IMG/VR virus record: IMGVR_UViG_3300033485_000002
Span: 104,261 to 168,260 of that record
Source: a virus
Length of the DNA stretch: 64,000 bases
Direction: 5' to 3' (one strand)
Below are positions 1 through 64,000 of this stretch, piece after piece; positions within the stretch are counted from its first letter, which is position 1, and each line of letters opens with the position of its first letter. The position numbers were made by a program, and so were the translations under genes. Under the pieces are notes generated by a model, which worked only from the letters and a program-made list of their open reading frames with translations, did not search any database and was not told the DNA's origin.

Positions 1-144
1 GACATTCTGTCGGTGGAAGAGCAGAACTACCTCGCGGACAATGACACCTACCTGTCGGCGATCCTGGAGCATGTGACCGAAGTGTCGTTCAGCTTCGAGC
101 CTACAAAGGAGCGGTGGGATGATAGACCTTCAAGCGAACGGTGA
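1..144 (+). CDS. 3' end of hypothetical protein (truncated by window start)
   Basis: Frame 1 open from base 1 (DILSVEEQNYLAD...) to TGA at 142-144, overlapping the next gene start. Confidence 0.55.
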   Translation, partial: DILSVEEQNYLADNDTYLSAILEHVTEVSFSFEPTKERWDDRPSSER

Positions 145-502
145 CATCATCATGATGGACGACATCGAGGAGGATAGCGCGGCTGCTCGGGTGGCTACCC
201 TGCTGAAGCAGGTGAACGATCTGGAACGCAGGATGGAGAACATGACCCTGCTGCACCAGCAAGCGATGCAACGTCAGGAGCTGGAGCACAAGAAGCAGAT
301 CGGGGAGCTGTACGATGAGTTGCTGGCGAAGACCAAGCACTTGAGCAGGGTGCAAGAGAGCGTGTTCGCGCTGCGGCGGAAGATCACCGAGTTGTTCGGT
401 GAGGTGTTCAATACTTTGGAGATCCCGACTCCTCCCGCTACAAACAACATGAATACATTTACTGTAGAGACAACTAAAGATATCCGGTTAGATGACCGAT
501 AG
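119..502 (+). CDS. hypothetical coiled-coil protein
   Basis: AAGGAG SD upstream; heptad-like LLKQVNDLERRMENM segment. Confidence 0.7.
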   Translation: MIDLQANGDIIMMDDIEEDSAAARVATLLKQVNDLERRMENMTLLHQQAMQRQELEHKKQIGELYDELLAKTKHLSRVQESVFALRRKITELFGEVFNTLEIPTPPATNNMNTFTVETTKDIRLDDR

Positions 503-530
503 GTGTTTCTGCATCTAATAGGAGTATTGG

Positions 531-830
531 GTGGTATACCATGTATTGTTCATTTACACTCCTTACAAAGAGCCGGAACGTTGGGTGCAGGGGCACAAAT
601 CCTTTGAGTGGGACACTCGGCCTGTAACATGGGAGGAGATGCAACTTGTGTATCGCTTTCTAAAGTTACATAAGCAAGCGAGTCATGTGTACATCTATGG
701 CATCAAGACAGATGCAGAGTACCAAGCACATCCACATAGGTGCGTATACAGCAAAGGACCACGTAAGCTGAATAAGGAGGAGGAAGGGGAATATGGCGAC
801 GTTGCGTGCGGCTCAGGTTCAGAAAATTAG
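531..830 (+). CDS. hypothetical protein
   Basis: AGGAG SD before GTG; tight + strand packing. Confidence 0.6.
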   Translation: MVYHVLFIYTPYKEPERWVQGHKSFEWDTRPVTWEEMQLVYRFLKLHKQASHVYIYGIKTDAEYQAHPHRCVYSKGPRKLNKEEEGEYGDVACGSGSEN

Positions 831-1002
831 GAGCCAATGGCGAGGCAACGGAGGGGATAAGACACTGTATGAGCTTAAGCAACTTTACGAGATGACGGTC
901 AACGAGATGTATTGCATTCTGTCCACATGTGATTTCGAGGCGATGCGGCGAGCGAACAGTAGGCACGGGTGGAAGGTCCACTCGTACCGAGAGGTGGCAT
1001 AA
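793..1002 (+). CDS. hypothetical protein
   Basis: Purine-rich SD; stop overlaps next ATG (TAATG). Confidence 0.6.
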   Translation: MATLRAAQVQKIRSQWRGNGGDKTLYELKQLYEMTVNEMYCILSTCDFEAMRRANSRHGWKVHSYREVA

Positions 1003-1412
1003 TGGTCCGATTCCGTGGTGTTCCACGTACGAGGGTCAAGTATGAGCCTCGTTACAAGACGAAGCGGCAACCAGTAGGTGCAGCAACAAAGTCAACAGTG
1101 CTGGCCAGATCGGTGAGAAGAGCCATGGACGCATATCAGAAGTTGCATTCAGACCCGGACAAGATGCCTATGCGCGGGCGGACTCTTTGGACCGCCTATT
1201 ACGGGGGGCAACAGGTCTCCATTCGGGCGTCGGCAGTGTCGCCCCATCAGACCATTCGCCGGATGCTGATCGAGCACCTGGGCTACAATCCGGGGGAGAT
1301 TATGCTCGTGCAGGCTGGTGGCCTGGGGCAGTACTACGACGAGGCCGATAGCCAGTGTGAGGTGGATATCGACCTGTTGCATGAGGACGAGCAGACAGAA
1401 AGTTCTCCGTGA
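1002..1412 (+). CDS. hypothetical protein
   Basis: GAGGT SD, ATG 1002 coupled to upstream stop; basic N-terminus. Confidence 0.65.
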   Translation: MVRFRGVPRTRVKYEPRYKTKRQPVGAATKSTVLARSVRRAMDAYQKLHSDPDKMPMRGRTLWTAYYGGQQVSIRASAVSPHQTIRRMLIEHLGYNPGEIMLVQAGGLGQYYDEADSQCEVDIDLLHEDEQTESSP

Positions 1413-1471
1413 TTTAGGCTGTCTTGTAAAGTTTTGCGCAGCTACCTCTTTATTTCTTAGAGGTGCGCAAT

Positions 1472-1591
1472 ATGAGCCTTTATGCGTTAACTCAAAATGG
1501 TAATCGTGCTCTACTCTTCAGTTTCCTAAAAACCGCTGTAGTCATCGTTGTTTTCGGTATGATCGTCATAGGGTTTTTAGGAACGCTTTAG
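1472..1591 (+). CDS. 39-aa single-pass membrane peptide (below ORF-track cutoff)
   Basis: MSLYALTQNGNRALLFSFLKTAVVIVVFGMIVIGFLGTL*; GAGGT SD 7 nt upstream; hydrophobic C-terminal half. Confidence 0.55.
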   Translation: MSLYALTQNGNRALLFSFLKTAVVIVVFGMIVIGFLGTL

Positions 1592-1816
1592 TTCCTCTCA
1601 TGCTTCGCACCTATCCTTTTTCTACAGGGTGCGCCCACCTACAAGCGTGAGCTTTACTCCGTTTCAACATAGTCCTTGATCTTGACACCCTTGCCCTTTA
1701 TTGGTGTGGAAAGGGTGCGTTGAGTTCCGGAAAAAGAAAGGGCAGTAGCCGACCACGGTTAAGGTCGAGGGTTTTGTCCAAGTTATGTAGTAACAAGCTC
1801 CTTTATTTCCTGGAGG

Positions 1817-3685
1817 ATGACCGCCAGGATGGCTAAGCGTCTAACCGAAATTGCCGTAGACCGCATCACCCCGGCTATGGAGAAGACTGTCAAAATGCTT
1901 GACCGCATTATGCGGAACAAGGTCAAGAAGTATGGTGCTTCTCAGCTTGTGACAAAGAGTAAGCGGTTTGGTAAGGATGCCTTTTTCAACGAGTATAAGG
2001 GTAGGGTCATTCGTTTAGGCGGGGGCACTGGCCCGACTGTTCATGTAACTCGTCTTAGAAAGCCAGCTAAGCTGCGTAAGCATAGGGAAATCCCCGGAGG
2101 ACAGTTTGACGATTTGAACAATGCGGTAACTATCAATCCGTCAATTTTTCGGGGCAGCCCAGAGTCGTCACAAAATACTATTGCTCATGAGCTATTTCAT
2201 AGTACAGATCCTGGTGCTTTGATATCAAGAAGTTACAAATTAGGGTCAAAGGGGTACTATCAAGACCCTGCGGAAGTCTCAGCCATAGCTGCAACTGGTT
2301 CATTAAGAACTGTTCGCCATTTTCATCAAAACGATATACCTGACAAAGTTGCCAGGATGAAGATTTCCAGTCGGAACCGAGACGATTGGAGAGATCCCCA
2401 TCTGTGGATGCTAATGCAGAAGAATAGTGGAAGTTCTAAAGTAGAGAGGAAGATCCGTCAAAAGGTGGGGAAGAACCTTCATCGAGCTTATGAGCGGGTA
2501 TACCGCCCCGAGACGTATGTGCCTCGGGCGGTTAAACGGGCGAAGCTGCCCGAGGGGTTGGCTGAAGCCGTTTCCAAGTGGACTCGGCAGGGGTTGCGTC
2601 AGAAGTGGAGCATTTCTCCGACTGTTGATACCCATGTTCCTAATCCGGAATTCGATCAAGTGTTCTCCTTGTGGCAGATGCAGCACCCTCACAAGAAGGT
2701 TGTGGGGAATACTTTGAAGATGGCTAACGAACGTCGTGCGGCTGTGAGTAAACGTAAGAAACTACCGGAGGATATGAACATGCCCGAGCGTGAAGAGCTG
2801 TTAGAGCGTGCCCATGCTTTCTTGAACGAGGGACCAGGAGCCTATGTGAACTCATTGATTGGTATGGCTCCTCATCAGGAGAATCGGGGGCCAACGTATG
2901 AGAAAGCCTACAAAACGTACCAGCACCGGGCAAGAAAAGGAGCGGTGATCGGGGCTGTGACTGGTGCCGCTGCGGGGTTTGCTGGTGGGGCGCTTGCTGG
3001 TGGGATAACTGCGCCTTTTGGAGCTGTGGTTGGGGCACTCGGTGGTGGTGCTGCTGGGAGTGCAATGGGGCAATATTCTGCTTATCGGAAGATAAAAAAA
3101 GCTTCTTACCCGAAACCCGTTAAGCCCACTACCGAAGAGCTTCTCGACCGTGCCGCTGAGTTTTTGAATGAGGTTGTATCTCGGAAGACTAGAGCCGAGT
3201 TGAGTGGGCCGTGGGATGAGCCAGAGGGCAATTACTCATCTCGGGACCATTTGGCATTGTTAGCTAGTAACCCAGGGGACTGGATGGGGTCAAGGGAGCA
3301 ACAAGCGGCTCAGAACACCTTACAGATGAACAAAGAACGAATGGACGCTTATTCTGCTCAGACTGACGCTGCTATTAAGGGTGATTGGTTTAAGGAGCGT
3401 CTTTCGGGTAAAACTCGTAAAGAGATAAAGAATGCTTTTAAACGTTCGGGAGTAGCTTATCCCCATGGACGGCATCCTCGTAAAGATCGTAGAGGTGGTA
3501 GTCTTGACACGCTTATGACCCAATGGCGGAAAGAGCATCCAACGGAAGAGCTATTAACCCAAGCTCGTGCTTTCTTGGATGAAATTGTTGCCCCTCAACC
3601 ATCTCTTTCGCAAAGGGTGGAACGGGCAAAAAAGAAGGGGCCATTGGGTCAGATGTTGGACCCCTACGCCCATGTTAAGTTTTAA
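1817..3685 (+). CDS. basic modular protein, putative internal head polyprotein (HExxH module, glycine zipper, 3x EELLxxAxxFL[ND]E linkers)
   Basis: AHELFH at 2183-2200; linkers at 2792-2830, 3134-3172, 3545-3583; GAVIGAVTGAAAGFAGG zipper; K/R-rich. Confidence 0.75.
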   Translation: MTARMAKRLTEIAVDRITPAMEKTVKMLDRIMRNKVKKYGASQLVTKSKRFGKDAFFNEYKGRVIRLGGGTGPTVHVTRLRKPAKLRKHREIPGGQFDDLNNAVTINPSIFRGSPESSQNTIAHELFHSTDPGALISRSYKLGSKGYYQDPAEVSAIAATGSLRTVRHFHQNDIPDKVARMKISSRNRDDWRDPHLWMLMQKNSGSSKVERKIRQKVGKNLHRAYERVYRPETYVPRAVKRAKLPEGLAEAVSKWTRQGLRQKWSISPTVDTHVPNPEFDQVFSLWQMQHPHKKVVGNTLKMANERRAAVSKRKKLPEDMNMPEREELLERAHAFLNEGPGAYVNSLIGMAPHQENRGPTYEKAYKTYQHRARKGAVIGAVTGAAAGFAGGALAGGITAPFGAVVGALGGGAAGSAMGQYSAYRKIKKASYPKPVKPTTEELLDRAAEFLNEVVSRKTRAELSGPWDEPEGNYSSRDHLALLASNPGDWMGSREQQAAQNTLQMNKERMDAYSAQTDAAIKGDWFKERLSGKTRKEIKNAFKRSGVAYPHGRHPRKDRRGGSLDTLMTQWRKEHPTEELLTQARAFLDEIVAPQPSLSQRVERAKKKGPLGQMLDPYAHVKF

Positions 3686-3700
3686 TGAGGTAATAAGAAG

Positions 3701-4297
3701 ATGAACCCGAACATCGTTAGAGCCGCAGTGACTGCCGTGAAGTCGGGTTCGCATACGCCGAATCATGTGATTGCCCTGCGTAAGGCGCATACCTTCTTGT
3801 CGGCTAACAAGTCCCACGCTTGGAACAAAAGTCCCTCACTCCATCAGGCTTTCAACAAGGTTGGGTTAGGCATAAAGACGGAGAGTGCTATGAGCAAGGA
3901 TAAGGCATTGTTTGCCCAGGTTGTTAACCATCTGATTGAGGAAGAGGGCAAGAAGAAAGCCCGTAAGCCTTGGCCGATCCGGCCCAGTGAGTTGAGCGGG
4001 ATGATCAAAGCCAGCCGTGATAAGAAATGGGGTTATGGGCTTTCGGTGGCGGTGAACCATCCAGAGGTGGGGCAGGTGACCTTCGACAAGTTCTTCAATA
4101 AGCCGAACCAAGTGGGGCACCGGTTGGATACGCGCTCCTTCAGTGATCAGGAGCGGCTTGTGAACTTTCTCAGACGGTATGGAGTGGAGCCTACGATCAA
4201 GGGGCCATCCGCAGGTGGGGAAGCTGCTCCGGTCGGCAAGAAGACCAAGAAGACCAAGAAGCTGAAGGAAACGCTTGATGAGGACCGCGAGTTCTAA
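3701..4297 (+). CDS. basic protein, putative internal head protein
   Basis: GAGGT SD; LFAQVVNHLIEE linker; C-terminal domain paralogous to N-terminus of next gene. Confidence 0.7.
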   Translation: MNPNIVRAAVTAVKSGSHTPNHVIALRKAHTFLSANKSHAWNKSPSLHQAFNKVGLGIKTESAMSKDKALFAQVVNHLIEEEGKKKARKPWPIRPSELSGMIKASRDKKWGYGLSVAVNHPEVGQVTFDKFFNKPNQVGHRLDTRSFSDQERLVNFLRRYGVEPTIKGPSAGGEAAPVGKKTKKTKKLKETLDEDREF

Positions 4298-4299
4298 GC

Positions 4300-6978
4300 A
4301 TGGGCAAGTGGTCGCTTCTTGAGGTTCGAGGCTTCCCGAGCATCACCGGGGAGGAGCTGTTGCAGCTTGTCCAGGATGCTCGGTTCAGGGGCGGGAACAC
4401 ACTCAGCTTCAGGGTGGACATCGATGACCCGGTCAAGGGTTTGTTGTCCTTTCGGCGTTTCCTTGGTAACGGTACCAGTCGAGTCGAGATCCGATCTTTT
4501 GCTAACCGGGACAAGCTGATCGCGTTCCTCGGTGAGCATGGCGTACGTTATAACGTACGGCACCATGTACATGAGGATGTGGGCCACACCTTTACCAGAC
4601 AGGCTACTGGGATTCCTTTCTACGTTAACGGCAACTTTGAAGTTTGTATCGGAAAGCCGGGGCAGTTCCACGCCACGATGAAGGGCTATGAAGCTGATGA
4701 GCGTACCAAGGGCGTGTTCGCCCGTGGTTACTATCATTCGGCAAGGCCGATTCAGGATGTGCCATCTGCGTTGCAGTGGTGGACAGAACATCTGCATGAT
4801 GCCGCAACAATGCAGGAGTTAGAGAGAATAGCGACAGAGGCTTTTGAGAAAAAGGGATACAGGGTGGAAGAGCCTAACTGGTCCAAGTGGTTGAAGAGGC
4901 GCAAAGAGCAAGAGTTTGTGGCACTGCGCAGAGCGGGGAAGGTCATGCAGCGAGAGGGAGCTATCGAACGAGCTGTTGACCAGCTACTCCATGAACATGA
5001 AGCAAAATATACCGGTTATTCTCCATTTGGTGGGGGGATTAGATCTAAAGAAGCACAATCTCATATGAAAAGACTTGGAGGAGAACTTCGTAAGGAGAAG
5101 GGGTTATCATATCTTTTATACCCTGAGTATTACGGCCACTGTGCTCACTGTCGTCAAGATGACAGTAAAATGTGGTTAACGTCGCATAGACAGTGGAGTA
5201 AACTTCCTTTAGAACATCGAGATAAAGTGTTATGTGTGAATTGTTTTCGCAAATTAAGTAATCTAAAAGAAGTACATGATATTACCCAAAAGGTTTATAG
5301 CGAAGCGGTTGACCATTTGCTTGAGGGGGTTCAGGTGACATCAGGTCAAGCTCGACGAGTGGCTGAGCGTATCGGGGCGAATAAGGTTGACCTGGAGCAG
5401 CTCCGTCGAGGGCTTGAGGTTGAGCAGGAGCACGGGGACAAGGACAAGCAGACGGATGTGGTCCCTGGCAAAGATGCTAAAAACCTTGACACCTTCGGCA
5501 AGATCGCCTTGGCTCACCTGAAAGAGATTCCGGACTACTACACCCGGCTCGCCAAGATGGAGAAGGTAGGCAAGAAGGCGGTCAAGGAAGCGGTAGAGCA
5601 TCTGCTTCGTGAAGATTCTATAGCTGACACTCTTCAGACTATGCTTGCGAAACATCGTAGTACAAAGGTTCGGATCAAAAATCGTCCACCGGTACGAGTA
5701 GTTGTCCGTCATAAAGCAACATCTAGATCTCTTACAGGGGCTTATTATCACCCTGGGGAGCAACAGGTATACGTTGGTAAAAAGGGGAAGAAATTTTCGC
5801 CTTTTGAGCGAACAATTTTAGCGCATGAGCTGGGACATCACCGGAATTGGAGCCATGTCCCACTTTCTCCGCAGGGGAAAATGAAAATGGCATCAACTGC
5901 TCAGGCAGCGTACCAAGCTGGGGCGCTTGCAGGTACGGTAGGAGCGCTTGGTGCAAAGACTGATAAACAGGCGAAGGCAGCGGCGACTATTGGCACGGTG
6001 GCGGCATTACCTCGTTATGGGGATGAGGCGTTGGCTAATGCACGTGCGCTTGGGCGTACTGTAGCGAAACACGGAGCGCGGGGGCTTTTAGCAGGTAAAG
6101 CAGGCCCATTACGTGCTGTTGGTGTGAGTATGGCTAGTTATAGCATGTTGCCTGCTATGCCTTGGTTAGCTTATGCCCATCGTCGAGCAATTAGAAAGTC
6201 GGCAAACTATCATGCTCTTCAATCAAGAACCCGGAAACAAATTCAACATGCTGTTCAACATGGGGAGAGCACAAGGCGTTTAGCTAAAAAGTATGATGTG
6301 ACGCGGCGGTCTGTGCGGGCGATGGGCAAGAGTACTCGGACACCTAAGCCATCGTGGCATAGTCATTCTCCTTACTATGGTTATTTTCTTCAAACAGCTA
6401 AAAAGCAACGTCATGGGGTCAAGGAAGCGGTAGAGCATCTGCTTCGTGAAGGCAGGTTCGATTACAAGTCCTCGGTGGGGGTACAGAGTCAGTTTGCCCC
6501 GCAGCAGAAGATGACGTTGCAGAGAGCGGTTAACACGAATAAGTATTCGGCACCGAAGGCTTCACAGCAAGCGGTTAAGCCGCAGGTATCGAAGCAACAG
6601 GAAGTCAAAGAAGCTGCGGATCAGATGCTTGCCGAGGGGTTCTTCAAAGATATGTTGTTCTACGACCTGTCCCGACATCACCCTCGTGCCGGTAGGCGGG
6701 CTGAGCACATGCGTCCAGCGTCTTCAAAGCCTAAGCCAGCTTATGAGCCTATGGGGCGGTATAACCCGGCTACGGTGTATCCGGAAGGGCACCCGATGCA
6801 TCCAGGTACGGTGAAGGCTCCTAGCCCGATAGCAACAACGGCAAGTAGTTCAGCAAAAGCAGGTACGGCAAAGAAGCTTTTTACGCGACGGAGTGCAGCG
6901 GTTTTGGCAGTTCCGCTATTAGCTGTAGGCGGCACGAAAGCGTATGAGGCATGGGCGACTCGTCGTAAGAAAAAGTAG
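4300..6978 (+). CDS. 892-aa modular protein, putative internal head polyprotein (CxxC finger, DUF5661-like, HExxH zincin modules)
   Basis: Five linkers (ERAVDQLLHE, EAVDHLLE, 2x EAVEHLLRE, EAADQMLAE); GLEVEQEH..IALAHLKEIPDYYTRLAKME DUF5661-like motif; AHELGH 5821-5838. Confidence 0.8.
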   Translation: MGKWSLLEVRGFPSITGEELLQLVQDARFRGGNTLSFRVDIDDPVKGLLSFRRFLGNGTSRVEIRSFANRDKLIAFLGEHGVRYNVRHHVHEDVGHTFTRQATGIPFYVNGNFEVCIGKPGQFHATMKGYEADERTKGVFARGYYHSARPIQDVPSALQWWTEHLHDAATMQELERIATEAFEKKGYRVEEPNWSKWLKRRKEQEFVALRRAGKVMQREGAIERAVDQLLHEHEAKYTGYSPFGGGIRSKEAQSHMKRLGGELRKEKGLSYLLYPEYYGHCAHCRQDDSKMWLTSHRQWSKLPLEHRDKVLCVNCFRKLSNLKEVHDITQKVYSEAVDHLLEGVQVTSGQARRVAERIGANKVDLEQLRRGLEVEQEHGDKDKQTDVVPGKDAKNLDTFGKIALAHLKEIPDYYTRLAKMEKVGKKAVKEAVEHLLREDSIADTLQTMLAKHRSTKVRIKNRPPVRVVVRHKATSRSLTGAYYHPGEQQVYVGKKGKKFSPFERTILAHELGHHRNWSHVPLSPQGKMKMASTAQAAYQAGALAGTVGALGAKTDKQAKAAATIGTVAALPRYGDEALANARALGRTVAKHGARGLLAGKAGPLRAVGVSMASYSMLPAMPWLAYAHRRAIRKSANYHALQSRTRKQIQHAVQHGESTRRLAKKYDVTRRSVRAMGKSTRTPKPSWHSHSPYYGYFLQTAKKQRHGVKEAVEHLLREGRFDYKSSVGVQSQFAPQQKMTLQRAVNTNKYSAPKASQQAVKPQVSKQQEVKEAADQMLAEGFFKDMLFYDLSRHHPRAGRRAEHMRPASSKPKPAYEPMGRYNPATVYPEGHPMHPGTVKAPSPIATTASSSAKAGTAKKLFTRRSAAVLAVPLLAVGGTKAYEAWATRRKKK
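5580..5614 (+). repeat. 35-bp exact direct repeat, copy 1
   Basis: ggtcaaggaagcggtagagcatctgcttcgtgaag, identical to 6417-6451. Confidence 0.95.
6417..6451 (+). repeat. 35-bp exact direct repeat, copy 2
   Basis: Identical to 5580-5614; offset 837 bp (279 codons, in frame). Confidence 0.95.
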
Positions 6979-7035
6979 TTTATCTTGTTGGGACTAGCGA
7001 TGTAGCTTTATTCTAGGGAGTATAGGAGACTTAAA

Positions 7036-7839
7036 ATGGCTAAGCAAAAAACTGTATCCTCTAAAGAACATGCAGCGCAAAGTAGAAGGTGGTTAGCCCA
7101 AGTTGGAACAGGGGGACTTGGTGGCTATATGGGGGGGCGTGCTATTGGGTCTGCTATCCCTACTAGTAGTATGACTGCGAAAGCTGCACTTATGACTGCT
7201 GGTGGAGTTGGTGGGGCAGTTGGTGGGTATTATGCTGCCAAATCTCATTTAGGACAGGACTTAAAGCAAATGGAGCGAAGTCCTAATAAGCCAAAGGCAG
7301 CTAAAGCTTTTGCTGCTAATCATCCGGTTGCAGCGGTAATGATCCTGCCGAAGAATAAGTTTCAACAGCAAAAGTTAGCTTCTCGTGGTACTGGTGGGCA
7401 CATAGGGCATGCTCTCCTCCGAAATATGGGGGGCGGCCCAATGAATATTATCCGGTATGGGGCAAAATCCCATTACGCTAAAGCCGGATATTATCGAGAG
7501 GAAGATATGCTTAGAGATGAGCTGATTGAGCAGATTCTAGTAGCTGCTTTAGACGAAGGTAAGCTCCAGGATCTCGATCAAGCGCTTCATCGTCAGCGGA
7601 AGTTTAAGAGCAGGGGGCTTCAGAAGGCTGACAAGTTCTTACACCGCCGCCCAGCACAGGATGTTGGACGAGCTGCCCGTCGTGTGAAGCGTGTTGCTAG
7701 TGGTGCGGCGCATAAGGCTGTCCGTGGGCTGAAACGAACGGATCGTAAGCTGCACCGTTCTTATCAATTTAAGAATAAGGGATTGAAGAAGGTGGACAGG
7801 TTCCTGCATCGGAAGATTGCCGAGGCTGAACTTGCATGA
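7036..7839 (+). CDS. basic glycine-zipper protein, putative internal head protein
   Basis: AGGAG SD; GGLGGYMGG/GGVGGAVGGY zippers; ELIEQILVAALDE linker; duplicated LHRxxxFKxxGLxKxDxFLHR segment. Confidence 0.75.
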   Translation: MAKQKTVSSKEHAAQSRRWLAQVGTGGLGGYMGGRAIGSAIPTSSMTAKAALMTAGGVGGAVGGYYAAKSHLGQDLKQMERSPNKPKAAKAFAANHPVAAVMILPKNKFQQQKLASRGTGGHIGHALLRNMGGGPMNIIRYGAKSHYAKAGYYREEDMLRDELIEQILVAALDEGKLQDLDQALHRQRKFKSRGLQKADKFLHRRPAQDVGRAARRVKRVASGAAHKAVRGLKRTDRKLHRSYQFKNKGLKKVDRFLHRKIAEAELA

Positions 7840-7859
7840 GCGGTAAAGAGTAGTATATT
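7832..7859 (+). promoter_or_regulatory. possible sigma70-type promoter
   Basis: TTGCAT-N16-TATATT upstream of structured RNA and tRNA. Confidence 0.4.
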
Positions 7860-7874
7860 ACCTTTTGAAGGTAA

Positions 7875-7949
7875 GGCAGGTGGGTGTTGGCACAACTGCC
7901 ACCCCGGCCCCCCATATCACCAACACGGGGACCGGGGCCTTCTTTTTTT
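7875..7949 (+). ncRNA. candidate structured RNA (two hairpins with complementary loops, ending in U-tract)
   Basis: Stems GGCAG-GTG/CAC-CTGCC and CCCCGG-CCCC/GGGG-CCGGGG; loop GTGTTGG 7884-7890 complements CCAACAC 7920-7926. Confidence 0.45.
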
Positions 7950-8021
7950 AGGGGCATGGTGTAATCGGTAGCACGCAACACTTTGGATGTTGTGGTTGGG
8001 GTTCAAGTCCCTGTGCCCCTG
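7950..8021 (+). tRNA. tRNA-Gln(UUG)
   Basis: Acceptor AGGGGCA/TGCCCCT; D-arm GTGT/GCAC; anticodon arm CAACA-CTTTGGA-TGTTG; T-loop TTCAAGT; CCA not encoded. Confidence 0.88.
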
Positions 8022-8050
8022 TTTCGGATTTAGTGTGGGGGTCTTTTACT

Positions 8051-8254
8051 ATGGAAAGTGGCAAGATGCTTTACCTTCTTGTGCAACGCACGGAAGTTCT
8101 TCATGGGCATAATGATATCTACGCTGGTGTTTTCGAACTGCGCTCAGATGCGGAAGCGGCTATTGCCCAACAACCTATCAACTTGCGTTGGCAGTTCGTG
8201 ATCTATCCGGTCATGTTTAAGCGGCTACGTACTCCGGAGTATTCGCCTCCGTAG
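8051..8254 (+). CDS. hypothetical protein
   Basis: Small ORF with YAGVFELRSDAEAAI motif typical of small phage proteins. Confidence 0.55.
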   Translation: MESGKMLYLLVQRTEVLHGHNDIYAGVFELRSDAEAAIAQQPINLRWQFVIYPVMFKRLRTPEYSPP

Positions 8255-8274
8255 TCTTTATTGCATGGGGTGGG

Positions 8275-8469
8275 ATGACCAGTTTACTGTACCTCGGGGC
8301 GCTGTTGTTGCTGCTGCTGGTCTGTATCGCTGTCACGAATACCCGCTCCAGTGTTCGTTGCCCTGCTTGTGGGACAATGATGCGGCGGATGGCGAATGCT
8401 GGATGGGGCATGACGCTGTATATCTGTCCTATTTGCAAGAAGTACTTCTATGAAGACGAGGTTGGATAG
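8275..8469 (+). CDS. membrane-anchored zinc-ribbon protein
   Basis: N-terminal hydrophobic helix, then CPACG...CPICK. Confidence 0.6.
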   Translation: MTSLLYLGALLLLLLVCIAVTNTRSSVRCPACGTMMRRMANAGWGMTLYICPICKKYFYEDEVG

Positions 8470-8485
8470 TTGCGGTTGCACGGGC

Positions 8486-8514
8486 TTGACAAAGATGCTC
8501 ACGTCATCTACGAT
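8486..8514 (+). promoter_or_regulatory. sigma70-type promoter
   Basis: TTGACA-N17-TACGAT in an intergenic gap. Confidence 0.65.
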
Positions 8515-8603
8515 TTAGGGGTCATGGGGATGCCCGTTAACGCAGCTAAGAGACCTTGAACCGGCCCGCCGTCAGGCGGGTCTTATCATGAAAGGATGAC
8601 ATT

Positions 8604-8963
8604 ATGAATGTTTATGTGTTGTTTGCGCAACGGAAAGAACGTTTCCCTGGGCAGTACGCCCCGGAAGCCTTGGCAGTGGTGGACGAGTACGTGTTGAACG
8701 ATGACGGGGTCTCTCTCGAAGAGATTCAGAAGCGCACGCTCGAACAGGACAACCCGGATGACTTCGTGTCGGTGAAGTGGGTGATGGTGAAGCTGACGGC
8801 TACTCCCGCTGATATCCGGGAGATGTTGGTCGGCATGCCGACTATCACGGGGGATGTGCCGGTGCCCCCGGAGCACAAAGGGAACCACCCCTCCTATCAG
8901 GGGATGACCGTGACTCAGGGGCGCAAGGGCGGAAAGATCGAAGATTCCGAGATCATTGACTAG
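8604..8963 (+). CDS. hypothetical protein
   Basis: AAGGA SD; G/C-ending codon bias. Confidence 0.7.
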   Translation: MNVYVLFAQRKERFPGQYAPEALAVVDEYVLNDDGVSLEEIQKRTLEQDNPDDFVSVKWVMVKLTATPADIREMLVGMPTITGDVPVPPEHKGNHPSYQGMTVTQGRKGGKIEDSEIID

Positions 8964-8971
8964 GTATCGCT

Positions 8972-9274
8972 ATGGCACAGTATCGACGATATGGCTATGT
9001 GACGACTGTTCGGGTTGAAAGAGATGGGGAATTGGTCGAGGATGCAAACATTGCATTTGACCTCAATCCGGGCTTAGCGAACGATAAGCTTGATGCCGTC
9101 ATCAACAACCGAGTGCATGCAGATGCACACAATAAAGTACTCGAAAATAACATACTTAAGCCTAATGGCGATCTTCAAGGCCAGGAGATTCGTACCGTCT
9201 TAATTCGATGTGCGGATGGTGTGACCCTCCGGTTTTCCATCCAGAGATGGTACGTGGTTGTCGGGAGGGAGTAA
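8972..9274 (+). CDS. hypothetical protein
   Basis: Operon packing. Confidence 0.6.
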   Translation: MAQYRRYGYVTTVRVERDGELVEDANIAFDLNPGLANDKLDAVINNRVHADAHNKVLENNILKPNGDLQGQEIRTVLIRCADGVTLRFSIQRWYVVVGRE

Positions 9275-9278
9275 CACC

Positions 9279-9674
9279 ATGGGGAGCGGGTACTATGAGA
9301 GTGCTTTGCTACGCCTCCGCCGCATCGTGACGTATCTGAACGCGAGGTACAATGATGTTTTCGAGGGGCAAGACATCACGCCAACTCAATTCGAAATTCT
9401 CCTGTTCGTCGAATCCAATGCGCCATGCAGCGTGTCTGCCATAGCGGAGTTCATGCTCGTGGATAAGTCTACCTCGTCGCGAGTTCTCGGGGGCATCCAG
9501 GACAAAGGGCTGGTTCAGATAGAGCGGGATACGGTGGACCGTCGCCGGAATCGAGTGAGTCTGACCCATATGGGGCAGGATGCCGTCACGAGCTTCAAAG
9601 CTGCATGGTTCGAGGTGGAAAAGGGCGTCAAGGGCCAGTACGATAAGGCAATTGAGCATTTGGAACGTTTCTGA
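9279..9674 (+). CDS. MarR-family winged-helix transcriptional regulator
   Basis: ITPTQFEILLFV..SVSAIAEFMLVDKSTSSRVLGGIQDKGLV..DRRRNRVSLTHMG is a typical MarR pattern; GGAGG SD. Confidence 0.9.
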   Translation: MGSGYYESALLRLRRIVTYLNARYNDVFEGQDITPTQFEILLFVESNAPCSVSAIAEFMLVDKSTSSRVLGGIQDKGLVQIERDTVDRRRNRVSLTHMGQDAVTSFKAAWFEVEKGVKGQYDKAIEHLERF

Positions 9675-9690
9675 CCGATAGGAGGCTACT

Positions 9691-9915
9691 GTGTCCGTAC
9701 CGATTGATGTGGTATTCGAGAAGCAGGTGGATAATCATTGGCAACCAGTTCGGAGCGCAGAGTTACGGCCAGGGGACATAGCCAGGATGCGGATGCTCAG
9801 TGGCGAGGTTCTACGGGATGACGCAGGGCGGGAGACGTTTCAAGTAGCCGGGGTGAATGGTCGGGATCCAGATTCTAAGTCACAATTCGATGTCAGTCTC
9901 GAACCAATGGTATAG
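9691..9915 (+). CDS. hypothetical protein
   Basis: AGGAGG SD before GTG. Confidence 0.65.
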   Translation: MSVPIDVVFEKQVDNHWQPVRSAELRPGDIARMRMLSGEVLRDDAGRETFQVAGVNGRDPDSKSQFDVSLEPMV

Positions 9916-9923
9916 GGGGCACA

Positions 9924-10178
9924 ATGGTAGTTGATCCAATAGAGCGTATCCGGGAGCTGTATGGGGACGAAATAGCTGAACGGATGCAGGTGTTCGCTGA
10001 GCGTGCTGAAAAAGAGAAGGCTGTAAAAGGTGCCTCGTTCTCGATTGACCCTCGCCCCATCTTTGTAATCATGACAACAACGGCTCTTTTGTGGGGTAAA
10101 GATCCTCGGCAAATACTTACCGCTGAAGTGTACGGTAAGGTGATGGACCTCATGAATATGTTCTTCAAAGATAAGTAA
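9924..10178 (+). CDS. hypothetical protein
   Basis: Operon packing, followed by terminator. Confidence 0.6.
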   Translation: MVVDPIERIRELYGDEIAERMQVFAERAEKEKAVKGASFSIDPRPIFVIMTTTALLWGKDPRQILTAEVYGKVMDLMNMFFKDK

Positions 10179-10201
10179 CCACTCCCAAGATGGGATTTAG
10201 G

Positions 10202-10232
10202 GCCGAGTCTTTTGACTCGGCTTCTTTATTTT
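10202..10232 (+). terminator. intrinsic terminator
   Basis: GCCGAGTC-TTTT-GACTCGGC then TTCTTTATTTT. Confidence 0.75.
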
Positions 10233-10252
10233 GCGATGGGAGGCGGCTTTAG

Positions 10253-11701
10253 ATGTCTCTGACCAAAGATGAGCTGCTTGCTTATGTTAGGAATCGTCAG
10301 CGGCCAGGGCATCGAGCCGCCGTGTTGAAGAAATATCAGTCAATGGCACTTTCACCTGCGATGTTGGAACGGGGGAAGAAAGCTAAAGAAGTGGCTGATA
10401 AACTTCGTGATAACGTTTTAGTCCGTGCTGCTGTGAAGAAAACATTTGAAACTGGAGAAGAAGATATGCCCATGAATAGGCTAGATGAGCTACATTTCGA
10501 TTTAACTAAAACGCGCCAAAGAGAACGGTTAGTTCGTGGCTCAAGTGATGCTCAAGATGCCTATAAGCGGCGTTATAAGGTAGCCCGAGTCGGACAGGCT
10601 GCAACACGACTTGCTGCTCATACGGGAGTAGGATTAGCGGTTGGGGGTACTGTTGGTGGCCCAATTGGGGCAACTATTGGCGGCGGGCTTGGGTTAGCGT
10701 CGGGACTTCATTCAATTAAGTACCCGAGTATGCATCTGATGAAACTGCGGCATAAGTATGCGTTGAAGAAGGGGCTTCGGGATGTGAAAAAGAGTGAGAG
10801 GCTCCAGCGATGGGGTGAGCGTCGAATGGAAAAGTTTCGGCGGCAGGGAGAGCGGCAGCAGGCTATTCAGAATTATAAGCGAGAATTTCGTGAGGGGTTG
10901 TATGAAGCTCCGATTGTGACTGGACCTGCTGCTGCGGCAATTTCTGCTCTTGAGCGGAGTGTTGCTAAGAAAGGCGCTGCCTCGGCTGTTCAGAAAGTTG
11001 GTAGACTTGCTGCGGCTAAGAATAAGTTTTTAGCCTCGAAGTTTGGGCAGTCAAAGTACGTACAGTCGAGTCTTCCGCGTCTTAAGAAGACAGGTGAGTT
11101 TTTCGGTGATGTTCGGCATATGCCTAAAACCGCTCGGGATCTTGTGTTTGCCCCGAAAGGACCGAAGGGGTTTCGTAGTGGTCTTGCAAAGCGGTTAGGA
11201 AGACAGGCGCTGGCCGGTGAGGTGATGCTGACTGGTGGAGTTATGGCCCATCATAAGATTAAAAAGATGGCCGATCAACATTACGCTCATAAGGCGTATC
11301 AGCAGCAAGCAGAGTCTGATGAGTTGTTTAACGCAATTGTGCCAGGGTTAGATCTGCAAGAATTAGCTATGCGCCGAGACTTGATCAATGAGGCTTGGGG
11401 TGCAGCTATCGGTGGTGCTGTTAAGTCTGCTGGTAGTTGGCTTGGTAGGTCAACGGGTGTGTTTACTGGTGCTGCAAATGTTGTAAGATCAGGTGGTATT
11501 AAGGACGTTATGAGAGCACGTGGTATGGCAAAAATTAACCACCCGATAGCTGGCCGAGTAAGACAAATTGGTTTAAATAAGATGGCTCCTGGTTTGGCAC
11601 AGATTAAAGGTGGTTTGGCTCCTGCGGCTACGATAGCTGGAGCTGCGGGGGCTTATAAACTTGGTCAGCGATCTGGTCGTCGATCGCAGCAAAACTACTG
11701 A
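10253..11701 (+). CDS. basic modular glycine-zipper protein, putative internal head polyprotein
   Basis: LxE junctions RLDE, GLYE, DLQE, LINE; GVGLAVGGTVGGPIGATIGGG zipper; K/R-rich. Confidence 0.75.
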   Translation: MSLTKDELLAYVRNRQRPGHRAAVLKKYQSMALSPAMLERGKKAKEVADKLRDNVLVRAAVKKTFETGEEDMPMNRLDELHFDLTKTRQRERLVRGSSDAQDAYKRRYKVARVGQAATRLAAHTGVGLAVGGTVGGPIGATIGGGLGLASGLHSIKYPSMHLMKLRHKYALKKGLRDVKKSERLQRWGERRMEKFRRQGERQQAIQNYKREFREGLYEAPIVTGPAAAAISALERSVAKKGAASAVQKVGRLAAAKNKFLASKFGQSKYVQSSLPRLKKTGEFFGDVRHMPKTARDLVFAPKGPKGFRSGLAKRLGRQALAGEVMLTGGVMAHHKIKKMADQHYAHKAYQQQAESDELFNAIVPGLDLQELAMRRDLINEAWGAAIGGAVKSAGSWLGRSTGVFTGAANVVRSGGIKDVMRARGMAKINHPIAGRVRQIGLNKMAPGLAQIKGGLAPAATIAGAAGAYKLGQRSGRRSQQNY

Positions 11702-11730
11702 AACTAAAGAGATAAGGAGTGAGGTGAACT

Positions 11731-12141
11731 ATGACTCATGAGGAAATGCGGCAGGAACTGATCGAGGCGATTATTGACGAGGCCCTCAAGGACAAGGCCA
11801 AGGCAGCGGCTGGTTGGGTTGGCAGTAAGGCTAAGGCTGGCGCAAAGGGTGTTGGCCGTGGGGCTAAGTGGGTTAGTCGTAAGACTGGCGCAACTGCTGC
11901 CGGTAAGTGGCTTGGTAGCTCCAAGGAAGCGTGGAAGGGAGCAAAGGGCCTGCGGCGAGCGCGTAAGATGGCGAAGCTTGGTCACCCGGTAGCAGGGGAA
12001 GTCCGAGCGGCTGCGATTAAGGCGCTGCGGAAGGGTGCTCCTCCTGCGGCTGTAGCATCGATGCTTGGTGCCGGTGCTGTTGCTGGTGGGTATGCTGGTG
12101 GCAAGAGCCTGCTCCGTCGTCGGCGCGAGGGTAAGTCCTAG
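11731..12141 (+). CDS. acidic leader plus K/A/G-rich basic protein, putative internal head protein
   Basis: MTHEEMRQELIEAIIDE then cationic amphipathic body; paralogous to C-terminus of 10253 gene (RARxMAKxxHPxAG). Confidence 0.75.
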   Translation: MTHEEMRQELIEAIIDEALKDKAKAAAGWVGSKAKAGAKGVGRGAKWVSRKTGATAAGKWLGSSKEAWKGAKGLRRARKMAKLGHPVAGEVRAAAIKALRKGAPPAAVASMLGAGAVAGGYAGGKSLLRRRREGKS

Positions 12142-12145
12142 TCAC

Positions 12146-12856
12146 ATGGCTTTCTCGTCTTCCACTACCCCAGAGGCGACGTGGAAGCGCATGAAGCGTC
12201 ACATCGCCAAAAGTGCTCGTCGTCTCGGTAAACGGGGCGACGAGTACCGGCGTTATGTCTACGGCGCGTTGAGAGCCAGGGGTTGGAAGCCGAAGCGGGA
12301 ACGAGTGCATGAGAATGAGCATGCTCGGGTACGTCAAGATATTGACACCGATTATGCTCATCATGCATTGAGGGGTAGCCGGAATCGGGACTTCAAGCAC
12401 ATTGAAAATAGGCGGCGAGGTGTGGTGAAGTTCTCGGTAGCTACAGAGGGACTTTTAGCTCGGGCTGACCATTGGTTGAACGAAGTGTACGGTGTAGATA
12501 TTGTTCCTACTTTCCCTCCTGAACCATTAGCGGGGAAGCTTGCTAAAAACCTTACAAAAAAAGTGCATAAAGAGTTACAGCGTGAAGCTTTTTCTCCTAC
12601 GCGAAATGTAAAGCGAGCTTTGAGATATCGCCGTAAGGCCCTGAAAATTAGAAAAACAAATGCCCCTAGAGCAGAAACAATGTTACGTCGAGCGAACGCG
12701 GTGTTAAAAAACCGGGTGCCAACATTGGCTGTTACAGGAGCTGGTTGGGTAGCGGGGCCAGGGTTTGGCACAGGGGAAGTTATGGCCGCGAGTGCTGCAA
12801 AAGGAATGAATCGCTACACACGAATGAGACGTGCTCGTTTTATGAGACGTAAGTAG
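12146..12856 (+). CDS. basic modular protein, putative internal head protein
   Basis: ATG 12146 just after upstream stop; EGLLARADHWLNE linker 12446-12484; R-rich. Confidence 0.7.
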   Translation: MAFSSSTTPEATWKRMKRHIAKSARRLGKRGDEYRRYVYGALRARGWKPKRERVHENEHARVRQDIDTDYAHHALRGSRNRDFKHIENRRRGVVKFSVATEGLLARADHWLNEVYGVDIVPTFPPEPLAGKLAKNLTKKVHKELQREAFSPTRNVKRALRYRRKALKIRKTNAPRAETMLRRANAVLKNRVPTLAVTGAGWVAGPGFGTGEVMAASAAKGMNRYTRMRRARFMRRK

Positions 12857-12865
12857 GAGGGTATA

Positions 12866-13528
12866 ATGCCCGAGCTGAGTTTACCTGCGCCGAGTCTTGT
12901 TGTTGGGCGAGATCACTACATGAGCCGTGCGAAAGCATGGACTAGCATTCTGAGCGCTCAGTTGACGGTAACGGTTCAAGCCGCAACGCTGCGTTCCTTA
13001 CTAGAGAGCGTTACGGTTAGCCTTACCGATCAGGCGACTGGGTGCTACCCGGTTCCGAATAGCTCGGTTAAGAGCTTTTCGGGGACTATCGTTCTGCCAA
13101 AGGCGTATACTCAGATTCTTGATGATACCTCTGTGACGTTCACAGCGACAGTGGGTACAAACCCGGTATCAATCACGGATGACGGGGATGGTGCCCTTAC
13201 TGGGACGAATGTGACCGGTACGATTGACTATGCGACCGGTGCGTGGACGTTGGTGTGGTCAACTGGGGCACCGGATACTGGTTCAACCATTACGGTGGAC
13301 TACACCTACTACTATGTGTTTGGGGCAGAGGATATCCAAGGAGTTTGGTTATACCCGGCTGGTGACCTTCGAGCCACGTTTGACGGGGTGACGGCACCGA
13401 CTGCGGGCACAGGTATTGTGCTCAAGGGTGAAGAGGGGCTTTTCCTGGCGGCACAGCCCGGTCTTATCGGGCAGATGCAGCTTATCGCTGGGGGTAGTGT
13501 TCTCCTTGACGTGGAAGTGCTGATGTAA
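12866..13528 (+). CDS. virion structural protein with beta-sandwich domain
   Basis: AGGAGG SD; GTIDYATGAW..DYTY domain also present in the sheath and major capsid genes. Confidence 0.7.
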   Translation: MPELSLPAPSLVVGRDHYMSRAKAWTSILSAQLTVTVQAATLRSLLESVTVSLTDQATGCYPVPNSSVKSFSGTIVLPKAYTQILDDTSVTFTATVGTNPVSITDDGDGALTGTNVTGTIDYATGAWTLVWSTGAPDTGSTITVDYTYYYVFGAEDIQGVWLYPAGDLRATFDGVTAPTAGTGIVLKGEEGLFLAAQPGLIGQMQLIAGGSVLLDVEVLM

Positions 13529-15216
13529 TGTGGAGACAGGACGAGCTTTATCTGCCTCCTTATCCTGGCGCGGGTGAAACCGGTTTAGCTCCGGCATTCC
13601 GACAAGCTGGTTTCTTTGGTGGGGAAGATCTCCCATACGAGGAAGCGTCGTGGAGTCCGACTACCGTGACTCGCCTCGTGGATGGGAATACCGCAAGTGG
13701 GTATATCTGGGATCCAAACTCAAGGCATCAGGGCGGGTATCTTGCTCCGAGGATGTGGCGTACGTTCCAATGGTGGATGTTTGTACGCACCAATTGGAAC
13801 TCTACTCCTGGTTTGCGTTACGTTTATGAACCTTCTAGCACAAGTGGAGCGCTGTACATTCAGTACAACGCGAATACTGGAACTGGTGCTGGGACATGGC
13901 GCATTGGACGTGTTATTACCATTGCGAGCGGATATGTCGAGTTCACCCATCTTATTACCCGAGGTGAATGGCACCATATTACCGTTGTTTACGATGATAG
14001 CGAGCTTCGCTTCTACGTCGATGGCGAATTGGAGTATACCAACACGTCACGTCGATGGTTTGCGGAGAACCACGAAGGTAATACGACGCTCGGTAATCAG
14101 ACGACGGTAGCGGTCCAGGGGCATTCTGCCGGTGGTATCCAACCTGCGTTTACGCATGGGGGAGTGTTCAGAGCCTTTAGCCAAGCCATGGAAGATGCTG
14201 AAGTTGCCTCTACTTGGAACAAGGTTTTGTGGCCCGGTTATCCTGGGATGACGTATCAGATTGTCGGTCTCGACAATATTGATAGTAGAAACTCAACTTA
14301 TCAGGATAACTATTGCTGGAATTCGCGCTACGAAGCAGTAGCTGTCAGTGAGGCGTTGTTCAACCAGACTCCGCCAGTGGCGTTTCCTGAGATATTACAT
14401 CAGACCGTGTCTAACGTTTCGATTCCTGAAACAGTCCATAATATCAATATCAACACATGGACGACTGGGAATGTCAGTGCATGGCCCGAGAATACGCTGA
14501 AGACATTTCCTGGTGTTACAACTGATGCGGTTTTTGGCGCTGTCGTAGACCCAGGTGGGGGTAACCCGAAGTATATGTCGGTTAAACCGGTGGCATCTGG
14601 GTTTAAAGCGATGTATTGCTATATTGACCCAGCCGGTGTTGAGGAGTGGAATACCCAACATGTTGCCAAGGGCGGGTTGTCCATTATTGTTCTTACAAAG
14701 GACTTCTACCAGAGTAACAACAGACTTTACTTGTCTTTCGGTAAGCGACCTGGGTATGTAGACTTCGGTCATTTTGCTTGGAAAATGTCTGATACCTACA
14801 CTCTTTACGGACTGGATGCCACTGGTTCCCCGGCAGACTCATTGGCGACTGCTACTCCAGGTACCGGGGTTACGCGAAATTGGTACTTCCATGAGTTACA
14901 GTGGGTTCCAAGTGTACGAAGAAGGGATGGCTGTAGCACAGGAACGCTGCGTGCCCGTTGGTGGGCAGAGGCAACCGGTATTGATAATCCTCCTGGTTCA
15001 TGGAATCTGAGTGTCGATGTTTCGGCTAACTCTACGCATAAAAGGTATCTCGTCGGTGGTGTTGGCAAAGAGTTCTTGAACGCTAATTATCTGGAATATT
15101 CAGGATACGAACAAGTGATTCAGCCAAACTTCTTGTTGGATTTCCAGTTGAATAATGGCGAGACCGGGTACATTAAGTATATTCGGGTCAAAGAGCTTGC
15201 GTACACTGCTTCGTAA
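13528..15216 (+). CDS. LamG/concanavalin-A-like domain virion protein
   Basis: GEWHHITVVYDDSELRFYVDGEL LamG signature; aromatic, beta-rich. Confidence 0.8.
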   Translation: MWRQDELYLPPYPGAGETGLAPAFRQAGFFGGEDLPYEEASWSPTTVTRLVDGNTASGYIWDPNSRHQGGYLAPRMWRTFQWWMFVRTNWNSTPGLRYVYEPSSTSGALYIQYNANTGTGAGTWRIGRVITIASGYVEFTHLITRGEWHHITVVYDDSELRFYVDGELEYTNTSRRWFAENHEGNTTLGNQTTVAVQGHSAGGIQPAFTHGGVFRAFSQAMEDAEVASTWNKVLWPGYPGMTYQIVGLDNIDSRNSTYQDNYCWNSRYEAVAVSEALFNQTPPVAFPEILHQTVSNVSIPETVHNININTWTTGNVSAWPENTLKTFPGVTTDAVFGAVVDPGGGNPKYMSVKPVASGFKAMYCYIDPAGVEEWNTQHVAKGGLSIIVLTKDFYQSNNRLYLSFGKRPGYVDFGHFAWKMSDTYTLYGLDATGSPADSLATATPGTGVTRNWYFHELQWVPSVRRRDGCSTGTLRARWWAEATGIDNPPGSWNLSVDVSANSTHKRYLVGGVGKEFLNANYLEYSGYEQVIQPNFLLDFQLNNGETGYIKYIRVKELAYTAS

Positions 15217-15219
15217 CCC

Positions 15220-15248
15220 TTGACAAATTCAAAGTCAGTCTATATATT
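15220..15248 (+). promoter_or_regulatory. sigma70-type promoter
   Basis: TTGACA-N17-TATATT. Confidence 0.7.
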
Positions 15249-15333
15249 GTTTTTATGCGACTCGTTCTAGATGACGTGCAAGTTCACGTTACGGTCATTG
15301 ACAAAAGTACTGTTATCACGTATCCTTTCTCTG

Positions 15334-15954
15334 ATGAGTACACGTCTTTTTTGTCGCTTCCTCATCCTCGTAATTTTGCTCGTAACCTCTCCCGTGTTCG
15401 GGCAGTTCTGGGAGGTCACGCCGACACCAACGACACCCATATGGTGGCAGACCCCTACTGCTACCAAAACCCCCACCCCACGGCTCACCAATACTCCCAC
15501 CCGTCCGCCTTCCACAACTCCCCCGACTCGGACACCAACGAGAACGCCAACGAGAACGCCAACGAGAACACCTACAAGAACGTCAATAATGACGCCCACA
15601 ATAACTCCGACACCAACAATAACTCCGACACCAACCCCGTATCCATGCAACTCCGAAGTAACTTTCAATGCTGCACCCGAAGGTACCGTACACGTCATGG
15701 AGTGGTACAAAGCAACCGGGAGCGCACCGTATCCTACTGCCCCTAGTGGATACGGTTTTGCGTTCCCGGTTGTCCTAGATCGACATCGGGTACGGGTTCA
15801 ATATATTGGACGTTACCAACATGAAATAGCCCCCGGAGTCCTGTACACAGATGAACAGGACTTCGTGCTTTTCACAAAATGCCCAGTAGGCTTTATTTTT
15901 GGAGATGGTTTCGAGTCTGGTACAACGTCTGCGTGGTCTACGACTAACCCGTAA
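15334..15954 (+). CDS. secreted Thr/Pro-linker protein with C-terminal IFGDGFESG motif
   Basis: Signal peptide MSTRLFCRFLILVILLVTSPVFG; (TRTP)n and (TITPTP)n; C-terminus FIFGDGFESGTTSAWS. Confidence 0.75.
   Translation: MSTRLFCRFLILVILLVTSPVFGQFWEVTPTPTTPIWWQTPTATKTPTPRLTNTPTRPPSTTPPTRTPTRTPTRTPTRTPTRTSIMTPTITPTPTITPTPTPYPCNSEVTFNAAPEGTVHVMEWYKATGSAPYPTAPSGYGFAFPVVLDRHRVRVQYIGRYQHEIAPGVLYTDEQDFVLFTKCPVGFIFGDGFESGTTSAWSTTNP
15526..15640 (+). repeat. coding tandem repeats (12-bp and 18-bp units)
   Basis: ccaacgagaacg units and acaataactccgacacca x2, encoding the TP linker. Confidence 0.85.
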
Positions 15955-15972
15955 CCCAAGGAGGATGGCACT

Positions 15973-16602
15973 ATGGTAAATCTGGAAAGGGAAATCGCTT
16001 TAATGCAAGTTGGTGCGACGTTCCTGGAGATGCTTCAGGAGCGGCTGGATGGCCGTACTTCAATCGGTGCCTCGACGTGGTTCGAGGATATGGCCTGGGG
16101 TATCCGGCTGTTCGTGGAGCAGAAGCTCCCCTTCTTTGGTGGCGGGAATGCGGCAAGCTGGCTGACTGTGGCGGAGCAGTTCGAGCTGCGTGCCGAGTTC
16201 TACAAGACCAAGATGAACTTGCTTGTTCCGGTGGAGGAAGATGACGAGGCGTCTGCGATTATCGTAGCCCTCAATAACATCGAGCGTTTCAAGCGTCTTG
16301 TCGAGTTCATGATCGGCCTGACTCAGACGGAGGCGTCTGACCTCAGTGGTCTGTTGCCGTCTGGGGAGAAGGGGATCACTGTGGGCGAGGCGGTGAAGCT
16401 TTCGCGGCAGTTCACGGCGAAGTTCTGGAACTACTCGTATAACATGAGCAGCAAGAACCCCAATAAGCCGTGGCTGAAGGCGGTGGTGGACGATCTGATG
16501 ACCGCGCAACAGACGCTTGGTGAGCCGATGCATGCTGGTGATCTGGGTGGGCCTGGGACGGGTGGTACTGGTCCGTTCCCCTGGTCGATGCCAGGGCAGT
16601 AG
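15973..16602 (+). CDS. hypothetical protein
   Basis: GGAGG SD; strong codon bias. Confidence 0.75.
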   Translation: MVNLEREIALMQVGATFLEMLQERLDGRTSIGASTWFEDMAWGIRLFVEQKLPFFGGGNAASWLTVAEQFELRAEFYKTKMNLLVPVEEDDEASAIIVALNNIERFKRLVEFMIGLTQTEASDLSGLLPSGEKGITVGEAVKLSRQFTAKFWNYSYNMSSKNPNKPWLKAVVDDLMTAQQTLGEPMHAGDLGGPGTGGTGPFPWSMPGQ

Positions 16603-16642
16603 GGTTGGATAGAAGCCCCTTCCATGGGGATTTTGTCGGGCG

Positions 16643-16671
16643 GGGGCGGGGAGAAATCCCGCCCCTTTTTT
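16643..16671 (+). terminator. intrinsic terminator
   Basis: GGGGCGGG-N7-CCCGCCCC-TTTTTT. Confidence 0.85.
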
Positions 16672-16700
16672 GATATACTAGTGAAGACGGGGGCACTGTC

Positions 16701-16946
16701 ATGGAAATCACCCCACAAGTAGCCATCGAACAGTATACGGACGCGCTGAAACGTACCGGGGAAAACCCTGATGGGTACCAGTTTCGGTGTGAGTATGGAC
16801 GGGTTTGTATTGGTGTCCCTAGCCCGCAACTTCCAGGTGGAGTGCAGTGGGGGATGGACTGGCATACGCCCGAGACTTTGGCTAAAATGGCCAAGATGCG
16901 GGTGCTTTTGCACAACTCCCCGGAGTTTGACATCAGAACACGGTGA
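16701..16946 (+). CDS. hypothetical protein
   Basis: First ORF after terminator. Confidence 0.55.
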   Translation: MEITPQVAIEQYTDALKRTGENPDGYQFRCEYGRVCIGVPSPQLPGGVQWGMDWHTPETLAKMAKMRVLLHNSPEFDIRTR

Positions 16947-16975
16947 TGTTATCTTTAGTTTCGAAAGGAGGAGAT

Positions 16976-17209
16976 GTGAACACGCGACAGCCGACATCCA
17001 AGTTAGAGAAGTTTTATGAGGGGCTGAGGATCATCAAGCAGCACCAGCCTGCTGCTTCCTTGGCTGCTGCGGAGGGTAAACTCTTCGTAGGGAACACGGA
17101 AGACGTGCATATTTCTCCGGGAGCGCGTGAGTATCTCAAGGGGCTGGGGTTTACTGAGGATAAAGATCGGATGATGTTCGTGTTTTCCACACAGAAAAAT
17201 GAGCGATAA
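16976..17209 (+). CDS. hypothetical protein
   Basis: AAGGAGG SD before GTG 16976. Confidence 0.65.
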   Translation: MNTRQPTSKLEKFYEGLRIIKQHQPAASLAAAEGKLFVGNTEDVHISPGAREYLKGLGFTEDKDRMMFVFSTQKNER

Positions 17210-17588
17210 GTATCGTGACCTGAAGCGCTTGGCGCAACAGAAGCACTTCCGCTTGCGGGCACAGGAGCGGCTAGGATATGCACTGCGAGAGGAAGAGATC
17301 GCGGAGTTGCTTCGAAAGATCCAAGCTGGGGAAGCGGAGCTGATAACTCGTCCTTCAGCACGGTTGGTGCTTTGGCGAGTACTGGTGAATGGACGTTCAA
17401 TGGTTGCTGTCTATGACCTGGAAACGGATGAACTGGTCACGCTCATGGGTGAGACGATCTGGCAGAATCAGGAGATGAGCAAGTCCCCCCATGTGCGGGA
17501 TGACGGTGTTCTTCGTTCTACTTTAGCGGAAACGCAGGCAGGAAGAGTGCTTGCGGAACTGTTGGAGAAGAAAAATGGGAACAGGTGA
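17199..17588 (+). CDS. hypothetical protein, possible RelE/BrnT-like RNase fold
   Basis: HFRLRAQER helix and terminal VAVYD..LVTL strands. Confidence 0.5.
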   Translation: MSDKYRDLKRLAQQKHFRLRAQERLGYALREEEIAELLRKIQAGEAELITRPSARLVLWRVLVNGRSMVAVYDLETDELVTLMGETIWQNQEMSKSPHVRDDGVLRSTLAETQAGRVLAELLEKKNGNR

Positions 17589-17784
17589 TTTGGATGAAGA
17601 GGAGAGGCGCTACTGGGGTACGGGAGACTTTGAGCCGACTGTTTACAATACGGATATTGTGGACAGATCAATAGCGTATTTGCAGCAAGAGTATAAGCGC
17701 CCTTATTTGCGCCCAGAGCGAGATCTCGGGCTTGATGAGTCTTTAGTGGTAAACCTAAAAATGGTTGCGGACACAATGTTTTAG
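17575..17784 (+). CDS. hypothetical protein
   Basis: GGAG SD; overlapping packing. Confidence 0.55.
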   Translation: MGTGDLDEEERRYWGTGDFEPTVYNTDIVDRSIAYLQQEYKRPYLRPERDLGLDESLVVNLKMVADTMF

Positions 17785-17799
17785 GAGAAGGAGAGCGGT

Positions 17800-18300
17800 A
17801 TGAAGAGTTCTAGAGAGCTGAAGGACATGATTCTGCGCCGGATGGAGGAGCGTCAACAGGAACAGGAGCGGGAGGAGCTTGTAGAGCCTTCCTTCGCGGA
17901 AGATGAAGTGAAGATCCCGGAGTTAGATGAATTGGACGCAGAGGAACTGGTTTGGCAGGAAGAAGAGGACGATATTAACCACACCTTGATTGCGATCGAG
18001 GAAGAGGGTTTCGCTAGCTATGTAACGGGTAAACAGAGCGAGGAAAACCCGTACATGGCGGAAAACGAGATCCTGGCTGAAGCCTGGAATGAGGGCTGGA
18101 TTAGCGCCCATGTGCAGACCTGCACTACGAACATTCTGTTGACAGCCAAGCGACTGGTGGAAGCAGAAACCCCCGAGGTTGCAGAGCAGGAAATGGCCAA
18201 TCTCGAAGAGGCGGTTAATCTTGCTAAGGAAGCCCTCGATTTCGAAGAGGCCGAGATGTTTTGGAAGGCTGTCCTCGAAGGTGGAGAGACTTCAGAGTGA
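17800..18300 (+). CDS. acidic protein with Rmf/CrpP-like motif
   Basis: EGFASYVTGKQSEENPY..AEAWNEGW resembles the ribosome modulation factor pattern. Confidence 0.55.
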   Translation: MKSSRELKDMILRRMEERQQEQEREELVEPSFAEDEVKIPELDELDAEELVWQEEEDDINHTLIAIEEEGFASYVTGKQSEENPYMAENEILAEAWNEGWISAHVQTCTTNILLTAKRLVEAETPEVAEQEMANLEEAVNLAKEALDFEEAEMFWKAVLEGGETSE

Positions 18301-18689
18301 CCAAGTGGAGCCGTTCTGTTGGTCTGAGCATCGTTCTGGCGATTTGCGCTGCATTTGCGTGGGCTGGAACCCCGCAAAGCCGCATGTATACCGTGACTTC
18401 AAAGAGTTCGGTCACGATCCCGGAACAGTATCGCCAGCCAACCCCCCTGTGGGATATTCACGTCGGTAGCTGGTTGAATGAGGCCCGTCACCAAACTGGA
18501 GACTTGTATCTACACCGAATCGAGAAACTCGGATGGAAATACAAGATAAAGGATGATAGGGGCCGGATTTTCACATTGTACGCGGGACGAGACTGGAATC
18601 TCAGTCCCGGTACGATTTTGATTATCAGTGGTGAACCAGACCGTACCGGTGTGTTTATTCCACAGGGGGAACGGTATTATGCCAAATAA
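18297..18689 (+). CDS. secreted hypothetical protein
   Basis: GTG overlapping upstream TGA; signal peptide ending AFAWA. Confidence 0.65.
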   Translation: MTKWSRSVGLSIVLAICAAFAWAGTPQSRMYTVTSKSSVTIPEQYRQPTPLWDIHVGSWLNEARHQTGDLYLHRIEKLGWKYKIKDDRGRIFTLYAGRDWNLSPGTILIISGEPDRTGVFIPQGERYYAK

Positions 18690-19119
18690 GTTTACTCCCC
18701 AAGAGTTACTCCAGCGTGCGCTCGTATTGCTTGGGGAAGATTATGATGCAGAGAATGATTCGTTTTTCGTTGTGATTACGAAAGACGGCAAGCTTCCAGA
18801 GGCGCTGGTGGGTGACCAGCAGATTATCGGGGAACTGAATCTCAAGACCGTTATTGCTTTCATCAACGAAGCTATCACTCAACTGTGTGCGACATTCGGA
18901 AGGCACCCTTACACTTTTATCGTGCGGCATATCCTCAGCCATTTCATCGACCAAGAGCGGGTAGTACTCAACGAAGTACTAATGTCCCGAGCCACGCTGG
19001 GTGACATGTCCCCAGGCGAGGTGCTTGCCTTGCAAGCTCTAGAAGATGAGGGTGAGGATGTAGATACCGGCGCTAGAGCCTTTATCGTTAACCCGGCTAT
19101 GGACGAGGTGAACAACTAG
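18679..19119 (+). CDS. hypothetical protein
   Basis: Overlapping packing. Confidence 0.65.
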   Translation: MPNKFTPQELLQRALVLLGEDYDAENDSFFVVITKDGKLPEALVGDQQIIGELNLKTVIAFINEAITQLCATFGRHPYTFIVRHILSHFIDQERVVLNEVLMSRATLGDMSPGEVLALQALEDEGEDVDTGARAFIVNPAMDEVNN

Positions 19120-19198
19120 TCGTAGTCAGCGTAGGACGATCCTGGCGTTATCCCTCGGGTTTGCTCCCCCCGAGTAGGTAGCTCCCGCACTTCTATCT

Positions 19199-19227
19199 AC
19201 CCCCGGTGGCCACCGGGGGTCTTTTTT
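19199..19227 (+). terminator. intrinsic terminator (perfect 22-bp palindrome)
   Basis: ACCCCCGGTGGCCACCGGGGGT then CTTTTTT. Confidence 0.85.
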
Positions 19228-19254
19228 GCTATAGTGACCGGGCAGGAGGAGTAT

Positions 19255-19494
19255 ATGCCTAACGTAACCCTTGATAACGTCGTGGAATGTTTTACTTATC
19301 ATCCGCCTGACGGTGAACAGCAGGTGCTCTATCACACCATCCAGGAAGAGACCGTTCGGTTGGCAAAAACAATCTTGGAGTTGTGCCCGGAGTCCAGGGA
19401 AAAGGCACTGGCGATCACGAAGCTGCAAGAGGCTCGGATGTGGGCGAATGCGTCGATTGCGCTGAAGGGTGTGAAGACTAGCGACCTTAGCTAA
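19255..19494 (+). CDS. Acb2/Tad1-like helical hairpin protein (possible anti-defence nucleotide sponge)
   Basis: FTYHPP..CPESREKALAITKLQEARMWANASIA; the SRExxxAxTxxxEAxMW pattern resembles the Tad1 C-terminal hairpin; AGGAGG SD. Confidence 0.6.
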   Translation: MPNVTLDNVVECFTYHPPDGEQQVLYHTIQEETVRLAKTILELCPESREKALAITKLQEARMWANASIALKGVKTSDLS

Positions 19495-19515
19495 TTAGCA
19501 CCATCACTTAGCTGA

Positions 19516-19553
19516 GAGCGAGCTGCCGTCATTTATTGGGTGGCTCGCTTTTT
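19516..19553 (+). terminator. terminator-like hairpin with TTTATTG in its loop
   Basis: GAGCGAGCTGCC/GGTGGCTCGCTT stem followed by T-run. Confidence 0.6.
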
Positions 19554-19572
19554 GTGTGCCCGGAGGTTGTGC

Positions 19573-20157
19573 GTGGCGCTAGTCTACCGAAACATCCTTG
19601 GCCCCATTGCAGGACCGGATGGGACGGTACTTGCATCGGGTGAGTTGCGCGTGAAGCCCCTTGCCCCAATCGTTGATGGCACCACCTTTATCTCACCGGA
19701 TGAGCTGGTACTGTCGATTGTAGACGGGCTGTTTACGCTCACGTTGGCCGCTCCTGCAAACTATGAGTTCCTGGTGATCGATCAGTACAATGAGACGCTA
19801 TGGAACTTTCAGGCGGGGCTGAGCGGGGAGTCGGCAGCCGACATTCGGTTGTCGGAATTGTACTTGCTGTCGGGGGTGGAAGTAGATGATGTTGTCGATC
19901 TTTCCTTTACTTTCCCCCAGCTTCTCGATGTTCCGGGGACGTATGTCGATCAGGCTAATAAGCTGGTAAAGGTCAACGAGGCCGAAGACGGCTTGGTTTT
20001 TACGACGCCACTCCCAATTACAACTGGGAGTGGTAGCCCGGAAGGGGCTGTGACGGCTGCAATTGGTTCTCTGTTTTTGCGTCTTGATGGTGGTGTAGGT
20101 ACAACTTTGTACGTCAAAGAATCCGGCACGGGGAATACCGGCTGGGCAGCTAAGTAG
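19573..20157 (+). CDS. virion fibre/adaptor protein, paralog 1
   Basis: N-terminal domain shared with 24986 and 25616; C-terminal GSPEGAVTAAIGSLFLRLDGG..LYVKESGTGNTGW fibre motif. Confidence 0.7.
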   Translation: MALVYRNILGPIAGPDGTVLASGELRVKPLAPIVDGTTFISPDELVLSIVDGLFTLTLAAPANYEFLVIDQYNETLWNFQAGLSGESAADIRLSELYLLSGVEVDDVVDLSFTFPQLLDVPGTYVDQANKLVKVNEAEDGLVFTTPLPITTGSGSPEGAVTAAIGSLFLRLDGGVGTTLYVKESGTGNTGWAAK

Positions 20158-20168
20158 GAGGTTTTTCT

Positions 20169-21839
20169 ATGGCTATTGGTGACGACTTCAGCGTTTCTGT
20201 TGCTGGTGATATCCGGCACGTAAGCGGGGCAACAACTTACACGGTGCTAGAGTTGCACCGATGGCTCCAGAATCTTGCTGATGACCCGGCAGCTTCTGGC
20301 AATGATTATCTTGACATCACGAGTGCTACTCCGTCAGAGCGGTCAACGGATAACATTATTACGCTTAATAGCCCGTATAACATCGACGCGACCGCTGCCG
20401 AGTACCTCTACGACGGCTCGATCTCGCAGGGCGGTGGAGCCGAGATGTACAGCGGGCTGGTCGTCGTGGGATCGCTTGCTGGTACCACCACCCTCCAGGT
20501 GGTGCAGGACAACGCGCTCTATGACACCGACACTCCGTTCTGGGGCACTGGGCTGAATGCCGATGCCACTCAGAACATTCTGATGCGCTGTTTGATCCTG
20601 ACCCGTACCGGAAGTGCCGACATCGACGGCAAGCGTATCCGTGTGTATGCCCGTGAATGGGGCGATACCTACGCGGAGTTCTCGGTGACCATGGGTCTCG
20701 GCAACTCGGTCGCGGCTATCTTCACCAACGATGACCTGAACAACACCACTGGTTCAGGTACGGTTGCCACCTGGACCGAGATCACCAACGTCGAGGGTTA
20801 CCAGACTATCGACCTGGGTAACGGCAACGGTGCCCGTCCGTACTACTCGCAGTGGAACAGGGCTTCTTACACCATCAATCAGCTCTATGAGCGTGCCAAG
20901 TACATTACTCGCCGTGGAACCAGTGAAACCATCCACGGGATGGACGGAGAACTGTTCCGGGGCATCACGCACCAGTGGGCTTATGACGGAGAGACCGGTA
21001 CTGCATTCGTTGAGGACGAGGAGCTGTCGTGGGGGACGGGTGCGACGGCTGGTACGGGCACGTTGCTCGCACTCAAGGATGATGGGAACGCCGGTACGGT
21101 GTGGATCCAGCTTCTTACCGGTGTTCCACCGACCGACGATCTTGCCTTCGCGGGTGCTACCGCGCAAGCGGTGGTCAACGGCACTGTGACTTCCCGCTCC
21201 CTCCCGGCTGTGTTCATCGGGCAGTCCACGGGTTCAGCCATCATCGGTGGTTTTGGTATCGGTATCGAATCGGGTGATCTGACCGTTAATGACAAGCTTT
21301 TCGACCTGACCAACACCCAGCAGACTCCTCCGAACAACGTCATCTTCTACGTGTACGGGTTAATCAGTGGTCAGGATCGTCTGTTGGTGACCAACGACAA
21401 CGGTTCCGTGGGTATCGATACGGATCAGATGTTACTGGCTACCACTTTGAACGGTGCCACTGAAACGTCAGTGGTTGTGGGTGCCGCGAGTATTCCGGCT
21501 GATACCCCCCAGACTGGTACACTTCGGATTGTGTTGGATGATGGACGCCACCGAGCTGTTGCCTACACAGCGCACGATAGTGACGATACCTTCACCATTG
21601 CCAGTACTGACTTTACTGACCCGAACGACGCAACTGCCGGAAACGGTGTTTATATCGCGTACCTCGATAAGGAGGCAACGGCTGCGACCGAGTCGTTCAC
21701 CGTGGTCTACTCCGCTCCCAGAACTCTGTTTGTACGGGTGCGTGACGGTGGTGCAACTCCAATCAAGACCTTCCAGACTACTGCTGGGTTAGGTGCTGGC
21801 GGTGGTTCGGCGACCGCGATTCGTACTCCGGATGCGTAA
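20169..21839 (+). CDS. virion structural protein (Thr/Gly/Asp-rich, beta-rich)
   Basis: AGGAGG SD; high-expression codon bias; structural-gene context. Confidence 0.7.
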   Translation: MAIGDDFSVSVAGDIRHVSGATTYTVLELHRWLQNLADDPAASGNDYLDITSATPSERSTDNIITLNSPYNIDATAAEYLYDGSISQGGGAEMYSGLVVVGSLAGTTTLQVVQDNALYDTDTPFWGTGLNADATQNILMRCLILTRTGSADIDGKRIRVYAREWGDTYAEFSVTMGLGNSVAAIFTNDDLNNTTGSGTVATWTEITNVEGYQTIDLGNGNGARPYYSQWNRASYTINQLYERAKYITRRGTSETIHGMDGELFRGITHQWAYDGETGTAFVEDEELSWGTGATAGTGTLLALKDDGNAGTVWIQLLTGVPPTDDLAFAGATAQAVVNGTVTSRSLPAVFIGQSTGSAIIGGFGIGIESGDLTVNDKLFDLTNTQQTPPNNVIFYVYGLISGQDRLLVTNDNGSVGIDTDQMLLATTLNGATETSVVVGAASIPADTPQTGTLRIVLDDGRHRAVAYTAHDSDDTFTIASTDFTDPNDATAGNGVYIAYLDKEATAATESFTVVYSAPRTLFVRVRDGGATPIKTFQTTAGLGAGGGSATAIRTPDA

Positions 21840-21847
21840 GGTGAGTA

Positions 21848-22336
21848 ATGACAGATGATGCGGTTAATCGTTGTGGAGGTTGTACTTTATGCTGTGACCT
21901 GTTAGAGGTCAAAGCCTTAGACAAACCTACACATACGGCATGTAAATACTGTAGCTATGGCGTGGGGTGTTCCATCTATGGAGATGAGCAACGCCCCATC
22001 GCCTGCTCAGCCTATCAATGTGCCTACCTTTTCAATAAGAGTTGGCCGGAGTCCTTACGCCCTGATCGTTGTGGGGTTGTTTTCGAACCATTTAACGAAG
22101 ATGAAAAACTCTGCTTCACAGCCTGTGTTTCTTTAGATTGGCCGAATGCTTGGCAGGAGGGGGCTGCGGCGGCTGCCATTGACCGCATGATGCGGGAAGA
22201 TTGCGCTGTGATCGTTGTAGTTGGAGAAAAAAACCACGTTCTACTGCCCCCAGGTCAAACCCCAGAAATGGTTTGGGCGAGGTATGAACGTGTCGTGAGG
22301 CAGCTATGGCCGCACCGACTTACGCAACCGACTTAG
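21848..22336 (+). CDS. CxxCxxCC (YkgJ-type) Fe-S/zinc cysteine-cluster protein
   Basis: CGGCTLCC..KPTHTACKYC..GCSIY..RPIACSAYQC..RPDRCGVVF. Confidence 0.8.
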   Translation: MTDDAVNRCGGCTLCCDLLEVKALDKPTHTACKYCSYGVGCSIYGDEQRPIACSAYQCAYLFNKSWPESLRPDRCGVVFEPFNEDEKLCFTACVSLDWPNAWQEGAAAAAIDRMMREDCAVIVVVGEKNHVLLPPGQTPEMVWARYERVVRQLWPHRLTQPT

Positions 22337-24135
22337 CCGATATCACACTGTGTGAGTCGGGGAGTTTTACCGAGTTTACTGGCTATACGGCTGGTACTAT
22401 CCAGACCGTACCTGAAACCGACTACTTCATCCAAGGTTCTGGTTGCGTCAGTTCTACTTGCAAAACTACCCTTAACAGCATTGCTTTCAACTATGGTAGT
22501 GGGGTAACCGTTCCATCCAATGGGGCTGTCCTCTACTGGCAAGCTTGCTGGGTGCCCAACTCGATGAACACGTTCACCAGTGGTGGTCAACGTTGTTTCA
22601 TTGGTACAGATGTTAGTAATTTCAAAGCATGGATATCCGGTGGTAGCGATTTTCCGCCAAACCCGTATGGTGGTTGGAAGAACGTTGCTATTGACCCAAC
22701 TGTAACAAATGATTACTCAGCAGGGACACTTACCACCTATCAGTACTTCGGGGTTGGGCTTAACCTGCCAACCACCTACCCTGGCAAAGGTGCGATGTTC
22801 GGCATGGATGCCATCAGATATGGCCGTGCTGAATTTCGAGTCTATAACGGTGAGAGTGGAACCCCCGCAACTTTTGCGGGGATGGCGTCCAAGAACGACG
22901 CAAATGATGCGACGAATGGCTACAATCGATGGGGGCTGTTCCAGTCCGTTGCTGGTGGTTATCTGTGGAAAGGGCTGATCACATTAGGCTATTCCGCTGC
23001 TGTTTACTTCAGCGATTCGAACAAGACCATCCTGATTGACGACTGCCCACGGGTGGGGTCAGCGTTTACCACGTTGGATATCAAGCAGTCGGGCAGTACG
23101 GTCATCATGACCAACTGTTCGTTCACAGCGTTAGGGACCACTACTCGGGGCACCTGGACGACGACTGATAACGCAACGGTGACGCTGACGAACTGCGTGT
23201 TCACCGATATGGGCACCTTCGGTTTCTTGTCGAACACAACGGCCACCGGTTGCACCTTCCGTCGTACCGACCAGATCACAGCTCCAGGATCGGATCTGAC
23301 CGCTTCTAGAGTTGAGCTTAGCCGAGTTGCGGCTGATACATCAGCGGTCGTGTGGAACGTAAACACGGATACTGATGGCTATCTAGATGACATGTACTTC
23401 AGCAAGGGTACGAATGCCCACCATGCTATCGAATTGGGTACATCCAGCCCAACTGAAGTAACCCTTCGTGGCATCACGTTTTCCGGATTCAATGGTTCGA
23501 ATGCGCAAAATGACTCGGTAATTCATGTTAAACGAACGACTGGTGCAGTAGTCATTAACGCATCAGGGTGCAACGGCACCGTCAGCTACAAGACGGATGG
23601 TGCTACGGTTTCCGTTGTCAGTGATCCGGTCACTATTACGATCACCGTGCAGGAAGTAGACGGCACCAAGATCCAGAGCGCTCGGGTACTGTTAACAGCC
23701 TCTGACGGTACCGGGCCTTTCCCCTTTGAAGAGACGGTGACTATCGATAACACTGGGACTACCGCAACTGTAACCCACACCGGGCACGGGATGACTACCA
23801 ATGACAAGGTGCTCATCGAAGGGGCTAGCCTCGCACTGAATAACGGAGTGTTTTCGATTACTTATGTCTCTGATAATAGCTATACTTACACTATGTCGTC
23901 CGATCCTGGTGGAGACCCCACAGGCACCATCAAGGCAACCTTTGTCGCGGTGTCCGGGGAAACCAACAGTAGTGGAATTGCTACTGCAAGTCGTGTCTAT
24001 TCGGCAGACCAGCCAGTTGTTGGTTGGGCGCGAAAAGCTTCGTCAGCACCTTATTACAAAACAGGACTAATCTCTGGAGTTGTTGATAGTACCACTGGTT
24101 ACTCAGCAACCGTGCTTATGATTGAGGACGTATAA
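22306..24135 (+). CDS. virion structural protein with beta-helix-like segment
   Basis: T/G/S-rich; repeated TNCSF/TNCVF/TGCTF beta-helix rungs. Confidence 0.65.
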   Translation: MAAPTYATDLADITLCESGSFTEFTGYTAGTIQTVPETDYFIQGSGCVSSTCKTTLNSIAFNYGSGVTVPSNGAVLYWQACWVPNSMNTFTSGGQRCFIGTDVSNFKAWISGGSDFPPNPYGGWKNVAIDPTVTNDYSAGTLTTYQYFGVGLNLPTTYPGKGAMFGMDAIRYGRAEFRVYNGESGTPATFAGMASKNDANDATNGYNRWGLFQSVAGGYLWKGLITLGYSAAVYFSDSNKTILIDDCPRVGSAFTTLDIKQSGSTVIMTNCSFTALGTTTRGTWTTTDNATVTLTNCVFTDMGTFGFLSNTTATGCTFRRTDQITAPGSDLTASRVELSRVAADTSAVVWNVNTDTDGYLDDMYFSKGTNAHHAIELGTSSPTEVTLRGITFSGFNGSNAQNDSVIHVKRTTGAVVINASGCNGTVSYKTDGATVSVVSDPVTITITVQEVDGTKIQSARVLLTASDGTGPFPFEETVTIDNTGTTATVTHTGHGMTTNDKVLIEGASLALNNGVFSITYVSDNSYTYTMSSDPGGDPTGTIKATFVAVSGETNSSGIATASRVYSADQPVVGWARKASSAPYYKTGLISGVVDSTTGYSATVLMIEDV

Positions 24136-24389
24136 TGGAAAAAAGTGACTGGCAAAAACTGTATGAGGCTCTTGCAAATAGAACCGAAATGCTAGAGCGT
24201 GAAAACGCTTGGTTGAAGACGCAACTTTTAGTCGCTGGTGCTCAGAGTAAAACGTGGGAGAACGATAAGGAGCAACAGCAGACGATCATTCAACGAGAAC
24301 TCACTCGACTCAATACCATGCACCAAGAACAAGCTGAAGAAATTGTTCGTCTGAAGACAGAATTAAGGAAATACCACGATGCAGATTGA
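24135..24389 (+). CDS. small coiled-coil protein
   Basis: Heptad pattern; coupled start. Confidence 0.6.
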   Translation: MEKSDWQKLYEALANRTEMLERENAWLKTQLLVAGAQSKTWENDKEQQQTIIQRELTRLNTMHQEQAEEIVRLKTELRKYHDAD

Positions 24390-24984
24390 CTGGGGCACCA
24401 AGGTTATCTATGTCTATAAAGCAGATGACTTTATGACAGACCTTGGTGGGAATCTGTACGAGATGGACACCAATGCCTTTCGCCTTGCATTGAAGAATGC
24501 GGAAGACGATGAGGAAGGTATTCCTCATGACGACACCCATAGCCACAATACTCAGGTTCTGCTTGGTGGCGTGATCTATGCCCGAGTGATCGAGATGATC
24601 AATGGCTACACCATCACTTTTGAGGATGGCCAGTACGCAGTTAACCTTAAGGGTTCGAATAACAATATTGCTGATGTCACCAATGTAAACCAAGTTTCCC
24701 TTCGAGTTTTCAACTCAGCGGGTCTCCAGGTCGTAGAGACCGGGATTACTGGTTTAACGGATGAGGAAGCAGAAAATCTGGCGATAGCCGCAGGGCAGGC
24801 TACGTTTGCCCATCTTGCAGCAACGACAGCGGCAGAAGAGGCCGAGATTAGCCGGAAGCTCAGTACGAACAAGGCAGTGATCAGCCCAGATGATCTGCTT
24901 GTCACCGTTTATGACGACGATGGGACAACGGTACTTTACCAGTTCGATATTTCTTCGGATAAAAGGGTGAGAATACCACGATAA
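24379..24984 (+). CDS. putative virion structural protein
   Basis: Structural cluster; AAGGA SD. Confidence 0.65.
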   Translation: MQIDWGTKVIYVYKADDFMTDLGGNLYEMDTNAFRLALKNAEDDEEGIPHDDTHSHNTQVLLGGVIYARVIEMINGYTITFEDGQYAVNLKGSNNNIADVTNVNQVSLRVFNSAGLQVVETGITGLTDEEAENLAIAAGQATFAHLAATTAAEEAEISRKLSTNKAVISPDDLLVTVYDDDGTTVLYQFDISSDKRVRIPR

Positions 24985-24985
24985 C

Positions 24986-25615
24986 ATGGATATCTTCCCG
25001 GATTGGCTCGGTCAGTATGGAAGCAATGTCGTAGGCATTGCCGGATATCGTACTGTAACCGGCCCAATCAAGAATACCCAAGGGGGAAACCTTGCGAGTG
25101 GTATTTTACGGGTCAAACTCCGGGATCCAGTTATCGAGGGGACGATGTTCATTGTTCCGCAAGAGCTAGATGCTGAAATTGAAAATGGTATCGTTGCCAT
25201 TAACCTTGCCGCACCCGGTCATTACGAATTCCTTGTCCTAAACCAGGACCACGATGCTCTGTGGGATTTCCAGTCTTACCTGTCGGATGACACAGATGCC
25301 CCGATCTCGTTGGCGGAGCTGTATATCTCCCAGACCGACGTAGAGCAGGATCTGACAACCATCCCCAGGACGTTTGTGGGGCTGCTGGACACGCCTAACA
25401 GCCTGTTAGGGGCCGGTGGCAAGCTCCTACAGATCGGGGAGGACGAGGCAGGGGTCCAGGTCACCTCTAAGATCCTATGGGGCACAGGAAGCCCACAGGG
25501 GGTCATTGTGGCCACTATTGGCACCATCTACATCCGGGAGGATGGTGGTGCCGGAACAACGATGTACGTTAAAGAATCTGGCAATGGTACGGCGAATGGA
25601 TGGGTGGCGAAGTAA
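24986..25615 (+). CDS. virion fibre/adaptor protein, paralog 2
   Basis: Full-length similarity to 19573 gene, including GSPQGVIVATIGTIYIREDGG..YVKESG..GW. Confidence 0.7.
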   Translation: MDIFPDWLGQYGSNVVGIAGYRTVTGPIKNTQGGNLASGILRVKLRDPVIEGTMFIVPQELDAEIENGIVAINLAAPGHYEFLVLNQDHDALWDFQSYLSDDTDAPISLAELYISQTDVEQDLTTIPRTFVGLLDTPNSLLGAGGKLLQIGEDEAGVQVTSKILWGTGSPQGVIVATIGTIYIREDGGAGTTMYVKESGNGTANGWVAK

Positions 25616-26617
25616 ATGGCGCTTCAAACGCGACAGATTACAGGTCCGATCGAGACCCCTGAGCATGAGGTTGTAGCTCAGGGTTTCTTGCGGATACAAC
25701 TGTTATACCCAATTGCTGATGAAGACACCTTAGTTGCCCCGTTCAAGCTCGAATACAACATCACGAATGGTACACTTCCGGTAAGTTGTAAGCTCGCTGT
25801 ACCGGGGTCATACCAGTTCCAGATTCTCGATATCGAGGAAGAGCGGGTGTGGACCTTCCAGGTCGAGGTGTTCCCGAACTCTGGAACCCCGATCTCGGTT
25901 GCTGAGTTATGGCTCTTGTCGAGGTTATTAGACGGGATAGGGGATGACGAAAATCCCGAGAATTTTGATGCCTCCCTCCTCGGGTCCAATGGCGCAACTG
26001 ATGGGCAAGTCCTGACGGCTGATGGTGTTGGTGGGGCTGCCTGGGAGTTTGTGTCTGGATCCGGGTTAGGCGACATGCTCAAAATTGTCTACGACACCAA
26101 TGACGATGGTCGAGTAGACGCCGCTGATCAGGCCACCGCAGCCGATTTGGCAGATGACTCAACTCGTTTTGGGGGGCTGCTACCAGCCGATTTTCAAGAG
26201 GCGCTTCAGGATGCCACAACGGAAGGAACGCTTCTTACCTGGGACACGACGTTAGAGGCGTATACCCCAAATGGGAATGCGCAACTTACAGATGGGGGCA
26301 CGCTATACGTCACTGGGCTGCATGTCACGGGAGCGACATTCGGCAACGTGTTCGTGATGAATCAGGTTTATTATTCGATAGGGGGCGAGACGCATGTGCT
26401 CGTCATAATGGAAGATGACGTGGAAGTCCGGTTACCGGACCCTATCGAAAGCAATGGACGTGTGATTGAGATCAAGAAGGGGTCAGCGGACGGGAAATTG
26501 GTCATGATCTCATCGGCTGGAACTGGGAAAATCGACGGTGAGGCCAACTATTACTTGAACTATAAGTATGAAGCAATCACCTGCGTGGCTATGAACAACG
26601 GGTGGTTCATCTTCTAA
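25616..26617 (+). CDS. virion fibre protein, paralog 3
   Basis: Same N-terminal domain; GDMLKIVYDTNDDGRVDAAD fibre motif; C-terminal domain shared with 26630 gene. Confidence 0.7.
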   Translation: MALQTRQITGPIETPEHEVVAQGFLRIQLLYPIADEDTLVAPFKLEYNITNGTLPVSCKLAVPGSYQFQILDIEEERVWTFQVEVFPNSGTPISVAELWLLSRLLDGIGDDENPENFDASLLGSNGATDGQVLTADGVGGAAWEFVSGSGLGDMLKIVYDTNDDGRVDAADQATAADLADDSTRFGGLLPADFQEALQDATTEGTLLTWDTTLEAYTPNGNAQLTDGGTLYVTGLHVTGATFGNVFVMNQVYYSIGGETHVLVIMEDDVEVRLPDPIESNGRVIEIKKGSADGKLVMISSAGTGKIDGEANYYLNYKYEAITCVAMNNGWFIF

Positions 26618-26629
26618 GGAGATTGAGAT

Positions 26630-28357
26630 ATGTCGCACATTCGCAAAGTCCCGTCGCCGTGGGATGATTTCCTTTCGTTAGTAGACACTCCGGATACGTA
26701 TGCCGCGCAGGGGGGCAAGTTTGTCCGGGTGAACTCCACGCCAGATGCGTTGGAATTCACTGATGATGTCGTACCTAAGTCTGGCGCGACAATGACAGGG
26801 TATCTGACCCTGCATGCTGACCCGACGAACGCGATGCATGCTGTCACCAAGCAGTATGTGGACGGCGTGTCGATCGGACTCGACTTCAAGGAGTCAGTAC
26901 GGCTCGCTACCACCGTAACTGATGGAAACCTCGATCTGAACGGTGCTGAAACCATTGACGGTAAGGCTACCGCAGTTGGTAACCGTATTCTTGTTAAGAA
27001 TCAGAGTACAGCATCGGCAAACGGTATCTATGTTGTAGCCGCAGGGGCGTGGTCTCGTGCTACGGATGCTGATTCCAGTGCAGAAGTTACTGCGGGCATG
27101 TTCTGCTTCGTTGAAGATGGTGATACTTACGCCGATACCGGCTGGGTATTGACCACTAACAACCCGATTACCCTTGGCGCTACGGGTTTAACCTTCACTC
27201 AGTTTTCTGGACCGGGGTCATACACTGAAGGTAATGGTATTGACATTACCAATCAGGTTATCTCCGCTGATTTCGAGAACACCGATGGTGAGATTCTTGC
27301 GATCGGTACGCAGGATGCGGGTGATAGTAACAAGGTAGCCCGTGCGGACCACGTTCACGCCCATGGTGATCAACTTGGTGGTTCCTTGCACGCGGATGCC
27401 GTGGCTGGTGTATCTGATGGTTTCATGACTTCCGCAATGGCTACAAAGCTTGATGGGATTGAGGCAGGAGCCGAAGTCAACCAGTATGCCTTCTCGAACG
27501 TGGATGTGAATGGGGCAGAAGTTGTAGTTGCCGCAGACGCTAAGACCGATACTTTGTACCTTATCGAAGCAAACGTTATCAATATCACTGGTAATGCTAC
27601 TGCTGATTCGGTAACCATTGGTCTCTCGAACGGTACTGAAGGCCAAGTCATTCGGATGGGTTCATCTGCTCCGGAATGGTACACCCTCGGGGTTGGTGCC
27701 ACCACGTTCCTCACCCTGACTGACACCCCGGATGACTACACGGATGATGGTGGCAAGCGTGTTGTTGTCAACGCTACCCCGGATGCGCTGATCTTTGAAG
27801 CTAACACCTTCGTGAACATGGATGACACGCCAGCTAACTACACTGATGCGGCGAATAAAATCCTGAAGGTAAACAGTGGTGGAACCGCTGTCGAGTTCGT
27901 GACTGCTGGTACCGTCCCGAGCACTTCGACTACTGGGTACACCCTCTATTGGAATGGCACCACCTGGACGGCATCGAACATCCTCTTTAACGAGCATGCG
28001 AGTGCCGAGGTCGGCATCAACTCCCAGGCTCCGAACTCGACGCTGCATGTCGAGGGGTCTTACTCGGGTAAGGTCTATACCACGACTGCTTCGTATGACC
28101 TTGGATCCGGTTCTAACGGTGCTATCAACACCCTGTTGTGCAATAACACGAGTGGTTCGATCACTATCACGCTTCCGGCTGTGTCCGGTTTAGGTGGTCG
28201 GACGTACCACATTAAGAAGATTGGTGCAGCAGGAAATGATGTCGTGATTGACGGTGCAAGTTCAGAAACCATCGATGGTGCCACTACCTTCACGATGGAC
28301 ATTCAGTATGAGTCGGTCACGCTCGTTTGCAACGGATCAGCTTGGTTCATCGTGTAA
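26630..28357 (+). CDS. tail/head fibre protein
   Basis: PTNAMHAVTKQYVD, RILVKNQ..NGIY..WSRATDAD, ARADHVH and DTP repeat fibre motifs. Confidence 0.8.
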   Translation: MSHIRKVPSPWDDFLSLVDTPDTYAAQGGKFVRVNSTPDALEFTDDVVPKSGATMTGYLTLHADPTNAMHAVTKQYVDGVSIGLDFKESVRLATTVTDGNLDLNGAETIDGKATAVGNRILVKNQSTASANGIYVVAAGAWSRATDADSSAEVTAGMFCFVEDGDTYADTGWVLTTNNPITLGATGLTFTQFSGPGSYTEGNGIDITNQVISADFENTDGEILAIGTQDAGDSNKVARADHVHAHGDQLGGSLHADAVAGVSDGFMTSAMATKLDGIEAGAEVNQYAFSNVDVNGAEVVVAADAKTDTLYLIEANVINITGNATADSVTIGLSNGTEGQVIRMGSSAPEWYTLGVGATTFLTLTDTPDDYTDDGGKRVVVNATPDALIFEANTFVNMDDTPANYTDAANKILKVNSGGTAVEFVTAGTVPSTSTTGYTLYWNGTTWTASNILFNEHASAEVGINSQAPNSTLHVEGSYSGKVYTTTASYDLGSGSNGAINTLLCNNTSGSITITLPAVSGLGGRTYHIKKIGAAGNDVVIDGASSETIDGATTFTMDIQYESVTLVCNGSAWFIV

Positions 28358-28369
28358 CCGGGAGGTTAC

Positions 28370-31108
28370 TTGAGTCATATTCTGGAGTTCCTCGATCTTG
28401 TTGACACTCCAGATACTTTTGGTGCGTCCGGAAGTATCTTAGTAGTCAATGGCACTGGAACTGCGCTGGAATTCGTCACGGGCGTCAACGCCAGTTCCAT
28501 TGGTGGGTCAGCCGTTGGTACTTTAGCCCCATCAGATGGGCAAGTTATTGTTTTTGAGGGTGTAACGAATGACCAGTGGGAGGCTGTAACTCCGGTTTGG
28601 TTGCGTAAAGACGGGGATAGCATGACGGCAGGTGATCTGACGTTATTTCAGAATCCGTCCAACAATATGCATGCGGCCAATAAGAAGTGGATCGAGGACA
28701 ATTTCTCTGCCGGAAGTCATGCTCACGATTCTACTTATTTGAAGCTCGATGCCAGCAATGACCCGATGACGGGTACTTTAGAGTGGACCAATGCTGCTGG
28801 CCCGAGCATCATGAATGAGGCAGCAGACAGTACAAATCCTACGCTCGTTCCTAACAAAGCTGACCCGGATACTGGAGTTGGCTGGAGTACTACAAATATC
28901 CTTTCCCTGGTTGCTGGAGGGGCAGAATCGCTTTCTGTTGCCGCTGGTACTGTTTCTATTGTAGCTAGTGATTTAGTACTAGCTAAAGCTCAGGAGTTAC
29001 AAGGATTAGATTCTGAAGGTACCGCTCGTTCTCTAGTTTCTTTAAATGACTCAACGAATGTTGTTTACTTTGGGGATATACACAATAGTGCCGTTATCTC
29101 TGTTCTTGATACGTTAACTATTACAGGTGGGGATGTTTTACTTGATAATAATGAAACGTATCAAGGAAAACTAGTAGGGGGTACCGTTGTTGGGTTTGCC
29201 GGGATAAACACTTCGGACCAAGTACAACTTGGGAACTCATCTTACCCGCTAGATCTTATTGGGACTAAAACTGTAGCATTTCCCGCACTAGTGAATGCTG
29301 TTGCATTACAATGGCGAGATGCGACTGATACTGGTACAATTACCGCACTTACTGTTAATTCGTCTAATGGTGTGGATGTTGGAACTACCTCATTTTTAAC
29401 AACACTTAAAGGAACTTATATTGTTGCTGACGGGGATATTCGTGTTACTACTGGTGATGCAATTCAGTTCCAAAATGTTAGTGAAACTTGGTTAGATGCT
29501 TTATCGGTTACGAGTAGTGTTTTATACTTAGGAAGTTCTTTTGCTAGCATTGTTATCGATGACCCGATTTCAGCTAATGTTGTGTTAAATAATGCCATCG
29601 TGCTTCAGGGTAAAGAAGTTGGTGGTACTGCCCGAAACCTCATCCTGTTAAATGATAGTGACGAAGTTGAGGTCGGGTCTAGCTCCGTTGAGCTGAATTT
29701 TATGGGGACGCAAATTGATGCTGTCCCGATTCTTACGTGTGATCTAGTATTTAAGGATTCCGCAGGACCAACTATTTTAAACGAAGCCGCCACAGCTACA
29801 AATCCTACTCTTATTCCGAATAGGGCTGATCCTGACACAGGTGTAGGTTGGGGGACAACGAATGAAGCTACACTTATTGCTGGTGGTACAGAGGTTGTCC
29901 GAGTAGCGGGTGGTACAGTTACTGTAACTGCTAGTAATGTTGTACTAAGTAATGCTAAAGCGATACAAGGTAAAACAACCTCAGCGGCTGTACGAGAGTT
30001 AATTGGAGTTGATTCTAGTGATATAGTTGAAGTAGGATCTACTTTTCTAGCCACTCTTATCAATGGTACAAGTGTTACATCCAACACGGATATTCGTGTG
30101 GATGGAGCAAACGCTTATCAGCTCAACCTTGGTGGAACAAGTGGTGTTTTCTCCGATGCTCTGAGTGTTGACAGCACGGGGTCTGATTTCGTTGTCCTTG
30201 GCAACACTAGTTACGAGACGAAGATCAAAACATCAGGTGGGGTAATTCTCGACAACGCAAAAGCGCTTCAAGGTACTGCTCTTATTACAGGTACCTTTTA
30301 CGACCTTATCCAACTTAATGCTTCCAATGAAGTTGCTGTAGGCAATACAAGCGTAGCTTTGAATCTTCTAGGGACGCAAATTGATTCTATCACTGCTCTT
30401 GCGAATACTGTGTACCTTCAGGCGGAAGAGTCGGGAGGAACTGCTCGTAACCTTATCGGGATGGACAGTTCTAATGATGTTGCTGTTGGTAGCACATCTA
30501 ATACGCTTGACCTAAAGTGTACTGATTATGTAACTTTAGATAATATGGGGGTTGTTAGAGTCGGTAATATTTCTGGGGGTAACTACACCGATATATCTGG
30601 TACTGCTGGGAGTCTGTACCAGTACGGAACTTCTATTGTTGATACGGAGAACTATGTAACAGCAGATGAGGGAGTACGCTCCAAATTATTTGAAACAAAC
30701 AAGGTGCAAACTCTTGCCAATGATACTGCTGTAAACCCGTTTACGTGGAACGCAACGACTACTGGGGATCACATCTTCGTGATGATTCCTTATTCATTTT
30801 TCTGTTCGTATACTGAATCTTCCACGACAAAATACTTCCAACAATCTGGGGTTTACTACTGGATGGGGTTCCATGACGGCACGAATATCAACTTGACCAG
30901 CATGTCAGGTTCTATCCCGACCCCGGTTACGGTTAATACGGGCACAGGAACAGTTGCCGTCACGATTAACGCTGGAGCAGATGGTACTCCTCCGAAAGGG
31001 CCGAACTGGAAGATTGCCGTTAGCGGGACAGGTACTTTCGTTTCCGGGAACGTTCAGTACTGCGTTATCTCTTGTGACTCTGACCATCGTGGGTTTAACA
31101 CCCTTTAG
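28370..31108 (+). CDS. long tail fibre protein with internal repeats
   Basis: DTP motif at N-terminus; duplicated GPxIxNEAAxxTNPTLxPNxADPDTGVGW; repeated GTARNLI units; GGAGG SD before TTG. Confidence 0.75.
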   Translation: MSHILEFLDLVDTPDTFGASGSILVVNGTGTALEFVTGVNASSIGGSAVGTLAPSDGQVIVFEGVTNDQWEAVTPVWLRKDGDSMTAGDLTLFQNPSNNMHAANKKWIEDNFSAGSHAHDSTYLKLDASNDPMTGTLEWTNAAGPSIMNEAADSTNPTLVPNKADPDTGVGWSTTNILSLVAGGAESLSVAAGTVSIVASDLVLAKAQELQGLDSEGTARSLVSLNDSTNVVYFGDIHNSAVISVLDTLTITGGDVLLDNNETYQGKLVGGTVVGFAGINTSDQVQLGNSSYPLDLIGTKTVAFPALVNAVALQWRDATDTGTITALTVNSSNGVDVGTTSFLTTLKGTYIVADGDIRVTTGDAIQFQNVSETWLDALSVTSSVLYLGSSFASIVIDDPISANVVLNNAIVLQGKEVGGTARNLILLNDSDEVEVGSSSVELNFMGTQIDAVPILTCDLVFKDSAGPTILNEAATATNPTLIPNRADPDTGVGWGTTNEATLIAGGTEVVRVAGGTVTVTASNVVLSNAKAIQGKTTSAAVRELIGVDSSDIVEVGSTFLATLINGTSVTSNTDIRVDGANAYQLNLGGTSGVFSDALSVDSTGSDFVVLGNTSYETKIKTSGGVILDNAKALQGTALITGTFYDLIQLNASNEVAVGNTSVALNLLGTQIDSITALANTVYLQAEESGGTARNLIGMDSSNDVAVGSTSNTLDLKCTDYVTLDNMGVVRVGNISGGNYTDISGTAGSLYQYGTSIVDTENYVTADEGVRSKLFETNKVQTLANDTAVNPFTWNATTTGDHIFVMIPYSFFCSYTESSTTKYFQQSGVYYWMGFHDGTNINLTSMSGSIPTPVTVNTGTGTVAVTINAGADGTPPKGPNWKIAVSGTGTFVSGNVQYCVISCDSDHRGFNTL

Positions 31109-31116
31109 GAGATCAG

Positions 31117-31368
31117 ATGCCAGTTACACTTTGGCCGACAGGACTTGAAATTACTGACGAGCAAGCAACACGGCTCGATAATTTTGTAGTTGCTATGATG
31201 TTATCTCGATATCGTGACCTACATAATGGAGAAGATCCTCCAGGTTGGCCGAGTCAGCTTGCACATCGGACACTTGCGGAGTGGTCGATTGAGCATTTGA
31301 CCATTTCCCGTGTACGTGCATGGGAAAGAGATATATTGGAAAACTCTGTAACGGTACCGGAGTGGTAA
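31117..31368 (+). CDS. hypothetical protein (possible fibre chaperone)
   Basis: AGGAG SD; directly follows fibre gene. Confidence 0.6.
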   Translation: MPVTLWPTGLEITDEQATRLDNFVVAMMLSRYRDLHNGEDPPGWPSQLAHRTLAEWSIEHLTISRVRAWERDILENSVTVPEW

Positions 31369-31371
31369 TAG

Positions 31372-31400
31372 TTGACGATACCTCTATCTTTAGCTATAAT
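31372..31400 (+). promoter_or_regulatory. sigma70-type promoter
   Basis: TTGACG-N17-TATAAT. Confidence 0.75.
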
Positions 31401-31422
31401 GTAAAGACAGGAGGTAGGAGAA

Positions 31423-31713
31423 ATGTCGTTGACTTTTCAATGGCAGCATCCAGAAGGGTACGTTTCCCCCGAAGCCTACCTGGGTTTTACCGCGATCACA
31501 GTCCGTACTCCGAACGCCGAGGTTATCGCTGAAGTGGGTATCTGGGAGAATAGGCGGGCTTACGAAATTCAGAGCCAGCCGTTGAAGCAGGATACCCTGC
31601 ACGTGGCACTTGAAGACCTCGGGTTGACAGTGGAAGCTTTAACCTTCATCGATCTTCAAACCGCGCTGATGGAGATCCTGAAGCGCAAATACAACATTGG
31701 AGGAAGTGTGTAA
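31423..31713 (+). CDS. hypothetical protein
   Basis: AGGAG SD. Confidence 0.7.
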   Translation: MSLTFQWQHPEGYVSPEAYLGFTAITVRTPNAEVIAEVGIWENRRAYEIQSQPLKQDTLHVALEDLGLTVEALTFIDLQTALMEILKRKYNIGGSV

Positions 31714-32144
31714 TGAGTCACAATGTGGATAAGACGAAGGCCCAGATCCCGCAAGCAGAGACGCAGGAAGCCCCCAAGGTGATCCCGTTGGCCACAGATC
31801 CGGGTACTCTGGTGGACGAGTGGCGGAAGTATCAGGGCTTTGTCGCTCAGGTCAATGTGAAGATCCGGGAGCAGCAGCAAATCGTGGCTAATGCCCAGCA
31901 AGTCATTGAAGAACTGAAAACTCAGGGTTTGCAGGTAGTCGGGCAGGCGAACACCATCTACCGGATTCTGACCGGAATGGGCGTAGACCCCAATAAATAC
32001 GGCTTTTCCGAGGAACCACAGCCCGCTTCTTTTTCTCCCGAGGAAGTGACCCCCCCGGTGATGAAAGCTGTGGAAGCGCCTGTAACTAAAGAGGTTGCGC
32101 GGAATCCGAAGGTCGAAGCGATCAAAAAGCGTTTTTTACGCTAG
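31713..32144 (+). CDS. hypothetical coiled-coil protein
   Basis: GGAGG SD; TAATG coupling. Confidence 0.7.
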   Translation: MSHNVDKTKAQIPQAETQEAPKVIPLATDPGTLVDEWRKYQGFVAQVNVKIREQQQIVANAQQVIEELKTQGLQVVGQANTIYRILTGMGVDPNKYGFSEEPQPASFSPEEVTPPVMKAVEAPVTKEVARNPKVEAIKKRFLR

Positions 32145-32216
32145 TGAGTTGAATCTCGCTTTATTGGGTGTGTGAAGGTAATTGCCCTCCCGAGAGGGCA
32201 ACCCAGGAGAACACCC

Positions 32217-33023
32217 GTGGGCGAGTTTGATTACACTTATGCGGAACGCCAGCGTGATATGAACTCTGAGCACTATCAGAAGTTCTATATCAAAACCCCT
32301 GCTGACACCGTCGAGTTCACCGTTGGTGACGAAACGGCTGAAGTTATCAACGTTGGGCTTCAGGTTGTGGACCCTAATGGGGTACCTGTCGAAGCAGTCA
32401 CTGCGTTAGAGTGCATTGTCTGTAGTGACGCTGAAGGAACAACTCCTGCGGCGATCTCCGATGTTACTGTGGCAGTGGGTACTGATGGCACCATCCTTGA
32501 GACCTATACTGCTAACGCTCGTTTCAAGTTATTGACGGATGACGAGGGTAAGGCGGATCTCGATTTCACGGATGCTGAAGATGCTGCCGAGACGGGATAT
32601 CTTGCCGTTAAGCTGGCTAACGGTAATTACGCCGTGTCCGATGCTTTGACCTGGGGCATTGAGTACGACGTTACGTTCACTATCGGTGCTGAAGCAGGTG
32701 AAGTAATCAACGTTGGTATCCAGGTTGTTAACGCAAATGCTGATCCTGTTGCCGCTGTGATTCCGTTACTGTGCTTTGTGTGCAGTGATGCCCTGGGGGA
32801 GACTGTTGAAGCTATCCCCGATGTAACTGTGGCGGTTGGAACAGACGGAGAGATTACCGCAACTCGTATTGCCAACGTGGACTTCACTTTGACAACGGAA
32901 GCTACAGGGGCGGCGGATCTCGACTTCACGGATGCTGGAGCTGGGGCAGAGACTGGCTATCTTGCCATCAGGCTGCCTAATGGTACGTATGTAGTGTCTA
33001 ACGCATTAACCTGGACGGCATAA
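32217..33023 (+). CDS. acidic two-repeat beta-domain protein (possible capsid decoration)
   Basis: AGGAG SD before GTG; two copies of FTxGxExxxVINV..DLDFTDA..LPNGxYxVSxxLTW. Confidence 0.7.
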   Translation: MGEFDYTYAERQRDMNSEHYQKFYIKTPADTVEFTVGDETAEVINVGLQVVDPNGVPVEAVTALECIVCSDAEGTTPAAISDVTVAVGTDGTILETYTANARFKLLTDDEGKADLDFTDAEDAAETGYLAVKLANGNYAVSDALTWGIEYDVTFTIGAEAGEVINVGIQVVNANADPVAAVIPLLCFVCSDALGETVEAIPDVTVAVGTDGEITATRIANVDFTLTTEATGAADLDFTDAGAGAETGYLAIRLPNGTYVVSNALTWTA

Positions 33024-33063
33024 GCTTTATTGTCAGGACGGATAAGGACTTCAGGAGGATATT

Positions 33064-33519
33064 ATGGGAAGCACGTTTGATTACACTCAACTGGAACGGT
33101 GGAACCGGGACATCACCGCTGGCCATTACCAGAAGTTTTACATCGAGACCCCGGTCGAGGACGTGGAATTCACCATTGGTGCAGAGCAGACGAATGTCAT
33201 CAATGTGGCTTTTCAGGTGGTAGACCCGGCAGGGGACGCTATCAATGAGCAGGTGGTTCTGCAACTGTTCATTTGTAGCGATGATGCAGGCACGACTCCC
33301 GCAGCCGGGAATGTTACTGTGGCTGAGGGAACGGATGGCTCTATCCTCGTAGATGGCACCTCTGGTGCGGGTGAGGGAGCTATCGTTGTGCTTACTGATG
33401 ACGAGGGTAAGGCGGATCTCGACTTTACTGAGGCGGTTGGTGCCGCTACTAAGTATATCGGTTGCATCCTCCCGAACGGTAAGTATCAGGTTTCTACTAT
33501 TCTGACTTGGGGTGCGTAA
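33064..33519 (+). CDS. single-repeat paralog of upstream gene
   Basis: Same domain and FDYT..HYQKFYI N-terminus; AGGAGG SD. Confidence 0.75.
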   Translation: MGSTFDYTQLERWNRDITAGHYQKFYIETPVEDVEFTIGAEQTNVINVAFQVVDPAGDAINEQVVLQLFICSDDAGTTPAAGNVTVAEGTDGSILVDGTSGAGEGAIVVLTDDEGKADLDFTEAVGAATKYIGCILPNGKYQVSTILTWGA

Positions 33520-33547
33520 ACCTCCTGGCTTTCCCTAGCGTGTATTC

Positions 33548-33579
33548 TCGGGGGCCTCTTGGCCCCCGATTTGTTTATT
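33548..33579 (+). terminator. intrinsic terminator
   Basis: TCGGGGGCC-TCTT-GGCCCCCGA then TTTGTTTATT. Confidence 0.75.
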
Positions 33580-33624
33580 GACTGGGGCATGGGTTGATGC
33601 CTAATAGTTGTATGGAGGGAGCGC

Positions 33625-34056
33625 GTGGGTACCTCAGCTATATTAGAACTTGGTGTAGGTGCAGCCGTTGCCCTGCTCATGATCGAGCGGGTGTATGTTT
33701 TGGTGAAGATGATTCTTGACCATAGCAAGAAAAACCCTGTTGATGAAACCATCAAGGTCATGGGGGAGCAACTGCACGATTTATATTCTTGGCACGATAT
33801 CAATGACGATGAAGGGGTTAAGATTTGGTATAACCGCCGCTCAGTCGAACGTGCCGTAGAAAAGATTGCCGATTCCCAGGCGACACAGACAGAGATTCTG
33901 AAGAACCTTACCCGGTTAGCGGAGACTCAAACCGAGCTGACCAAGGAGATTCATAAGAATTCAGCTAATTTGTTCATGAACCTGACGCAATATCGGGAGA
34001 CGACATGTCCGTTTCGGGGATCATTAGAGAAGTTAAAAAACGGGGAGTCAAAGTAA
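33625..34056 (+). CDS. membrane protein, possible holin
   Basis: Single N-terminal TM helix plus coiled-coil; GGAGG SD. Confidence 0.5.
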   Translation: MGTSAILELGVGAAVALLMIERVYVLVKMILDHSKKNPVDETIKVMGEQLHDLYSWHDINDDEGVKIWYNRRSVERAVEKIADSQATQTEILKNLTRLAETQTELTKEIHKNSANLFMNLTQYRETTCPFRGSLEKLKNGESK

Positions 34057-34289
34057 CCCTCGCAGATATCCCGATAGGACGGCAGCCTTCGCCACAAATT
34101 CCTCGGGTGCATGAAGCCATAGAGCGTGAAATCCTGATACAATTTCTCGATAAAATGTTAACTTGGTTTAACGCACTCGCCCTCCAAAACTACGAAAACC
34201 CTGATGTTAACGAAGTGAATGAATTTAGGCGCGAACTCTGCGCCCAGATCAACATGTTAAAAAAGTACAAATCGGCGGACGCGCCGTAA
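34005..34289 (+). CDS. hypothetical protein (start uncertain)
   Basis: Fills the gap before a promoter; helical C-terminus. Confidence 0.45.
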   Translation: MSVSGIIREVKKRGVKVTLADIPIGRQPSPQIPRVHEAIEREILIQFLDKMLTWFNALALQNYENPDVNEVNEFRRELCAQINMLKKYKSADAP

Positions 34290-34293
34290 TGTA

Positions 34294-34323
34294 TTGACAA
34301 GGCAAGGACTTAGGACATATACT
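34294..34323 (+). promoter_or_regulatory. sigma70-type promoter for sigma-factor-like gene
   Basis: TTGACA-N18-TATACT. Confidence 0.6.
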
Positions 34324-34405
34324 ACTTGCTCAGGAGCTGTAATATGACCTTGGCTATTGGGGAAAGAATACGGGCTAAGAAAGGGGTTTTGGGGAGGGGA
34401 TAAGC

Positions 34406-35197
34406 GTGGCTACAGGCTGGTTCAGCTCATTGGGGTGGTGGGATCAGTATGCGGCATACGACGCATTCGATATCTATCGAGCTGAACCAACACGATCACA
34501 CTTAGACATAGCGATCCAACTTGCACTTCCTATTATACGTGTTGTGTATTCGACTCAAAAGTTCAAGATAACGTACTCTGGTGACGAAGACGACTTCATT
34601 TCCCACGCTGCGTACACGATCACAAAAGCCATCCCTAAGATGAGTCAAAAACCACGAGAAAAGCTAGATAATGACAAGAAGTACATGCGCTATTTGTTTA
34701 CTTGTGTGGTCAACGCTTTTTACCGTGAATACGATATCCTCCATGGTAAGCACAACAAGCTTCAACGCCGGGTAACCGAGTACCGACCAAATCTCCAACC
34801 ATCAAGTAGAGGGGAAAAGACCCATCAGTCTCTCGAAGCGGAGCTAACACTTCGAAGACTGCCTGGGCAGTTGTTTATCATTGCGGTGGATGCTATCCGG
34901 TTTGAGGGTAAACCTAAGCGCATTTGTGAATATATCTTGGGACAAATGATTCATGACCGAGAAATCGCGAAGTCGGTCCTTCAGCTCATGGGTTGCAAGG
35001 ACCGACTTTTTTATGAGCAGTACTGTAACTCTGTTCTTTTCCACGCTTTCTTAACGCTTCGGCAGCACAAACCTCAATACGACGAGGAGATGGAGCAAGA
35101 TATTCAGGAGGAATTCCTGAATGAGGTTGAGGACTTCCTGCCTGAAGAGGGCTATGACGCTCTCTTTGCGGCGGAAGAAGAAAGTGAGGTGGCCTGA
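34406..35197 (+). CDS. putative phage (late) RNA polymerase sigma factor, gp55-like
   Basis: EDDFISHAAYTITKAIPKM..YMRYLFTCVVNAFYREY resembles sigma region 2; acidic C-terminal tail as in T4 gp55. Confidence 0.55.
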   Translation: MATGWFSSLGWWDQYAAYDAFDIYRAEPTRSHLDIAIQLALPIIRVVYSTQKFKITYSGDEDDFISHAAYTITKAIPKMSQKPREKLDNDKKYMRYLFTCVVNAFYREYDILHGKHNKLQRRVTEYRPNLQPSSRGEKTHQSLEAELTLRRLPGQLFIIAVDAIRFEGKPKRICEYILGQMIHDREIAKSVLQLMGCKDRLFYEQYCNSVLFHAFLTLRQHKPQYDEEMEQDIQEEFLNEVEDFLPEEGYDALFAAEEESEVA

Positions 35198-35198
35198 T

Positions 35199-35420
35199 AT
35201 GTCATACGCTACTCGGCAGTTTTTGCTGGCTGAAGCTGAGAAGTGGATTCAGAAGGCGACCGCCAGAATGGAAAAGAAAGGCACGAAAGGATCGTTCAGT
35301 GCGGCTGCTTCACGCGCTGGGATGGACACTCGTGCCTATGCTAGAAAAGTTTTGAATGATCCTAATGCAAGTCCCGCGATGAAGAAAAAGGCGAACTTTG
35401 CTCGTAATGTGATGAAGTGA
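35199..35420 (+). CDS. small basic protein, putative internal head protein
   Basis: GAGGT SD; FLLAE leader then KWIQKA..KKANFARN basic domain. Confidence 0.7.
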   Translation: MSYATRQFLLAEAEKWIQKATARMEKKGTKGSFSAAASRAGMDTRAYARKVLNDPNASPAMKKKANFARNVMK

Positions 35421-35424
35421 TTCC

Positions 35425-35556
35425 GGCGTCCTGAGTGTGGACGGCATAGGTGTGTTACTCCGATATTTGGGTTTTCGACTGGTCAGTGTACCAGCCAACT
35501 TTTTACCAGTTAGGAGATCCCCCCTATGTCGCTAGCCCGTTCAGGACGCCTTTTTT
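35425..35556 (+). ncRNA. candidate rod-like structured RNA
   Basis: GGCGTCCTGA/TCAGGACGCC outer stem, CGGCATAGG/CCTATGTCG inner stem, CTCC/GGAG, GACTGGT/ACCAGTT, then T6. Confidence 0.5.
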
Positions 35557-35569
35557 GGATGTATAAGCC

Positions 35570-35827
35570 ATGGATGACAGTAACCTTCTCCCTATGGTCT
35601 TTGGGGAATTGATAGAAAGGGCCAACAAAATCGAACAGTTAACTGATGTTGTCATGGCAGAGTATTATGCTGCTATCAACAATGACGAGAGCTTGATCCC
35701 AGAAGTGGTATCTATCCTCGGGCCGAACACCTTCGAGTTGCTCGTGAAGTACTTTGGCGGACATACAATCCGGATCCCTAAGAGCGAGGATATCCTGGCG
35801 ACTGTGAGGCGTAACAATGGGCAGTGA
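35570..35827 (+). CDS. Mor/C-activator-like protein (N-terminal part only)
   Basis: EVVSILGPNTFELLVKYFGGHTIRIPK matches the Mor family FGGxxIxIP motif; no C-terminal HTH. Confidence 0.6.
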   Translation: MDDSNLLPMVFGELIERANKIEQLTDVVMAEYYAAINNDESLIPEVVSILGPNTFELLVKYFGGHTIRIPKSEDILATVRRNNGQ

Positions 35828-36347
35828 CCAATCTTCGTTAGCGAGGGAGATTGCGAGTCAACTTCTAGAAGCGGTTCAAACTGGTGAAAAGACCGTTGAC
35901 AAGAAGCTTATCGACATGGCCGAGAATGTGCTGCACGCACATTCGGTATATGTGCAGTTGCTGTATGTGGCCATGGTCGTGGATCAGATCACGCAGCTCA
36001 CCTACTACTTCGAGACAGTAGATGAGCTGGTCGAGACGGTGGATATCGAAGATTTTGCCGAAGCATCTACTGCCGAGAAAGTACGCGGTATCGCGGCGAT
36101 GAACCAGGCGATCAAGATCAAAGTGGACGTAATCAATAGTATGATGGCGTCCAAGGATGCGATCGGAATGTTGGTTTCCAGTATGAAGGATACGTTTGGC
36201 AGTGGCGAGCTTTCGATCGCCGAAGCTGGTGTGTCGAAGACGCTGTTGGACAAGTTGAAGGGCTTACCTGCCGAACAGCGGCAACGGGTGCTGACAACTG
36301 CGGTCAATGCTTTACGGACTTCTATGGCTGGAGAAGGCAACGTATAA
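35817..36347 (+). CDS. helical protein, candidate small terminase
   Basis: 176 aa, helical, upstream of terL; positional inference only. Confidence 0.35.
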   Translation: MGSDQSSLAREIASQLLEAVQTGEKTVDKKLIDMAENVLHAHSVYVQLLYVAMVVDQITQLTYYFETVDELVETVDIEDFAEASTAEKVRGIAAMNQAIKIKVDVINSMMASKDAIGMLVSSMKDTFGSGELSIAEAGVSKTLLDKLKGLPAEQRQRVLTTAVNALRTSMAGEGNV

Positions 36348-36395
36348 TGATTGACTCTCAAAAATCAATGGGAAACGGTTGACCCGAGGTGAAGT

Positions 36396-36683
36396 ATGTT
36401 TCGTGCCGCAATACCAGTTTTGGTTGTGCTGATTCCTTTGAATATGGTTGTTCTTATCTTCGGTTTCCGGTGGCTTGGTCGGATCTATAGTGCTCGGTTT
36501 GAAGCATTGACCGCTATTGTGACTGAAGCAGTGAACTATCAGCGGGCAGAGCTAGGGGCGTTTAAGGGACGATTTTTGAAAGAGGTCTTATCCCACGACC
36601 AAGCCTTTGATGAACTGGTAAATTTGAATGCCGAAGAGCTAGAAAGTGAAGGCAATGCCAATGGACATGAAAGCGATTCTTAA
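36396..36683 (+). CDS. membrane-anchored hypothetical protein
   Basis: GAGGT SD; N-terminal TM. Confidence 0.6.
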   Translation: MFRAAIPVLVVLIPLNMVVLIFGFRWLGRIYSARFEALTAIVTEAVNYQRAELGAFKGRFLKEVLSHDQAFDELVNLNAEELESEGNANGHESDS

Positions 36684-37503
36684 AAAGGAGTTGAACGACT
36701 TTTTGTTCGCCATAGCTGAAAGCTATGACGGGTTGGTAATGTCAAACATCCCGGATGCAAGGTTCGAAAAGGTTGTTACGGAAATTCAAGCTGCACAGGA
36801 TAAAACGCTAAATAAACTGATAGAGGTGTCCCGTCAGCTTGCAGACGAATCAGCGAAAGCGGTTATCTACCAGACTCATATGTCTGAGACCCCGAAAGAG
36901 TTAAAGGAAGTTGTGGAGGATATCGTGCCTAAACCAACGTTTCTAGGCCCTGCGCCTGCTCCTCCACGACAGGTGGCTGAGGACACCCCTCCTCAGATGA
37001 AACAGCTCTTAGAGGCAGCGGATAGGGTTTCTACCGGGGTGGGCGAGGCTCTTTTAGACTTTGGTGACGACGGGGAACTTGACCACGAACCGCCGACAAT
37101 GACTCTGGCTGAAGAAAAACGAATTGAGGCAGGACTTCCTCGAAAGCTCTACCGGCCTCATATCCATGTGGACCACACTGGTCGTCAAGAAGTTTCTCCT
37201 AGTGGAAAAGGGTTAATCACGGCTCCTCCGCTGGCATCCTCTTCAGGAGCGGCTACACTTCCTGAAGTTTCATTACGCGCTCCATTGGCAGCTCGGGAAC
37301 TCTTTGAACAGATTCGAGCCGTAGCAGGTCCACTGCTTCAGGAGCGGAATAACAAGTTTCGAGAGATCGGGTTTAAAATCATAGCTTTAACTGCACAGGG
37401 GTTAGCTTTAGATTATGCACTTCCTAGTTCTAGAGAGGTTATAACCGAGGATATGGAGGTGACTGTAGAGCCGGTCCCTTTCGCGGAGAAGATCAATGCT
37501 TGA
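36646..37503 (+). CDS. hypothetical protein
   Basis: Long ORF in operon; exact start uncertain. Confidence 0.65.
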   Translation: MKAMPMDMKAILKKELNDFLFAIAESYDGLVMSNIPDARFEKVVTEIQAAQDKTLNKLIEVSRQLADESAKAVIYQTHMSETPKELKEVVEDIVPKPTFLGPAPAPPRQVAEDTPPQMKQLLEAADRVSTGVGEALLDFGDDGELDHEPPTMTLAEEKRIEAGLPRKLYRPHIHVDHTGRQEVSPSGKGLITAPPLASSSGAATLPEVSLRAPLAARELFEQIRAVAGPLLQERNNKFREIGFKIIALTAQGLALDYALPSSREVITEDMEVTVEPVPFAEKINA

Positions 37504-37810
37504 AGAGCGAATTTATCTCGTGGCAGTACTGGTGCATTTATTGGGTGGACAAGATGTTGTGGCCATTGACGCAATTGAGGCGCTATCTCCGGAAACGGCT
37601 TCCAATACCGCTTACAATATGTTTCTACGAGCTGAAGGCCAAAGCATCGTTTTTGGGAGACAGGCTTTTTTCTCGGAAACAGTAGCCTCTTTTCAGGTTG
37701 AGGTACTTGCAGTAATTGACATCGAGGAAGAGGCTAATAAAGTGTGGAGACGCTCTATAGAAGTCTCGCGGGAGTTTTTCAAGAGAACAGAAGATGGCGA
37801 AAGAGACTGA
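37496..37810 (+). CDS. hypothetical protein
   Basis: GGAG SD; overlaps both neighbours. Confidence 0.6.
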   Translation: MLEERIYLVAVLVHLLGGQDVVAIDAIEALSPETASNTAYNMFLRAEGQSIVFGRQAFFSETVASFQVEVLAVIDIEEEANKVWRRSIEVSREFFKRTEDGERD

Positions 37811-39869
37811 TATTTTCAAGGTTTTACCTTCTATCGACATCAATCAGTTGATGTACGATGGGGGGGATAACGCGATTGTTTCCGAGCTGCTGACCTACCT
37901 TCAGCAGACCGGGGATACAGATATCTTGGATAGCATCTTCTATGAGGACTACGACGAGAAACCAGTATCCCCGCGTGAGTTTCTGAACTCCACCTACTAT
38001 CTCGGGCCGTTTTGCTATTCGCTCTATCCCAGGTGGAAAGAAGAGCTGTTACGAGTGCTTGACCCGAGGAACGGTATTAACGAGTGGATCTTATACGGAA
38101 GTATCGGTACTGGGAAAACCTCGGCAGCATGCGTGGCTCAGCTTTATAAGCTCTATCTGTTGAGCTGCATGAAGTCTCCTCAGAAGCTATTTGGTTTGGC
38201 AGAGCACTTCCCGGTGTACTTTGCCTTCTTCTCGGTGACTAAGGGCAAAGCTGAGGATGCCATCAACGCCAAGTTCCAGAGCATGATGAACATGTCCCCG
38301 TACTTCCGGGAGAAGCTCGAAAAGAACCCGCGTAAGGTCTTCCTCCAGGGTGCGGCGAACCTGTTTGGCGCAGGATATCGAGAACACCCTAAAAAAGACG
38401 ATCTGTTCGAGTTGACCCTTCCCCATAACCTGCACCTGCTCTTTGGCTCTCAGACGCAGCACGCGCTCTCCCTGGACGTGTTTTCGGCCACTCTGGATGA
38501 GATGAACTTCCGTGCCAAAAAGTCGATTCGTGAAGAAGAGGACGAGAACTCGGCGAAATCGCTGTACCATCAAGTCCGGACCCGTATCGAGTCTCGGTTC
38601 AAGCAAGCAGGGTTCAATGCGGGGCTGCTGATCAATATTTCATCGGCACGTTCTTCTGACTCTTTCGTCGAGATGCGGATGCAAGAAGTCCGGGATCGGG
38701 CTGTCAATAACGTCCATATCTCTGACTTTGCCTTGTGGGATGTGAAACCCGGACGGTATGGAGCTAAGCGGTTTCGGGTTTTCGTAAGTTCTGGGTTCCG
38801 TTCTTCCCGGATCTTGGATAAGAATGAGGCTGTCCCAGATTTACGCGAGGGGGAGCGGATCATCGAGGTGCCTGAAACGTTTCGAGAGTCGTTCGAAACT
38901 AGTCTGGATGCATCAATTCGTGATCTTGCCGGAGTGGCAACCGCAGCCGTCAACAAGCTGTTCCGTCGTCGAGAAGTTATCAAATTGGCCGATGGTGTCT
39001 ATCCAAACCCCATCCAACCAGAAACTATCGAGATCGGGCTGCGGACTGGGCTGGAGATCTCCGATTTCTTCGATGTGGATGAAGTCAGCCGGTACGATAA
39101 CATTCAACGGCACCTACACCATTACCCTCGGGCAGGACGGTTTGTACACGTAGACTTGGCTCGTCGTGGAGACTGTGTCGGGATCACATCGTTATGTGTC
39201 CCATTCTATTATGAGAAACATTCTCCACATACCGACAACAACGTTGAAGATGTTGTACTGAAGCTCCCATTTGTCTTTGTAGACTTCGTGTGCCGGATCA
39301 AAGCTCCGAAGATGGACGAGATCAGCTTCGAGAAGGTACGACAGTTCCTCGTTTGGCTGAGGGATAACGTGGGGTATCCGGTTGTGCGGATTTCCTATGA
39401 CTCTTGGCAGTCGATCCACTCGATTCAGCTTCTCCAGGAAAATGGTTTCGAAACTGAAACAATCTCGGTGGACAAGACGGATGAACCGTATATGGAGCTG
39501 TTGAACGCTTTTACGGAACACCGGCTCATGAAACCGCCACACTCTATTTTGGACGAGGAGTTGAAGAACCTGGAGCACGACATCTTGGCTGCAAAGGGGC
39601 AGGTAGACCACCCAGTTGGCCAATCGAAAGACGTGGCTGACTCATTAGCGGGGGCCTACCAGAACGCCCTAGAGTACATCCATAAGAACGGGTTTGGCGC
39701 GATCGGTTCCCAACTTGTTCAGGAAGCGATTCTTCCGGGGTTGTTTGCTAAGCACCCGAAGGAAATCAAAGCTGCTAAGCTATCGAAAGAGATGGGGTAT
39801 TCAGAACCGGTGTACTTCGAAGATAATTATGATGGAAGGTTTTACGGAACAGGTCGAACCATCCGTTGA
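37794..39869 (+). CDS. terL: terminase large subunit
   Basis: Walker A GSIGTGKT, Walker B ATLDE, nuclease motifs HVDLA, YDSWQS, DHP..SKDVADSLAG. Confidence 0.93.
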   Translation: MAKETDIFKVLPSIDINQLMYDGGDNAIVSELLTYLQQTGDTDILDSIFYEDYDEKPVSPREFLNSTYYLGPFCYSLYPRWKEELLRVLDPRNGINEWILYGSIGTGKTSAACVAQLYKLYLLSCMKSPQKLFGLAEHFPVYFAFFSVTKGKAEDAINAKFQSMMNMSPYFREKLEKNPRKVFLQGAANLFGAGYREHPKKDDLFELTLPHNLHLLFGSQTQHALSLDVFSATLDEMNFRAKKSIREEEDENSAKSLYHQVRTRIESRFKQAGFNAGLLINISSARSSDSFVEMRMQEVRDRAVNNVHISDFALWDVKPGRYGAKRFRVFVSSGFRSSRILDKNEAVPDLREGERIIEVPETFRESFETSLDASIRDLAGVATAAVNKLFRRREVIKLADGVYPNPIQPETIEIGLRTGLEISDFFDVDEVSRYDNIQRHLHHYPRAGRFVHVDLARRGDCVGITSLCVPFYYEKHSPHTDNNVEDVVLKLPFVFVDFVCRIKAPKMDEISFEKVRQFLVWLRDNVGYPVVRISYDSWQSIHSIQLLQENGFETETISVDKTDEPYMELLNAFTEHRLMKPPHSILDEELKNLEHDILAAKGQVDHPVGQSKDVADSLAGAYQNALEYIHKNGFGAIGSQLVQEAILPGLFAKHPKEIKAAKLSKEMGYSEPVYFEDNYDGRFYGTGRTIR

Positions 39870-39920
39870 TATTGGAACAATGCTTTATTGGAGTGACTCG
39901 TAAGAGTTGGAGGTTTGATT

Positions 39921-40271
39921 ATGAGCTTTCGTGATGAGGTGGCCACATATATCGAGCAGATGCTTGTCGAGGGGGTTCTTCCGGATTCCGACTTTGTGTT
40001 GGAGATGGAAGTCCCTGGTCAACAGCCTGGACCGCAAGCGAGTGGTGATGAGGGTGGGCCGAAGAGTGCTCCATCGGCCACTTTTCCGTGGATGGGGTCA
40101 GATCGCCCTCCGGTATTTAATGCCCCTGGACGAGTGATCCCCCCGGCAGCGTTTTCACAGCAGAACGCTCAGCATCCTCCGGCCATGTTCAGCGGAGCGT
40201 CTCAGGGCATGAAGGAAGAGGCGATTGCTGCTGTCCTGGCTGACCTGGAAGCTCTTCAGGCTGATGAATAG
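39921..40271 (+). CDS. low-complexity acidic/Pro-rich protein
   Basis: GGAGG SD; FRDEVATYIEQMLVE leader. Confidence 0.65.
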   Translation: MSFRDEVATYIEQMLVEGVLPDSDFVLEMEVPGQQPGPQASGDEGGPKSAPSATFPWMGSDRPPVFNAPGRVIPPAAFSQQNAQHPPAMFSGASQGMKEEAIAAVLADLEALQADE

Positions 40272-40283
40272 GGAGGTTGCCTC

Positions 40284-41378
40284 ATGGCAACCTTAAAGAG
40301 CCGCGCTCAGCATAAGCTGTTCGCTATGCGGGAGAAGGTGCGCTTAGACCCTTTGAGTATTGGTGACGCTTATTCTGTAGCGTTGACCGTGATGCGTTCC
40401 TTGTGCCCCCAGTTATTACGGGCAGCGGAAGAGTCCAAAAAGGCAAAGAAAACAGCGCCTACTCATGATGTGGCAACCTTCACGAGTACTGTGTTGTCTG
40501 TTATCGAGCATCGAGATGGCAGCATTTATGCTGCTTTTGTTACTGCCGTGGACTCAAAGCGGATCTTCCATGGGGATCGGTTTGCTGTGTCCTTGGCTCG
40601 TTTAGGCATTACGGACGAGCTACAGAGCAAGCTTCATACGAATGGATTCCCGGATATTGCTGAAATAGTAGCTTACAAGGCTCCTTGGTTCTGGGCACAG
40701 TATACCGCACAGGAGCTGCTCACGGTTCGCAATGAAGTTAGCACTGTGGTAACGCGGGTAATATCGCGCTTTACTGAGTCTATCACTACAGAAGATATCA
40801 ATGAGCTGTTAGAGGCTCAGCTTTTTCCACAAGTAGGGGTAACCAACTCTTACAGAGTCAAACTTGCTACAGCCGCTGATGCGCTTGATGTTACAGGTAG
40901 CCCAGAAGCTGCGTATCTACATCTTTTCCGGCAGTTGGCCCGTTCTCCGCGTGTTGTCTTACTGGACCAAAGTAGCAGCTTAGACGGTGTGTTTGAAACC
41001 TTTCATCAGCATTTGATGACGGATGTAGTGGCGCTACAGCGGTTGCTCCCTGGGGCCAAGTTTGGGGGGAAGCAGATTACCCCTTCTAAGCTCCAACAGA
41101 TGTTCAAAGATCCGCAGTTTACTCGGCGTTTGAAGCAAGCGTTCGAGAATGCCTATGACGTGACTCAGCATGATATCTCGATGGATAAGCTCTACCGGTC
41201 TATGCAGAAGTATAGTGTCTATACTGAGCTGGCACGAGCTGCTCGGGTCAAGGCAAACATCAAGCTCGATAGTAGTGCTGTTGATGCCATAGTTGGGGGT
41301 ATTGTCGGCCTTTTCTTTGCTTTTGCAGGTGACATGAAGGGGCAATCTTTCCCACTTATGAAGACGTTTAAGGGGTAG
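40284..41378 (+). CDS. hypothetical protein between terminase and portal
   Basis: GGAGG SD; contains INELLE junction. Confidence 0.7.
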   Translation: MATLKSRAQHKLFAMREKVRLDPLSIGDAYSVALTVMRSLCPQLLRAAEESKKAKKTAPTHDVATFTSTVLSVIEHRDGSIYAAFVTAVDSKRIFHGDRFAVSLARLGITDELQSKLHTNGFPDIAEIVAYKAPWFWAQYTAQELLTVRNEVSTVVTRVISRFTESITTEDINELLEAQLFPQVGVTNSYRVKLATAADALDVTGSPEAAYLHLFRQLARSPRVVLLDQSSSLDGVFETFHQHLMTDVVALQRLLPGAKFGGKQITPSKLQQMFKDPQFTRRLKQAFENAYDVTQHDISMDKLYRSMQKYSVYTELARAARVKANIKLDSSAVDAIVGGIVGLFFAFAGDMKGQSFPLMKTFKG

Positions 41379-41381
41379 CTA

Positions 41382-43154
41382 ATGGCTTCGCCGCTTGTAA
41401 ATGGTTTGATGCGTCTGACTCGGTTGGACAAGATTCTCCAGCAGGAGATGGCGGTACGCGCCCAACTTGGCGGTATCCCCACGCAGATGGCAGGGAGCGA
41501 TGATCTAGTTGGCGATTTGGCTGTTATTGAGGAAGCCCTCAGCCAGTTCAACATGATCACCCGCATGCACCGTGAACGACGGTTGCGGTACCAAGATTAT
41601 GACGCCATGGACAACTATGGTGATGTGTCGGTTGCCTTGGATATCTATGCGGAAGAAGCTACCCAAACTGATCTGATGCAAGAGACCAATCTGTGGATTA
41701 CCGGGGAACAGCGAGATGATGTCGAGGAGATGGTTCAGCGGTTGCACCTGCGGACCATGGTCCAAGGGTTTGCTCGACAGCTTGCCAAGTATGGAGATGT
41801 GTTTCAAAGCTTACGGTACAACTATGAAGGGTTGGACCGGATTCTGTATCTTCCCCCACAGTATGTCCATCGGATCGGTCCTAGCATTGACCTTGTGAAG
41901 TTCTTCAAGATTGACTCCCAGTTAGGCAAGGTTTCTCCCCGAGGGGATAACCTCCTTCTGCCGTGGGAGTGTGCTCACTTCCGCATCCTGTCTTTTGGGT
42001 TTTCGGTTCTGTATGGTCGCTCGATGTTGGAGCCTGCCCGTAAGCGGTGGCTTCATCTTAAACTGCTTGAAGATGCCGTTGCTATCTATCGTTTGAATCG
42101 GGCTGTTGAGCGGTTGATTTTCTATGTGGACGTTGGTGCGGCTTCGCCGCAGGAAGCGCTCCGCATGGTTAACCAGTACAAGCGGAAGTTCGGGAACAAG
42201 CGGTCGTACATCGATCCTTCGACGAGCACGTTCGAGCAGCAGTATGATCCGACCAACATGTTGGAGAACATCTTCTGGCCGGTGAACAGTGCTACGGAGC
42301 GTTCTCGGATCGAAAAGCTCGCTCCTCCTCCGGACCAAGGACAGCTCCAGGATCTAGCCCACTTTAACGAGAAGCTCTACGTTGCGCTCGGTATCCCGCG
42401 TGACTTTCTAACAGGGGAAACGACTGGTACCTGGAATAGCCGGGAGTCTCTGGCTCTTCAGGACATTCGGTTCTCTCGTAAGCTGCACCGGTTGCAAACG
42501 GCGTTACTAGAGGGGCTGGAGATGTTGGCCCGGTTCCACCTTGCTGTGAAGTACGGTAGTGCGGAGCAAGCTCAGGAAGCTGATTTCCAGATTCATCTTG
42601 CCGACGTATCCAAGATTGCCCGTCAGCAGTATGACCAGATTGTCCTGAACCGAGTACAGATGATGACCATGTTGAATGACATGGGCACTCAGATGAACTT
42701 CAATCGGGAAGTGTGGGTGAAGTGGATCCTGGCGAACTACTTCCCGGATCTCCCGAAGGAGATGATCGAGCAGTTGGTTGTGCCGGATGCCGCTTTGGCA
42801 CAAGCGCATCAAGAGATGGCTGATATGGCACGGCCAGTTATGGCTCCTCCGCAGGCTGCGTCAGCGAAATCTAAACCTAAACCTAAAGCGAAGACAGCCA
42901 AAAAGAAGACCCATGAGGAGATTATCGAGGGTGTAGTTGATAGGCTGCTTCAGCGAAATGTAGTTGAGGAAGATATCAATAGCATCGGGGATATCCTCGC
43001 TAATTGGCAGCCTGCGGATTTATCTATGACTTTGTTAGAGTCTGAGCGGCATCAGATCCCGGTTGAATGGCTCGAAGGTGCAGCGCAGCAATATAGTCGT
43101 TCATCTAATGCCCCCATCAAGAAGATCACAGAGACTGAACTTCTCGTGGAGTAG
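41382..43154 (+). CDS. portal protein (T4 gp20-like)
   Basis: YGRSMLEPARKRW..LKLLEDAVAIYRL.RAVERLIFYVDVG; ALDIYAEEA; DIRFSRKLHRLQ. Confidence 0.93.
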   Translation: MASPLVNGLMRLTRLDKILQQEMAVRAQLGGIPTQMAGSDDLVGDLAVIEEALSQFNMITRMHRERRLRYQDYDAMDNYGDVSVALDIYAEEATQTDLMQETNLWITGEQRDDVEEMVQRLHLRTMVQGFARQLAKYGDVFQSLRYNYEGLDRILYLPPQYVHRIGPSIDLVKFFKIDSQLGKVSPRGDNLLLPWECAHFRILSFGFSVLYGRSMLEPARKRWLHLKLLEDAVAIYRLNRAVERLIFYVDVGAASPQEALRMVNQYKRKFGNKRSYIDPSTSTFEQQYDPTNMLENIFWPVNSATERSRIEKLAPPPDQGQLQDLAHFNEKLYVALGIPRDFLTGETTGTWNSRESLALQDIRFSRKLHRLQTALLEGLEMLARFHLAVKYGSAEQAQEADFQIHLADVSKIARQQYDQIVLNRVQMMTMLNDMGTQMNFNREVWVKWILANYFPDLPKEMIEQLVVPDAALAQAHQEMADMARPVMAPPQAASAKSKPKPKAKTAKKKTHEEIIEGVVDRLLQRNVVEEDINSIGDILANWQPADLSMTLLESERHQIPVEWLEGAAQQYSRSSNAPIKKITETELLVE

Positions 43155-43169
43155 TTCCAATGGAGGATA

Positions 43170-43523
43170 GTGGTGTCCGTTACCTTTCAGAAGTTGGCTA
43201 CTCGTATCCAAGCTGACGTTGAGAACAACCCGGCTATTCCCCGTCTTACCCAAGCTCAAATCATGCTGTTGATGAATCGGATGTTCGAACAAGTCAGCAT
43301 AGCTTTGGCGAATGGTGAAGATGTTTATTTAGAGGGGTTTGGTCGTTTTTACCCGGATTGTAAGCCACCGCGTAAAGTGCGCTCAGGGCTGACTTCCGAA
43401 GTACATACAACACGATTCAAGATTTTTGTTCGCTTTAACCCATTCAAGGAGCTGAACCACCGGGTTCAAAAGTTCCTGGAGCAACTTGGTATCACTGAGG
43501 AGGACTTTAATGGACAACCCTAA
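43170..43523 (+). CDS. HU/IHF-family DNA-binding protein
   Basis: ALANGEDVYLEGFGRF..PRKVR..VRFNPFKEL. Confidence 0.85.
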   Translation: MVSVTFQKLATRIQADVENNPAIPRLTQAQIMLLMNRMFEQVSIALANGEDVYLEGFGRFYPDCKPPRKVRSGLTSEVHTTRFKIFVRFNPFKELNHRVQKFLEQLGITEEDFNGQP

Positions 43524-43692
43524 GCTCCCGCATCTCCGAACTCCCCCGGAAGAGGATGAGCCGTTCGAGAACATGGATCGCGAGATGGCGAAGCATTTTA
43601 AGCACACGCATCCTCACTACAACGAGAACGACTGGTACGGCAACAAGGCCCCAGAGACGGATGACGACAAGGACGATGCAGACGCTTCTTGA
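43510..43692 (+). CDS. small acidic hypothetical protein
   Basis: GGAGG SD before ATG 43510. Confidence 0.55.
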   Translation: MDNPKLPHLRTPPEEDEPFENMDREMAKHFKHTHPHYNENDWYGNKAPETDDDKDDADAS

Positions 43693-44443
43693 AGCCAAGA
43701 ACATCGGTGACCATGCTAGGGCACAGAACCCCTGGCGGCACCATGCTCTGGTTTCAACGATTCAAGCTGCCTTACGTCCAGGCCATCAGCAGACGCTACA
43801 GGACGTAGGGCAGCGTTTCGTTTATCCGGAGTTTGCCCGTCTTGAGGCACAGTTTCGTCGTGAATTGCTCGATGTCTTCACGAATATTAGCCAAAATCAA
43901 GAGTTGACGAACCGGCGTATGAAGGGCATCTTCCGCCGCTTCTACACCCAAGCCTTTCAGCTCGGGATGAAGGCTATGAAGGGGCATACGCTCACAACCA
44001 CCTTACCCAAGATGAACGATGAGGACAAACGGTGGTTAGAGACGTTTCTCCAGAAGGAGTTCAACTTCTGGAAGAACTTCATGGACGCGGTACGCAAAGG
44101 GACCACCAAGATGGACCCTAAGCGTCGGGTGGAGATGTATGTGCAGAGCCTGAAGGCGATGTACAACACATCCCGAGTGCTTGTGACGGCTCCTTCTACG
44201 TTGTTCTACTGGGAGACGACTCCGTCTGAGCACTGTAAACATTGCTTGTACCTCGCGTCGAAAAGTCCGTTCACCAAAGCGAATTTACCGACAATCCCTG
44301 CGAGTGGCGATACCCAATGTAGGAGCAATTGCCGTTGTCATCTGAGGATTGCCCAGACTTCGGTGCTTGACTATCAACGTGTGAAGAAAAATGCTCCAAC
44401 TCGGGAGGAACTGCTCCGAGGGTTGCAGGCCCTAAAAGGGTAA
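43676..44443 (+). CDS. head morphogenesis protein (MuF/SPP1 gp7-like)
   Basis: W..EHCKHC..P..GDTQCRSNCRCHL cysteine pattern just downstream of portal. Confidence 0.7.
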   Translation: MQTLLEAKNIGDHARAQNPWRHHALVSTIQAALRPGHQQTLQDVGQRFVYPEFARLEAQFRRELLDVFTNISQNQELTNRRMKGIFRRFYTQAFQLGMKAMKGHTLTTTLPKMNDEDKRWLETFLQKEFNFWKNFMDAVRKGTTKMDPKRRVEMYVQSLKAMYNTSRVLVTAPSTLFYWETTPSEHCKHCLYLASKSPFTKANLPTIPASGDTQCRSNCRCHLRIAQTSVLDYQRVKKNAPTREELLRGLQALKG

Positions 44444-44477
44444 GCTTTGGGATTCATTAGATGATAGGAGTCGGAAT

Positions 44478-44852
44478 ATGGACTTTCTACACATATTAGA
44501 CGAATTTATCGAAGATACCTTGACCTCGGGGTTCACCGAGGAACAGATCGCGAAGATGCTTTTGGAGGAAGACCGTTTACTCCAAGAAGGGGATAAGTTC
44601 CTCCCGATCATTGAAGCAGTTCATCGTGTTCGGCGTACGATTAGTGGGGTTCGAATTACTACTCGTAAATTTGGGCGGAAAGATCCTCGGCGCTCTCAGC
44701 TTATGAAACGTGTTGCACGGACACATCGAGCAAGTCGATTGATGGCAGCACGGAAATATCAGCGTTCTCCCAAGGCTAAGAGAGTACGGCGTATTGTGAT
44801 GCAACGACGACGGACAATGCACCCTATGCCTTCTCGTTACGGGCGGCGGTGA
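44478..44852 (+). CDS. prohead core-like protein (acidic N-terminus, R-rich C-terminus)
   Basis: Acidic half with LDE/LLE/LQE/IIE sites then poly-Arg half, like T4-type core proteins. Confidence 0.6.
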   Translation: MDFLHILDEFIEDTLTSGFTEEQIAKMLLEEDRLLQEGDKFLPIIEAVHRVRRTISGVRITTRKFGRKDPRRSQLMKRVARTHRASRLMAARKYQRSPKAKRVRRIVMQRRRTMHPMPSRYGRR

Positions 44853-44855
44853 AGC

Positions 44856-47800
44856 ATGTTTGGACCGTACGCCAATCTCGAAGAGCTGTTGGAGGCTACA
44901 AAAACTCCTCCGACAGGGCAAGCAGCAGCAAAAGTCATTGCGCCTTTCGCTAAGAACAGTAAGCCTAAGATGAATTGGAAACCTTTCGATACTATCGAGG
45001 TTTACAAGAAGTTTAGAGAAGCTTACACCCAGGATGAAGATCAACTTCGTTCTATCGCTAAGAACAATTTTGTCGCGAAGGCTATATTACAGGCATTTTT
45101 AGTCCAGGAGTTTCCATTAAAAGTTTACGTACAGGGAATTCCTGATGGTAATATGCCTGAGCAAATTTCACGACAATTTGCGTTTGCCTTAACTCGCCAA
45201 ACATACGAAAAGGTCATTACTTCAGCTATCAGTAGGGGGCATTTGGTCCGCTACTTTTATGTCTATCTTGTTGGTGGTTTAGACCGTGCTGCATGGGATA
45301 CTATTGTAAACCAAGTTTGGACACGGTGTGAAGAATTTATTGCGAACAAGTCGAGTAAGGAAACCGTTGCACACTATCTCAAGGAAATAACCTCAGATAT
45401 TAAGTCTAAGTATTGGAAAGAGCAGATCTTAGGGGTTATCAAATACCGTGTCCATGAAGCATCTACTCCGGGAGGGCATGCCCCTACCGAGTTGGTTCTG
45501 ACTGTTGAGCACGAAGACCCCCCGTTCGAGTACGCTAGCGGTGAGCGTAGGAACGCTTTAACTGCCAGTGACTATCAACACCTAATGCAGACTCCGATCA
45601 GGAGCAATCAACCAGATGTTCGGCTTGCGTTACACAAGCTCTATACCGCCTATGCTTGGGATCTTTTTGACGAGTTTGTGAAAAGAGAGGCCACAGGCCC
45701 AGAAAAACTCATTGGGAGTTTGCTCAAACAAGCTCCTTTACGCCATCAATATGACGCTGTAGTTCATCCAGATAGAAAGCGTGTAGCTCCTCCGGGTGAA
45801 ATGAAGAGAGATACGGGGGAACATCCTTTTCGAGGATTTGCTGAGGGGAGAAGTAAGGTAGTCGGTTCGATCAAAAGTAGTGAGTATCGTTTCGATACTG
45901 TAACGGCAGATCCTGCGTACCGAGCATGGTTACAGTCAGACGGCTCAGTCAAGAAACCGGAGAAACAACCGGTAGACCAGCGTGATTTTAACACCTTTTT
46001 CCCTGTGGCACCGGTTGCTCCGTTATTGGAAAATGCTCATTACAAGATTACATTCGGTATCCATTATGACAATCCACTATTGAGTAGGGATTCACGGGGC
46101 CAAACTTATTGGTATGCGAATCGGAGTCAGTTTCTTCAAGCAGCATACCAATACGCGGTAATGACCGGAGATCGGCCTACTATCGCCTTTTTCATTACTA
46201 GTAAGCTTGGTAGTAACGCAAACGAAATCATGTCCGAAAATGAACTTAGCAAGCATCATGCAGGACCAGAAGCTAGGGATATTATCAAGCAAAAAGATGA
46301 TCTTGTCCTGGCTTTCTGGCGGCATGCAGATCAGGGACAACGAGCTTTCCCAATTCTTATTGCAAAATGGTTCGGTGTCTCTCCGGACAAGTATGTAGTC
46401 CCTTACAACCCGAATAAGGACGTACCGGAGAATATCGACCCGGCTGACTGGCACAAGTATCGGGCATGGGTGCAGAAAACTGCCAGTACCAAACTCGGGT
46501 TGAACTTGTCGTCACTGCACGACATGTCGGCCAAAGACAAAGAGACGATGCTCAAGCTTCAACAGCACCCACCGGGGCGGGATCATATCGCGGGTGCTAT
46601 GGCGTTGAATCGGACTCGTAAGTTCACAGGTGAGCGGGATGAGAAAGGTAACCCGATTGAACCGTGGGGGGTCTATCTCATTCAGTACGCGCTGGCATAC
46701 GGGATGTCAGATGCGGCAGCTACGCCAACGTTTATGGTTCCGATCAATGTGATCAAGTCCACCAAGGGAACTATCCCTCCTCATCGGACACTTACGAAGG
46801 TTCTTCGTAACGATTTGGAGAAGCTGTTACGGACTCATTGGCCGGATTACAAGGTCACGAACCCGAGATACTCTACGGGGAAGCGTGCGCCACTGTCAGA
46901 TTGGAAGTTCATTGCGGGTAACCCGGCGCTGCCGTTTCCTTACCCTCGGTTAGTTCGGCCTCTTCCTCTGGCCGATGCTGAAGTTCGGGATAAGCTCAAT
47001 GCTAAGTACCCGAATAACGTTCGCCGCACAACCCATGGCTTTCAGATTGACGGTGTCACGTACGATGCTTTCGTGATGCTTGTGGCGATGCCGCCATCTG
47101 TTGTAGAGAAGGAGTTCAACCTTCTGAAACGGGATGGAACTGCCCGTCAACTCATCTCCGATCCTACAATGTTGAGCCGATTGAAGGGAGCTGGTAGCCC
47201 TAGAGAGATGTTAAAGCGGGTTAAAAGTAAGGGGCTGCCTGATGAGCATCCAGAGAATATTAAGGGGGAAGGCACTCTCAAGCAGATGGGGCTGATGCCT
47301 CGTTCTATGGGAGTGCAGTTCATGACGAACCCGTACGAGAAAGCCTCTCAAGAGGTAGATCCGTTCAAGTTATTGAACATGGAGAAAGCGACTCCGCTTG
47401 GTCCAGAATATTACTTATCCCAGATCGGTGAACGGTGGAAACCAAAGATTACGACGATCCTTACGGATGCGGGAAACGTAGCTTACCGGGCTGTGACTGG
47501 ATTTGAGCACGAACAAAGCCCGGAGAAGCGTAAGGAGATGTACGCTAATTGGTTGAAGGCAGTGGCTTTGAACATGGAGAAGTCCGAAGACGCTTTAACC
47601 CAGCTCTTAAAGGATGTCGTAGCCGCCGTAGACTTAGAGCACCGTACGACGGGTTCGGATATGGCACGGCGTCAACAACTCTATTTGGACTATGTGCGCC
47701 GGGAGACGGCAGCAGGTGGAGCGTACAAGGAACCGCAGCTTATCTACAAGATTAAGATGACTGAGTTCCAGGCTCCGATCGGGTCTACAGGATTTCGGAA

Positions 47801-48128
47801 TATCTTCTTGACGATCAAGGCTCCTTCGGAAGATATCGCCAAGCTGATGATCCTGTATCGGCTGCTCCGTCGTTCAGTGTTGAATAAGGAGCTGGGTAAG
47901 CAGATGTTGGCGATTTCACCGTTTACCCGGCAACGGGTTTTCCCTGATCTCAACGCTCGTTTGTTGGCACAGTGGGCAGCGGCTCATTTTATCGTGATCG
48001 CACATGAAGGGCCAAAGGGAACTCGATTCCAGCCACCACGGCACCATCCTACTACTCGTGAGTATGCGGCTCAACGTGCAGCGGTTGGGGGCGAGCATCG
48101 GTTTGCCCGGATGCTTGGGTTCAAATAA
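44856..48128 (+). CDS. 1090-aa hypothetical protein, putative internal head/ejected protein
   Basis: Head module context; NLEELLE leader; no recognisable family. Confidence 0.7.
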   Translation: MFGPYANLEELLEATKTPPTGQAAAKVIAPFAKNSKPKMNWKPFDTIEVYKKFREAYTQDEDQLRSIAKNNFVAKAILQAFLVQEFPLKVYVQGIPDGNMPEQISRQFAFALTRQTYEKVITSAISRGHLVRYFYVYLVGGLDRAAWDTIVNQVWTRCEEFIANKSSKETVAHYLKEITSDIKSKYWKEQILGVIKYRVHEASTPGGHAPTELVLTVEHEDPPFEYASGERRNALTASDYQHLMQTPIRSNQPDVRLALHKLYTAYAWDLFDEFVKREATGPEKLIGSLLKQAPLRHQYDAVVHPDRKRVAPPGEMKRDTGEHPFRGFAEGRSKVVGSIKSSEYRFDTVTADPAYRAWLQSDGSVKKPEKQPVDQRDFNTFFPVAPVAPLLENAHYKITFGIHYDNPLLSRDSRGQTYWYANRSQFLQAAYQYAVMTGDRPTIAFFITSKLGSNANEIMSENELSKHHAGPEARDIIKQKDDLVLAFWRHADQGQRAFPILIAKWFGVSPDKYVVPYNPNKDVPENIDPADWHKYRAWVQKTASTKLGLNLSSLHDMSAKDKETMLKLQQHPPGRDHIAGAMALNRTRKFTGERDEKGNPIEPWGVYLIQYALAYGMSDAAATPTFMVPINVIKSTKGTIPPHRTLTKVLRNDLEKLLRTHWPDYKVTNPRYSTGKRAPLSDWKFIAGNPALPFPYPRLVRPLPLADAEVRDKLNAKYPNNVRRTTHGFQIDGVTYDAFVMLVAMPPSVVEKEFNLLKRDGTARQLISDPTMLSRLKGAGSPREMLKRVKSKGLPDEHPENIKGEGTLKQMGLMPRSMGVQFMTNPYEKASQEVDPFKLLNMEKATPLGPEYYLSQIGERWKPKITTILTDAGNVAYRAVTGFEHEQSPEKRKEMYANWLKAVALNMEKSEDALTQLLKDVVAAVDLEHRTTGSDMARRQQLYLDYVRRETAAGGAYKEPQLIYKIKMTEFQAPIGSTGFRNIFLTIKAPSEDIAKLMILYRLLRRSVLNKELGKQMLAISPFTRQRVFPDLNARLLAQWAAAHFIVIAHEGPKGTRFQPPRHHPTTREYAAQRAAVGGEHRFARMLGFK

Positions 48129-49288
48129 TGGCTATTGTTGTTGAGCGGCATGTCTTCTTCCTACGGGCAGTAGGACAGACTATAGACACGCTGAGTTACC
48201 CTTCTCCAAAGTCACGAGGAGGACGAGAGTACGTTCGGCTCATGCTTCGGCTTGAGCATAGGCGGCTGCCTTGGCCGGGGGAAAAGCATCGTAGCCTCGT
48301 GTACTTGGACGATAGTCAACTAGGAGCGGTTCCTATTGAACAGCTAAAAACTCCCAAAGTAGAGGTTCCCCAGTTTCGTCCTTGGCGATTAGAACTCCAG
48401 ACGGCTGACACTAATCTTATGCGTAACTTCTTGCTTGGGAAAGATTTCTCCCATCCGAAGTTACTTGTAGCGGATGTCCCGAATCCTGAGTTATTGATGT
48501 CGCGTTCGGCGATGGCGCGGCATCTATTTGATGAGTTCTCTAAACGACGTAATAAGCAGTGGATATGGCTCCATACTCCACACATGCCCCATGACGTGGC
48601 TCGGGAAGTTTGGTTACCTTATGACCCAACTCACCCTGAGCAACGAGAACCTGATCGGGATCAGTGGTTACGTGAAGCTAAACATTGGCTGGCTAATGGG
48701 CCGGAACGTGTTATGGGGCCAAGGGATACTTTTGGGTTGAGCATGGCAAAAATGGTCAACAACCAGAAAGTCTATGACCCTCATACTATTATCCCCCTTG
48801 GTATCGCTTACTGTTTACGATATTACGACAAGCATGCACCACTAGAAGCAGGAGTACCTACTGCGCCTAGAGGGGTTGCATCACGACTCCAAGATTATCT
48901 GAAACAGGCACAGCCTACAGGGAAACCAGACATATGGTATGCCATGGGGGCGGTGTATATCCCTGATCAGGCAATAGGCCGTCAAGGGCTAGAAACTTAT
49001 CGAAAAGGTCAACGAGTTCCTCTTGCTCCAGGTAAGACGTTAACCACTCGCCGTCTGTTTAAAGTCATGGGGAGAACAGTTGCAGAAGCCCGTCAGAATG
49101 CAGAAGCTTATCTGGCGAAGCTCAAGGAAAACCCAGCTACGGAATATATTGGGTACAAGTGGGGGAACGCTTGGGAAAGGAACAAACAGGAACTCATCAA
49201 TCATCAGGTGTGGGTAAGACAAAAGAAGTCACGTCCTAAAGTGAATGAAGCATTCTACCGAAGAGATTCGCTTTATAGGGTTTATTAG
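48128..49288 (+). CDS. basic hypothetical protein
   Basis: TAATG coupling; head module. Confidence 0.7.
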   Translation: MAIVVERHVFFLRAVGQTIDTLSYPSPKSRGGREYVRLMLRLEHRRLPWPGEKHRSLVYLDDSQLGAVPIEQLKTPKVEVPQFRPWRLELQTADTNLMRNFLLGKDFSHPKLLVADVPNPELLMSRSAMARHLFDEFSKRRNKQWIWLHTPHMPHDVAREVWLPYDPTHPEQREPDRDQWLREAKHWLANGPERVMGPRDTFGLSMAKMVNNQKVYDPHTIIPLGIAYCLRYYDKHAPLEAGVPTAPRGVASRLQDYLKQAQPTGKPDIWYAMGAVYIPDQAIGRQGLETYRKGQRVPLAPGKTLTTRRLFKVMGRTVAEARQNAEAYLAKLKENPATEYIGYKWGNAWERNKQELINHQVWVRQKKSRPKVNEAFYRRDSLYRVY

Positions 49289-49320
49289 GTGTGCGGGTAG
49301 GAACTTAGGAGGATTTTACC

Positions 49321-49686
49321 ATGACCCCAATTGACACTTTGTATTTTCAGTGGGTAGTGACCGAGGAAGAGAAGAAAGAGCCGAGCATCTTCGAGAGTAT
49401 CGTGGAGCTGCCTGCGGTTGCCAAGGTCAATGACCTGTTAAACACTTACGCTTCGATGATCAGTGATCTCATCGAGGCGGAAGTGAATCGTCGTGCTGTG
49501 ATCGATGAGTATGTCGCGAAAGCGAAGGAAGACCCCGAGCTGGAGGAGATGTCCGATAGCGAGCTGGCTGAGGGTATTCTGGCGCTGGAGGACGTGCAGG
49601 AGAACGAAGAGCTGGTGGAAGCTCAGCGCAATGCGCTGGACATGTTCCACGAGAACCTCGTGAAGGTACTGGCTAACGAGGAGTAA
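49321..49686 (+). CDS. acidic helical protein, possible prohead core component
   Basis: AGGAGG SD; Glu-rich; high-expression codons. Confidence 0.7.
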   Translation: MTPIDTLYFQWVVTEEEKKEPSIFESIVELPAVAKVNDLLNTYASMISDLIEAEVNRRAVIDEYVAKAKEDPELEEMSDSELAEGILALEDVQENEELVEAQRNALDMFHENLVKVLANEE

Positions 49687-49688
49687 TC

Positions 49689-50165
49689 ATGCTGGGGAAG
49701 CCATTACAACGCGCTGCTCAGATTACGAATGATGACGCTGTAGCTTTAGCTGTAGACGCGCTGTTGTATGGTTCGGATGAGGATCCTGATCGGGATACGA
49801 CAGCACGCGGGTGGGATACCCACCATTATGGCGAAGGAGATGACGCTATGAAAATGTGGTATGAGGAACTTCAGGATATCGACGCGGTTATCTCGGAGAA
49901 CGTCGAGGTGAACCCAACTGCGCTTCCGACTGGTGACTTGCTGGAGCGGATTGACACGGCTGTCGAAGCACTGAATTCGTGCTATGCGCTGGCTGTGCCA
50001 GTTTGGCAGAAGCGGATGCTTCACCTGCATTATAACGAGCTGGCCGAGGTAGCTGGCGACCTTCGTGCGGGCAAGATCAACGCCGCTGAAGGGGAAGCTC
50101 GTTTCGCTACTGTGATGGCTGACGTTAGCGAGATCGTGGACTTCTCGAATCTGTTTGGGAGTTAA
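49689..50165 (+). CDS. acidic hypothetical protein
   Basis: GAGGAG SD. Confidence 0.7.
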   Translation: MLGKPLQRAAQITNDDAVALAVDALLYGSDEDPDRDTTARGWDTHHYGEGDDAMKMWYEELQDIDAVISENVEVNPTALPTGDLLERIDTAVEALNSCYALAVPVWQKRMLHLHYNELAEVAGDLRAGKINAAEGEARFATVMADVSEIVDFSNLFGS

Positions 50166-50168
50166 GCT

Positions 50169-50528
50169 ATGCCGACCCTCTCGTTTGACGGGTCGGTTTA
50201 CTACTCGACGGCTGTAGATCGACGGGAGTTGGTTCGCATTGCGCCGTCTCTTTCAGTGACGATGCTGATGAACCGTGCTCAGTCGTCTATCGCTGTTAAC
50301 AACACCCATGAAGTCAACTTCTCCGACCTTCCTGGAAATAAGGCTACGGTCATTATGCTGTCCTTGTCGAGCGGTACGATAGCTGTGAATGTTACGGATA
50401 ATACCTCGCATACAGCTACGTTTAACTTGACCTCAAGCGGCATGTTGATTCTGATGAACACGCTGGTTACCAACTTGACGATTACTTGCACGGTAGCTGC
50501 GGTATATGACTTGATCGCGGGGGCCTGA
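50169..50528 (+). CDS. small beta-rich putative virion protein
   Basis: T/S/V-rich strands. Confidence 0.65.
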   Translation: MPTLSFDGSVYYSTAVDRRELVRIAPSLSVTMLMNRAQSSIAVNNTHEVNFSDLPGNKATVIMLSLSSGTIAVNVTDNTSHTATFNLTSSGMLILMNTLVTNLTITCTVAAVYDLIAGA

Positions 50529-52810
50529 TGGCAAAGTTTGGTGATAACACTACCCCCGATCTGGGTTTGTTTTTCGGGGATCAGGGAGGACCGGGTACGG
50601 CTCTCCCGCAAACTGATGCTCAGAAGATGTGCCCCTTTCTCGACCAGCAACAGGGCGCTTTCTGTTCGCTGGACGGAGCGATGTGTCCTTTTGTCGGGTT
50701 CAACTACCGCAAATGCAAGAAGTACATGAACAACCTGACAAAGGGAGTCTTTGCCAGCACTAACCCGACTGGGATAGTACCGAAGACTAAGCCCCCTCGC
50801 CTTGAAGCCCTCACCGAGGGCAAAAAAGGGGGGCGTATTCAAGCTCTCTTAGAGGCAAAAGGTGGGGCAAAAAAGCCTTCTGAAAAGAAGGCAGCCGCCC
50901 CCCCTAAGAAGAAGACGACACCTCCTAAGAAAAAGAATGGGTCTACTGTTGACACTGAAAAAGAGCTGAACGACTTCCTTAGTGGTAAGGCACAAGCTAT
51001 AGAAGTAGGTTCTTCTCGTAAAGGTGGCGGAAAAAAGACTGCCCCGGCACCAGAACCGTCAGCTCCAGATAGAGGCGATCCGCTGCCGCCATTGCCGGTT
51101 CGGCAGCAACGAGCTTTACCTGTTGCGAACCAGATAGCCTTAAATGCTGTCCTTGCTTTACAGAATAAGGATGTGCAGTCAAAGGAAGCGCAGCAGACGT
51201 TTGCTGATAGTTTTGAAACTTTCGTTAACATTAAAGCGGCGATGCCTCCTCCTCCTGCGTCATGGAGTGCTCGTCAAGCAACAGTTGACAAACAACATCA
51301 AGAGTTACGTAATCTGCAAGCTCATATTGACGCCTATCTTCGTCGATCATTAGGACTTAAGATCGAAGGTGGGACTAAGACAGATTACCGTCATGTAACG
51401 GATGCAATGTTTGATGCTATGCACCAATACATTGACATGGGGGAATTCCGGGACTGGCGTACACGAGATGTAGATCTTAAGAATGCTCCTGACTCAGGTT
51501 TAGAGCGTGATTTAAGTGAACCGCGTGGAGGGAGCCAAGGGACTGAACCGGTAGGAGCATCTGCACATGCTGCTCCTGGAGTGGGGCCACATGATGCCGG
51601 GTCAGCAGAGCAATCGGCTGCGGGCGCTCCTCCACCGCCTCCTGGTAGTAAAACAGCGGCACAGCAGGTTGTGACTGATGTAGGGCACCGTATCCAAATG
51701 GACACGGATGCTGAAACATCGTCAACTGGAACAACTGGAACATCCAAACGAACAAAGCATCCTAGCGGGTTCTCCCAAGCCGCAGGGGATACTCGTAACT
51801 ATGAACAAACTGTTGGTAGGATTGAAGCAGAGTTCAACAGCTTAACCCCCGAGGAGAAACGAACTTTCTATCGCGGAGATGGTGAGCTGAATAGCCCCGA
51901 AAAACTGATAGCCAAAGCCAAGCAGCTTTGGGCGGTTAACGATACTTCTGGTTTAGAGACTCTTACCCGAGAGCTTACAAATCGTGTAAGGGACATCAGA
52001 AAAGTTGCTCAAGCCCGAGCTGAGTTTGACCTCGCTTGGGATAACAACATCGAGTTTCTTAAACGTAATCATCTTGTCGATGACGGAACATTGAAAATGC
52101 TCCGTACGGACCCAGCGCGAACCGGCAAAATCGCCGACATGATGAACAGGGCGCGTAAGAAGCTCTACACGGTAGAGACCCAGAATATGTCGCTTGGGGA
52201 CAAGAAGATCACCAAGCTTGTCCGCCAAGCTACGCTTCCAGTATTAGATCGTACGGACTATGAAGTGATGCGGATGTCCGAGCAGCTCGGGTTGGCTGCG
52301 ATTCAGAAGCAGCATACGTACGGTCGGGATTATGGTAAGTTCAATACCTGGAATCTTTTAGTTAAGCAGGTTTTAGCCCCGATCGCGTTATTGTGGACTG
52401 GACATGCGGGGTATGTCCGCCCCCTGCTGCATATTTGGCCGCAGCAGTTCCTGGACTCGCTGTACTTCGCGTATCTCCAAAGTCCGTTACCGAAGTTGCG
52501 GGGGAGCAGTATGCCGCAGCTTTCACGGGATACGAAGTTCGAGTTGAGCCAGAAGATGTCAACTCCTAGCCAGCAAGATCGGCTCATGAAGGGGTTTTAC
52601 ACTGACCCACCTGGGTTAAAAGGATTCGACTCGGCAGGGGTGGTTATGCCCCCGGATACAGCTATCCTCCACAATCGCATGTATCCAACGACCAAGGAGT
52701 CTTGGCCGAAGCGTCGAAAGAATGTACTTGCACAGCGGTATCAGGAAGTGAAGGCCCGTTTAGCCAACCCTGCGGATGATTGGCGGCGTGGGTACTTGCG
52801 GGGGCATTAA
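50528..52810 (+). CDS. 760-aa protein with N-terminal Cys cluster, putative internal head protein
   Basis: CPF..CSLDGAMCPF..C; RLEALTE and QALLE junctions; low-complexity linkers. Confidence 0.7.
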   Translation: MAKFGDNTTPDLGLFFGDQGGPGTALPQTDAQKMCPFLDQQQGAFCSLDGAMCPFVGFNYRKCKKYMNNLTKGVFASTNPTGIVPKTKPPRLEALTEGKKGGRIQALLEAKGGAKKPSEKKAAAPPKKKTTPPKKKNGSTVDTEKELNDFLSGKAQAIEVGSSRKGGGKKTAPAPEPSAPDRGDPLPPLPVRQQRALPVANQIALNAVLALQNKDVQSKEAQQTFADSFETFVNIKAAMPPPPASWSARQATVDKQHQELRNLQAHIDAYLRRSLGLKIEGGTKTDYRHVTDAMFDAMHQYIDMGEFRDWRTRDVDLKNAPDSGLERDLSEPRGGSQGTEPVGASAHAAPGVGPHDAGSAEQSAAGAPPPPPGSKTAAQQVVTDVGHRIQMDTDAETSSTGTTGTSKRTKHPSGFSQAAGDTRNYEQTVGRIEAEFNSLTPEEKRTFYRGDGELNSPEKLIAKAKQLWAVNDTSGLETLTRELTNRVRDIRKVAQARAEFDLAWDNNIEFLKRNHLVDDGTLKMLRTDPARTGKIADMMNRARKKLYTVETQNMSLGDKKITKLVRQATLPVLDRTDYEVMRMSEQLGLAAIQKQHTYGRDYGKFNTWNLLVKQVLAPIALLWTGHAGYVRPLLHIWPQQFLDSLYFAYLQSPLPKLRGSSMPQLSRDTKFELSQKMSTPSQQDRLMKGFYTDPPGLKGFDSAGVVMPPDTAILHNRMYPTTKESWPKRRKNVLAQRYQEVKARLANPADDWRRGYLRGH

Positions 52811-54261
52811 TGGCACGACTGGCACCACGTAAGACCGTACCGAAGAAGCGGACGGCCCTTGAAGCAGCCCGGTTTGCTGAGTTTCAGAATCCGGACATGA
52901 TGCTCCGTGGGTATTGGATGAATGAGAAGAGTCCAATTACAGTCGAAGTGCCGATTTTCCCGCATGGTTACTACCCCAAGCTTGGGGCCACAGAACATGA
53001 GGTTCGTGCCAATATCGAGTATCGACGGGTTACAGTACCGTCTGTGTCCGAGATTCGGCAGCATGGCGTCGATGTCCAACAGGCGTTCTTTGTAGCCGAG
53101 GTTGTAGTAGATCGCCGTCATATCAAGAACCACAACTACTTTCGAGGCGATTTTCCGGCTGCTGTGAAGGCATTGGCCCGCCAGCATGGGATCTTGTTTG
53201 TCCTACCGGCAAACGATATGCCGTCTGCCCGTCTTGTCCGTAAAGAAGTGCTGAACTTTTGGCGGCAGTTGTTCACTCCGCTGTTCATCAAGGGGCACCA
53301 TTACACCTCGGGGCGGATGACCATGTTCATGGCCGCTCCTTCAGGATCGTTAACCCGGTTGAAGACGGCGTTGAATTTGGAAGCGAAGGATACTCCAGAG
53401 GATAACTTGCAAGAATGGTATCCTCATGCGGGAGTTCCGCCTCTCCCCCGAAAGCGTCGTCCGCGTGGTCCTCGTCCAAAATTTACGTCTCGGGAAAATT
53501 ATTTAGCTGATGAAATTGCGAGCCAAACTACTGAACGGATGAGAGATCAACTCTTACCGGTTCTTCGGTCTAAGTTGGAGATCCCGAGTAACTCTCATGC
53601 GGCTCAAGAGTTAGAAGACTACGTCTCTGATCCGGCTACAGCACGAAGCTTGATTCGTGAAACGGGGAACGGGAAATCCCCTCAAGCCATTCAAACTTGG
53701 GTGAAGCACCGTTTGATCCCCAGGATCAAGGAAATTGTGAAAGAGGAAGGTGTTCAAGCTGCTGAGGGCGTGTTGCGCTCTAGTGTTCAGTTTGCGTTTC
53801 AAGTGACGATCGGGGTTGTGCTGAGTAACATTTTCCAGCAGATGAAAACTTCAAAATTTGGTCAAAAGAGAATGCAAAACTTCAACTACACTCCGGAAGT
53901 TAGTACCTCTTACCCGGTTGGTGGTGGAAGATTTGAACATGCTCCTACCAAGAATGTGAACATTGAAGAGAAGTTAGTAAAAGTTGTAGCTTATGCGAGT
54001 AAATACACTCGGCAATATGGAGTTCATAATGCTAAAGATGTTCTGGACTTCCATGTTACCCCTACAAAGGTAACAATTAACTTCAACCAAGAACATTATG
54101 AATCAGCGTTGAAGCACCGTCCGAAAGCACTTGGGTCATTGGTTGACGCTGAAGAACTCAAGGCATTCGAAGGGAACCTGCCCTTGCTTCAAGCGGCTAT
54201 CAATGATTCTTATCGCCAGTATAACGACTTGTTTCCTGAATCAGATATGATGGACATTTAG
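52810..54261 (+). CDS. hypothetical protein, putative internal head protein
   Basis: TAATG coupling; NLQE junction. Confidence 0.7.
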   Translation: MARLAPRKTVPKKRTALEAARFAEFQNPDMMLRGYWMNEKSPITVEVPIFPHGYYPKLGATEHEVRANIEYRRVTVPSVSEIRQHGVDVQQAFFVAEVVVDRRHIKNHNYFRGDFPAAVKALARQHGILFVLPANDMPSARLVRKEVLNFWRQLFTPLFIKGHHYTSGRMTMFMAAPSGSLTRLKTALNLEAKDTPEDNLQEWYPHAGVPPLPRKRRPRGPRPKFTSRENYLADEIASQTTERMRDQLLPVLRSKLEIPSNSHAAQELEDYVSDPATARSLIRETGNGKSPQAIQTWVKHRLIPRIKEIVKEEGVQAAEGVLRSSVQFAFQVTIGVVLSNIFQQMKTSKFGQKRMQNFNYTPEVSTSYPVGGGRFEHAPTKNVNIEEKLVKVVAYASKYTRQYGVHNAKDVLDFHVTPTKVTINFNQEHYESALKHRPKALGSLVDAEELKAFEGNLPLLQAAINDSYRQYNDLFPESDMMDI

Positions 54262-54265
54262 TTTC

Positions 54266-55006
54266 ATGCACCCGGAACAAGTTGAAGCTATCAATGAAGT
54301 CGCTGAAAGGGCGGATAGGTTATCCGACCTCATAATGCGAGTTTGCCATTGTGACGAAGATACAGCCCTTAATATCGTGCATGACCTCCCGCAAGTTGTA
54401 CAACGGCTACAAGCAAATGACATTCAGGGTCTACTGAAAGAGGCTGTAGAACGAGTGCCATATCGTTCTATCCCCCCGAAGCCGATGCCGATCCCTGCCC
54501 ATCAGCTTTACCCAGGGCACCCGAATTTCTTGCCCCCGGTGACTACGAAATCAGCTTTCAACGCACATGTGGCTCAGGCCATGTCTCCTTACGTGAAAGC
54601 GGTTGTGGACCGGGTGGCAAAAGACCGAGAACTGGAACCGCCTGATCTTAAGACCATCGAAGCTGTACTGGAAAAGACGGATTGGGCGCGGGCAGCTTAT
54701 GAAGCTAAGAAGATGCCTCCTAAGCCTCCGCCAAGCAAGTTACGCCAATTCTTCAAGAAGTATGTATTCGGCCCTTTGGACGCCGTAACAGACAAAGTAC
54801 CTTTGGCCCACTTTTGGGGCTACATCGGAGCTGCTCAGATCCTGCTGATTTTGTGGACTGCGCTAGGTGGAACCCTAGCCCGAGTTGAGCGTGCCGGAGC
54901 ACCTGTTAAGGTGTACGACATGATGTCCCGTAGAAAGCAGGCTAGGCTATTCCAGAAATACGCCAAGAAGAGCGGTATGAAGTGGCCGGGGGGCGGAGTC
55001 TATTAA
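54266..55006 (+). CDS. hypothetical protein with one TM segment
   Basis: FWGYIGAAQILLILWTALGG hydrophobic stretch. Confidence 0.7.
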   Translation: MHPEQVEAINEVAERADRLSDLIMRVCHCDEDTALNIVHDLPQVVQRLQANDIQGLLKEAVERVPYRSIPPKPMPIPAHQLYPGHPNFLPPVTTKSAFNAHVAQAMSPYVKAVVDRVAKDRELEPPDLKTIEAVLEKTDWARAAYEAKKMPPKPPPSKLRQFFKKYVFGPLDAVTDKVPLAHFWGYIGAAQILLILWTALGGTLARVERAGAPVKVYDMMSRRKQARLFQKYAKKSGMKWPGGGVY

Positions 55007-55410
55007 TGGGTGTTCGCCGACAATGGAAAGTATTGAAACTATCTCAGGTTGAGATGGATAGCGATACACGAGTCAAACTTATCGAAGCCATCACCCGCAA
55101 AAAGGATATTCAGGTCACTCTTTATGCATGGGACGTTGACCCATTGCAGCAAGTAGCACGGGAAGCTTTTTTCACCGAACAAGCTGCTATCAAAGACTGG
55201 TTTCTTCAGAAACGGTTGTGGGAAGCTGATACCCCGCCTCCTGGGGTTACCCTCCGAAAATGGGCAATAGGTGTAGATGACATTATGGGAAACATTCACA
55301 ACATGAAGTTGCGCAATATCCCATTGTCGTTAAACGCCGAGATCAGAGTTGGCATCATTCCTTCCTCTCTATACGAGGATCTGCAACGATCCTTGAAAAA
55401 GCAGTCGTAA
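55006..55410 (+). CDS. hypothetical protein
   Basis: GGAG SD; TAATG coupling. Confidence 0.65.
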   Translation: MGVRRQWKVLKLSQVEMDSDTRVKLIEAITRKKDIQVTLYAWDVDPLQQVAREAFFTEQAAIKDWFLQKRLWEADTPPPGVTLRKWAIGVDDIMGNIHNMKLRNIPLSLNAEIRVGIIPSSLYEDLQRSLKKQS

Positions 55411-55492
55411 ACTCCCTCTATCTCAACCTGTATCTCCTTATTGACTGATTGGGAACTGATGCCCATTTCGGGCAATACCATAGGAGGTACAC

Positions 55493-55765
55493 ATGACTTA
55501 TCCGAACATGGACCTGCAAAGCCTTCCGGCCACCATTGAGCTGCGGGTGGGAACGGATCAGGCTGAGCGAACCCTTCAGCTTTCGTATTACCAGATTTGG
55601 GCTGGTATTCAGGGCCTGAAGATCATCGACGACCTGGGAACTGTTCCCGAGGTTGTCCACAACGCGGGCGACGATGCGGCGTTTGCTACGGCGCTCGATA
55701 ACCTGCTGACTGACCTTGTCGCCGCGATGGTTCACTACGACGCGATTTGGGCGATGGTTCCGTAA
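55493..55765 (+). CDS. hypothetical protein
   Basis: AGGAGG SD; high-expression codons. Confidence 0.7.
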   Translation: MTYPNMDLQSLPATIELRVGTDQAERTLQLSYYQIWAGIQGLKIIDDLGTVPEVVHNAGDDAAFATALDNLLTDLVAAMVHYDAIWAMVP

Positions 55766-55768
55766 CCT

Positions 55769-56134
55769 ATGGAACCTCGTCGTGTCACTCAGGCTAAAGT
55801 TGTTCCGGGTCAATCTGTGACTCGGTTCCATCTTGCGATGGACAACTCGATGTTGCCAGATGACACGACTGAGCTTCATGTGGCCCACCACACGTCCGGT
55901 GATCTGTCCGAACCGGCTGATTGGTACAATATTTACGAGCATCCAACTGAGTGGCAGCTCGAACTTGCTCGTATTGGCCTCAATATCGACAAAGAGGACT
56001 GGACGATTCTTGAGCATATGCTCGGGAGTTTCAAATGGGTGCTGTATAAGCATACTGCCGATCCTCATCGAGCCGAAATTCGTGTTGACGTGTCTGCCAT
56101 GAAACGTGGTGAGTGGACCACGACGTATTTCTAG
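55769..56134 (+). CDS. hypothetical protein
   Basis: Operon packing. Confidence 0.65.
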   Translation: MEPRRVTQAKVVPGQSVTRFHLAMDNSMLPDDTTELHVAHHTSGDLSEPADWYNIYEHPTEWQLELARIGLNIDKEDWTILEHMLGSFKWVLYKHTADPHRAEIRVDVSAMKRGEWTTTYF

Positions 56135-56144
56135 GAGATCGCTG

Positions 56145-57701
56145 ATGACAGACCTGATCGAAGTCATGCCCTTCAGCTACCAGATTCTGGAATCTGCTAA
56201 TGGGCGTTTTCGTGTCGAGGGTGTGTTCCAGCGGTCAGACGTGGAGAACGCCAACAAGCGGGTTTACCCGCGTAGCATCTGGGAACGAGAACTTAAAGAG
56301 CCGCGTGTTACCGAGTCTTTAACAAACCGGGCGATGTTCGGTGAACTGGACCACCCTTCGGATGGGAAAACCTCCCTTAAGCGTGTGTCCCACATCGTGA
56401 CGGGTTTGAATCTTCAGGATGACGGCTCGGTTATCGGTGTTGCCGAAGTTCTAGGCACTCCAAACGGACAAATTCTGAAGACACTCTTTGAATCCGGTGC
56501 TCAAGTGGGCATCAGTTCCCGTGGATCCGGGAGTGTTCAGAACGGTGTAGTTCAGGAGGACTTCAAGCTCAGCACATTCGACTTTGTAGCGCGACCTTCT
56601 ACTCCAGGTGCGCTCCCCCGCCTTGCGGGGGAAGTTAGTCGGCGAGGGAGTAAGACCGAAGACGTAACGGATGCTTCAACTGAAGTTGAAGTTGTCGATG
56701 TGATGGATGTTGACCTCTTTAACAGGCTCCAAAAAGAGCTAGCAACGTTAGAGGAAGGTCTTGATACTAACATCGACTTCAATACGTTAGCTCGTTCGGT
56801 TATCGAGCTTCATAATCTGGTCGAAGGACTCGATGCCATTACACCGAAAATGCGGTCGAGCCTGAATGAGCACATTCTCGTTCTCAGTGGCGAACTTACT
56901 CGGTTGGCTGCTGAATCACCTGAGCACCAAACGATCGTGGCAGAGTTGTTGAAGAAAGTCGAAGAGAGTCTTGAGGCCGTAATCATTCGGCCCACGAATA
57001 CTAGTGTTAAGGAGGAACCCATGGATAGGCTTCAATTCATTAAGGATCGACTCCAGGAAGCCGAGCTGGAAGCTACGGTGGATGCCACTGAAGCGGAAAT
57101 GCAGCTCGCGGCGGAAGTCGATGAGCTGCGCCAAAATCTTGAAGCCCTCGACGACGACGAGCTGGTCGATGTGGCCCTCGAAGTCGGGGTGATCTCTCCG
57201 GACGACCTCGAAGAGGATGACGATACCAGCGCCGACGACGATAGCGGAGAGACCGTTACCGTTCAGGATCTGCTCGATTATATCGAGGAGCTGGAAGGTC
57301 AAGTTGGAGAGGCGGCGGAGCTGATCGAGGGTATGGCTGCGCAACTGGAAGAGTCGGACGATAGCGACGATCTTACGCTCAAGTACGAGGCGGCTCTCGG
57401 CATCATTCAAGAGACGGTTACCCGTTACCACTTCCTGCAAGAGGCAGTTGGTGGTGAGGAGCGGGCCAACAAGCTGATGGAGAACCTTCTCCAGCGGCTG
57501 GAGTCCGACGATGAGGATGACGACGAGGACGACGAGGACGAGAAGCCCAAGAAGAAGAAGGGCAAGAAGGAAGAGTCGCTCGATGAGGCTGTTGCGGAAG
57601 TCGAGAAGCTTCTGAGCGAGGATGGTGACGGCCCCGACAAGAACATGCTTCGGTATAAGGAACTCGCTGAGAGTGTCCGCAAGAGTACCGGACTTAACTA
57701 G
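56145..57701 (+). CDS. prohead protease (T4 gp21-like) fused to acidic scaffold
   Basis: NANKRVYP, GELDHP, VSH, TPNGQI, GISSRGSGS, DFVARPS motifs; acidic coiled-coil C-terminus; AGGAG SD. Confidence 0.92.
   Translation: MTDLIEVMPFSYQILESANGRFRVEGVFQRSDVENANKRVYPRSIWERELKEPRVTESLTNRAMFGELDHPSDGKTSLKRVSHIVTGLNLQDDGSVIGVAEVLGTPNGQILKTLFESGAQVGISSRGSGSVQNGVVQEDFKLSTFDFVARPSTPGALPRLAGEVSRRGSKTEDVTDASTEVEVVDVMDVDLFNRLQKELATLEEGLDTNIDFNTLARSVIELHNLVEGLDAITPKMRSSLNEHILVLSGELTRLAAESPEHQTIVAELLKKVEESLEAVIIRPTNTSVKEEPMDRLQFIKDRLQEAELEATVDATEAEMQLAAEVDELRQNLEALDDDELVDVALEVGVISPDDLEEDDDTSADDDSGETVTVQDLLDYIEELEGQVGEAAELIEGMAAQLEESDDSDDLTLKYEAALGIIQETVTRYHFLQEAVGGEERANKLMENLLQRLESDDEDDDEDDEDEKPKKKKGKKEESLDEAVAEVEKLLSEDGDGPDKNMLRYKELAESVRKSTGLN
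57021..57701 (+). CDS. nested in-frame scaffold protein (internal start)
   Basis: TAAGGAGG-AACCC-ATG at 57021, in frame; codon bias shifts to MCP-like from here. Confidence 0.65.
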   Translation: MDRLQFIKDRLQEAELEATVDATEAEMQLAAEVDELRQNLEALDDDELVDVALEVGVISPDDLEEDDDTSADDDSGETVTVQDLLDYIEELEGQVGEAAELIEGMAAQLEESDDSDDLTLKYEAALGIIQETVTRYHFLQEAVGGEERANKLMENLLQRLESDDEDDDEDDEDEKPKKKKGKKEESLDEAVAEVEKLLSEDGDGPDKNMLRYKELAESVRKSTGLN

Positions 57702-57737
57702 CCATTGGTTGGCGATAAGATCTAAGGAGGATCGATC

Positions 57738-59129
57738 ATGACTCAAGAACTCCACGCTATGGGAGAAATGGGAAGGGCACTTGCCAATGGTAAGTGGCGT
57801 CCGCTCGTCGAGTCGATCGAGGATAAGGCCACTCGCGAACTGACCGCTGTTCTCCTGGAGAACGAGCGCCGCTACATCGACATGCTCGATGAGGACGTGC
57901 GGATCCAGAGCATCGGTTCGTTCGAGAAGTTTGTTTTCCCGATCGTTCGTGCGGTATTCCCCAACCTGATTGCCAAGGACATCGTCTCTGTGCAGCCGAT
58001 GACTGGCCCCACTTCCCTTGTGTTCTACCTTGACGCTGTCTATGGTACGACCAAGGGTGGTGTTACCGCTGGTGACACCATGTTCAGTGCCCGTAAGGGC
58101 CACCTCGCTGACGACCAGTACTCGTCCGAGGCGATTACCGGTGAGACTCTGGTGACTGCGGCGGATGCTGGCGGTCAGACTGTTATCCCGGCTTCGGCTG
58201 CTGATTTCGGTTCCGTTCGTCCCGGTACGTTCTCCATGTCGGGTGTTGTGACTGGTACGGATGTGGTTTGGACCGCGACGGACAATGGTGTTGGTGGTTT
58301 CACGTTCAGCGGGAACACTGCTTCCCCCGCTCCGACCATCAATTATGCGACTGGTGTGGTTACCACCTTCACGTTGGGTACTGCCCAGAAGGCTGCGACG
58401 GCCATTACCTGCAACTACTACTACAATTCCGAGGGTTCGGCCAACATCCCGATCGTGGACATCAACCTGTCCAGCGTTCCGGTGCGGGCGATTCCCCACA
58501 AGCTGCGTGCTCGTTGGTCCGTTGAGGCGGCTACCAACCTCAAGGCGATTCATGGTATGGACGCCGAGAGCGAGCTGGTTGCCCTCCTGTCCGAGAAGAT
58601 CCGCTGGGACATCGACCGGCGCATCCTTTCCGACCTGTTCACCATCGCGAGCGCCGGGTCTGTGACCTGGAACAAGCCCGCTCCGGCTGCCGTGTCGTAC
58701 AACGACCACAAGCAGACCTTCATCGACGCCCTGATCGAGGCTTCGAACCTCATCTTCCGGGCGACTCGTCGGGGTACTGGTAACTTCGTGGTTTGCGGCA
58801 CCAACGTCAGCAACGTGGTCGAGTCCCTCTACGGGTTCCGTCCGCAGGCTGTGGCCGGTAATGGCGTCGTGTTCGTCGGTACCCTTCAGGGCCGGTGGTC
58901 GATCTACAAGGATCCGTACATGGACGCTGACACGTTCCTCGTCGGTTGGAAGGGCAACTCCTTCCTTGAGGCCGGGTATGTGTTCGCTCCGTACGTTCCG
59001 CTGTACACCACCCCGACCTACGTGCTGGATGACATGCTGAACCGCAAGGGGATGATGTCCCAGTACGGTGTGAAGGCCATTAATGGTGATTTCTACGCGA
59101 CGGGGACCGTGACTTACACCGTTGTGTAG
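57738..59129 (+). CDS. major capsid protein (T4 gp23-like)
   Basis: AVLLENE, PIVRAVFPNLIAKDIVSVQPMTGPTSLVFYL, KLRARWS.E, HGMDAESEL, GYVFAPYVPL; TAAGGAGG SD. Confidence 0.96.
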   Translation: MTQELHAMGEMGRALANGKWRPLVESIEDKATRELTAVLLENERRYIDMLDEDVRIQSIGSFEKFVFPIVRAVFPNLIAKDIVSVQPMTGPTSLVFYLDAVYGTTKGGVTAGDTMFSARKGHLADDQYSSEAITGETLVTAADAGGQTVIPASAADFGSVRPGTFSMSGVVTGTDVVWTATDNGVGGFTFSGNTASPAPTINYATGVVTTFTLGTAQKAATAITCNYYYNSEGSANIPIVDINLSSVPVRAIPHKLRARWSVEAATNLKAIHGMDAESELVALLSEKIRWDIDRRILSDLFTIASAGSVTWNKPAPAAVSYNDHKQTFIDALIEASNLIFRATRRGTGNFVVCGTNVSNVVESLYGFRPQAVAGNGVVFVGTLQGRWSIYKDPYMDADTFLVGWKGNSFLEAGYVFAPYVPLYTTPTYVLDDMLNRKGMMSQYGVKAINGDFYATGTVTYTVV

Positions 59130-59155
59130 TGGTCGTTCTTAGTCTGTTAATCTCC

Positions 59156-59190
59156 GGCCCCCTGTAAGATGCAGGGGGCCTTGTATTTAT
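59156..59190 (+). terminator. intrinsic terminator after capsid gene
   Basis: GGCCCCCTG..CAGGGGGCC then TTGTATTTAT. Confidence 0.75.
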
Positions 59191-59211
59191 TGACTGGAAA
59201 CGGAGGTTGTC

Positions 59212-59943
59212 ATGAGTGAAATGAGACGATTCGTGTATTTCGGCAAGGTGCCGACTAACGTCTGTTTTAATGGTGTGTCTTTCCCAATCATGCCCGGTGA
59301 CGTGGTCAAGTGCTACCCGGAGTTCATTGCCGGGTTCATCTCCTCCAAGTGGTACAAGGAAGCCCCTGTCGAGAACACAAAGGCCCCGAAGCATATCTTC
59401 CCGCATAGCCCCATGTTCTTACGCCCCGATCCTACGGGTGGGCTGCCTATGCGATCGGACCCAACTGCTGGTCCTCGGTTAAAGAATAGGATGCCTCTCT
59501 CCCCAGCAATCCAAGAAGACCCTCCAACACTTCTCTATGAGAAGGTGGAAGAGGGTGGGGCCAAGGAAGTTCTCCCGGAAATCGAGGTTCCTAAGCTGGA
59601 ACTGACCACTCTTCCTGGGCAAACGCTCACTCCCCCTGAGCCGGAAGTTGTTGTACCAGCGGCAGTTGACTCTGTTGACCCTGTTTCCTTCGCGGGAGAT
59701 GAAGTGGAGGAAGAGGCTGTGCCTGCTGAGGAGATCCCAGAATTGATTGCTCTCGGGATTACAAGGTCCGCTTTACGGAAAGCCACTCGTCCCGAGATCT
59801 ACGCCCGTGTATTGGAAGTTCGAGAAAAAGGTTGTGTGTTGAAGCCTGAAATGCTTGATATTTTCAACAGTTTCAATGAGGAAACGACACGCGGTGGGAT
59901 GTTTGCGGCCCTGTGGGAGTACTACGGTTTCGATAAGGAGTAG
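59212..59943 (+). CDS. hypothetical Pro/Glu-rich protein
   Basis: GGAGG SD. Confidence 0.7.
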   Translation: MSEMRRFVYFGKVPTNVCFNGVSFPIMPGDVVKCYPEFIAGFISSKWYKEAPVENTKAPKHIFPHSPMFLRPDPTGGLPMRSDPTAGPRLKNRMPLSPAIQEDPPTLLYEKVEEGGAKEVLPEIEVPKLELTTLPGQTLTPPEPEVVVPAAVDSVDPVSFAGDEVEEEAVPAEEIPELIALGITRSALRKATRPEIYARVLEVREKGCVLKPEMLDIFNSFNEETTRGGMFAALWEYYGFDKE

Positions 59944-59946
59944 GCT

Positions 59947-60663
59947 ATGACGACGCCTGCGAACTTCACCGAGAAGTATATCTTTGACTGGGTTAAGAAA
60001 AAGCTCGGTGACCCGACTGTGAATGTAGAACTGGACGAGACTCAGATTAAGCATTGTATTGACGATGTTATCGAGCTTTTCCAGAAGTATCGCCCCAAAG
60101 AATACTACCAGGGTACGATTCTATCTGAAGGATATCATTTAGTGGACGCCCCTGACGGTAGTATGGGGGTCTTGGGGGTTGAGTTTAACCGTTACGAGTC
60201 AGAATTAGGCTCAGGATTAGAGGATGTGTTCAACCCCTTCTACTTCATCTCCTATGGCGGTATGGGTGGAGTTGACATCCAGACTTATCACCTTATGAAG
60301 CACTGGATCGAGGTGATGCAGCGTACTTTCGGTACGGAAGAAGGCTACGAACTCCTCGATGATGGCAGAGTTTTCATCTCAGTCCCAGGAGAATATAAGG
60401 TTTCGATCATGTGGGCGATGCCTTGGACGGGTCTGGAAGATCTCCACCGTCCGTATCAGCATCTTTTCCTGAACCTTGTACTCGCGAAGAGTCGGCAAGT
60501 TTTGGGGCAGATTCGTGGAAAGTACGGCCAGGGTGTTCCTGGGGCCGGTGGGCAAGTACAGCTTGATGGGGAGTATCAACGCCAGAAAGGGCAAGAAGAC
60601 GAAACAAAGTATACCGACGAGTTGATGCGGATCAGCCCGCACTTCATCCCGTCTTTGGGGTAG
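59947..60663 (+). CDS. neck protein (T4 gp13-like)
   Basis: KLGDPTVNVELDETQI; LGQIRGKY..PGAGGQVQLDG. Confidence 0.85.
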   Translation: MTTPANFTEKYIFDWVKKKLGDPTVNVELDETQIKHCIDDVIELFQKYRPKEYYQGTILSEGYHLVDAPDGSMGVLGVEFNRYESELGSGLEDVFNPFYFISYGGMGGVDIQTYHLMKHWIEVMQRTFGTEEGYELLDDGRVFISVPGEYKVSIMWAMPWTGLEDLHRPYQHLFLNLVLAKSRQVLGQIRGKYGQGVPGAGGQVQLDGEYQRQKGQEDETKYTDELMRISPHFIPSLG

Positions 60664-60666
60664 CAC

Positions 60667-61179
60667 ATGGGTCTCCCTCTGTTTGGGTCAACGAAAGATC
60701 GTAAGCTCATGGAGCAGCTCAACAAAGAGATCTATGAGCTGTTCATGCACGATGTGGAAGTTTATAAACTTCACTTCCATACCGAAACCGAGAATGTGCT
60801 CTACCACGAGGATATCAATCGGGATATCCTTGACACTCCCACGTATATTGTTCATGGCTATTCTGACGTTTCAGACAACGGACTTGTCGCTTTGTACAAA
60901 CAAGGCCCGCAACAGGACCGTCAAATCTTCTTGTACTTCAGCCGGAAGCTGTTAGAAGATCACCTGAAGTCGTTAGGGTTGGACTACTATCAGGATATCC
61001 CTGTTGCTGGAGATGTTGTACGGATTCAAGAGTCTTATTGGGAGGTCATGAACTCGGACCCGGAGGGGTTCCATATGAACTTCCGGAACTTCCCGTTCGA
61101 TTTACAGTACAACATTGTTCCTTGGCAGCGGACTGGAACTCCGAAGACTGCGACGAAGCATATCTTTGAGAGGTATTGA
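60667..61179 (+). CDS. head-closure/neck protein (T4 gp14-like)
   Basis: NVLYHED, PVAGDVV..WEV; position after gp13-like gene. Confidence 0.65.
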   Translation: MGLPLFGSTKDRKLMEQLNKEIYELFMHDVEVYKLHFHTETENVLYHEDINRDILDTPTYIVHGYSDVSDNGLVALYKQGPQQDRQIFLYFSRKLLEDHLKSLGLDYYQDIPVAGDVVRIQESYWEVMNSDPEGFHMNFRNFPFDLQYNIVPWQRTGTPKTATKHIFERY

Positions 61180-61739
61180 TGGCTTTTCGTGTACGGAAAC
61201 TTCGAGTCCGTATTCGTAAAGCCATTTTGGCGGCGTTACGCAAAATTCGTATTTTGAAGCCTACCCAAGCCCAGACGAAGATTACCTCTCGCCCCCAAGC
61301 AGTTTTTGACAAAAAGGGGATGAACGTCAAGGGTATCAATCAGGAGATGGCCCAAGAATTCGCTGATGACTTGAAGGCGATCATTGAACGCCAGCTCATT
61401 GCCTGGGTACCCCTTAGCCCCAATTATGCACGCCGAAAGCGGATGCTCGGGATGGACCCGCGTATCTTGATCGCCACAGGGCGGTATGTGAACTCCATTC
61501 AACCTATTGAACAACCGGATGGGACTTGGGTTGTATCGGTTCCGGCTGAACCACTTCATGCAGGCAGCAAGTACACCTTGAAGGATCTAGCCCGTTGGTT
61601 GGAGTACGGGACATTGCACATGCCCCCTCGGCCACATTGGCGTCCTGCCATGAATATCTGGCGTACGAAGATTTATCAAGTGAGGCGACGTGTACGACAT
61701 GACCTCGTACGGGAGCTGAAAAAGGCAGGATATCGATGA
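61179..61739 (+). CDS. tail completion/virion morphogenesis protein
   Basis: WVPLSPNYARRK..LIATG..LARWLEYGT..MPPRPHWRP. Confidence 0.7.
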   Translation: MAFRVRKLRVRIRKAILAALRKIRILKPTQAQTKITSRPQAVFDKKGMNVKGINQEMAQEFADDLKAIIERQLIAWVPLSPNYARRKRMLGMDPRILIATGRYVNSIQPIEQPDGTWVVSVPAEPLHAGSKYTLKDLARWLEYGTLHMPPRPHWRPAMNIWRTKIYQVRRRVRHDLVRELKKAGYR

Positions 61740-62572
61740 CGGGTCACTATCGCCCAGATCGTTTTGCGGATCAGGTGCAAGTAGCTTCTCGGGAACGGAC
61801 AGAAAACTATGATGTTATCTACCGTACCGATGCTGCTGTGATGAACTATTTCACCTTTTGGGAGATCTATCACGATACGACTACCAATTTGTTGATGGAG
61901 AAGATGATCCCACAGGTATTCGCCAGTCCGAGACGCGAGTATACAGAGCGGGATTTCCATGAGCAAGATGATTCAAACCGTTTGGCAACTGAGTGGGAAG
62001 GGGATTACCCCCCAACTAAACATGAACGAATCATCATGCCCTCCATTGCGGTCACTCGATTGGATGTGACGTTTGACCAGACTCGGTTTACATATGCCCA
62101 CTGGCGAAAGTTACTATACTCCAACGACCTGAATATGACGTTGGAGTCGCCATTTCCGCTACCTTACAACTTCTCGTATCAGTTCGACTTTTGGGTGTTA
62201 GAGCAAGCCCAATTGAACTCGATCATCGAACAGTGGGCACGTAAGTTTCCTCACCCGACATGGTGGATAGATATCCAATACCCGTTTCCTTGGGGGACTA
62301 ACACAGTTCATATTCAAAGCCAAGGGGTTATGAGCAATACCTCGGTTCTTGAAGCTGGTGAGGTTCAACGTCAGCTTCGTGGGGTAGCAACTGTCAATGT
62401 ATTTGGGTGGATCCCGTTGCCGTATACCTGGACTCGTACGGTACAGAAGATCACGCTTGAGATGATCGAAGAGAGTTCGCAAGAGATTCTAGAGACTTAT
62501 GAAACTGAGTGGGCCGATAAACCAACATTCTGGGAAACCGGTGACCAGGAACAGGTATTGGTGTGGAAATGA
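61736..62572 (+). CDS. tail terminator/sheath stabiliser (T4 gp15-like)
   Basis: VFASPRR, MPSIAVTR, PLPYNFSYQFDFW..IIEQ. Confidence 0.7.
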   Translation: MTGHYRPDRFADQVQVASRERTENYDVIYRTDAAVMNYFTFWEIYHDTTTNLLMEKMIPQVFASPRREYTERDFHEQDDSNRLATEWEGDYPPTKHERIIMPSIAVTRLDVTFDQTRFTYAHWRKLLYSNDLNMTLESPFPLPYNFSYQFDFWVLEQAQLNSIIEQWARKFPHPTWWIDIQYPFPWGTNTVHIQSQGVMSNTSVLEAGEVQRQLRGVATVNVFGWIPLPYTWTRTVQKITLEMIEESSQEILETYETEWADKPTFWETGDQEQVLVWK

Positions 62573-62841
62573 ACGATCCTATCGAGCAACTCCATAAAGA
62601 CACCAATGCTCGAATTCGAGCAGGTGCAAAAGCAGGTAAGTACTGGGTACTCCGTTCGGAGGATATAGATGACTATATCAGTCGAATTGTGGAGACCACG
62701 ACCTCGGGGGCCATTGGGGGTTTCTCCAAACCAATGCTCGGTAACCCGAATGATCCTGCCTTCGGTGGACGTAATAGGTTTACGAAGCAACAGCTTCGAT
62801 TTGCTGTAGATCGACTTCTTGGCAGAGTATCTTCGGAGTGA
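62569..62841 (+). CDS. hypothetical protein
   Basis: ATGA overlap; IVETTTSGAIG and FAVDRLL motifs. Confidence 0.6.
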   Translation: MNDPIEQLHKDTNARIRAGAKAGKYWVLRSEDIDDYISRIVETTTSGAIGGFSKPMLGNPNDPAFGGRNRFTKQQLRFAVDRLLGRVSSE

Positions 62842-62885
62842 CCTTTGCTATCAACGATTTATTGTGTGACCAATGAGGAGGGTCC

Positions 62886-63182
62886 ATGCCGCGATTTCGC
62901 ATCATTGGCAAGTCAGATCGAATGCGAACGGTCTTCCTTCGAGACTCTAAAACGGGGAAGTTCGTCCAGCACAAAATCATTCGGGGTAAGACGATTGACG
63001 TGAATGAGGATGAGCTTACGTTTCACGTAGCACGGCAGAAAGGATTCAAGATCCTGGATGTTGTGGAACTTCCTGACTTAACTGAAGTTACAGAGATTAT
63101 TCCAGTAGTTGAGGAGGAGCAACCCCGAAAGCGTACCCGTTCTCGGCGGCGGAAAGCTGTAGAAGAGACTGATGAGTCGTAA
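62886..63182 (+). CDS. hypothetical protein
   Basis: GAGGAGG SD. Confidence 0.7.
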   Translation: MPRFRIIGKSDRMRTVFLRDSKTGKFVQHKIIRGKTIDVNEDELTFHVARQKGFKILDVVELPDLTEVTEIIPVVEEEQPRKRTRSRRRKAVEETDES

Positions 63183-63216
63183 CACGAAGCGATAAGGATC
63201 TTTAGGAGGTTTTACT

Positions 63217-64000
63217 ATGGGTATCTATGTTTCTCCAGGCGTTTACACTCGGGAGATCGACCTCTCGCTGTATGTGCCTGCTCTGTCTACGACTATTGTG
63301 GGCATGGTGGGGGTGACTGGTAAGGGGCCGACCAATGAGCGGACCTACATCACCAATCAGCAGCAGTTCGTGGAGGTGTTCGGCCCGCCTGACGATACGA
63401 TCGGCTATGAGGCGTATGCTGCGCTTCAGTATCTTCGGCAGGGTCGTCAGCTTTGGTTTGTCCGGGTAGTTGGTGCGGCTGCGGCTGCTGCAACGCATAC
63501 TTTCCTGTATGGTATCCCGGTTGTGGATGAGGTTCAGGCAGAAACTGTTCCTCCTGATGGCATCTTGAAGGTTTTTGACGGTACTCTGGATAACTTCCCT
63601 GTCCAACCGGCCACGCTTACTTTAACCGCCACTGTTGATGCTACTCCAGTTGTGCTTACTGATATTACTGGGCAGGGTATCCTTGTGGGGACGAATTGCA
63701 CCGGGACGATTACTTATTCGACTGGTGCGTGGACGACGACTTTTGACACTGGTCATGAGCCGGATAACGCAACTCACCATGTGGCTGATTACACGTATAC
63801 CGATGCTGGGTTCCTGGCTACCTGCATTTCCGATGGTGAATGGGGCAACAACATCACTATCGGTATCGAGGATGGTGGTATCGCAGGGACCAAGAAGCTC
63901 ACGGTGTACTACGAGGGGATGTCGGTCGAGCGTTGGAACAACATTGACCTCGATGACACGGTTGGCAACACGCAATTCATCGAGACGGTGATCAACGGTA
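63217..64000 (+). CDS. tail sheath protein (gp18-like), truncated by window end
   Basis: MGIYVSPGVYTREIDLS..GMVGVTGKGP..FVEVFGPP..GEWGNNI; AGGAGG SD; not in ORF track because no stop in window. Confidence 0.93.
   Translation, partial: MGIYVSPGVYTREIDLSLYVPALSTTIVGMVGVTGKGPTNERTYITNQQQFVEVFGPPDDTIGYEAYAALQYLRQGRQLWFVRVVGAAAAAATHTFLYGIPVVDEVQAETVPPDGILKVFDGTLDNFPVQPATLTLTATVDATPVVLTDITGQGILVGTNCTGTITYSTGAWTTTFDTGHEPDNATHHVADYTYTDAGFLATCISDGEWGNNITIGIEDGGIAGTKKLTVYYEGMSVERWNNIDLDDTVGNTQFIETVING

Follow-up and report, generated by a model that had tools for sequence, protein, structure and literature searches.

Why would a T4-like phage place a short acidic helix again and again inside strongly basic proteins made of several modules? 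The question is raised by a late gene cluster in a 64-kb window, the whole stretch of DNA analysed here, which forms the end of the 168-kb record of an uncultured T4-like phage; all coordinates below are those of the window, and all features lie on the + strand. A first-pass annotation had claimed seven very basic genes, and ORF calling located seven basic ORFs at these positions, with net charges from +17 to +66. They hold five of the seven highest absolute net charges when all 207 ORFs called in the 168-kb record are ranked. In charge per residue, genes 12146, 11731, 7036, and 10253 are within the top 14, while 3701 (0.086), 4300 (0.074), and 1817 (0.072) are not among the 20 highest listed. 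The cluster is interrupted by a MarR-family gene and is located about 30 kb away from the head genes.

Modules and junctions of the seven basic proteins

In total, 13 linkers were mapped across the seven ORFs. The nine linker positions given by the first-pass annotation all translate to the peptides it reported; for the remaining four it gave peptides only, and their positions were assigned in this analysis. The junction helices are acidic, comprise 10-17 residues, end in hydrophobic-(L/I)-x-Glu, and introduce every module after the first. The earlier proposal that each module is preceded by such a helix is thus borne out at internal joints, but at the N-terminus it applies to one of the seven genes (11731), the first module being leaderless in the other six. 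An unbiased search for DNA repeats recovered linkers as two families, D1 with four copies and D2.

The 622-aa polyprotein (1817..3685; net charge +45) is divided into four segments: residues 1-338 containing an HExxH motif, a glycine-zipper segment (339-452), a further module (453-589), and a short tail. Sub-threshold Pfam matches to Gly-zipper/DUF3482 families cover residues 375-471, and a search of 5.8 billion proteins retrieved only the protein itself. Its three junction helices are the D1 reference copy at 2792..2830, ending in F-L-N-E338 and followed by G-P-G, and two D1 copies of 74% nucleotide identity at 3134..3172 (F-L-N-E452) and 3545..3583 (F-L-D-E589; also 74%). The 198-aa protein (3701..4297; +17) consists of a helical N-terminal module (residues 1-55), a junction helix, and a second module with a paralogue at the start of the 892-aa protein. 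The N-terminal module is conserved and recurs in 10 metagenomic relatives. The junction helix (3905..3943) ends in H-L-I-E80-E81 and aligns with L-L-E, L-I-E, and L-L-S-E junctions of relatives. Structure models of these proteins were of low confidence; in the AF2 model of the 198-aa protein, residues 1-50 have a pLDDT of ~90, and residues 63-81 are predicted as a helix with low confidence.

The 892-aa polyprotein (4300..6978; +66) contains six modules: m1 (1-232), m2 (233-342), m3 (343-438), which is DUF5661 (Pfam, E = 9.2e-15), m4 (439-717) with HExxH and Gly/Ala-rich helices, m5 (718-779), and m6 (780-892). Its junction helices lie at 4957..4995 (ending L-L-H-E232), 5287..5325 (H-L-L-E342, adjoining the DUF5661 module), 5575..5613 (L-L-R-E438, preceding the HExxH module and predicted as a helix with low confidence), 6412..6450 (L-L-R-E717, behind the HExxH module), and 6598..6636 (M-L-A-E779, adjoining m6; the third D2 copy, 66%). 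The two helices that flank the HExxH module overlap an exact 35-bp D2 pair (5580-5614 and 6417-6451; 100% identity), which is spaced in frame by 837 bp, or 279 codons.

The 267-aa protein (7036..7839; +33) consists of two modules, a glycine-zipper one at the N-terminus and a basic-repeat one at the C-terminus, joined by a helix at 7519..7557. This helix has tandem sites, L-I-E and then A-L-D-E174, in an arrangement like that at the starts of T4 Alt and gp24. The 482-aa two-module protein (10253..11701; +52), for which a database search returned only itself, has its junction at 11354..11392; this ends in D-L-I-N-E380, is not hydrophobic at P7, and is the weakest helix, with a hydrophobic moment of 0.11. 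The C-terminal module behind it (residues 381-482) is devoid of Glu. The 136-aa protein (11731..12141; +20) displays the classical leader-plus-cargo layout: its first 17 residues form the leader, in which L-I-E and I-D-E stand in tandem, and the other 119 aa are a basic cargo of charge +25. The 236-aa two-module protein (12146..12856; +38) has an N-terminal module homologous to the C-terminal module of a relative, P0009 (E = 8e-14), and a junction helix at 12446..12484 that is a D1 copy (63%), ends in W-L-N-E113, and shares its type with the three of the 622-aa protein. Its length is counted from an ATG; a TTG at 12065 would extend the frame.

Two generalizations about these modules have to be narrowed. 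They had been described as unrelated, but paralogy links the cargo of 11731 with the C-terminal module of 10253 (E = 1.7e-11), and module 2 of 3701 with module 1 of 4300 (E = 5.6e-5). Cargo poor in Glu was found in 10 of 19 segment bodies (at most 3.5% Glu versus a genome mean of 6.4%), but not in the rest.

Motif, helix character, and conservation of the joints

A hydrophobic residue at P7 and at P4, L/I/M at P3, and Glu at P1 are shared by 11 of the 13 linkers, the exceptions being H-L-L-E342 of the 892-aa protein and D-L-I-N-E380 of the 482-aa protein. Elsewhere in the seven proteins this pattern matches only twice, so that 13 matches stand against 2.80 expected from per-protein shuffles; the other 200 ORFs hold 111 against 81.9 expected. 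The motif is not equally frequent in the seven genes and the rest of the genome (13/157 versus 111/3220 matches per Glu; Fisher one-sided p = 0.0044); the excess is only about 2.5-fold per Glu, and the 111 matches in other ORFs show that the loose pattern is common throughout the genome. N-terminal leaders showed no significant enrichment across the genome (22 ORFs versus 14.4 ± 4.0 in shuffles). The position and conservation of the linkers are stronger evidence than motif frequency. The linkers are amphipathic: their mean helical hydrophobic moment is 0.47, compared with 0.28 across the full set of 3287 11-mers that end in Glu (Mann-Whitney p = 1.4e-4). When joints were scored with position-specific matrices built from the other genes, values spanned -8.2 to 17.8, with W-L-N-E113 ranking first among 12 Glu positions; recovery was uneven because at least three helix subtypes exist. 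P1' varies among G, V, I, A, H, D, and E. At the DNA level, linkers are kept as repeat families between unrelated flanking sequences.

A search of 1.84 billion protein representatives returned 1021 matches at E <= 1e-3. The 150 matches listed map to single modules, and their starts coincide with the joints: among these, DUF5661 begins at query residues 343-349, HExxH matches lie within 467-649, and m6 matches begin at 770-780. Modules other than DUF5661 are carried by 16 of 152 match proteins, in six arrangements. Directly before m6, [L/I]-x-E is found in 8/8 proteins (7/7 relatives), and hydrophobic-hydrophobic-(x)-E precedes DUF5661 in 8/8 members of the polyprotein group. The relatives' flanking modules are 35-65% identical, and Glu and L/I at P3 are retained at the module start. 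P0153 corresponds to P0152 minus one 85-residue glycine-zipper module bounded by two junction Glu residues, and outside the lost module the two are 97-99% identical. In P0006, a stand-alone HExxH homologue, a 15-residue N-terminal leader aligns with the internal linker that ends in L-L-R-E438. None of the modules is shared by the five phage records whose proteases are closest, and the one of these that is a complete record contains no comparable basic multi-joint proteins. The module comparisons with relatives support the view that the helices represent true module joints and that they behave as leaders of the following module, standing at the N-terminus in single-module homologues.

The prohead protease and the head genes

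The window encodes a T4 gp21-like (family S77) prohead protease at 56106..57701 (PF03420, E = 2.5e-18; phrog_207, E = 2e-40), in agreement with the first-pass annotation. It also matches PDB 5JBL (E = 6e-9), retains the catalytic His83 and Ser137, and is fused to an acidic, scaffold-like C-terminal half with 19 [L/I/M]-x-E sites. A T4-type portal protein of the gp20 family is located at 41382..43154 (PF07230, E = 3.1e-47), and the major capsid protein of the gp23 family at 57738..59129 (PF07068, E = 2.5e-67; model match from residue 60). The M-L-D-E52 previously proposed as the end of the capsid propeptide is present (nt 57882-57893), but alignment places it about 11 residues N-terminal to the counterpart of the T4 gp23 cut; T4 gp23 is cut at F-L-T-E65, and the capsid protein of the window has S-F-E at the aligned position. 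E52 is a plausible cut site. A 124-aa gene of the head module (44478..44852) encodes an acidic N-terminal part, which bears five [L/I]-x-E sites, and a protamine-like, extremely basic C-terminal part (net +26). With three strict motif matches against 0.16 expected, it is likely to be an internal head protein with a propeptide. Both this gene and the capsid protein bear the same site type as the linkers.

Candidate function of the junction helix

T4 gp21 is described as cleaving after L/I-X-E, and residues 4 and 7 of the T4 capsid-targeting sequence (CTS) as serving capsid targeting, residues 8 and 10 processing; tests in T4 are described for N-terminal targeting sequences only (PMC9026906). 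These four residues correspond to P7, P4, P3, and P1 of the linkers, and T4 leaders show identical P7/P4/P3/P1 spacing and tandem sites. From sequence comparison, we consider it probable, though well short of certain, that the junction helix combines a T4-like capsid-targeting sequence with a site for the prohead protease and serves both N-terminally and internally. Such a combined tag, as put forward in the first-pass annotation, agrees with joints at module edges, the leader role, the fit to the T4 rule, the S77 protease, and the like sites in gene 44478 and the capsid protein, although E52 is offset from the T4 cut. Counting against it are the missing N-terminal leader in six genes, the many matches to the loose motif in other ORFs, the uneven matrix recovery, the distance of the cluster from the head genes, the lack of shared modules in the five phage records, and two HExxH modules that could carry out the processing. 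We infer that the whole chain would be recruited to the prohead core via its helices, and that the S77 protease would then cut behind the junction Glu residues. Separate basic products, including glycine-zipper peptides, HExxH-type modules, and DUF5661, would be freed, would remain with the DNA, and would probably exit with it at infection.

The proteins might instead be packaged with the two functions separate: [L/I]-x-E would be a cut site only and the helix non-targeting, or only some helices would target while first modules and the rest ride along, and some joints might stay uncut. This is unlikely in our estimation. It would account for the joints before m6 in P0004 and P0101/P0152, where [L/I]-x-E is kept though the helix has decayed, and for the almost non-amphipathic D-L-I-N-E joint of 10253, and propeptides of SPN3US are described as cut at several sites, sometimes incompletely (PMC10052503). 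Against it stand hydrophobic residues at the T4 targeting positions P7 and P4 in 11/13 joints, a mean hydrophobic moment well over background, and helix DNA conserved between unrelated flanks.

The cluster also invites comparison with polyvalent proteins (Iyer et al. 2017), in which many unrelated domains per polypeptide are predicted to be packaged and delivered with DNA, with embedded HExxH-type modules and a polyprotein logic (PMC5512222). If the seven proteins were of this kind, they would be released, if at all, by their own HExxH zincin-type modules, as the autoproteolysis by embedded metallopeptidases proposed in PMC5512222 has it, and the helices would be linkers or oligomerization elements instead of prohead-protease sites. 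HExxH does occur in two modules, the N-terminal one of the 622-aa protein and m4 of the 892-aa protein; the motif is invariant in 5/5 sequences of the m4 family, and ESM Atlas leads relate the former module to ArdC/IrrE-type Peptidase_M78 and LPD domains (TM <= 0.37). However, HExxH modules are found in two of the seven genes and joints in all seven, the joints keep Glu at P1 and L/I at P3, which is the S77/gp21 rule, P1' is variable, neither HExxH module reached any Pfam peptidase family, and the Atlas scores are within the leads-only range. A Pfam search detected no known polyvalent-associated domains in these proteins. In the text of PMC5512222, 'linker' does not occur and 'prohead protease' is confined to the reference list. 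We regard this explanation as distinctly improbable.

That the proteins are non-virion factors, membrane-active or DNA-binding within the infected cell (with roles such as lysis, exclusion, or host take-over), with the linker mainly a recombination joint or helical spacer, is very doubtful. In favour of this view, the cluster lies outside the head module and includes a MarR-type regulator, its glycine-zipper segments are similar to those portions of tape-measure and lysis proteins that insert into membranes (PHROG, E = 2.4e-5 to 0.09), and the exact 35-bp repeat reflects DNA-level homogenization. Against it, a spacer would not require relatives to share an invariant Glu and L/I at P3 right where the module begins, the same leader forms the very N-terminus of proteins with a single module, as it does in the internal proteins of T4, and the T4 ip and alt genes are likewise distant from the head genes.

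The combined targeting and cleavage tag has its closest counterpart in T4 IPI, IPII, IPIII, and Alt. T4 and this phage have in common a gp21-family protease, a short leader ending in L/I-x-E with hydrophobic residues at the equivalents of CTS 4 and 7, basic and otherwise unrelated cargo behind it, and cargo genes apart from the head genes; in T4 Alt and gp24, as here, tandem sites are four residues apart. In T4, the tag is N-terminal with one cargo per gene, whereas here 12 of 13 tags are internal, with up to six modules per chain, and the predicted helices are longer (10-17 residues) and of at least three subtypes. No sequence similarity of the cargo to any T4 protein was found. Encapsulins load unrelated cargo into an HK97-fold shell by means of short peptide tags; these tags are usually C-terminal and uncleaved, and we know of no polyprotein arrangement of encapsulin cargo. 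The giant phages phiKZ, 201phi2-1, and SPN3US, whose ejection and inner-body proteins are also processed by gp21-like enzymes, are described as cutting many head proteins after Glu with a diverged gp21 homologue, several times per protein, at A-x-E or S/A/G-x-E inside long, discarded N-terminal propeptides (PMC10052503, PMC9026906). Multiple cuts per protein by a gp21-like enzyme are predicted here too, but the joints divide modules with independent homologues, and L/I-x-E follows an amphipathic helix.

Being similar at the DNA level, the linkers would also act as in-frame recombination joints, through which modules would be gained, lost, and swapped.

Acidic joints in seven basic genes

In the first-pass annotation of this uncultured T4-like phage, seven very basic genes were described as unrelated modules separated by a short amphipathic acidic helix ending in L/I-x-E. 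Translation confirmed the seven ORFs, named here by window start (1817, 3701, 4300, 7036, 10253, 11731, and 12146), together with nine linker coordinates. Genes were called by a simple longest-ORF procedure with hand corrections. The seven proteins have net charges of +17 to +66 and account for five of the seven highest absolute net charges when all 207 ORFs called in the record are compared. Thirteen joints were mapped in them. Counting back from a cut after Glu, L, I, or M at P3 and Glu at P1 were found at all 13 joints, provided that the H-L-L-E joint is read as L-L-E, and 11 joints had hydrophobic residues at P7 and P4 as well; only two other matches to this P7/P4/P3/P1 pattern were present in the 2,833 residues of the seven proteins. 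The hydrophobic moment of the joints was 0.47, compared with 0.28 for 3,287 background 11-mers ending in Glu (p = 1.4e-4), and Pro-containing stretches often preceded the joints. The cargo segments had also been described as Glu-poor, which holds for 10 of 19 segment bodies (at most 3.5% Glu versus a genome mean of 6.4%).

The pattern was counted 13 times in the seven proteins versus 2.8 expected from per-protein shuffles, and 111 times in the other 200 ORFs versus 81.9 expected. Per Glu, it was enriched in the seven proteins (13/157 versus 111/3220 in the rest, p = 0.0044). Since the pattern itself is common across the genome, its frequency provides modest evidence only. Matrices built from the 13 joints gave leave-one-gene-out scores between -8.2 and 17.8 for the full alphabet, and between -4.7 and 12.3 for a reduced one. 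Joints were recovered unevenly between genes, and at a permissive threshold 427 sites were found in other genes versus 328 ± 17 in shuffles. The joint matrix was rejected as evidence for this reason, and because the matrices generalise poorly, the motif alone is not diagnostic. N-terminal leaders were not significantly enriched genome-wide (22 of 207 ORFs versus 14.4 ± 4.0 in shuffles).

Only 11731 and the head-module gene 44478 encode one cargo with a tag at its very N-terminus; the remaining six genes of the cluster carry theirs internally. The joints of 7036 and 11731 are in tandem form, as in T4 Alt and gp24, in which two sites lie four residues apart (NC_000866). Gene 11731 carries its cargo behind an N-terminal leader, and this cargo and the last module of 10253, which follows an internal joint, are paralogues (E = 1.7e-11); so are module two of 3701 and module one of 4300 (E = 5.6e-5). 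A DNA repeat search, independent of the earlier reading by eye, detected two families. The 38-nt family has four copies of 63–74% identity, three in the 622-aa gene (1817) and one in 12146. The 35-nt family has two copies that are 100% identical, at 5580 and 6417, and a third copy of 66% identity; the exact copies are 837 bp (279 codons) apart and flank the HExxH module of the 892-aa protein encoded by 4300.

The cluster lies on one strand, is of the late type, and is located upstream of tail-fibre-like genes. Among small ORFs without assigned function, it is interrupted midway by a gene for a MarR-family winged-helix regulator (9258-9674; PF12802, E = 1.6e-14). Downstream of the cluster, 13528-15216 and 22306-24135 encode a protein with a Laminin_G_3/ConA-like lectin domain and a beta-helix protein; these are probably tail-fibre or receptor-binding proteins, which would put the polyprotein cluster beside tail genes. 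The T4 late promoter consensus had no match in the window, and no late promoter could be defined there. Just two copies of a 9-base T-rich word with a Shine-Dalgarno-like G-A-G-G/G-G-A-G-G behind it exist in the entire record, at window positions 1446-1463 and 1799-1817; one lies directly upstream of gene 1817, and a small unannotated frame follows the other.

Modules and their relatives

With the 892-aa protein as query, a complete HMMER search against 1.84 billion representative proteins returned 1021 hits at E <= 1e-3. Among the best 150 of these 1021 matches, the non-self ones span a single module or, in a few cases, two adjacent modules (e.g. P0005, residues 347-521). The module boundaries coincide with the joints among the matches listed: DUF5661 matches begin at query residues 343-349, just past the joint at residue 342, HExxH matches fall within residues 467-649, and matches to the last module begin at 754-780. 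Most of the 1021 matches are to the very widespread DUF5661 (window 5326-5613, residues 343-438), mainly as stand-alone proteins of 80-130 aa. Module mapping of all the fetched proteins gave 152 with a module match at E < 1e-4, of which 129 carry one DUF5661, seven carry two as tandem duplications, and 16 carry other modules. These 16 show six arrangements of the 892-aa modules m1 (residues 1-232), m3 (DUF5661), m4 (HExxH, 439-717), and m6 (780-892): m1+m3 in four proteins, m4 alone in four, m6 alone in three, m1+m3+m6 in two, m1+m6 in two, and m1+m3 joined to the first module of 12146 in one.

The joints recur in these relatives. [L/I]-x-E stands directly before m6 in the window and in 7/7 relatives (P0003, P0004, P0101, P0152, P0153, P0143, and P0154), and hydrophobic-hydrophobic-(x)-E stands before DUF5661 in the window and in 7/7 members of the polyprotein group. 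Such a site stands before the HExxH module in 3/5 cases, P0088 having no clear site and P0073 no leader. P0005 (1,295 aa) has five or more additional joints with this type of helix, and the 15-residue N-terminal leader of the stand-alone HExxH protein P0006 aligns with the internal linker of the window. What is conserved among these proteins is the joint. Upstream leaders as a general trait of DUF5661 proteins were rejected: most of 143 proteins begin directly at the domain, the distance-0 peak upstream of it is largely an artefact of an N-terminal Met-Thr-Glu, and T4-like leaders are present in only a minority, and the phage copies are no exception to this.

P0152 and P0153 are 97-99% identical apart from a glycine-zipper module of 85 residues, bounded by two junction Glu residues, that is missing from P0153; exactly this module is lost, so that the 12-residue N-terminal leader of P0153 runs directly into the next module. 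This deletion is possibly an assembly artefact, since P0153 comes from a 1.6-kb contig. The near-identical P0101, P0152, and P0153 look like a natural case of cassette loss at joints. Taken together, a modular architecture delimited by the joints is almost certain from the sequence comparisons.

Queries with the 622-aa, 482-aa, and 198-aa proteins retrieved nothing besides the proteins themselves, and tblastn with the 892-aa protein gave a single match, DUF5661 in an uncultured phage. Scans of viral contigs with the 892-aa protein and with an alignment (A1) found no relatives, and scans with P0004 gave only DUF5661-level matches. The modules were found in 0/5 phage records with the closest proteases, and the complete record G005 had no comparable protein among its 25 most basic ORFs of at least 100 aa.

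Pfam detected nothing but DUF5661 in the seven proteins, and no mention of this domain was found in a literature search; PHROGs gave only a weak glycine-zipper resemblance to tape-measure proteins. In the HExxH family, H-E-x-x-H is invariant. The AlphaFold2 model of the HExxH module is of low confidence (mean pLDDT 58.9), with two strands and a helix around the motif followed by long Gly/Ala-rich helices, and the linkers on either side were modelled as helical, also at low confidence. In a second model, of the 198-aa protein (3701; mean pLDDT 54.1), only residues 1-50 are confident (~90), as a small helical bundle, and the linker was again modelled as helical at low confidence. The N-terminal module of 3701 had no match at E <= 0.001 in a BFVD fold search. 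For the N-terminal module of the 622-aa protein, the Atlas gave weak leads to ArdC/IrrE-type Peptidase_M78, LPD23, and LPD39 (feature score at most 0.88 for named clusters, TM at most 0.37). On these results, calling the products 'effectors' is speculation.

A gp21-type protease and the head genes

The window takes up bases 104261-168260 of an IMG/VR virus record that is 168,260 bp long, with an estimated completeness of 77%. No nucleotide match was found among 50,697 phage records, and no cultured phage has a capsid protein more than 37% identical to the one encoded here. The plus strand of the window encodes a T4-type portal (41382..43154; PF07230, E = 3.1e-47), a prohead protease of the gp21 family (56106-57701; PF03420 Peptidase_S77, E = 2.5e-18; phrog_207, E = 2e-40), and a capsid protein of the gp23 family (57738..59129; PF07068, E = 2.5e-67), whose Pfam match starts at residue 60. 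The protease matches the T4 gp21 structure (PDB 5JBL, E = 6e-9), and its catalytic His (G-E-L-D-H-P) and Ser (G-I-S-S-R-G) align with those of T4 gp21, so the gp21-type protease reported in the window from the sequence alone is well founded. It consists of 531 aa, with the S77 domain at approximately residues 35-170; the C-terminal half is long, very acidic, and coiled-coil-like, with poly-Asp/Glu runs and 19 [L/I/M]-x-E sites. The gene looks like a protease-scaffold fusion, whereas T4 has 21 and 22 as two separate genes. M-L-D-E52 of the capsid protein, which had been taken as the end of a propeptide, fits the motif but lies approximately 11 residues upstream of the T4-equivalent position, where the window has S-F-E in a pairwise alignment; T4 gp23 itself is cut at F-L-T-E65.

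Beside the portal region, 44478-44852 on the plus strand encodes a 124-aa protein. Its acidic N-terminal 45 residues contain five [L/I]-x-E sites, and the remainder is a protamine-like Arg/Lys-rich tail with a net charge of +26, making it a candidate DNA-condensing internal head protein. Outside the window, the same phage encodes a 1683-aa protein (G000:C1:28797-33848) with the top-scoring joint-like helix beyond the cluster (reduced-alphabet score 15.6), which ends I-V-D-E at residue 58; the protein may be a large component of the virion that carries a cleavable propeptide at its N-terminus.

Comparison with known systems and a possible cassette mechanism

The closest known systems are T4 internal proteins with a capsid-targeting sequence (CTS), polyvalent proteins, and giant-phage ejection proteins with multiply cut propeptides. 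According to the passages on T4 in PMC9026906, gp21 recognises L/I-X-E and cuts on the C-terminal side of the Glu, and the N-terminal ten residues of IPIII are enough for head incorporation. In the CTS, residues 4 and 7 are the main determinants of targeting and residues 8 and 10 those of processing; Asp at position 10 blocks the latter and not the former. Counted from the cut, CTS residues 4, 7, 8, and 10 correspond to P7, P4, P3, and P1, the positions kept at the window joints. The T4 leaders of IPII and IPIII end F-I-A-E, with Y at P7 and F at P4 (NC_000866). The cluster thus resembles T4 internal head proteins in the S77 protease, in the L/I-x-E motif at the sequence level, and in the hydrophobic P7 and P4 of most joints, but T4 internal proteins carry an N-terminal tag on a single cargo, unlike the internal tags that prevail here.

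As in polyvalent proteins, at least two unrelated domains are combined in one polypeptide in a virion-gene context, and the modules have independent homologues. Pfam gave DUF5661 alone and none of the domains characteristic of polyvalent proteins (MuF, LPD, zincin MPTase, and others); HExxH is present, and the Atlas leads to LPD23, LPD39, and Peptidase_M78 are weak. The text of Iyer et al. 2017 (PMC5512222) on release ascribes it to embedded peptidases. The account of giant-phage ejection proteins in PMC10052503 describes propeptides that are cut multiple times. In phiKZ and SPN3US the sites are A/S/G-x-E, whereas the window joints have L, I, or M at P3, and the giant-phage propeptides are long N-terminal segments that are discarded, whereas the segments upstream of the window joints are modules, not propeptides, because they have homologues of their own. 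In the passages covered of PMC3012670, PMC10052503, PMC5512222, and PMC9026906, and among the papers found by literature search, there was no description of cargo modules separated by reiterated targeting-plus-cleavage helices.

The best-supported mechanism, which we regard as reasonably probable, is that the chains would be loaded into the prohead and cut at the joints by the S77 protease. It is possible, if somewhat doubtful, that the linker is at once DNA recombination joint, capsid address, and prohead-protease site, forming a cassette system in this T4-like lineage. Linker DNA would then act as an in-frame recombination joint, to which the exact 35-bp repeats and the one-module deletion in relatives point, the linker peptide would act as capsid address and protease site, and phages of the lineage would assemble, swap, and deliver sets of injected proteins from single genes. 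No description of such a triple-use linker cassette system for tailed phages was found in the literature searched. If this reading holds, polymorphic-toxin cassettes and viral polyproteins would have a counterpart among phages. If, more simply, cutting at the joints does take place in the prohead, a single sequence rule, an amphipathic helix ending in L/I-x-Glu plus a neighbouring S77 protease, would predict capsid-delivered proteins in uncultured T4-like phages, proteins otherwise invisible because their cargo lacks homologues. The T4 CTS would then be shown to work internally and repeatedly, which is testable in the existing T4 expression-packaging-processing system, and in-frame cassette exchange at joints would explain the diversification of injected cargo. 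Such a gene would also provide a natural design for packing several proteins together into one phage head. The modules, namely glycine-zipper basic peptides, minimal HExxH proteins, and DUF5661, would then be candidates for host take-over in the first minute of infection or for counter-defence.

Follow-up and report, generated by a model that had tools for sequence, protein, structure and literature searches.

We analysed a window of 64,000 nucleotides from a virus (positions 104,261 to 168,260 of record IMGVR_UViG_3300033485_000002). Seven genes at positions 1817-12856 of this window (genes A to G, Table 1) encode the most basic block of proteins of a complete 168-kb T4-like phage, whose proteome (216 ORFs) is otherwise acidic. 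A first-pass annotation had described several segments of these proteins as cationic glycine-zipper peptides resembling bacteriocins or pore formers. Their cationic character was borne out: every module predicted within the seven proteins carries a net charge of +2 to +38, and one copy of each sums to about +280. The modules are separated by short acidic helices ending in (L/I)xE, with up to five such helices per protein. The helix is internal in genes A-E and G, and forms an N-terminal leader in gene F. A matrix for this linker, which was trained on the cluster itself, detected 14 copies in the seven proteins and 2 elsewhere, against 3.3 expected from shuffled sequences. Gene F is a paralogue of the tail module of gene E (35% identity over 94 aa), and both are K/G/A-rich and of low complexity. 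The TTG at 12065 is probably not the start of gene G; the ATG given in Table 1, which lies 5 nt past the stop codon of gene F, is likelier. A (G)CTTTATT motif precedes genes A, D and E, as well as virion structural genes, at a distance of 13-43 nt.

Table 1. Genes, modules and segments of the basic cluster, and head genes of the same phage (window coordinates)
Feature	Position	Strand	Description
Gene A	1817..3685	+	622 aa, pI 10.2; polyprotein with HExxH, glycine-zipper and two further modules, three EELLxxAxxFL(N/D)E linkers between them
Gene A, predicted zipper module	2831..3172	+	aa 339-452, net +6; one (L/I)xE linker bounds it on each side (2792-2830; 3134-3172)
Gene A, two-arm glycine zipper	2939..3070	+	aa 375-418; GxxxG chains of 6 and 5
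Gene B	3701..4297	+	198 aa, pI 10.2; basic; one linker (HLIEEE), without zipper
Gene C	4300-6978		DUF5661 is one of its modules
Gene C, C-terminal tail module	6637..6975	+	aa 780-892, net +15
Gene C, hydrophobic tail	6892-6975		hydrophobic patch 6892-6933, then basic terminus ending RRKKK
Gene D	7036..7839	+	267 aa, pI 10.8
Gene D, first Gly-rich segment	7105-7158		aa 24-41; holds GGYMGG
Gene D, second Gly-rich segment	7183-7239		aa 50-68
Gene D, linker	7504-7557		followed by basic repeat module of +21
Gene E	10253..11701	+	482 aa, pI 10.8
Gene E, GxxxG chain	10622-10708		aa 124-152; seven steps
Gene E, linker	11354-11392
Gene E, tail module	11393-11698
Gene E, hydrophobic tail	11609-11698		G/A patch 11609-11656
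Gene F	11731..12141	+	136 aa, pI 11.1; K/G/A-rich basic body
Gene F, N-terminal leader	11731-11781		acidic, 17 aa, ends IDE
Gene F, hydrophobic tail	12034-12138		G/A patch 12034-12102 (aa 102-124), poly-R end 12103-12138
Gene G	12146..12856	+
Gene G, linker	12446-12484
Gene G, hydrophobic tail	12716-12853		G/A patch 12716-12775, R/K-rich end 12776-12853
T4 gp20-type portal protein	41382..43154	+	Portal_T4, E=3.1e-47
Prohead protease, Peptidase_S77 (T4 gp21 type)	56106..57701	+	Pfam E=2.5e-18; presumed processing enzyme
gp23-type major capsid protein	57738..59129	+	Pfam Gp23, E=2.5e-67

Translation of the coordinates confirmed that the four glycine-rich strings picked out earlier, in genes A, D, E and F, are all present where they had been placed, as are the hydrophobic tails with poly-K/R ends of genes C, E, F and G. 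By the definition of Kim et al. (2005; cited in PMC10240207), a glycine zipper is a GxxxGxxxG motif within a helix compatible with a membrane. We compared the length of G(i, i+4) chains with shuffles of the Gly-rich segment and of the whole protein. The longest chains of the 216-ORF proteome are those of gene E (7) and gene A (6, with 5 in the second arm). Within-segment shuffles gave P=0.002 for gene E and P=0.013 for gene A, and 0/2000 whole-protein shuffles matched them. In both segments, three or more small residues, Gly included, occupy positions i, i+4 and i+8 beyond what composition would produce. The chain of 4 in gene D is marginal (P=0.13 when the segment is shuffled, 0.026 when the whole protein is), and the chains of 3 in genes F and G did not exceed the expectation from composition in these shuffles. 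The label of glycine zipper thus holds for genes A and E, is borderline for gene D, and gives way to Gly/Ala-rich patches in genes F and G.

The gene A zipper comprises 44 residues without charge, 15 of them Gly, with a turn at GGITAP, and ranks as the strongest zipper of the proteome when judged by hydrophobicity (KD19 1.64). Five of the eight strongest uncharged G/A-rich stretches (≥17 aa) of the proteome lie in the cluster, which holds 5% of the residues, and two of the remaining three sit in the putative tape measure protein. The density of such stretches in proteins of pI ≥10 is 4.8 times that in the rest (P=0.0009). These are features read directly from the translations. Searches of 5.8 billion clusters, 1.84 billion representatives and GenBank phages brought up no homologous protein for gene A, E or F through which the conservation of individual zippers could be traced; likewise, genes A, C and E had no tblastn match among 50,697 phage records.

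Profile searches matched the gene A module to several glycine-zipper families, below the gathering threshold of each: PF13441 YMGG (17.1 bits against 28.9), PF05433 2TM (16.5 against 24.2), PF13488 Omp (13.4 against 25) and PF13436 OmpA (6.9 against 27). The NCBIfam model YiaD_Gzip gave 28.3 bits with a cutoff of 175. Composition alone may explain these matches. The modules of genes D, E, F and G matched none of the Pfam glycine-zipper membrane families. Among PHROGs, the gene A zipper matched tail-lysin families and tape-measure families, the latter with phrog_167 at E=2.4e-5, although the tape-measure PHROG matches also count as sub-threshold. The phrog_167 alignment runs from the zipper onwards (aa 375-542) against profile positions 679-807 of 1555. 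We considered whether gene A could itself be the tape measure, for which a long helical protein encoded between the tail tube/chaperone genes and the baseplate genes would be expected, and rejected this: the match covers a short internal part of the profile, and the candidate tape measure is another gene, of 954 aa, at genome positions 4077-6941 next to the sheath gene. The zipper of this candidate and that of gene A gave no significant alignment (E=0.6).

The suggested kinship with bacteriocins did not survive these searches. Class IIb bacteriocins are cationic and carry GxxxG-type small-residue motifs in membrane-active helices. The cluster proteins share both traits with them and with Gly-rich microcins, and there is one weak NCBIfam match, to TIGR03949. 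However, with E=0.056 and 13.2 bits this match falls short of the 21.5 bits that the family requires, Pfam searches up to E=10 brought up no bacteriocin family, and inspection of the cluster translations by eye revealed no double-glycine leader. We also rejected the model of a short bacteriocin precursor of about 50-100 aa with a double-glycine or Sec leader: the segments lie in proteins of 136-892 aa, encoded within the structural region of a lytic-type phage. The term peptide is doubtful too, since the predicted zipper-bearing products, parts of phage polyproteins, would be 102-380 aa and not 30-60 aa, or 3-10 times longer than bacteriocins and microcins. It is therefore highly improbable that we are dealing with relatives of bacteriocins or microcins, antibacterial peptides exported or set free to kill competing cells.

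We then considered the cluster against the head machinery of the phage. The prohead protease, whose family is directly established, has an acidic, LxE-rich C-terminal extension of roughly 360 aa, and the N-terminal propeptide region of the capsid protein has LxE sites at aa 23, 39 and 50. A relative, G002, with a capsid protein 81% identical, has at least six small basic genes, each beginning MTREE(L/I/V)xEAI(V/I)xE or MKRELLDRVYAFLNE. In G002, small basic genes that stand apart from each other carry the linker helix of the cluster as their N-terminal leader, and this equivalence is shown directly. The start of the gene C tail module is homologous to G002 76880-76930, and the N-terminal domain of gene G to a leader-bearing G002 gene of 67 aa. 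Hydrophobic patches rich in G/A and flanked by K/R turn up again in basic proteins with a leader or linker, both in G001, G002 and G003 and in the Logan protein P0003; their position is the same in orthologues of just 29% identity. The DUF5661 domain of gene C is also found within a portal-MuF fusion protein (P0004).

This arrangement recalls the internal head proteins of T4. The T4 proteins IPI, IPII, IPIII and Alt carry a capsid-targeting tag (CTS), and the internal proteins have N-terminal propeptides of 10-19 aa with processing determinants at positions 8 and 10 (PMC9026906). Like the cluster, they pair a gp21/S77-family protease with small, very basic proteins and hypervariable cargo behind a conserved tag (PMC3012670, PMC9026906), and, like gene F and the small G002 genes, they have a short acidic or hydrophobic N-terminal leader ending I/L-x-E. 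The layout of the G002 genes is that of the T4 internal proteins, and their leader helix matches the T4 CTS (PMC9026906). Unlike the T4 proteins, the cluster reuses the tag internally, giving polyproteins, and its predicted cargo includes glycine-zipper and G/A-rich hydrophobic segments and HExxH modules. There is no sequence homology between the two sets, and no PHROG or Pfam internal-protein family matched any of the seven proteins. A second parallel comes from the giant phages phiKZ, 201phi2-1 and SPN3US, in which a short motif marks cleavage behind Glu in many head-internal proteins; some of these have several sites, and paralogous families occur (PMC5694885). Unlike the cluster, these phages use an S80 protease and an S/A/G-x-E motif, and the parts of that source drawn on here do not mention glycine-zipper cargo or linker-joined polyproteins.

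From these parallels, the cluster proteins are probably packaged cargo. The alternative is that they act at the membrane of the infected cell, in superinfection exclusion, lysis timing or membrane remodelling, and that the acidic helices are interaction or regulatory motifs and not capsid-targeting or protease sites. The cluster does lie 30-45 kb away from the head genes, and the linker motif is absent from the other head proteins of the phage. Superinfection-exclusion proteins of phages, such as P22 SieA, are membrane proteins. However, the cluster proteins have no signal peptides and no strongly hydrophobic helices; the KD19 of their segments is 1.0-1.64, whereas the true membrane proteins encoded by the same genome reach 2-3. 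Basic residues flank every segment on both sides. In addition, the MTREE...IxE leader on several unrelated small G002 genes mirrors the T4 CTS, the phage encodes an S77 protease, DUF5661 occurs in a portal-MuF fusion, and the upstream motif is common to the cluster and the structural genes. We consider a role outside the virion quite unlikely.

Packaged proteins of this composition could act mainly as DNA-condensing polycations, the K/R/G/A-rich products neutralising and organising capsid DNA as is thought for T4 internal proteins, with the Gly/Ala stretches serving as flexible spacers or, through their small residues, as helix-helix self-association contacts within an inner protein mass, and having no membrane role. 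The T4 internal proteins are basic and touch the phosphates of the DNA, and a head holds about 300 copies of each (PMC3012670; PMC9026906). The module charges and the low-complexity, K/G/A-rich sequence of gene F and the gene E tail fit such a function, as does the lack of periodicity in the weaker patches. In AlphaFold2 models, moreover, the gene E zipper is a low-confidence coil between confident helices. Charge neutralisation, however, needs neither 6-7 consecutive GxxxG steps nor an uncharged stretch of 44 residues inside a polycation. It does not account for the resemblance of the gene A segment to membrane glycine-zipper (sub-threshold) and tape-measure profiles, or for K/R-flanked hydrophobic patches that are positionally kept in such divergent orthologues. 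We regard pure condensation as less likely, though a serious rival; were it right, the cluster would encode unusual polycations of modest interest.

The compatibility of the segments with a membrane was assessed by hydrophobicity and predicted insertion energy. All simplified Hessa sums are positive (+3 to +9). The gene A zipper matches the zipper of the phage's own putative tape measure in hydrophobicity (KD19 1.64 against 1.58), and both have a Hessa sum of +3.0. AlphaFold2 predicted a helix-turn-helix hairpin plus the linker helix for the gene A module at low confidence (pLDDT 59.5), and such a hairpin for this module only. The single C-terminal patches of 13-16 residues have basic residues on either side and fit a peripheral anchor better than a pore helix.

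The earlier proposal that released cargo could form a DNA-entry conduit or act on the membrane gained precedents from outside the cluster. P22 gp7 has at its C-terminal end a Gly-rich two-helix hairpin of 45 aa with 13 Gly, a maximum KD19 of 1.31 and a Hessa sum of +5.75. In situ cryo-EM shows this hairpin within the pore by which the DNA channel passes the outer membrane (bioRxiv 10.64898/2026.09.03.749273). The hairpin predicted for gene A would have the same design, and the weak hydrophobicity of gp7 is similar to that of the cluster segments. According to its annotation, gp7 (PF25688) is packaged in the capsid and ejected, and loses an N-terminal leader, each of which has a proposed counterpart in the cluster. 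Against PF25688, the gene E zipper gave E=0.34 and 11.1 bits with a cutoff of 28, over the Gly-rich end only, and the gene A zipper gave no match; by sequence, the cluster proteins are analogues of gp7 and not members of its family. They also differ from it in that gp7 is near neutral (+2) and not polycationic, is a single conserved gene and not a variable family, has its leader cut by a host protease, and serves a short-tailed phage that must build an entire trans-envelope channel. Glycine zippers have further been tied to membrane permeation in tape measure proteins and in the T6SS effector Tde1, which depends on its zipper to permeabilise membranes and to move into the target cell (PMC10240207). 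These too are delivered proteins with repeated GxxxG in a weakly hydrophobic stretch, delivered through the tail lumen or on the T6SS spike as opposed to the proposed delivery from the head. In full-text literature searches, glycine zippers were not mentioned for head-internal proteins or for ejection proteins.

Taken together, the idea of membrane-active, bacteriocin-like peptides is retained in part: the kinship and the size are lost, the gene E zipper is modelled as coil, and membrane activity stays plausible. Our preferred reading, which we hold tentatively, is that the segments are parts of fast-evolving, very basic internal head proteins of T4 type that would be packaged, released by the protease and act on the membrane after ejection. 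If packaging is granted, the balance tips slightly towards a membrane role for at least the gene A and gene E zippers. As the sequence shows, the genes encode polyproteins or precursors that carry a leader. The acidic amphipathic helix ending (L/I)xE would direct them to the prohead core, in the manner of the T4 CTS, and the gp21-type protease would cleave after Glu to give cationic products of 100-380 aa inside the capsid, whose K/R-rich parts may rest on the packaged DNA. At infection the products would exit with the DNA. By analogy with gp7, tape measures and Tde1, their weakly hydrophobic zipper helices, soluble enough for packaging, could then insert into the cytoplasmic membrane of the host or attach to it, the predicted two-helix hairpin of gene A being the clearest case. 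There they may help build or extend a passage for DNA and co-ejected enzymes, or tether these at the membrane. The short, basic-flanked single patches would more likely be anchors for peripheral membrane binding or self-association.

Several observations count against a membrane role. A contractile tail already takes care of crossing the outer membrane, and the putative tape measure of the phage bears a zipper too; the need for a second conduit is not obvious. With so many modules and such rapid turnover, an accessory or generic function fits better than that of an indispensable channel. The insertion energies are positive, periodicity exceeds composition in two segments only, and AlphaFold2 leaves the gene E zipper disordered and gives the gene A hairpin at low confidence.

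In a stronger version, which we think unlikely, the zipper modules would be self-inserting translocation devices, carried in the capsid, that open the cytoplasmic membrane for DNA and for the HExxH and DUF5661 modules. Embedding in a polyprotein beside an acidic leader helix would keep the zippers harmless in the producing cell, and the prohead protease would arm them solely within the closed capsid. Such devices would be a head-borne counterpart of the gp7 pore and of zipper-driven translocation by Tde1.

The way in which contractile-tailed phages bring DNA and proteins through the cytoplasmic membrane is unsettled, as is the role that most internal proteins play in large phages. If they exist, cationic glycine-zipper proteins that are loaded into the capsid and armed by the protease would be a testable candidate for this crossing. 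The principle that has just been visualised for P22 gp7 would then reach T4-type phages as well. A tag that is conserved while its cargo varies also points to a natural toolkit by which capsids could be filled with membrane-active or enzymatic cargo.

The glycine-rich strings reported in the first-pass annotation were all present, and translation confirmed their coordinates and located them in seven adjacent genes, A to G, whose products are very basic (pI 10.1-11.6) in an otherwise acidic proteome. Gene G most likely starts at an ATG and not at the TTG listed for it. The hydrophobic tails followed by poly-K/R are also real. Genes C, E, F and G each end in a module with a C-terminal hydrophobic patch and then poly-K/R, and these end modules align with one another. 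The tail of gene E is clearly paralogous to gene F, with 35% identity across 94 aa. The +21 module of gene D (aa 175-267; 7558-7836) carries the repeat FK(S/N)(R/K)GL(Q/K)K(A/V)DKFLHR(R/K) twice, and these repeats are predicted amphipathic basic helices.

The window forms the final 64 kb of a 168,260-bp phage contig, with nearly all genes on the + strand. The contig ends (genome 1-645 and 167616-168260) repeat each other over about 645 bp, indicating a circular or terminally redundant complete assembly, and the phage genome is therefore probably complete. The head genes are of the T4 type. The closest capsid proteins in GenBank, from Listeria phage LIS04 and Bacillus phage SP-15, are merely 37% identical, and those of IMG/VR relatives are 77-88% identical. 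The S77 protease has a C-terminal extension of ~360 aa that is very acidic and helical-looking, with many LxE sites and a K-rich patch at its end; the extension resembles a scaffold or core protein fused to the enzyme. A 124-aa protein of pI 11.6 (44478-44852), encoded between the portal and the protease, combines an acidic N-terminal helix (ILDEFIE) with an extremely R/K-rich body behind it, and its gene is a further internal-protein-like one within the head block. Pfam did not bear out a first impression of the gene at 43556-44443 as MuF-like, and this reading was dropped.

Table. Positions of the basic gene cluster, head genes and upstream motif (window coordinates unless marked).
Feature	Position	Strand	Remark
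Gene A	1817-3685	+	
Gene B	3701-4297	+	
Gene C	4300-6978	+	
DUF5661 module of gene C	5326-5613	+	aa 343-438; E=9e-15
Gene D	7036-7839	+	
Gene E	10253-11701	+	
Gene F	11731-12141	+	
Gene G	12146-12856	+	probable ATG start; listed start TTG 12065
Portal	41382-43154	+	T4 gp20-type head gene
Prohead protease	56106-57701	+	Peptidase_S77 (gp21-type); T4-type head gene
Major capsid protein	57738-59129	+	gp23-type; T4-type head gene
(G)CTTTATT sites, window	1801, 7006, 10224, 32159, 33025, 39883		
(G)CTTTATT sites, genome	2301, 28754		

We analysed the glycine-rich segments, several of which had been described as glycine zippers, by a proteome-wide scan for uncharged stretches of at least 17 residues, with strict i, i+4 glycine chains counted separately. 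Gly/Ala-rich stretches of this kind clustered in genes A-G, and comparable ones were seen only in a 954-aa protein adjoining the tail sheath gene and in a 1720-aa tail protein. The longest glycine chain, of 7 steps, was found in gene E (P=0.002 against shuffles of its own segment). Gene A has a chain of 6 steps followed by one of 5 in a second arm beyond a GGITAP turn (P=0.013, own-segment shuffles), the 4-step chain of gene D was marginal against shuffles, and the 3-step chains of genes F and G were no longer than composition yields. This gradation indicates that genes A and E carry true zippers and that gene D is borderline, while the remaining segments are Gly/Ala-rich hydrophobic patches.

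The hydrophobicity of the zipper segments is marginal. The best 19-residue Kyte-Doolittle mean (KD19) was 1.64 for gene A, 1.20 for E, 1.17 for F and 1.01 for D, compared with 2-3 for ordinary membrane proteins of the same genome; insertion energy was estimated as a simplified, position-independent sum. The gene A figure equals the one for the putative tape-measure zipper of this phage (1.58). AlphaFold2 run without an alignment modelled the gene A module (mean pLDDT 59.5) as two helices joined by a turn, with the linker helix behind them, and the gene E zipper as a low-confidence coil flanked by two confident helices; within the zipper regions both models are too uncertain for a fold search.

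Kinship with bacteriocins, which the first-pass annotation had said the peptides resemble, was rejected since family searches gave no significant match, the only bacteriocin family match being a non-significant one to TIGR03949 in NCBIfam (E=0.056). Sub-threshold matches, which for low-complexity zippers may be compositional, were all to glycine-zipper membrane segments, and included tape-measure and tail-lysin PHROGs, the YMGG, 2TM and Omp zippers, Romo1 and C19orf12 in Pfam, and YiaD, TagQ and PspM in NCBIfam. Membership of the Pfam Gly-zipper lipoprotein families was rejected, with all matches below threshold. A PDB sequence search with the zipper-bearing module of gene A gave nothing below E=0.33 (top match, the flavivirus E stem region), and ESM Atlas scores of only 0.82-0.83 are at the level of leads. 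Identification of the cluster proteins as the tape measure protein was also rejected. The likely tape measure is the 954-aa protein (genome 4077-6941), 2.4 kb downstream of the tail sheath gene, which weakly matches a tape-measure family (phrog_1068, E=0.005) and itself contains a G/A-rich hydrophobic segment (aa 571-626); BLASTP of the gene A zipper against this segment was not significant.

Most modules had no detectable relative in any of our searches. Back-translated patterns of genes A and E found no relatives in IMG/VR, tblastn of genes A, C and E gave no match in GenBank phages, and an HMMER profile of genes E and F found the two query proteins alone among 1.84 billion representatives. 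In a word-indexed search of 5.8 billion proteins, gene A matched itself alone and gene C had one real relative, the Logan protein P0003, which as a query also matched itself alone. The remaining gene C matches, a portal-MuF fusion protein and APA-family antiporters, arose through the DUF5661 domain only. In the relatives G002 and G003 this domain lies close to the capsid gene, and in bacteria it is fused to the APA-family amino-acid/polyamine antiporters.

Interspersed in the proteins of genes A-G are 14 acidic amphipathic helices that end in (L/I)xE, for example EELLERAHAFLNE, KEAVEHLLRE and ELIEAIIDE. A position matrix of the helix found just 2 further sites in the remaining proteome, fewer than in shuffles, a comparison that is partly circular as the matrix was trained on the cluster. 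Independent evidence comes from the relative G002 (capsid protein 81% identical), where small basic genes, each separate and starting with the helix, occupy the syntenic region and its neighbourhood (MTREELTEAIVE, MTREELIEAIVE, MTREEIIEAII, MTRDKIIEDIVE, MTREEVIEAIVYE, MNREELIELLVEE and MKRELLDRVYAFLNE). The same layout is known from T4 internal proteins, in which an N-terminal capsid targeting sequence (CTS) of 10-19 residues targets the protein to the prohead core and is cut off by gp21, with positions 8 and 10 (I-x-E) determining processing (PMC9026906; PMC3012670). Unlike the N-terminal T4 CTS, the helix of this phage is found both N-terminally (gene F) and internally, so that cutting would release modules of 17-380 aa, all predicted to be cationic except the 17-aa leader peptide of gene F. 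The tag-and-cut logic is already known from the T4 CTS system. The searchable literature describes neither the making of polyproteins by repeated internal use of a CTS-like element, nor T4-type heads with glycine-zipper cargo, nor the recurrence of such cargo across a clade.

The cargo is hypervariable. Orthologues in the relatives G001 and G002 share 29% identity, as against ~80% between the capsid protein of either relative and that of the studied phage. The start codons of genes A, D and E and of several virion structural genes have a (G)CTTTATT motif 13-43 nt upstream. It has 15 copies on the + strand versus 4 on the - strand, and it is strongly enriched in intergenic DNA, where 9 of the 15 lie in ~5% of the genome. 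The motif is a candidate promoter element of the phage, and its sharing between cluster and structural genes may point to a common late regulation. No T4 late promoter TATAAATA was present in the window, and scans for sigma-70 promoters and terminators gave sites no commoner than in shuffles. Directly before the motif and gene E there is a strong terminator-like hairpin (10200-10223), whose 10-bp stem contains 6 GC pairs and is followed by a T run. Genes E, F and G may therefore share a transcription unit of their own with the tail-fibre-like genes downstream. The hypervariability, the modules without relatives, DUF5661 in a portal-MuF fusion and the shared motif fit head cargo without proving that the proteins are packaged.

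Three relatives were examined, and in each of them K/R-flanked G/A-rich hydrophobic segments recur in basic proteins that bear the leader or linker, in many cases immediately after a linker. Their density in proteins of pI at least 10 was 2-13 times that of other proteins, and two hydrophobic patches were in register between 29%-identical orthologues. P0003 (1295 aa) combines DUF5661, the same linkers and HExxH/SprT-like modules with a K/R-flanked G/A-rich helix right behind a linker. Recurrence, enrichment and kept register indicate that the feature is selected for, though individual sequences turn over.

We favour the reading that the cluster proteins are internal proteins that are packaged and released by the protease. 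Of their segments, the hairpin of gene A at a minimum, and possibly also the zippers of genes E and D, would during entry act on the cytoplasmic membrane of the host, while the polybasic flanks would bind DNA inside the capsid and anionic lipid afterwards. Pure DNA condensation, which the first-pass annotation had offered as an alternative, is credible for the K/G/A-rich modules but accounts poorly for long uncharged periodic zippers. The best precedent found for membrane action at entry is P22 gp7, annotated as a capsid-packaged ejection protein with its leader removed, whose last 45 residues are a Gly-rich pair of helices. According to a 2026 in situ cryo-EM preprint, the two arms form a V-shaped hairpin embedded in the membrane, and 24 gp7 helices together with 12 gp20 helices build the DNA-channel pore (bioRxiv 10.64898/2026.09.03.749273). 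The gp7 hairpin (KD19 1.31, GxxxG chain of 3) is no more hydrophobic or periodic than the cluster segments. Insertion into a membrane after ejection is therefore compatible with marginal hydrophobicity, which the proteins may even require to remain soluble in the course of assembly. A membrane role in the infected cell, outside the virion, is possible, yet agrees less well with how the leader is designed, which family the protease belongs to and how weakly hydrophobic the segments are. Membrane action of glycine zippers is also indicated by tape measure proteins and by the T6SS effector Tde1, in which permeabilisation of the membrane and entry depend on the zipper (PMC10240207). The short single patches, 13-16 residues long and flanked on both sides by basic residues, resemble pore helices less than they do peripheral anchors or self-association motifs.

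HExxH motifs were seen in two polyprotein modules, HELFH in gene A (2183-2200; aa 123-128) and HELGH in gene C (5821-5838; aa 508-513), and these modules are possible metallopeptidase cargo. P0003 likewise has two HExxH motifs, one of them inside a SprT-like Pfam match (26.7 bits, cutoff 25.6). In G002 (locus L018, G002:64000-83999, at about 9000-17500), 27 tRNA genes and a tmRNA gene are interleaved with small leader-bearing basic genes; the window has a single tRNA (Gln, 7949-8022), at the matching place.

What the first reader, a model, noticed from the sequence alone, without database searches (positions are those of the whole stretch)
5580..6451. Exact 35-bp direct repeat of linker DNA flanks an in-frame 279-codon cargo cassette
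Seen: ggtcaaggaagcggtagagcatctgcttcgtgaag occurs at 5580-5614 and 6417-6451, identical even at wobble positions. It encodes VKEAVEHLLRE and brackets the HExxH module, whose codons look more A/T-ending than the module upstream. Recombination between the copies would delete the cassette and leave the frame and one linker intact. Inference: cargo is gained and lost by recombination at linker DNA, like a cassette array inside one ORF.
Basis: partly seen in the sequence, partly recalled or inferred. Interest (0 to 1): 0.85.

Follow-up and report, generated by a model that had tools for sequence, protein, structure and literature searches.

The report
Linker-bounded cargo cassette in phage polyprotein
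One gene of a large uncultured T4-type phage strings together at least six unrelated protein modules joined by a repeated short helix, and one module looks like a recent foreign insert flanked by an exact 35-base copy of the linker DNA, which suggests modules are swapped at the linkers.

Summary
The 35-mer occurs exactly twice (5580-5614 and 6417-6451), 837 bases (279 codons) apart, in frame, inside an 892-aa ORF (4300-6978). Apart from the contig's overlapping ends, it is the longest exact direct repeat in the 168-kb genome. Identical codon choice by chance has P about 7e-6. A second sample carries the same arrangement.

The ORF has six modules joined by five copies of the helix xEAVxxLLxE; the other three copies differ at synonymous sites. 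An unsupervised GC3 segmentation places breaks inside the first 35-mer copy and within 2 codons of the second (module D GC3 0.36, flanks 0.76 and 0.55). Module B is a second low-GC3 island between linkers.

Relatives differ at the linkers. P0005 has C, one linker, then F. P0007 has a D-like module before C. D homologues also occur as stand-alone phage genes.

The phage has T4-type portal, prohead protease and capsid genes, and every linker ends in L-x-E, the T4 gp21 cleavage motif. I read it as a polyprotein of basic virion cargo with capsid-targeting-like linkers. Cleavage and packaging are inferred only.

No D-less allele or excised circle was found. I rate it a new variant of known kinds. 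First-stage notes of this scan on the same genome made the same point; nothing similar was seen on other DNA.

The parts
4300..6978 (+). 892-aa multi-module ORF (P0001), pI 10.1, with architecture A-l1-B-l2-C-L3-D-L4-E-l5-F
   Evidence: no full-length homologue other than the near-identical P0002
4300..4968 (+). Module A (aa 1-223), unknown function, GC3 0.63. Its aa 39-87 are paralogous to aa 116-167 of the upstream gene.
4969..4998 (+). Linker 1 (ERAVDQLLHE), diverged at the DNA level from the other linkers
4999..5298 (+). Module B (aa 234-333), a Cys4 zinc-ribbon-like module and a low-GC3 island (0.26)
5299..5328 (+). Linker 2 (SEAVDHLLEG)
5329..5579 (+). Module C (aa 344-427), Pfam DUF5661, an all-helical domain with GC3 0.68
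   Evidence: E 9.2e-15; pLDDT 88.5; the last helix runs on into linker 3; no PDB fold match
5580..5614 (+). Linker 3 (VKEAVEHLLRE), copy 1 of the exact 35-bp direct repeat
5615..6416 (+). Module D (aa 439-706), the cassette. It has HELGH plus a conserved distal Glu and Gly/Ala-rich hydrophobic helices, then a weak HTH-like tail. GC3 0.36, pI 11.3.
   Evidence: stand-alone homologues P0008, P0035, P0075 and P0090; only weak peptidase leads
6417..6451 (+). Linker 4 (VKEAVEHLLRE), copy 2 of the exact 35-bp direct repeat
6452..6603 (+). Module E (aa 718-768), a short Q/K-rich segment with GC3 0.69
6604..6636 (+). Linker 5 (VKEAADQMLAE), 22 of 33 nt identical to L3/L4
6637..6975 (+). Module F (aa 780-892), a conserved FFKD..HHPR.GRRA.HMRP..GRYNP..YP module with a C-terminal hydrophobic helix. 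It directly follows a linker in relatives.
3701..4297 (+). Upstream gene (198 aa). Its N-terminal X module is fused to C/F-type modules in relatives P0005, P0006, P0010, P0145 and P0007. It has a linker-like AQVVNHLIEEE and is separated from the 892-aa ORF by TAA-gc-ATG in another frame.
56106..57701 (+). T4 gp21-type prohead protease (Peptidase_S77) fused to an acidic scaffold-like C-terminal region. It is the candidate enzyme for cutting after L-x-E.
57738..59129 (+). T4 gp23-type major capsid protein. Three of its five L/I-x-E sites lie in the first 52 aa, ahead of the start of the Gp23 profile match.
41382..43154 (+). T4 gp20-type portal protein

Best explanation
ORF 4300-6978 belongs to a large uncultured phage with T4-type head genes. 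It encodes a chain of unrelated basic modules (A to F) joined by a conserved acidic amphipathic helix (K-E-A-V-D/E-x-L-L-x-E). Module D, a candidate zinc metallopeptidase, is a recently acquired and compositionally foreign cassette. It entered in frame at a linker, so it now sits between two copies of the linker DNA that are still identical at every synonymous site. Homologous recombination at linker-coding DNA, probably by the phage's own RecA/UvsX-type machinery, is the most likely route by which modules are inserted, replaced and (predicted) deleted. Crossing-over between the two 35-mers would remove exactly 279 codons and leave one intact linker. The linkers probably act like T4 capsid-targeting or propeptide signals. 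Each ends in L-x-E, the T4 gp21 cleavage motif, so the prohead protease would cut the polyprotein into separate basic cargo proteins inside the capsid. Shown here: the repeat, the mosaic composition, the different module content of relatives with breakpoints at linkers, and the T4-type protease, capsid and portal genes. Inferred: the recombination mechanism, packaging into the virion and cleavage at the linkers.
For: 1. The repeat is exact. Chance identity has P = 6.6e-6, while the other linkers share only 12-22 of 33 nt. It is the longest internal exact repeat in the genome.

2. The BIC-best GC3 segmentation puts breaks after codons 219, 357, 429 and 705. The linkers lie at 224-233, 334-343, 428-438 and 707-717. 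Segment GC3 values are 0.63, 0.29, 0.76, 0.36 and 0.55. The codon shift is seen in 16 of 17 amino-acid families for D and 13 of 14 for B. The same test finds no break in four of six other genes of the family; the two breaks it does find, in w12065 and P0145, were not tied to linkers. Only 8 of 113 ORFs in the genome have GC3 below 0.45. The stand-alone D homologue P0008 has GC3 0.68 in its own genome.

3. Relatives differ at linkers. In P0005, C is followed by one linker (VSEAVEQLDE) and then F, and that one linker aligns to both L3 and L5. P0007 has at least four KEAVDxLL linkers and a different module order. P0005, P0145 and P0007 each end in a dangling linker motif. P0005 and P0007 look like positional counterparts of this locus, judged by neighbouring gene lengths and Pfam families only.

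4. The motif occurs five times in this ORF and nowhere else in six frames of the 168 kb.

5. T4-type head genes are present: Peptidase_S77 E 2.5e-18, Gp23 E 2.5e-67, Portal_T4 E 3e-47. The T4 literature states that gp21 cuts after L/I-x-E, that internal proteins are highly basic, and that they share only a roughly 10-aa N-terminal CTS (MKTYQEFIAE) that can carry any cargo (PMC9026906, PMC3012670, PMC8442874). Here the modules have pI 9.3-11.3 and the linkers pI 4.1-6.0. All five linkers end in L-x-E.

6. The phage encodes a RecA/UvsX-like recombinase.

7. The arrangement is reproduced in a second sample.
Against: No allele lacking D was seen. All six recorded contigs of the cluster encode 892 aa, and the search over 490-1561 aa returned no shorter near-identical form. 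The degenerate linker DNA pattern was not found in viral contigs or metagenome contigs, although the phage's own records may be left out of those scans. Only a handful of relatives exist, and DNA is held for only three of the relatives' loci. Module B is equally low in GC3, yet its flanking linkers are diverged. So low GC3 is not a reliable clock, and an exact flanking repeat is not a constant product of insertion. Two neighbouring genes of the same basic cluster also have GC3 0.40, so low GC3 may mark a class of modules rather than a single foreign donor. L/I-x-E is a short motif and is only mildly enriched (z 1.6 in this ORF). There is no sequence homology to T4 internal proteins. The gene lies 35-50 kb from the head genes. 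Some relatives carry linker motifs at the C-terminus without the final Glu, which does not fit a simple N-terminal leader model.
Confidence: 0.55

Rival explanations
1. Concerted evolution only. D has been in place for a long time, and linkers 3 and 4 were made identical later by a short gene-conversion tract between two pre-existing similar linkers. In that case the repeat is not a scar of insertion.
For: Module B is just as atypical in composition but has diverged flanking linkers. This shows that cassettes can sit between non-identical linkers. The phage has its own recombinase.
Against: The identity is confined to exactly the 35 nt and is complete, while D still shows unameliorated codon usage. 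Conversion between 33-nt tracts that were already diverged would be inefficient. Even so, this rival still involves recombination at linker DNA, so it differs from the best explanation only in timing.
Confidence: 0.2
2. Self-processing polyvalent protein. The linkers are spacers or cleavage sites for the protein's own HExxH module or modules, as proposed for zincin-like metallopeptidase domains of phage polyvalent proteins. The prohead protease and capsid targeting play no part.
For: Module D has HELGH plus a conserved Glu 66 residues downstream, preceded by two predicted strands. The neighbouring gene 1817 and relative P0007 also carry HExxH modules. Iyer et al. 2017 describe zincin-like peptidases as the commonest hub domain of polyvalent proteins and predict autoprocessing (PMC5512222). 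Atlas structure rows list several zinc-peptidase families at TM 0.31-0.47, which are leads only.
Against: No peptidase family is matched significantly. The best results are Pfam DUF6647 at E 0.007, below its cut-off, and a PDB profile hit at E 0.2. The D model has low confidence in the catalytic part. Relatives such as P0005 keep the linker without any HExxH module. None of the typical polyvalent-protein domains was detected.
Confidence: 0.2
3. The 35-mer is conserved because the nucleotide sequence itself functions, for example as an internal promoter, a ribosome-binding site, an RNA structure or a protein-binding site, and not because of recombination.
For: Identity at every synonymous site is what nucleotide-level selection would also produce.
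Against: No promoter-like or terminator-like site overlaps either copy. The sequence occurs nowhere else in the genome. The other three linkers encode the same kind of peptide with different codons. This rival also does not explain why composition switches exactly at the repeat.
Confidence: 0.03
4. Assembly artefact or chance. The cassette belongs to another genome and was joined in at a shared k-mer, or the identity is coincidental.
For: The record is a metagenome assembly, and the insert has a different composition.
Against: An independent sample gave the same arrangement over 17 kb with 1 SNP. The exact protein is recorded on 4 contigs and its one-residue variant on 2. The insert is in frame. 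Chance identity has P = 6.6e-6.
Confidence: 0.02

Closest known systems
T4 internal proteins (IPI, IPII, IPIII) with their capsid targeting sequence, and gp21 processing
   Same: The phage has gp20-, gp21- and gp23-type head genes. The cargo is highly basic and mutually unrelated, and the modules share only a roughly 10-residue amphipathic peptide ending in L/I-x-E. The literature states that T4 internal proteins are a diverse set sharing only the CTS, and that the CTS can load any protein (PMC3012670, PMC9026906, PMC8442874).
   Different: In T4 each internal protein is a separate gene with the CTS at its N-terminus. Here up to six cargo modules lie in one reading frame and the signal-like peptide is internal and repeated. 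There is no sequence homology to T4 internal proteins or to the CTS. Packaging and cleavage are untested.
PeSL-mediated modular shuffling in T4-type phages (Arbiol et al. 2010, PMC2839356; PMC4122927)
   Same: Short conserved repeats flank insertions, deletions and replacements of accessory genes in T4-type genomes. Recombination between them is proposed to excise and insert cassettes, without any dedicated integrase.
   Different: PeSLs are intergenic promoter plus stem-loop elements that move whole genes. Here the repeat is coding linker DNA inside an ORF, moves protein modules in frame, and has no promoter or terminator features. Mini-circles were demonstrated for PeSLs but not here.
Polyvalent proteins of phages and conjugative elements (Iyer et al. 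2017, PMC5512222)
   Same: One phage polypeptide combines many unrelated modules, including HExxH modules, with extensive mosaicism between relatives. They are proposed to be delivered with the DNA and processed into pieces.
   Different: None of the characteristic domains (ArdC-N, methyltransferases, helicases, ART, MuF and others) was detected, and the peptidase assignment is not significant. That paper's text does not use the words 'linker' or 'shuffling' (0 occurrences each), so a conserved repeated linker peptide or flanking DNA repeats are not a stated theme there.
Multiply cleaved head and inner-body proteins of giant phages (phiKZ, 201phi2-1, SPN3US)
   Same: Diverged gp21-type proteases cut many head proteins after Glu at short motifs, sometimes at several sites in one protein (PMC9026906).
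   Different: Those motifs are reported for propeptides and paralogous inner-body proteins, not for chains of unrelated cargo joined by a conserved helix. The capsid protein here is at most 37% identical to that of any cultured phage.

Membership tests
T4-type CTS-bearing, gp21-processed internal head proteins | The phage encodes a gp21-family prohead protease together with gp20-type portal and gp23-type capsid proteins | tested here: met
   PF03420 at 66.7 bits, E 2.5e-18; PF07068 at E 2.5e-67; PF07230 at E 3e-47
T4-type CTS-bearing, gp21-processed internal head proteins | A short (10-19 aa) targeting peptide ending in L/I-x-E immediately precedes the mature cargo | tested here: inconclusive
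   All five linkers end in L-x-E and precede a module. However, they are internal rather than N-terminal, the motif is short (z 1.6), and some relatives end in linker motifs that lack the Glu.
T4-type CTS-bearing, gp21-processed internal head proteins | The cargo is basic | tested here: met
   Modules have pI 9.3-11.3, the whole protein 10.1 and the linkers 4.1-6.0
T4-type CTS-bearing, gp21-processed internal head proteins | The protein is present in the capsid and cut by the prohead protease | not testable with these tools
   This needs virion proteomics. The phage is uncultured and has no close cultured relative.
T4-type CTS-bearing, gp21-processed internal head proteins | Sequence homology to known internal proteins or to the CTS | tested here: not met
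   No PHROG or Pfam head-protein family was matched, and tblastn found no match in 50,697 phage records
Polyvalent proteins (Iyer et al. 2017) | Several unrelated domains in one polypeptide of a phage or plasmid | tested here: met
   There are six modules. Four (C, D, F and X in the neighbouring gene) recur in other combinations in relatives.
Polyvalent proteins (Iyer et al. 2017) | A zincin-like metallopeptidase domain (HExxH helix plus distal Glu after a small beta sheet) | tested here: inconclusive
   HELGH and a conserved Glu 66 residues later are invariant in 5 sequences, and two strands are predicted before the HExxH helix. No significant profile or fold match was obtained.
Polyvalent proteins (Iyer et al. 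2017) | Known conflict domains (ArdC-N, DNA methyltransferase, SNF2, ART, MuF and others) | tested here: not met
   Only DUF5661 passes in Pfam
PeSL regulatory cassettes | The repeat consists of an early promoter plus a stem-loop terminator between genes | tested here: not met
   Zero promoter-like sites in 4200-7100, and no terminator-like site at either copy. The repeat is coding.
PeSL regulatory cassettes | Repeats flank indels between related phages, and no dedicated recombinase is present | tested here: met
   Indel ends relative to P0005 fall in linkers. No integrase scores above the family cut-off, and a RecA/UvsX-like gene is present.
Integron gene cassettes | IntI-type tyrosine recombinase plus attI/attC sites | tested here: not met
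   The best PF00589 match in the genome scores 13.8 bits, below the cut-off of 27.1. The repeat is a direct, coding repeat with no imperfect palindrome.
Inteins or other in-frame selfish inserts | Hint or homing-endonuclease domains, and splice-junction residues | tested here: not met
   No Hint, LAGLIDADG or HNH family was matched in the ORF. D has stand-alone homologues.

The most novel reading that the evidence does not exclude
The linker has two roles. As a peptide it is a capsid-targeting and prohead-protease cleavage signal. As DNA it is the homology patch at which any 'linker plus cargo' unit can be recombined in or out in frame. The phage would then keep an exchangeable array of injected proteins inside a single reading frame. 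This would be a protein-level counterpart of gene-cassette arrays that needs no integrase and no promoters, and the locus would throw off D-less and D-carrying variants at measurable frequency during every infection.
Probability: 0.3. Interest if true: 0.8.

Novelty: new variant of a known kind. Interest (0 to 1): 0.6.

Why it matters
If the reading is right, it shows a simple way for phages to diversify the proteins they inject with their DNA. Each cargo would carry a short peptide that loads it into the capsid and marks where it is cut free, and the DNA for that peptide would double as the recombination site. New cargo could then be added in frame without needing its own promoter, start codon or packaging signal. 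That would extend the T4 capsid-targeting principle, which is already used to load foreign proteins into T4 heads (PMC9026906, PMC8442874), from single genes to polyproteins. It would also extend repeat-mediated modular shuffling in T4-type genomes (PMC2839356) from genes to protein domains. In practice, the linker motif could serve as a search handle for finding injected anti-defence proteins in uncultured phages. It also suggests a natural design for loading several cargo proteins into one capsid.

Tried and rejected
- **Full-length relatives.** None was found in 50,697 phage records, in the 5.8-billion-protein word search apart from the near-identical P0002, or in IMG/VR.
- **Flanking genes and the F-module alignment as probes for related loci.** These returned nothing in viral contigs. 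In metagenome contigs they returned only the contig already held as L004.
- **Modules A+B and module X in longer proteins.** No homologues were found.
- **Degenerate DNA pattern for the KEAVEHLLRE linker.** There were no matches in viral contigs or metagenome contigs, so no deletion junction, circle junction or shared linker DNA was seen. The phage's own records may be excluded from these scans.
- **DNA of the two most informative relatives (P0005, P0007).** It is not held, so synteny rests on gene lengths and Pfam labels alone.
- **Structure of D from a 5-sequence alignment.** The mean pLDDT was 59, and below 50 across residues 1-61 and 63-98, which include the HExxH helix, so I did not use the model for fold search. 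The profile search against PDB and Pfam gave nothing significant.
- **Structure of C (DUF5661).** The model is confident (pLDDT 88.5) but has no PDB fold match.
- **Atlas look-ups of A and D.** These gave only weak leads.
- **Predicted complex of the protease domain (aa 1-200) with the linker-3 segment (aa 412-452).** The tool gave no verdict, so this counts neither for nor against binding.
- **L/I-x-E enrichment.** It is mild everywhere (z 0.9-2.7) and not decisive.
- **Repoila et al. 1994 (PMC395341) on T-even internal-protein locus polymorphism.** The paper is not held. What I say about it rests on citing papers and on my own recollection.
- **Explanations rejected:** intein, integron, PeSL, ribosomal bypass over 837 nt, codon-bias coincidence and misassembly. 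Reasons are given under the rival explanations and the membership tests.
Full report
**1. Observation**

There is no further match with up to three mismatches, and none of 100 shuffles gave a match. The start-to-start distance is 837 nt, which is 279 codons.

Both copies lie in frame in ORF 4300-6978 (892 aa, P0001) and encode VKEAVEHLLRE at residues 428-438 and 707-717. The flanks on either side of the two copies are unrelated, so identity ends sharply.

Using the genome's own codon usage, two independent encodings of this peptide would coincide with probability 6.6e-6. Apart from an imperfect overlap of the contig ends, this is the longest exact direct repeat in the whole 168,260-bp record; the next longest is 26 nt.

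An independent contig from another JGI sample (L005) matches the window at 99.994% over 17 kb. It carries the same ORF with one SNP and both 35-mers. The exact protein is on record from four contigs and its one-residue variant from two.

**2. Anatomy of the gene**

The same kind of peptide (x-E/R-A-V/A-D/E-H/Q-L/M-L-x-E) occurs five times in the protein, at residues 224-233, 334-343, 428-438, 707-717 and 769-779. It occurs nowhere else in the six frames of the 168 kb. These linkers cut the protein into six modules.

| Module | Residues | Description | pI |
|---|---|---|---|
| A | 1-223 | No relatives found | 9.3 |
| B | 234-333 | Cys4 zinc-ribbon-like | 9.3 |
| C | 344-427 | Pfam DUF5661, E 9e-15 | 9.3 |
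| D | 439-706 | HELGH plus a conserved distal Glu, Gly/Ala-rich hydrophobic helices and a weak HTH-like tail | 11.3 |
| E | 718-768 | Q/K-rich | 10.2 |
| F | 780-892 | Conserved motif block plus a C-terminal hydrophobic helix | 10.7 |

The modules are basic and the linkers are acidic (pI 4.1-6.0).

A confident model of C (pLDDT 88.5) shows its last helix running on through linker 3, so the linker is helical. The fold has no PDB match.

At the DNA level the other linker pairs share only 12-22 of 33 nt. Linkers 3 and 4 share 33 of 33 plus one base on each side. A different linker family in the neighbouring gene (EELLxRAxxFLNE, three copies) is also diverged at synonymous sites. Exact identity is therefore special to this one pair.

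**3. Mosaic composition**

GC3 by module is A 0.63, B 0.26, C 0.68, D 0.36, E 0.69 and F 0.50. The genome mean is about 0.60 with sd 0.11.

I ran an unsupervised Bernoulli segmentation of third-position G+C, choosing the number of segments by BIC. It prefers five segments, with breaks after codons 219, 357, 429 and 705. The two breaks that bound D fall inside linker 3 and two codons before linker 4. The two that bound B fall 5 codons before linker 1 and 14 codons after linker 2.

The shift is not an amino-acid effect. D has lower GC3 than A+C+E in 16 of 17 amino-acid families (Fisher P = 3e-13), and B in 13 of 14 (P = 9e-13).

The same procedure finds no break in four of six other genes of this family. 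The two breaks it does find, in w12065 and P0145, were not tied to linkers. A stand-alone D homologue has GC3 0.68 in its own genome. Only 8 of 113 long ORFs in the genome fall below 0.45.

One caution applies. Two of those eight are neighbouring basic genes (7036 and 10253). Low GC3 may therefore mark a pool of exchangeable modules rather than one foreign donor.

**4. Relatives**

An exhaustive HMMER search of 1.84 billion representatives gave 1021 hits. Nearly all are to the widespread DUF5661 module, but a few are informative.

- **P0005 (286 aa)** is X-C-linker-F. Its single linker (VSEAVEQLDE) aligns to both linker 3 and linker 5 of the query. Relative to it, the query carries D-linker-E-linker as an insertion whose ends lie in linkers.
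- **P0006** is X-C-F, with only 'ISE' at the junction.
- **P0145** is X-...-linker-F.
- **P0010** is X-C followed by a different, membrane-like module.
- **P0007 (1295 aa)** has an HExxH module, X, a second D-like HExxH module, then linker-C-linker-membrane module-linker-tail. It has at least four KEAVDxLL linkers, and its D-like module lies before C rather than after it.
- **D homologues** also exist as stand-alone 178-293-aa phage genes (P0008, P0035, P0075, P0090).
- **Dangling linkers.** P0005, P0145 and P0007 each end with a dangling linker-like motif.

Module X is the N-terminus of the gene just upstream in the window (3701-4297). That gene is separated from the 892-aa ORF by TAA-gc-ATG in another frame. 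It also holds a paralogue of part of A (E 1e-5).

Judged only by the lengths and Pfam labels of neighbouring genes, P0007 and P0005 sit at the same genomic position as the window's 1817/3701/4300 block. The pattern is a Metallophos gene followed by five or six small ORFs upstream, and a roughly 120-aa ORF plus a 131-aa MarR gene plus 72-84-aa ORFs downstream. The DNA of those two contigs is not held, so this synteny is suggestive only.

**5. What kind of phage, and what the linkers may do**

All long ORFs lie on one strand. The record is an IMG/VR virus contig. It encodes the following head and recombination genes.

| Gene | Window or genome position | Family | E-value |
|---|---|---|---|
| Portal, T4 gp20-type | window 41382-43154 | PF07230 | 3e-47 |
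| Prohead protease, gp21-type, fused to an acidic scaffold-like region | window 56106-57701 | PF03420 | 2.5e-18 |
| Major capsid protein, gp23-type | window 57738-59129 | PF07068 | 2.5e-67 |
| RecA/UvsX-like recombinase | genome 75070-75786 | PF00154 | 4.9e-47 |

The capsid protein is at most 37% identical to that of any cultured phage.

The T4 literature establishes four relevant points.
- gp21 cuts after the short motif L/I-x-E.
- T4 internal proteins are highly basic, mutually unrelated, and share only a roughly 10-residue N-terminal capsid targeting sequence (MKTYQEFIAE) that is cut off after its Glu.
- That peptide will load any fused protein into the head.

These come from PMC9026906, PMC3012670 and PMC8442874.

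All five linkers here end in L-x-E (LHE, LLE, LRE, LRE, LAE). The linker family of the neighbouring gene ends in LNE or LDE, and even the linker-less junction of P0006 reads ISE. In the capsid protein, three of the five L/I-x-E sites lie in the first 52 residues, ahead of the start of the Gp23 profile match at residue 60.

My best reading is that the gene, and probably the whole cluster of basic genes from 1817 to 12856, encodes capsid-internal cargo. The linkers would be targeting and cleavage signals, and the prohead protease would release the modules. This step is inference: the motif is short, its enrichment is mild (z 1.6), there is no homology to T4 internal proteins, and no proteomics exists.

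A rival reading is that the HExxH modules process the protein themselves, as proposed for polyvalent proteins (PMC5512222). The peptidase nature of D rests on HELGH, an invariant Glu 66 residues later, and a strand-strand-helix pattern. No profile or fold match is significant.

**6. How the repeat arose and what it does**

The exact repeat, the sharp switch in composition at its edges and the relatives that lack D together point to a recent in-frame insertion of D at a linker. That event left, or created, two identical linker copies.

Three routes could give this result.
- A double crossover with a donor polyprotein that had the same linker on both sides of D.
- Single-crossover integration of a circular 'D + linker' intermediate.
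- Later homogenisation of two similar linkers by gene conversion (a rival, 0.2).

I cannot tell these apart. Module B shows that cassettes can also lie between diverged linkers.

The phage has no tyrosine integrase above the family cut-off, and the repeat has no promoter or terminator features. Any exchange would therefore depend on general homologous recombination, for which the phage has its own recombinase.

The nearest documented mechanism is PeSL-mediated shuffling in T4-type phages. There, short conserved intergenic repeats flank indels and give rise to mini-circles without a dedicated recombinase (PMC2839356). The difference here is that the repeat is coding, lies inside an ORF and moves protein modules in frame.

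Recombination between the two 35-mers would delete exactly 279 codons and restore a C-linker-E junction. This is a prediction, not an observation. No D-less form is on record among the six contigs of the cluster or in the search over 490-1561 aa, and the linker pattern was not found on other DNA.

**7. Verdict**

Gain of a cargo module at linker DNA, and variation of modules at linkers among relatives, are well supported. Ongoing loss, circles and the cassette-array analogy remain untested.

The feature is a new variant of known kinds: T4 CTS-tagged internal proteins, polyvalent proteins and repeat-mediated modular shuffling. It is not a member of any of them by the tests I could run.

First-stage notes of this scan on the same genome (e1-5727213, e1-5727215, e1-5727217) proposed the L/I-x-E linker idea and the zincin modules. 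I tested parts of these here. Nothing comparable was seen on other DNA.

Noticed in passing
window 3701-4297 and 4300-6978: The N-terminal 'X' module of the 198-aa upstream gene is fused to DUF5661/F-type modules in relatives P0005, P0006, P0010, P0145 and P0007. Here it is a separate gene, ending TAA-gc-ATG in another frame. Its aa 116-167 are a paralogue of aa 39-87 of module A (E 1e-5). The locus looks like a hotspot of gene fission, fusion and module duplication.
   Followed up: partly
window 1817-3685, 7036-7839, 10253-11701, 11731-12141, 12065-12856: A cluster of very basic genes (pI 10.2-11.6) with glycine-zipper hydrophobic stretches and their own linker or leader families: EELLxRAxxFLNE three times in 1817, and an N-terminal MTHEEMRQELIEAIIDE in 11731. 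Gene 1817 also has an HExxH module (IAHELFH). Genes 7036 and 10253 are among the 8 lowest-GC3 genes of the genome.
   Followed up: partly
genome 1-641 versus 167617-168260 (window 63357-64000): The two ends of the 168,260-bp record match each other at about 96.5% in two blocks (166 and 212 nt) with a non-matching middle. This is an imperfect wrap-around, so the genome may be close to complete at about 167.6 kb, although CheckV estimates 77%.
   Followed up: partly
window 56106-57701: The gp21-type prohead protease domain (aa 35-169) is fused to a roughly 330-aa highly acidic, coiled-coil-like region with 14 L/I-x-E sites. Near its end is a linker-like SLDEAVAEVEKLLSEDG. It looks like a protease-scaffold fusion.
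   Followed up: partly
window 32172-33023 and 33064-33519: Tandem paralogous genes about 65% identical at the DNA level. The first has an internal duplication. They share the second-longest exact repeat of the genome (26 nt at 32538 and 33397).
   Followed up: partly
window 7949-8022: A tRNA-Gln (anticodon TTG) lies just downstream of the polyprotein cluster's 7036 gene.
   Followed up: no
window 9258-9674: A MarR-family regulator gene (131-138 aa) sits inside the cluster. A MarR gene of the same length lies at the corresponding place next to relative P0005, which suggests conserved synteny.
   Followed up: partly
window 5329-5579 (module C): DUF5661 gives a confident all-helical model (pLDDT 88.5) with invariant E-x-E-H-G and A-H-L-x-E-x-P-D-Y-Y motifs, but has no PDB fold match and is not mentioned in any held paper. 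It has about a thousand hits (1021 at E <= 0.001), mostly roughly 100-aa proteins. Two hits from the earlier word search are fused to amino-acid/polyamine antiporters.
   Followed up: partly
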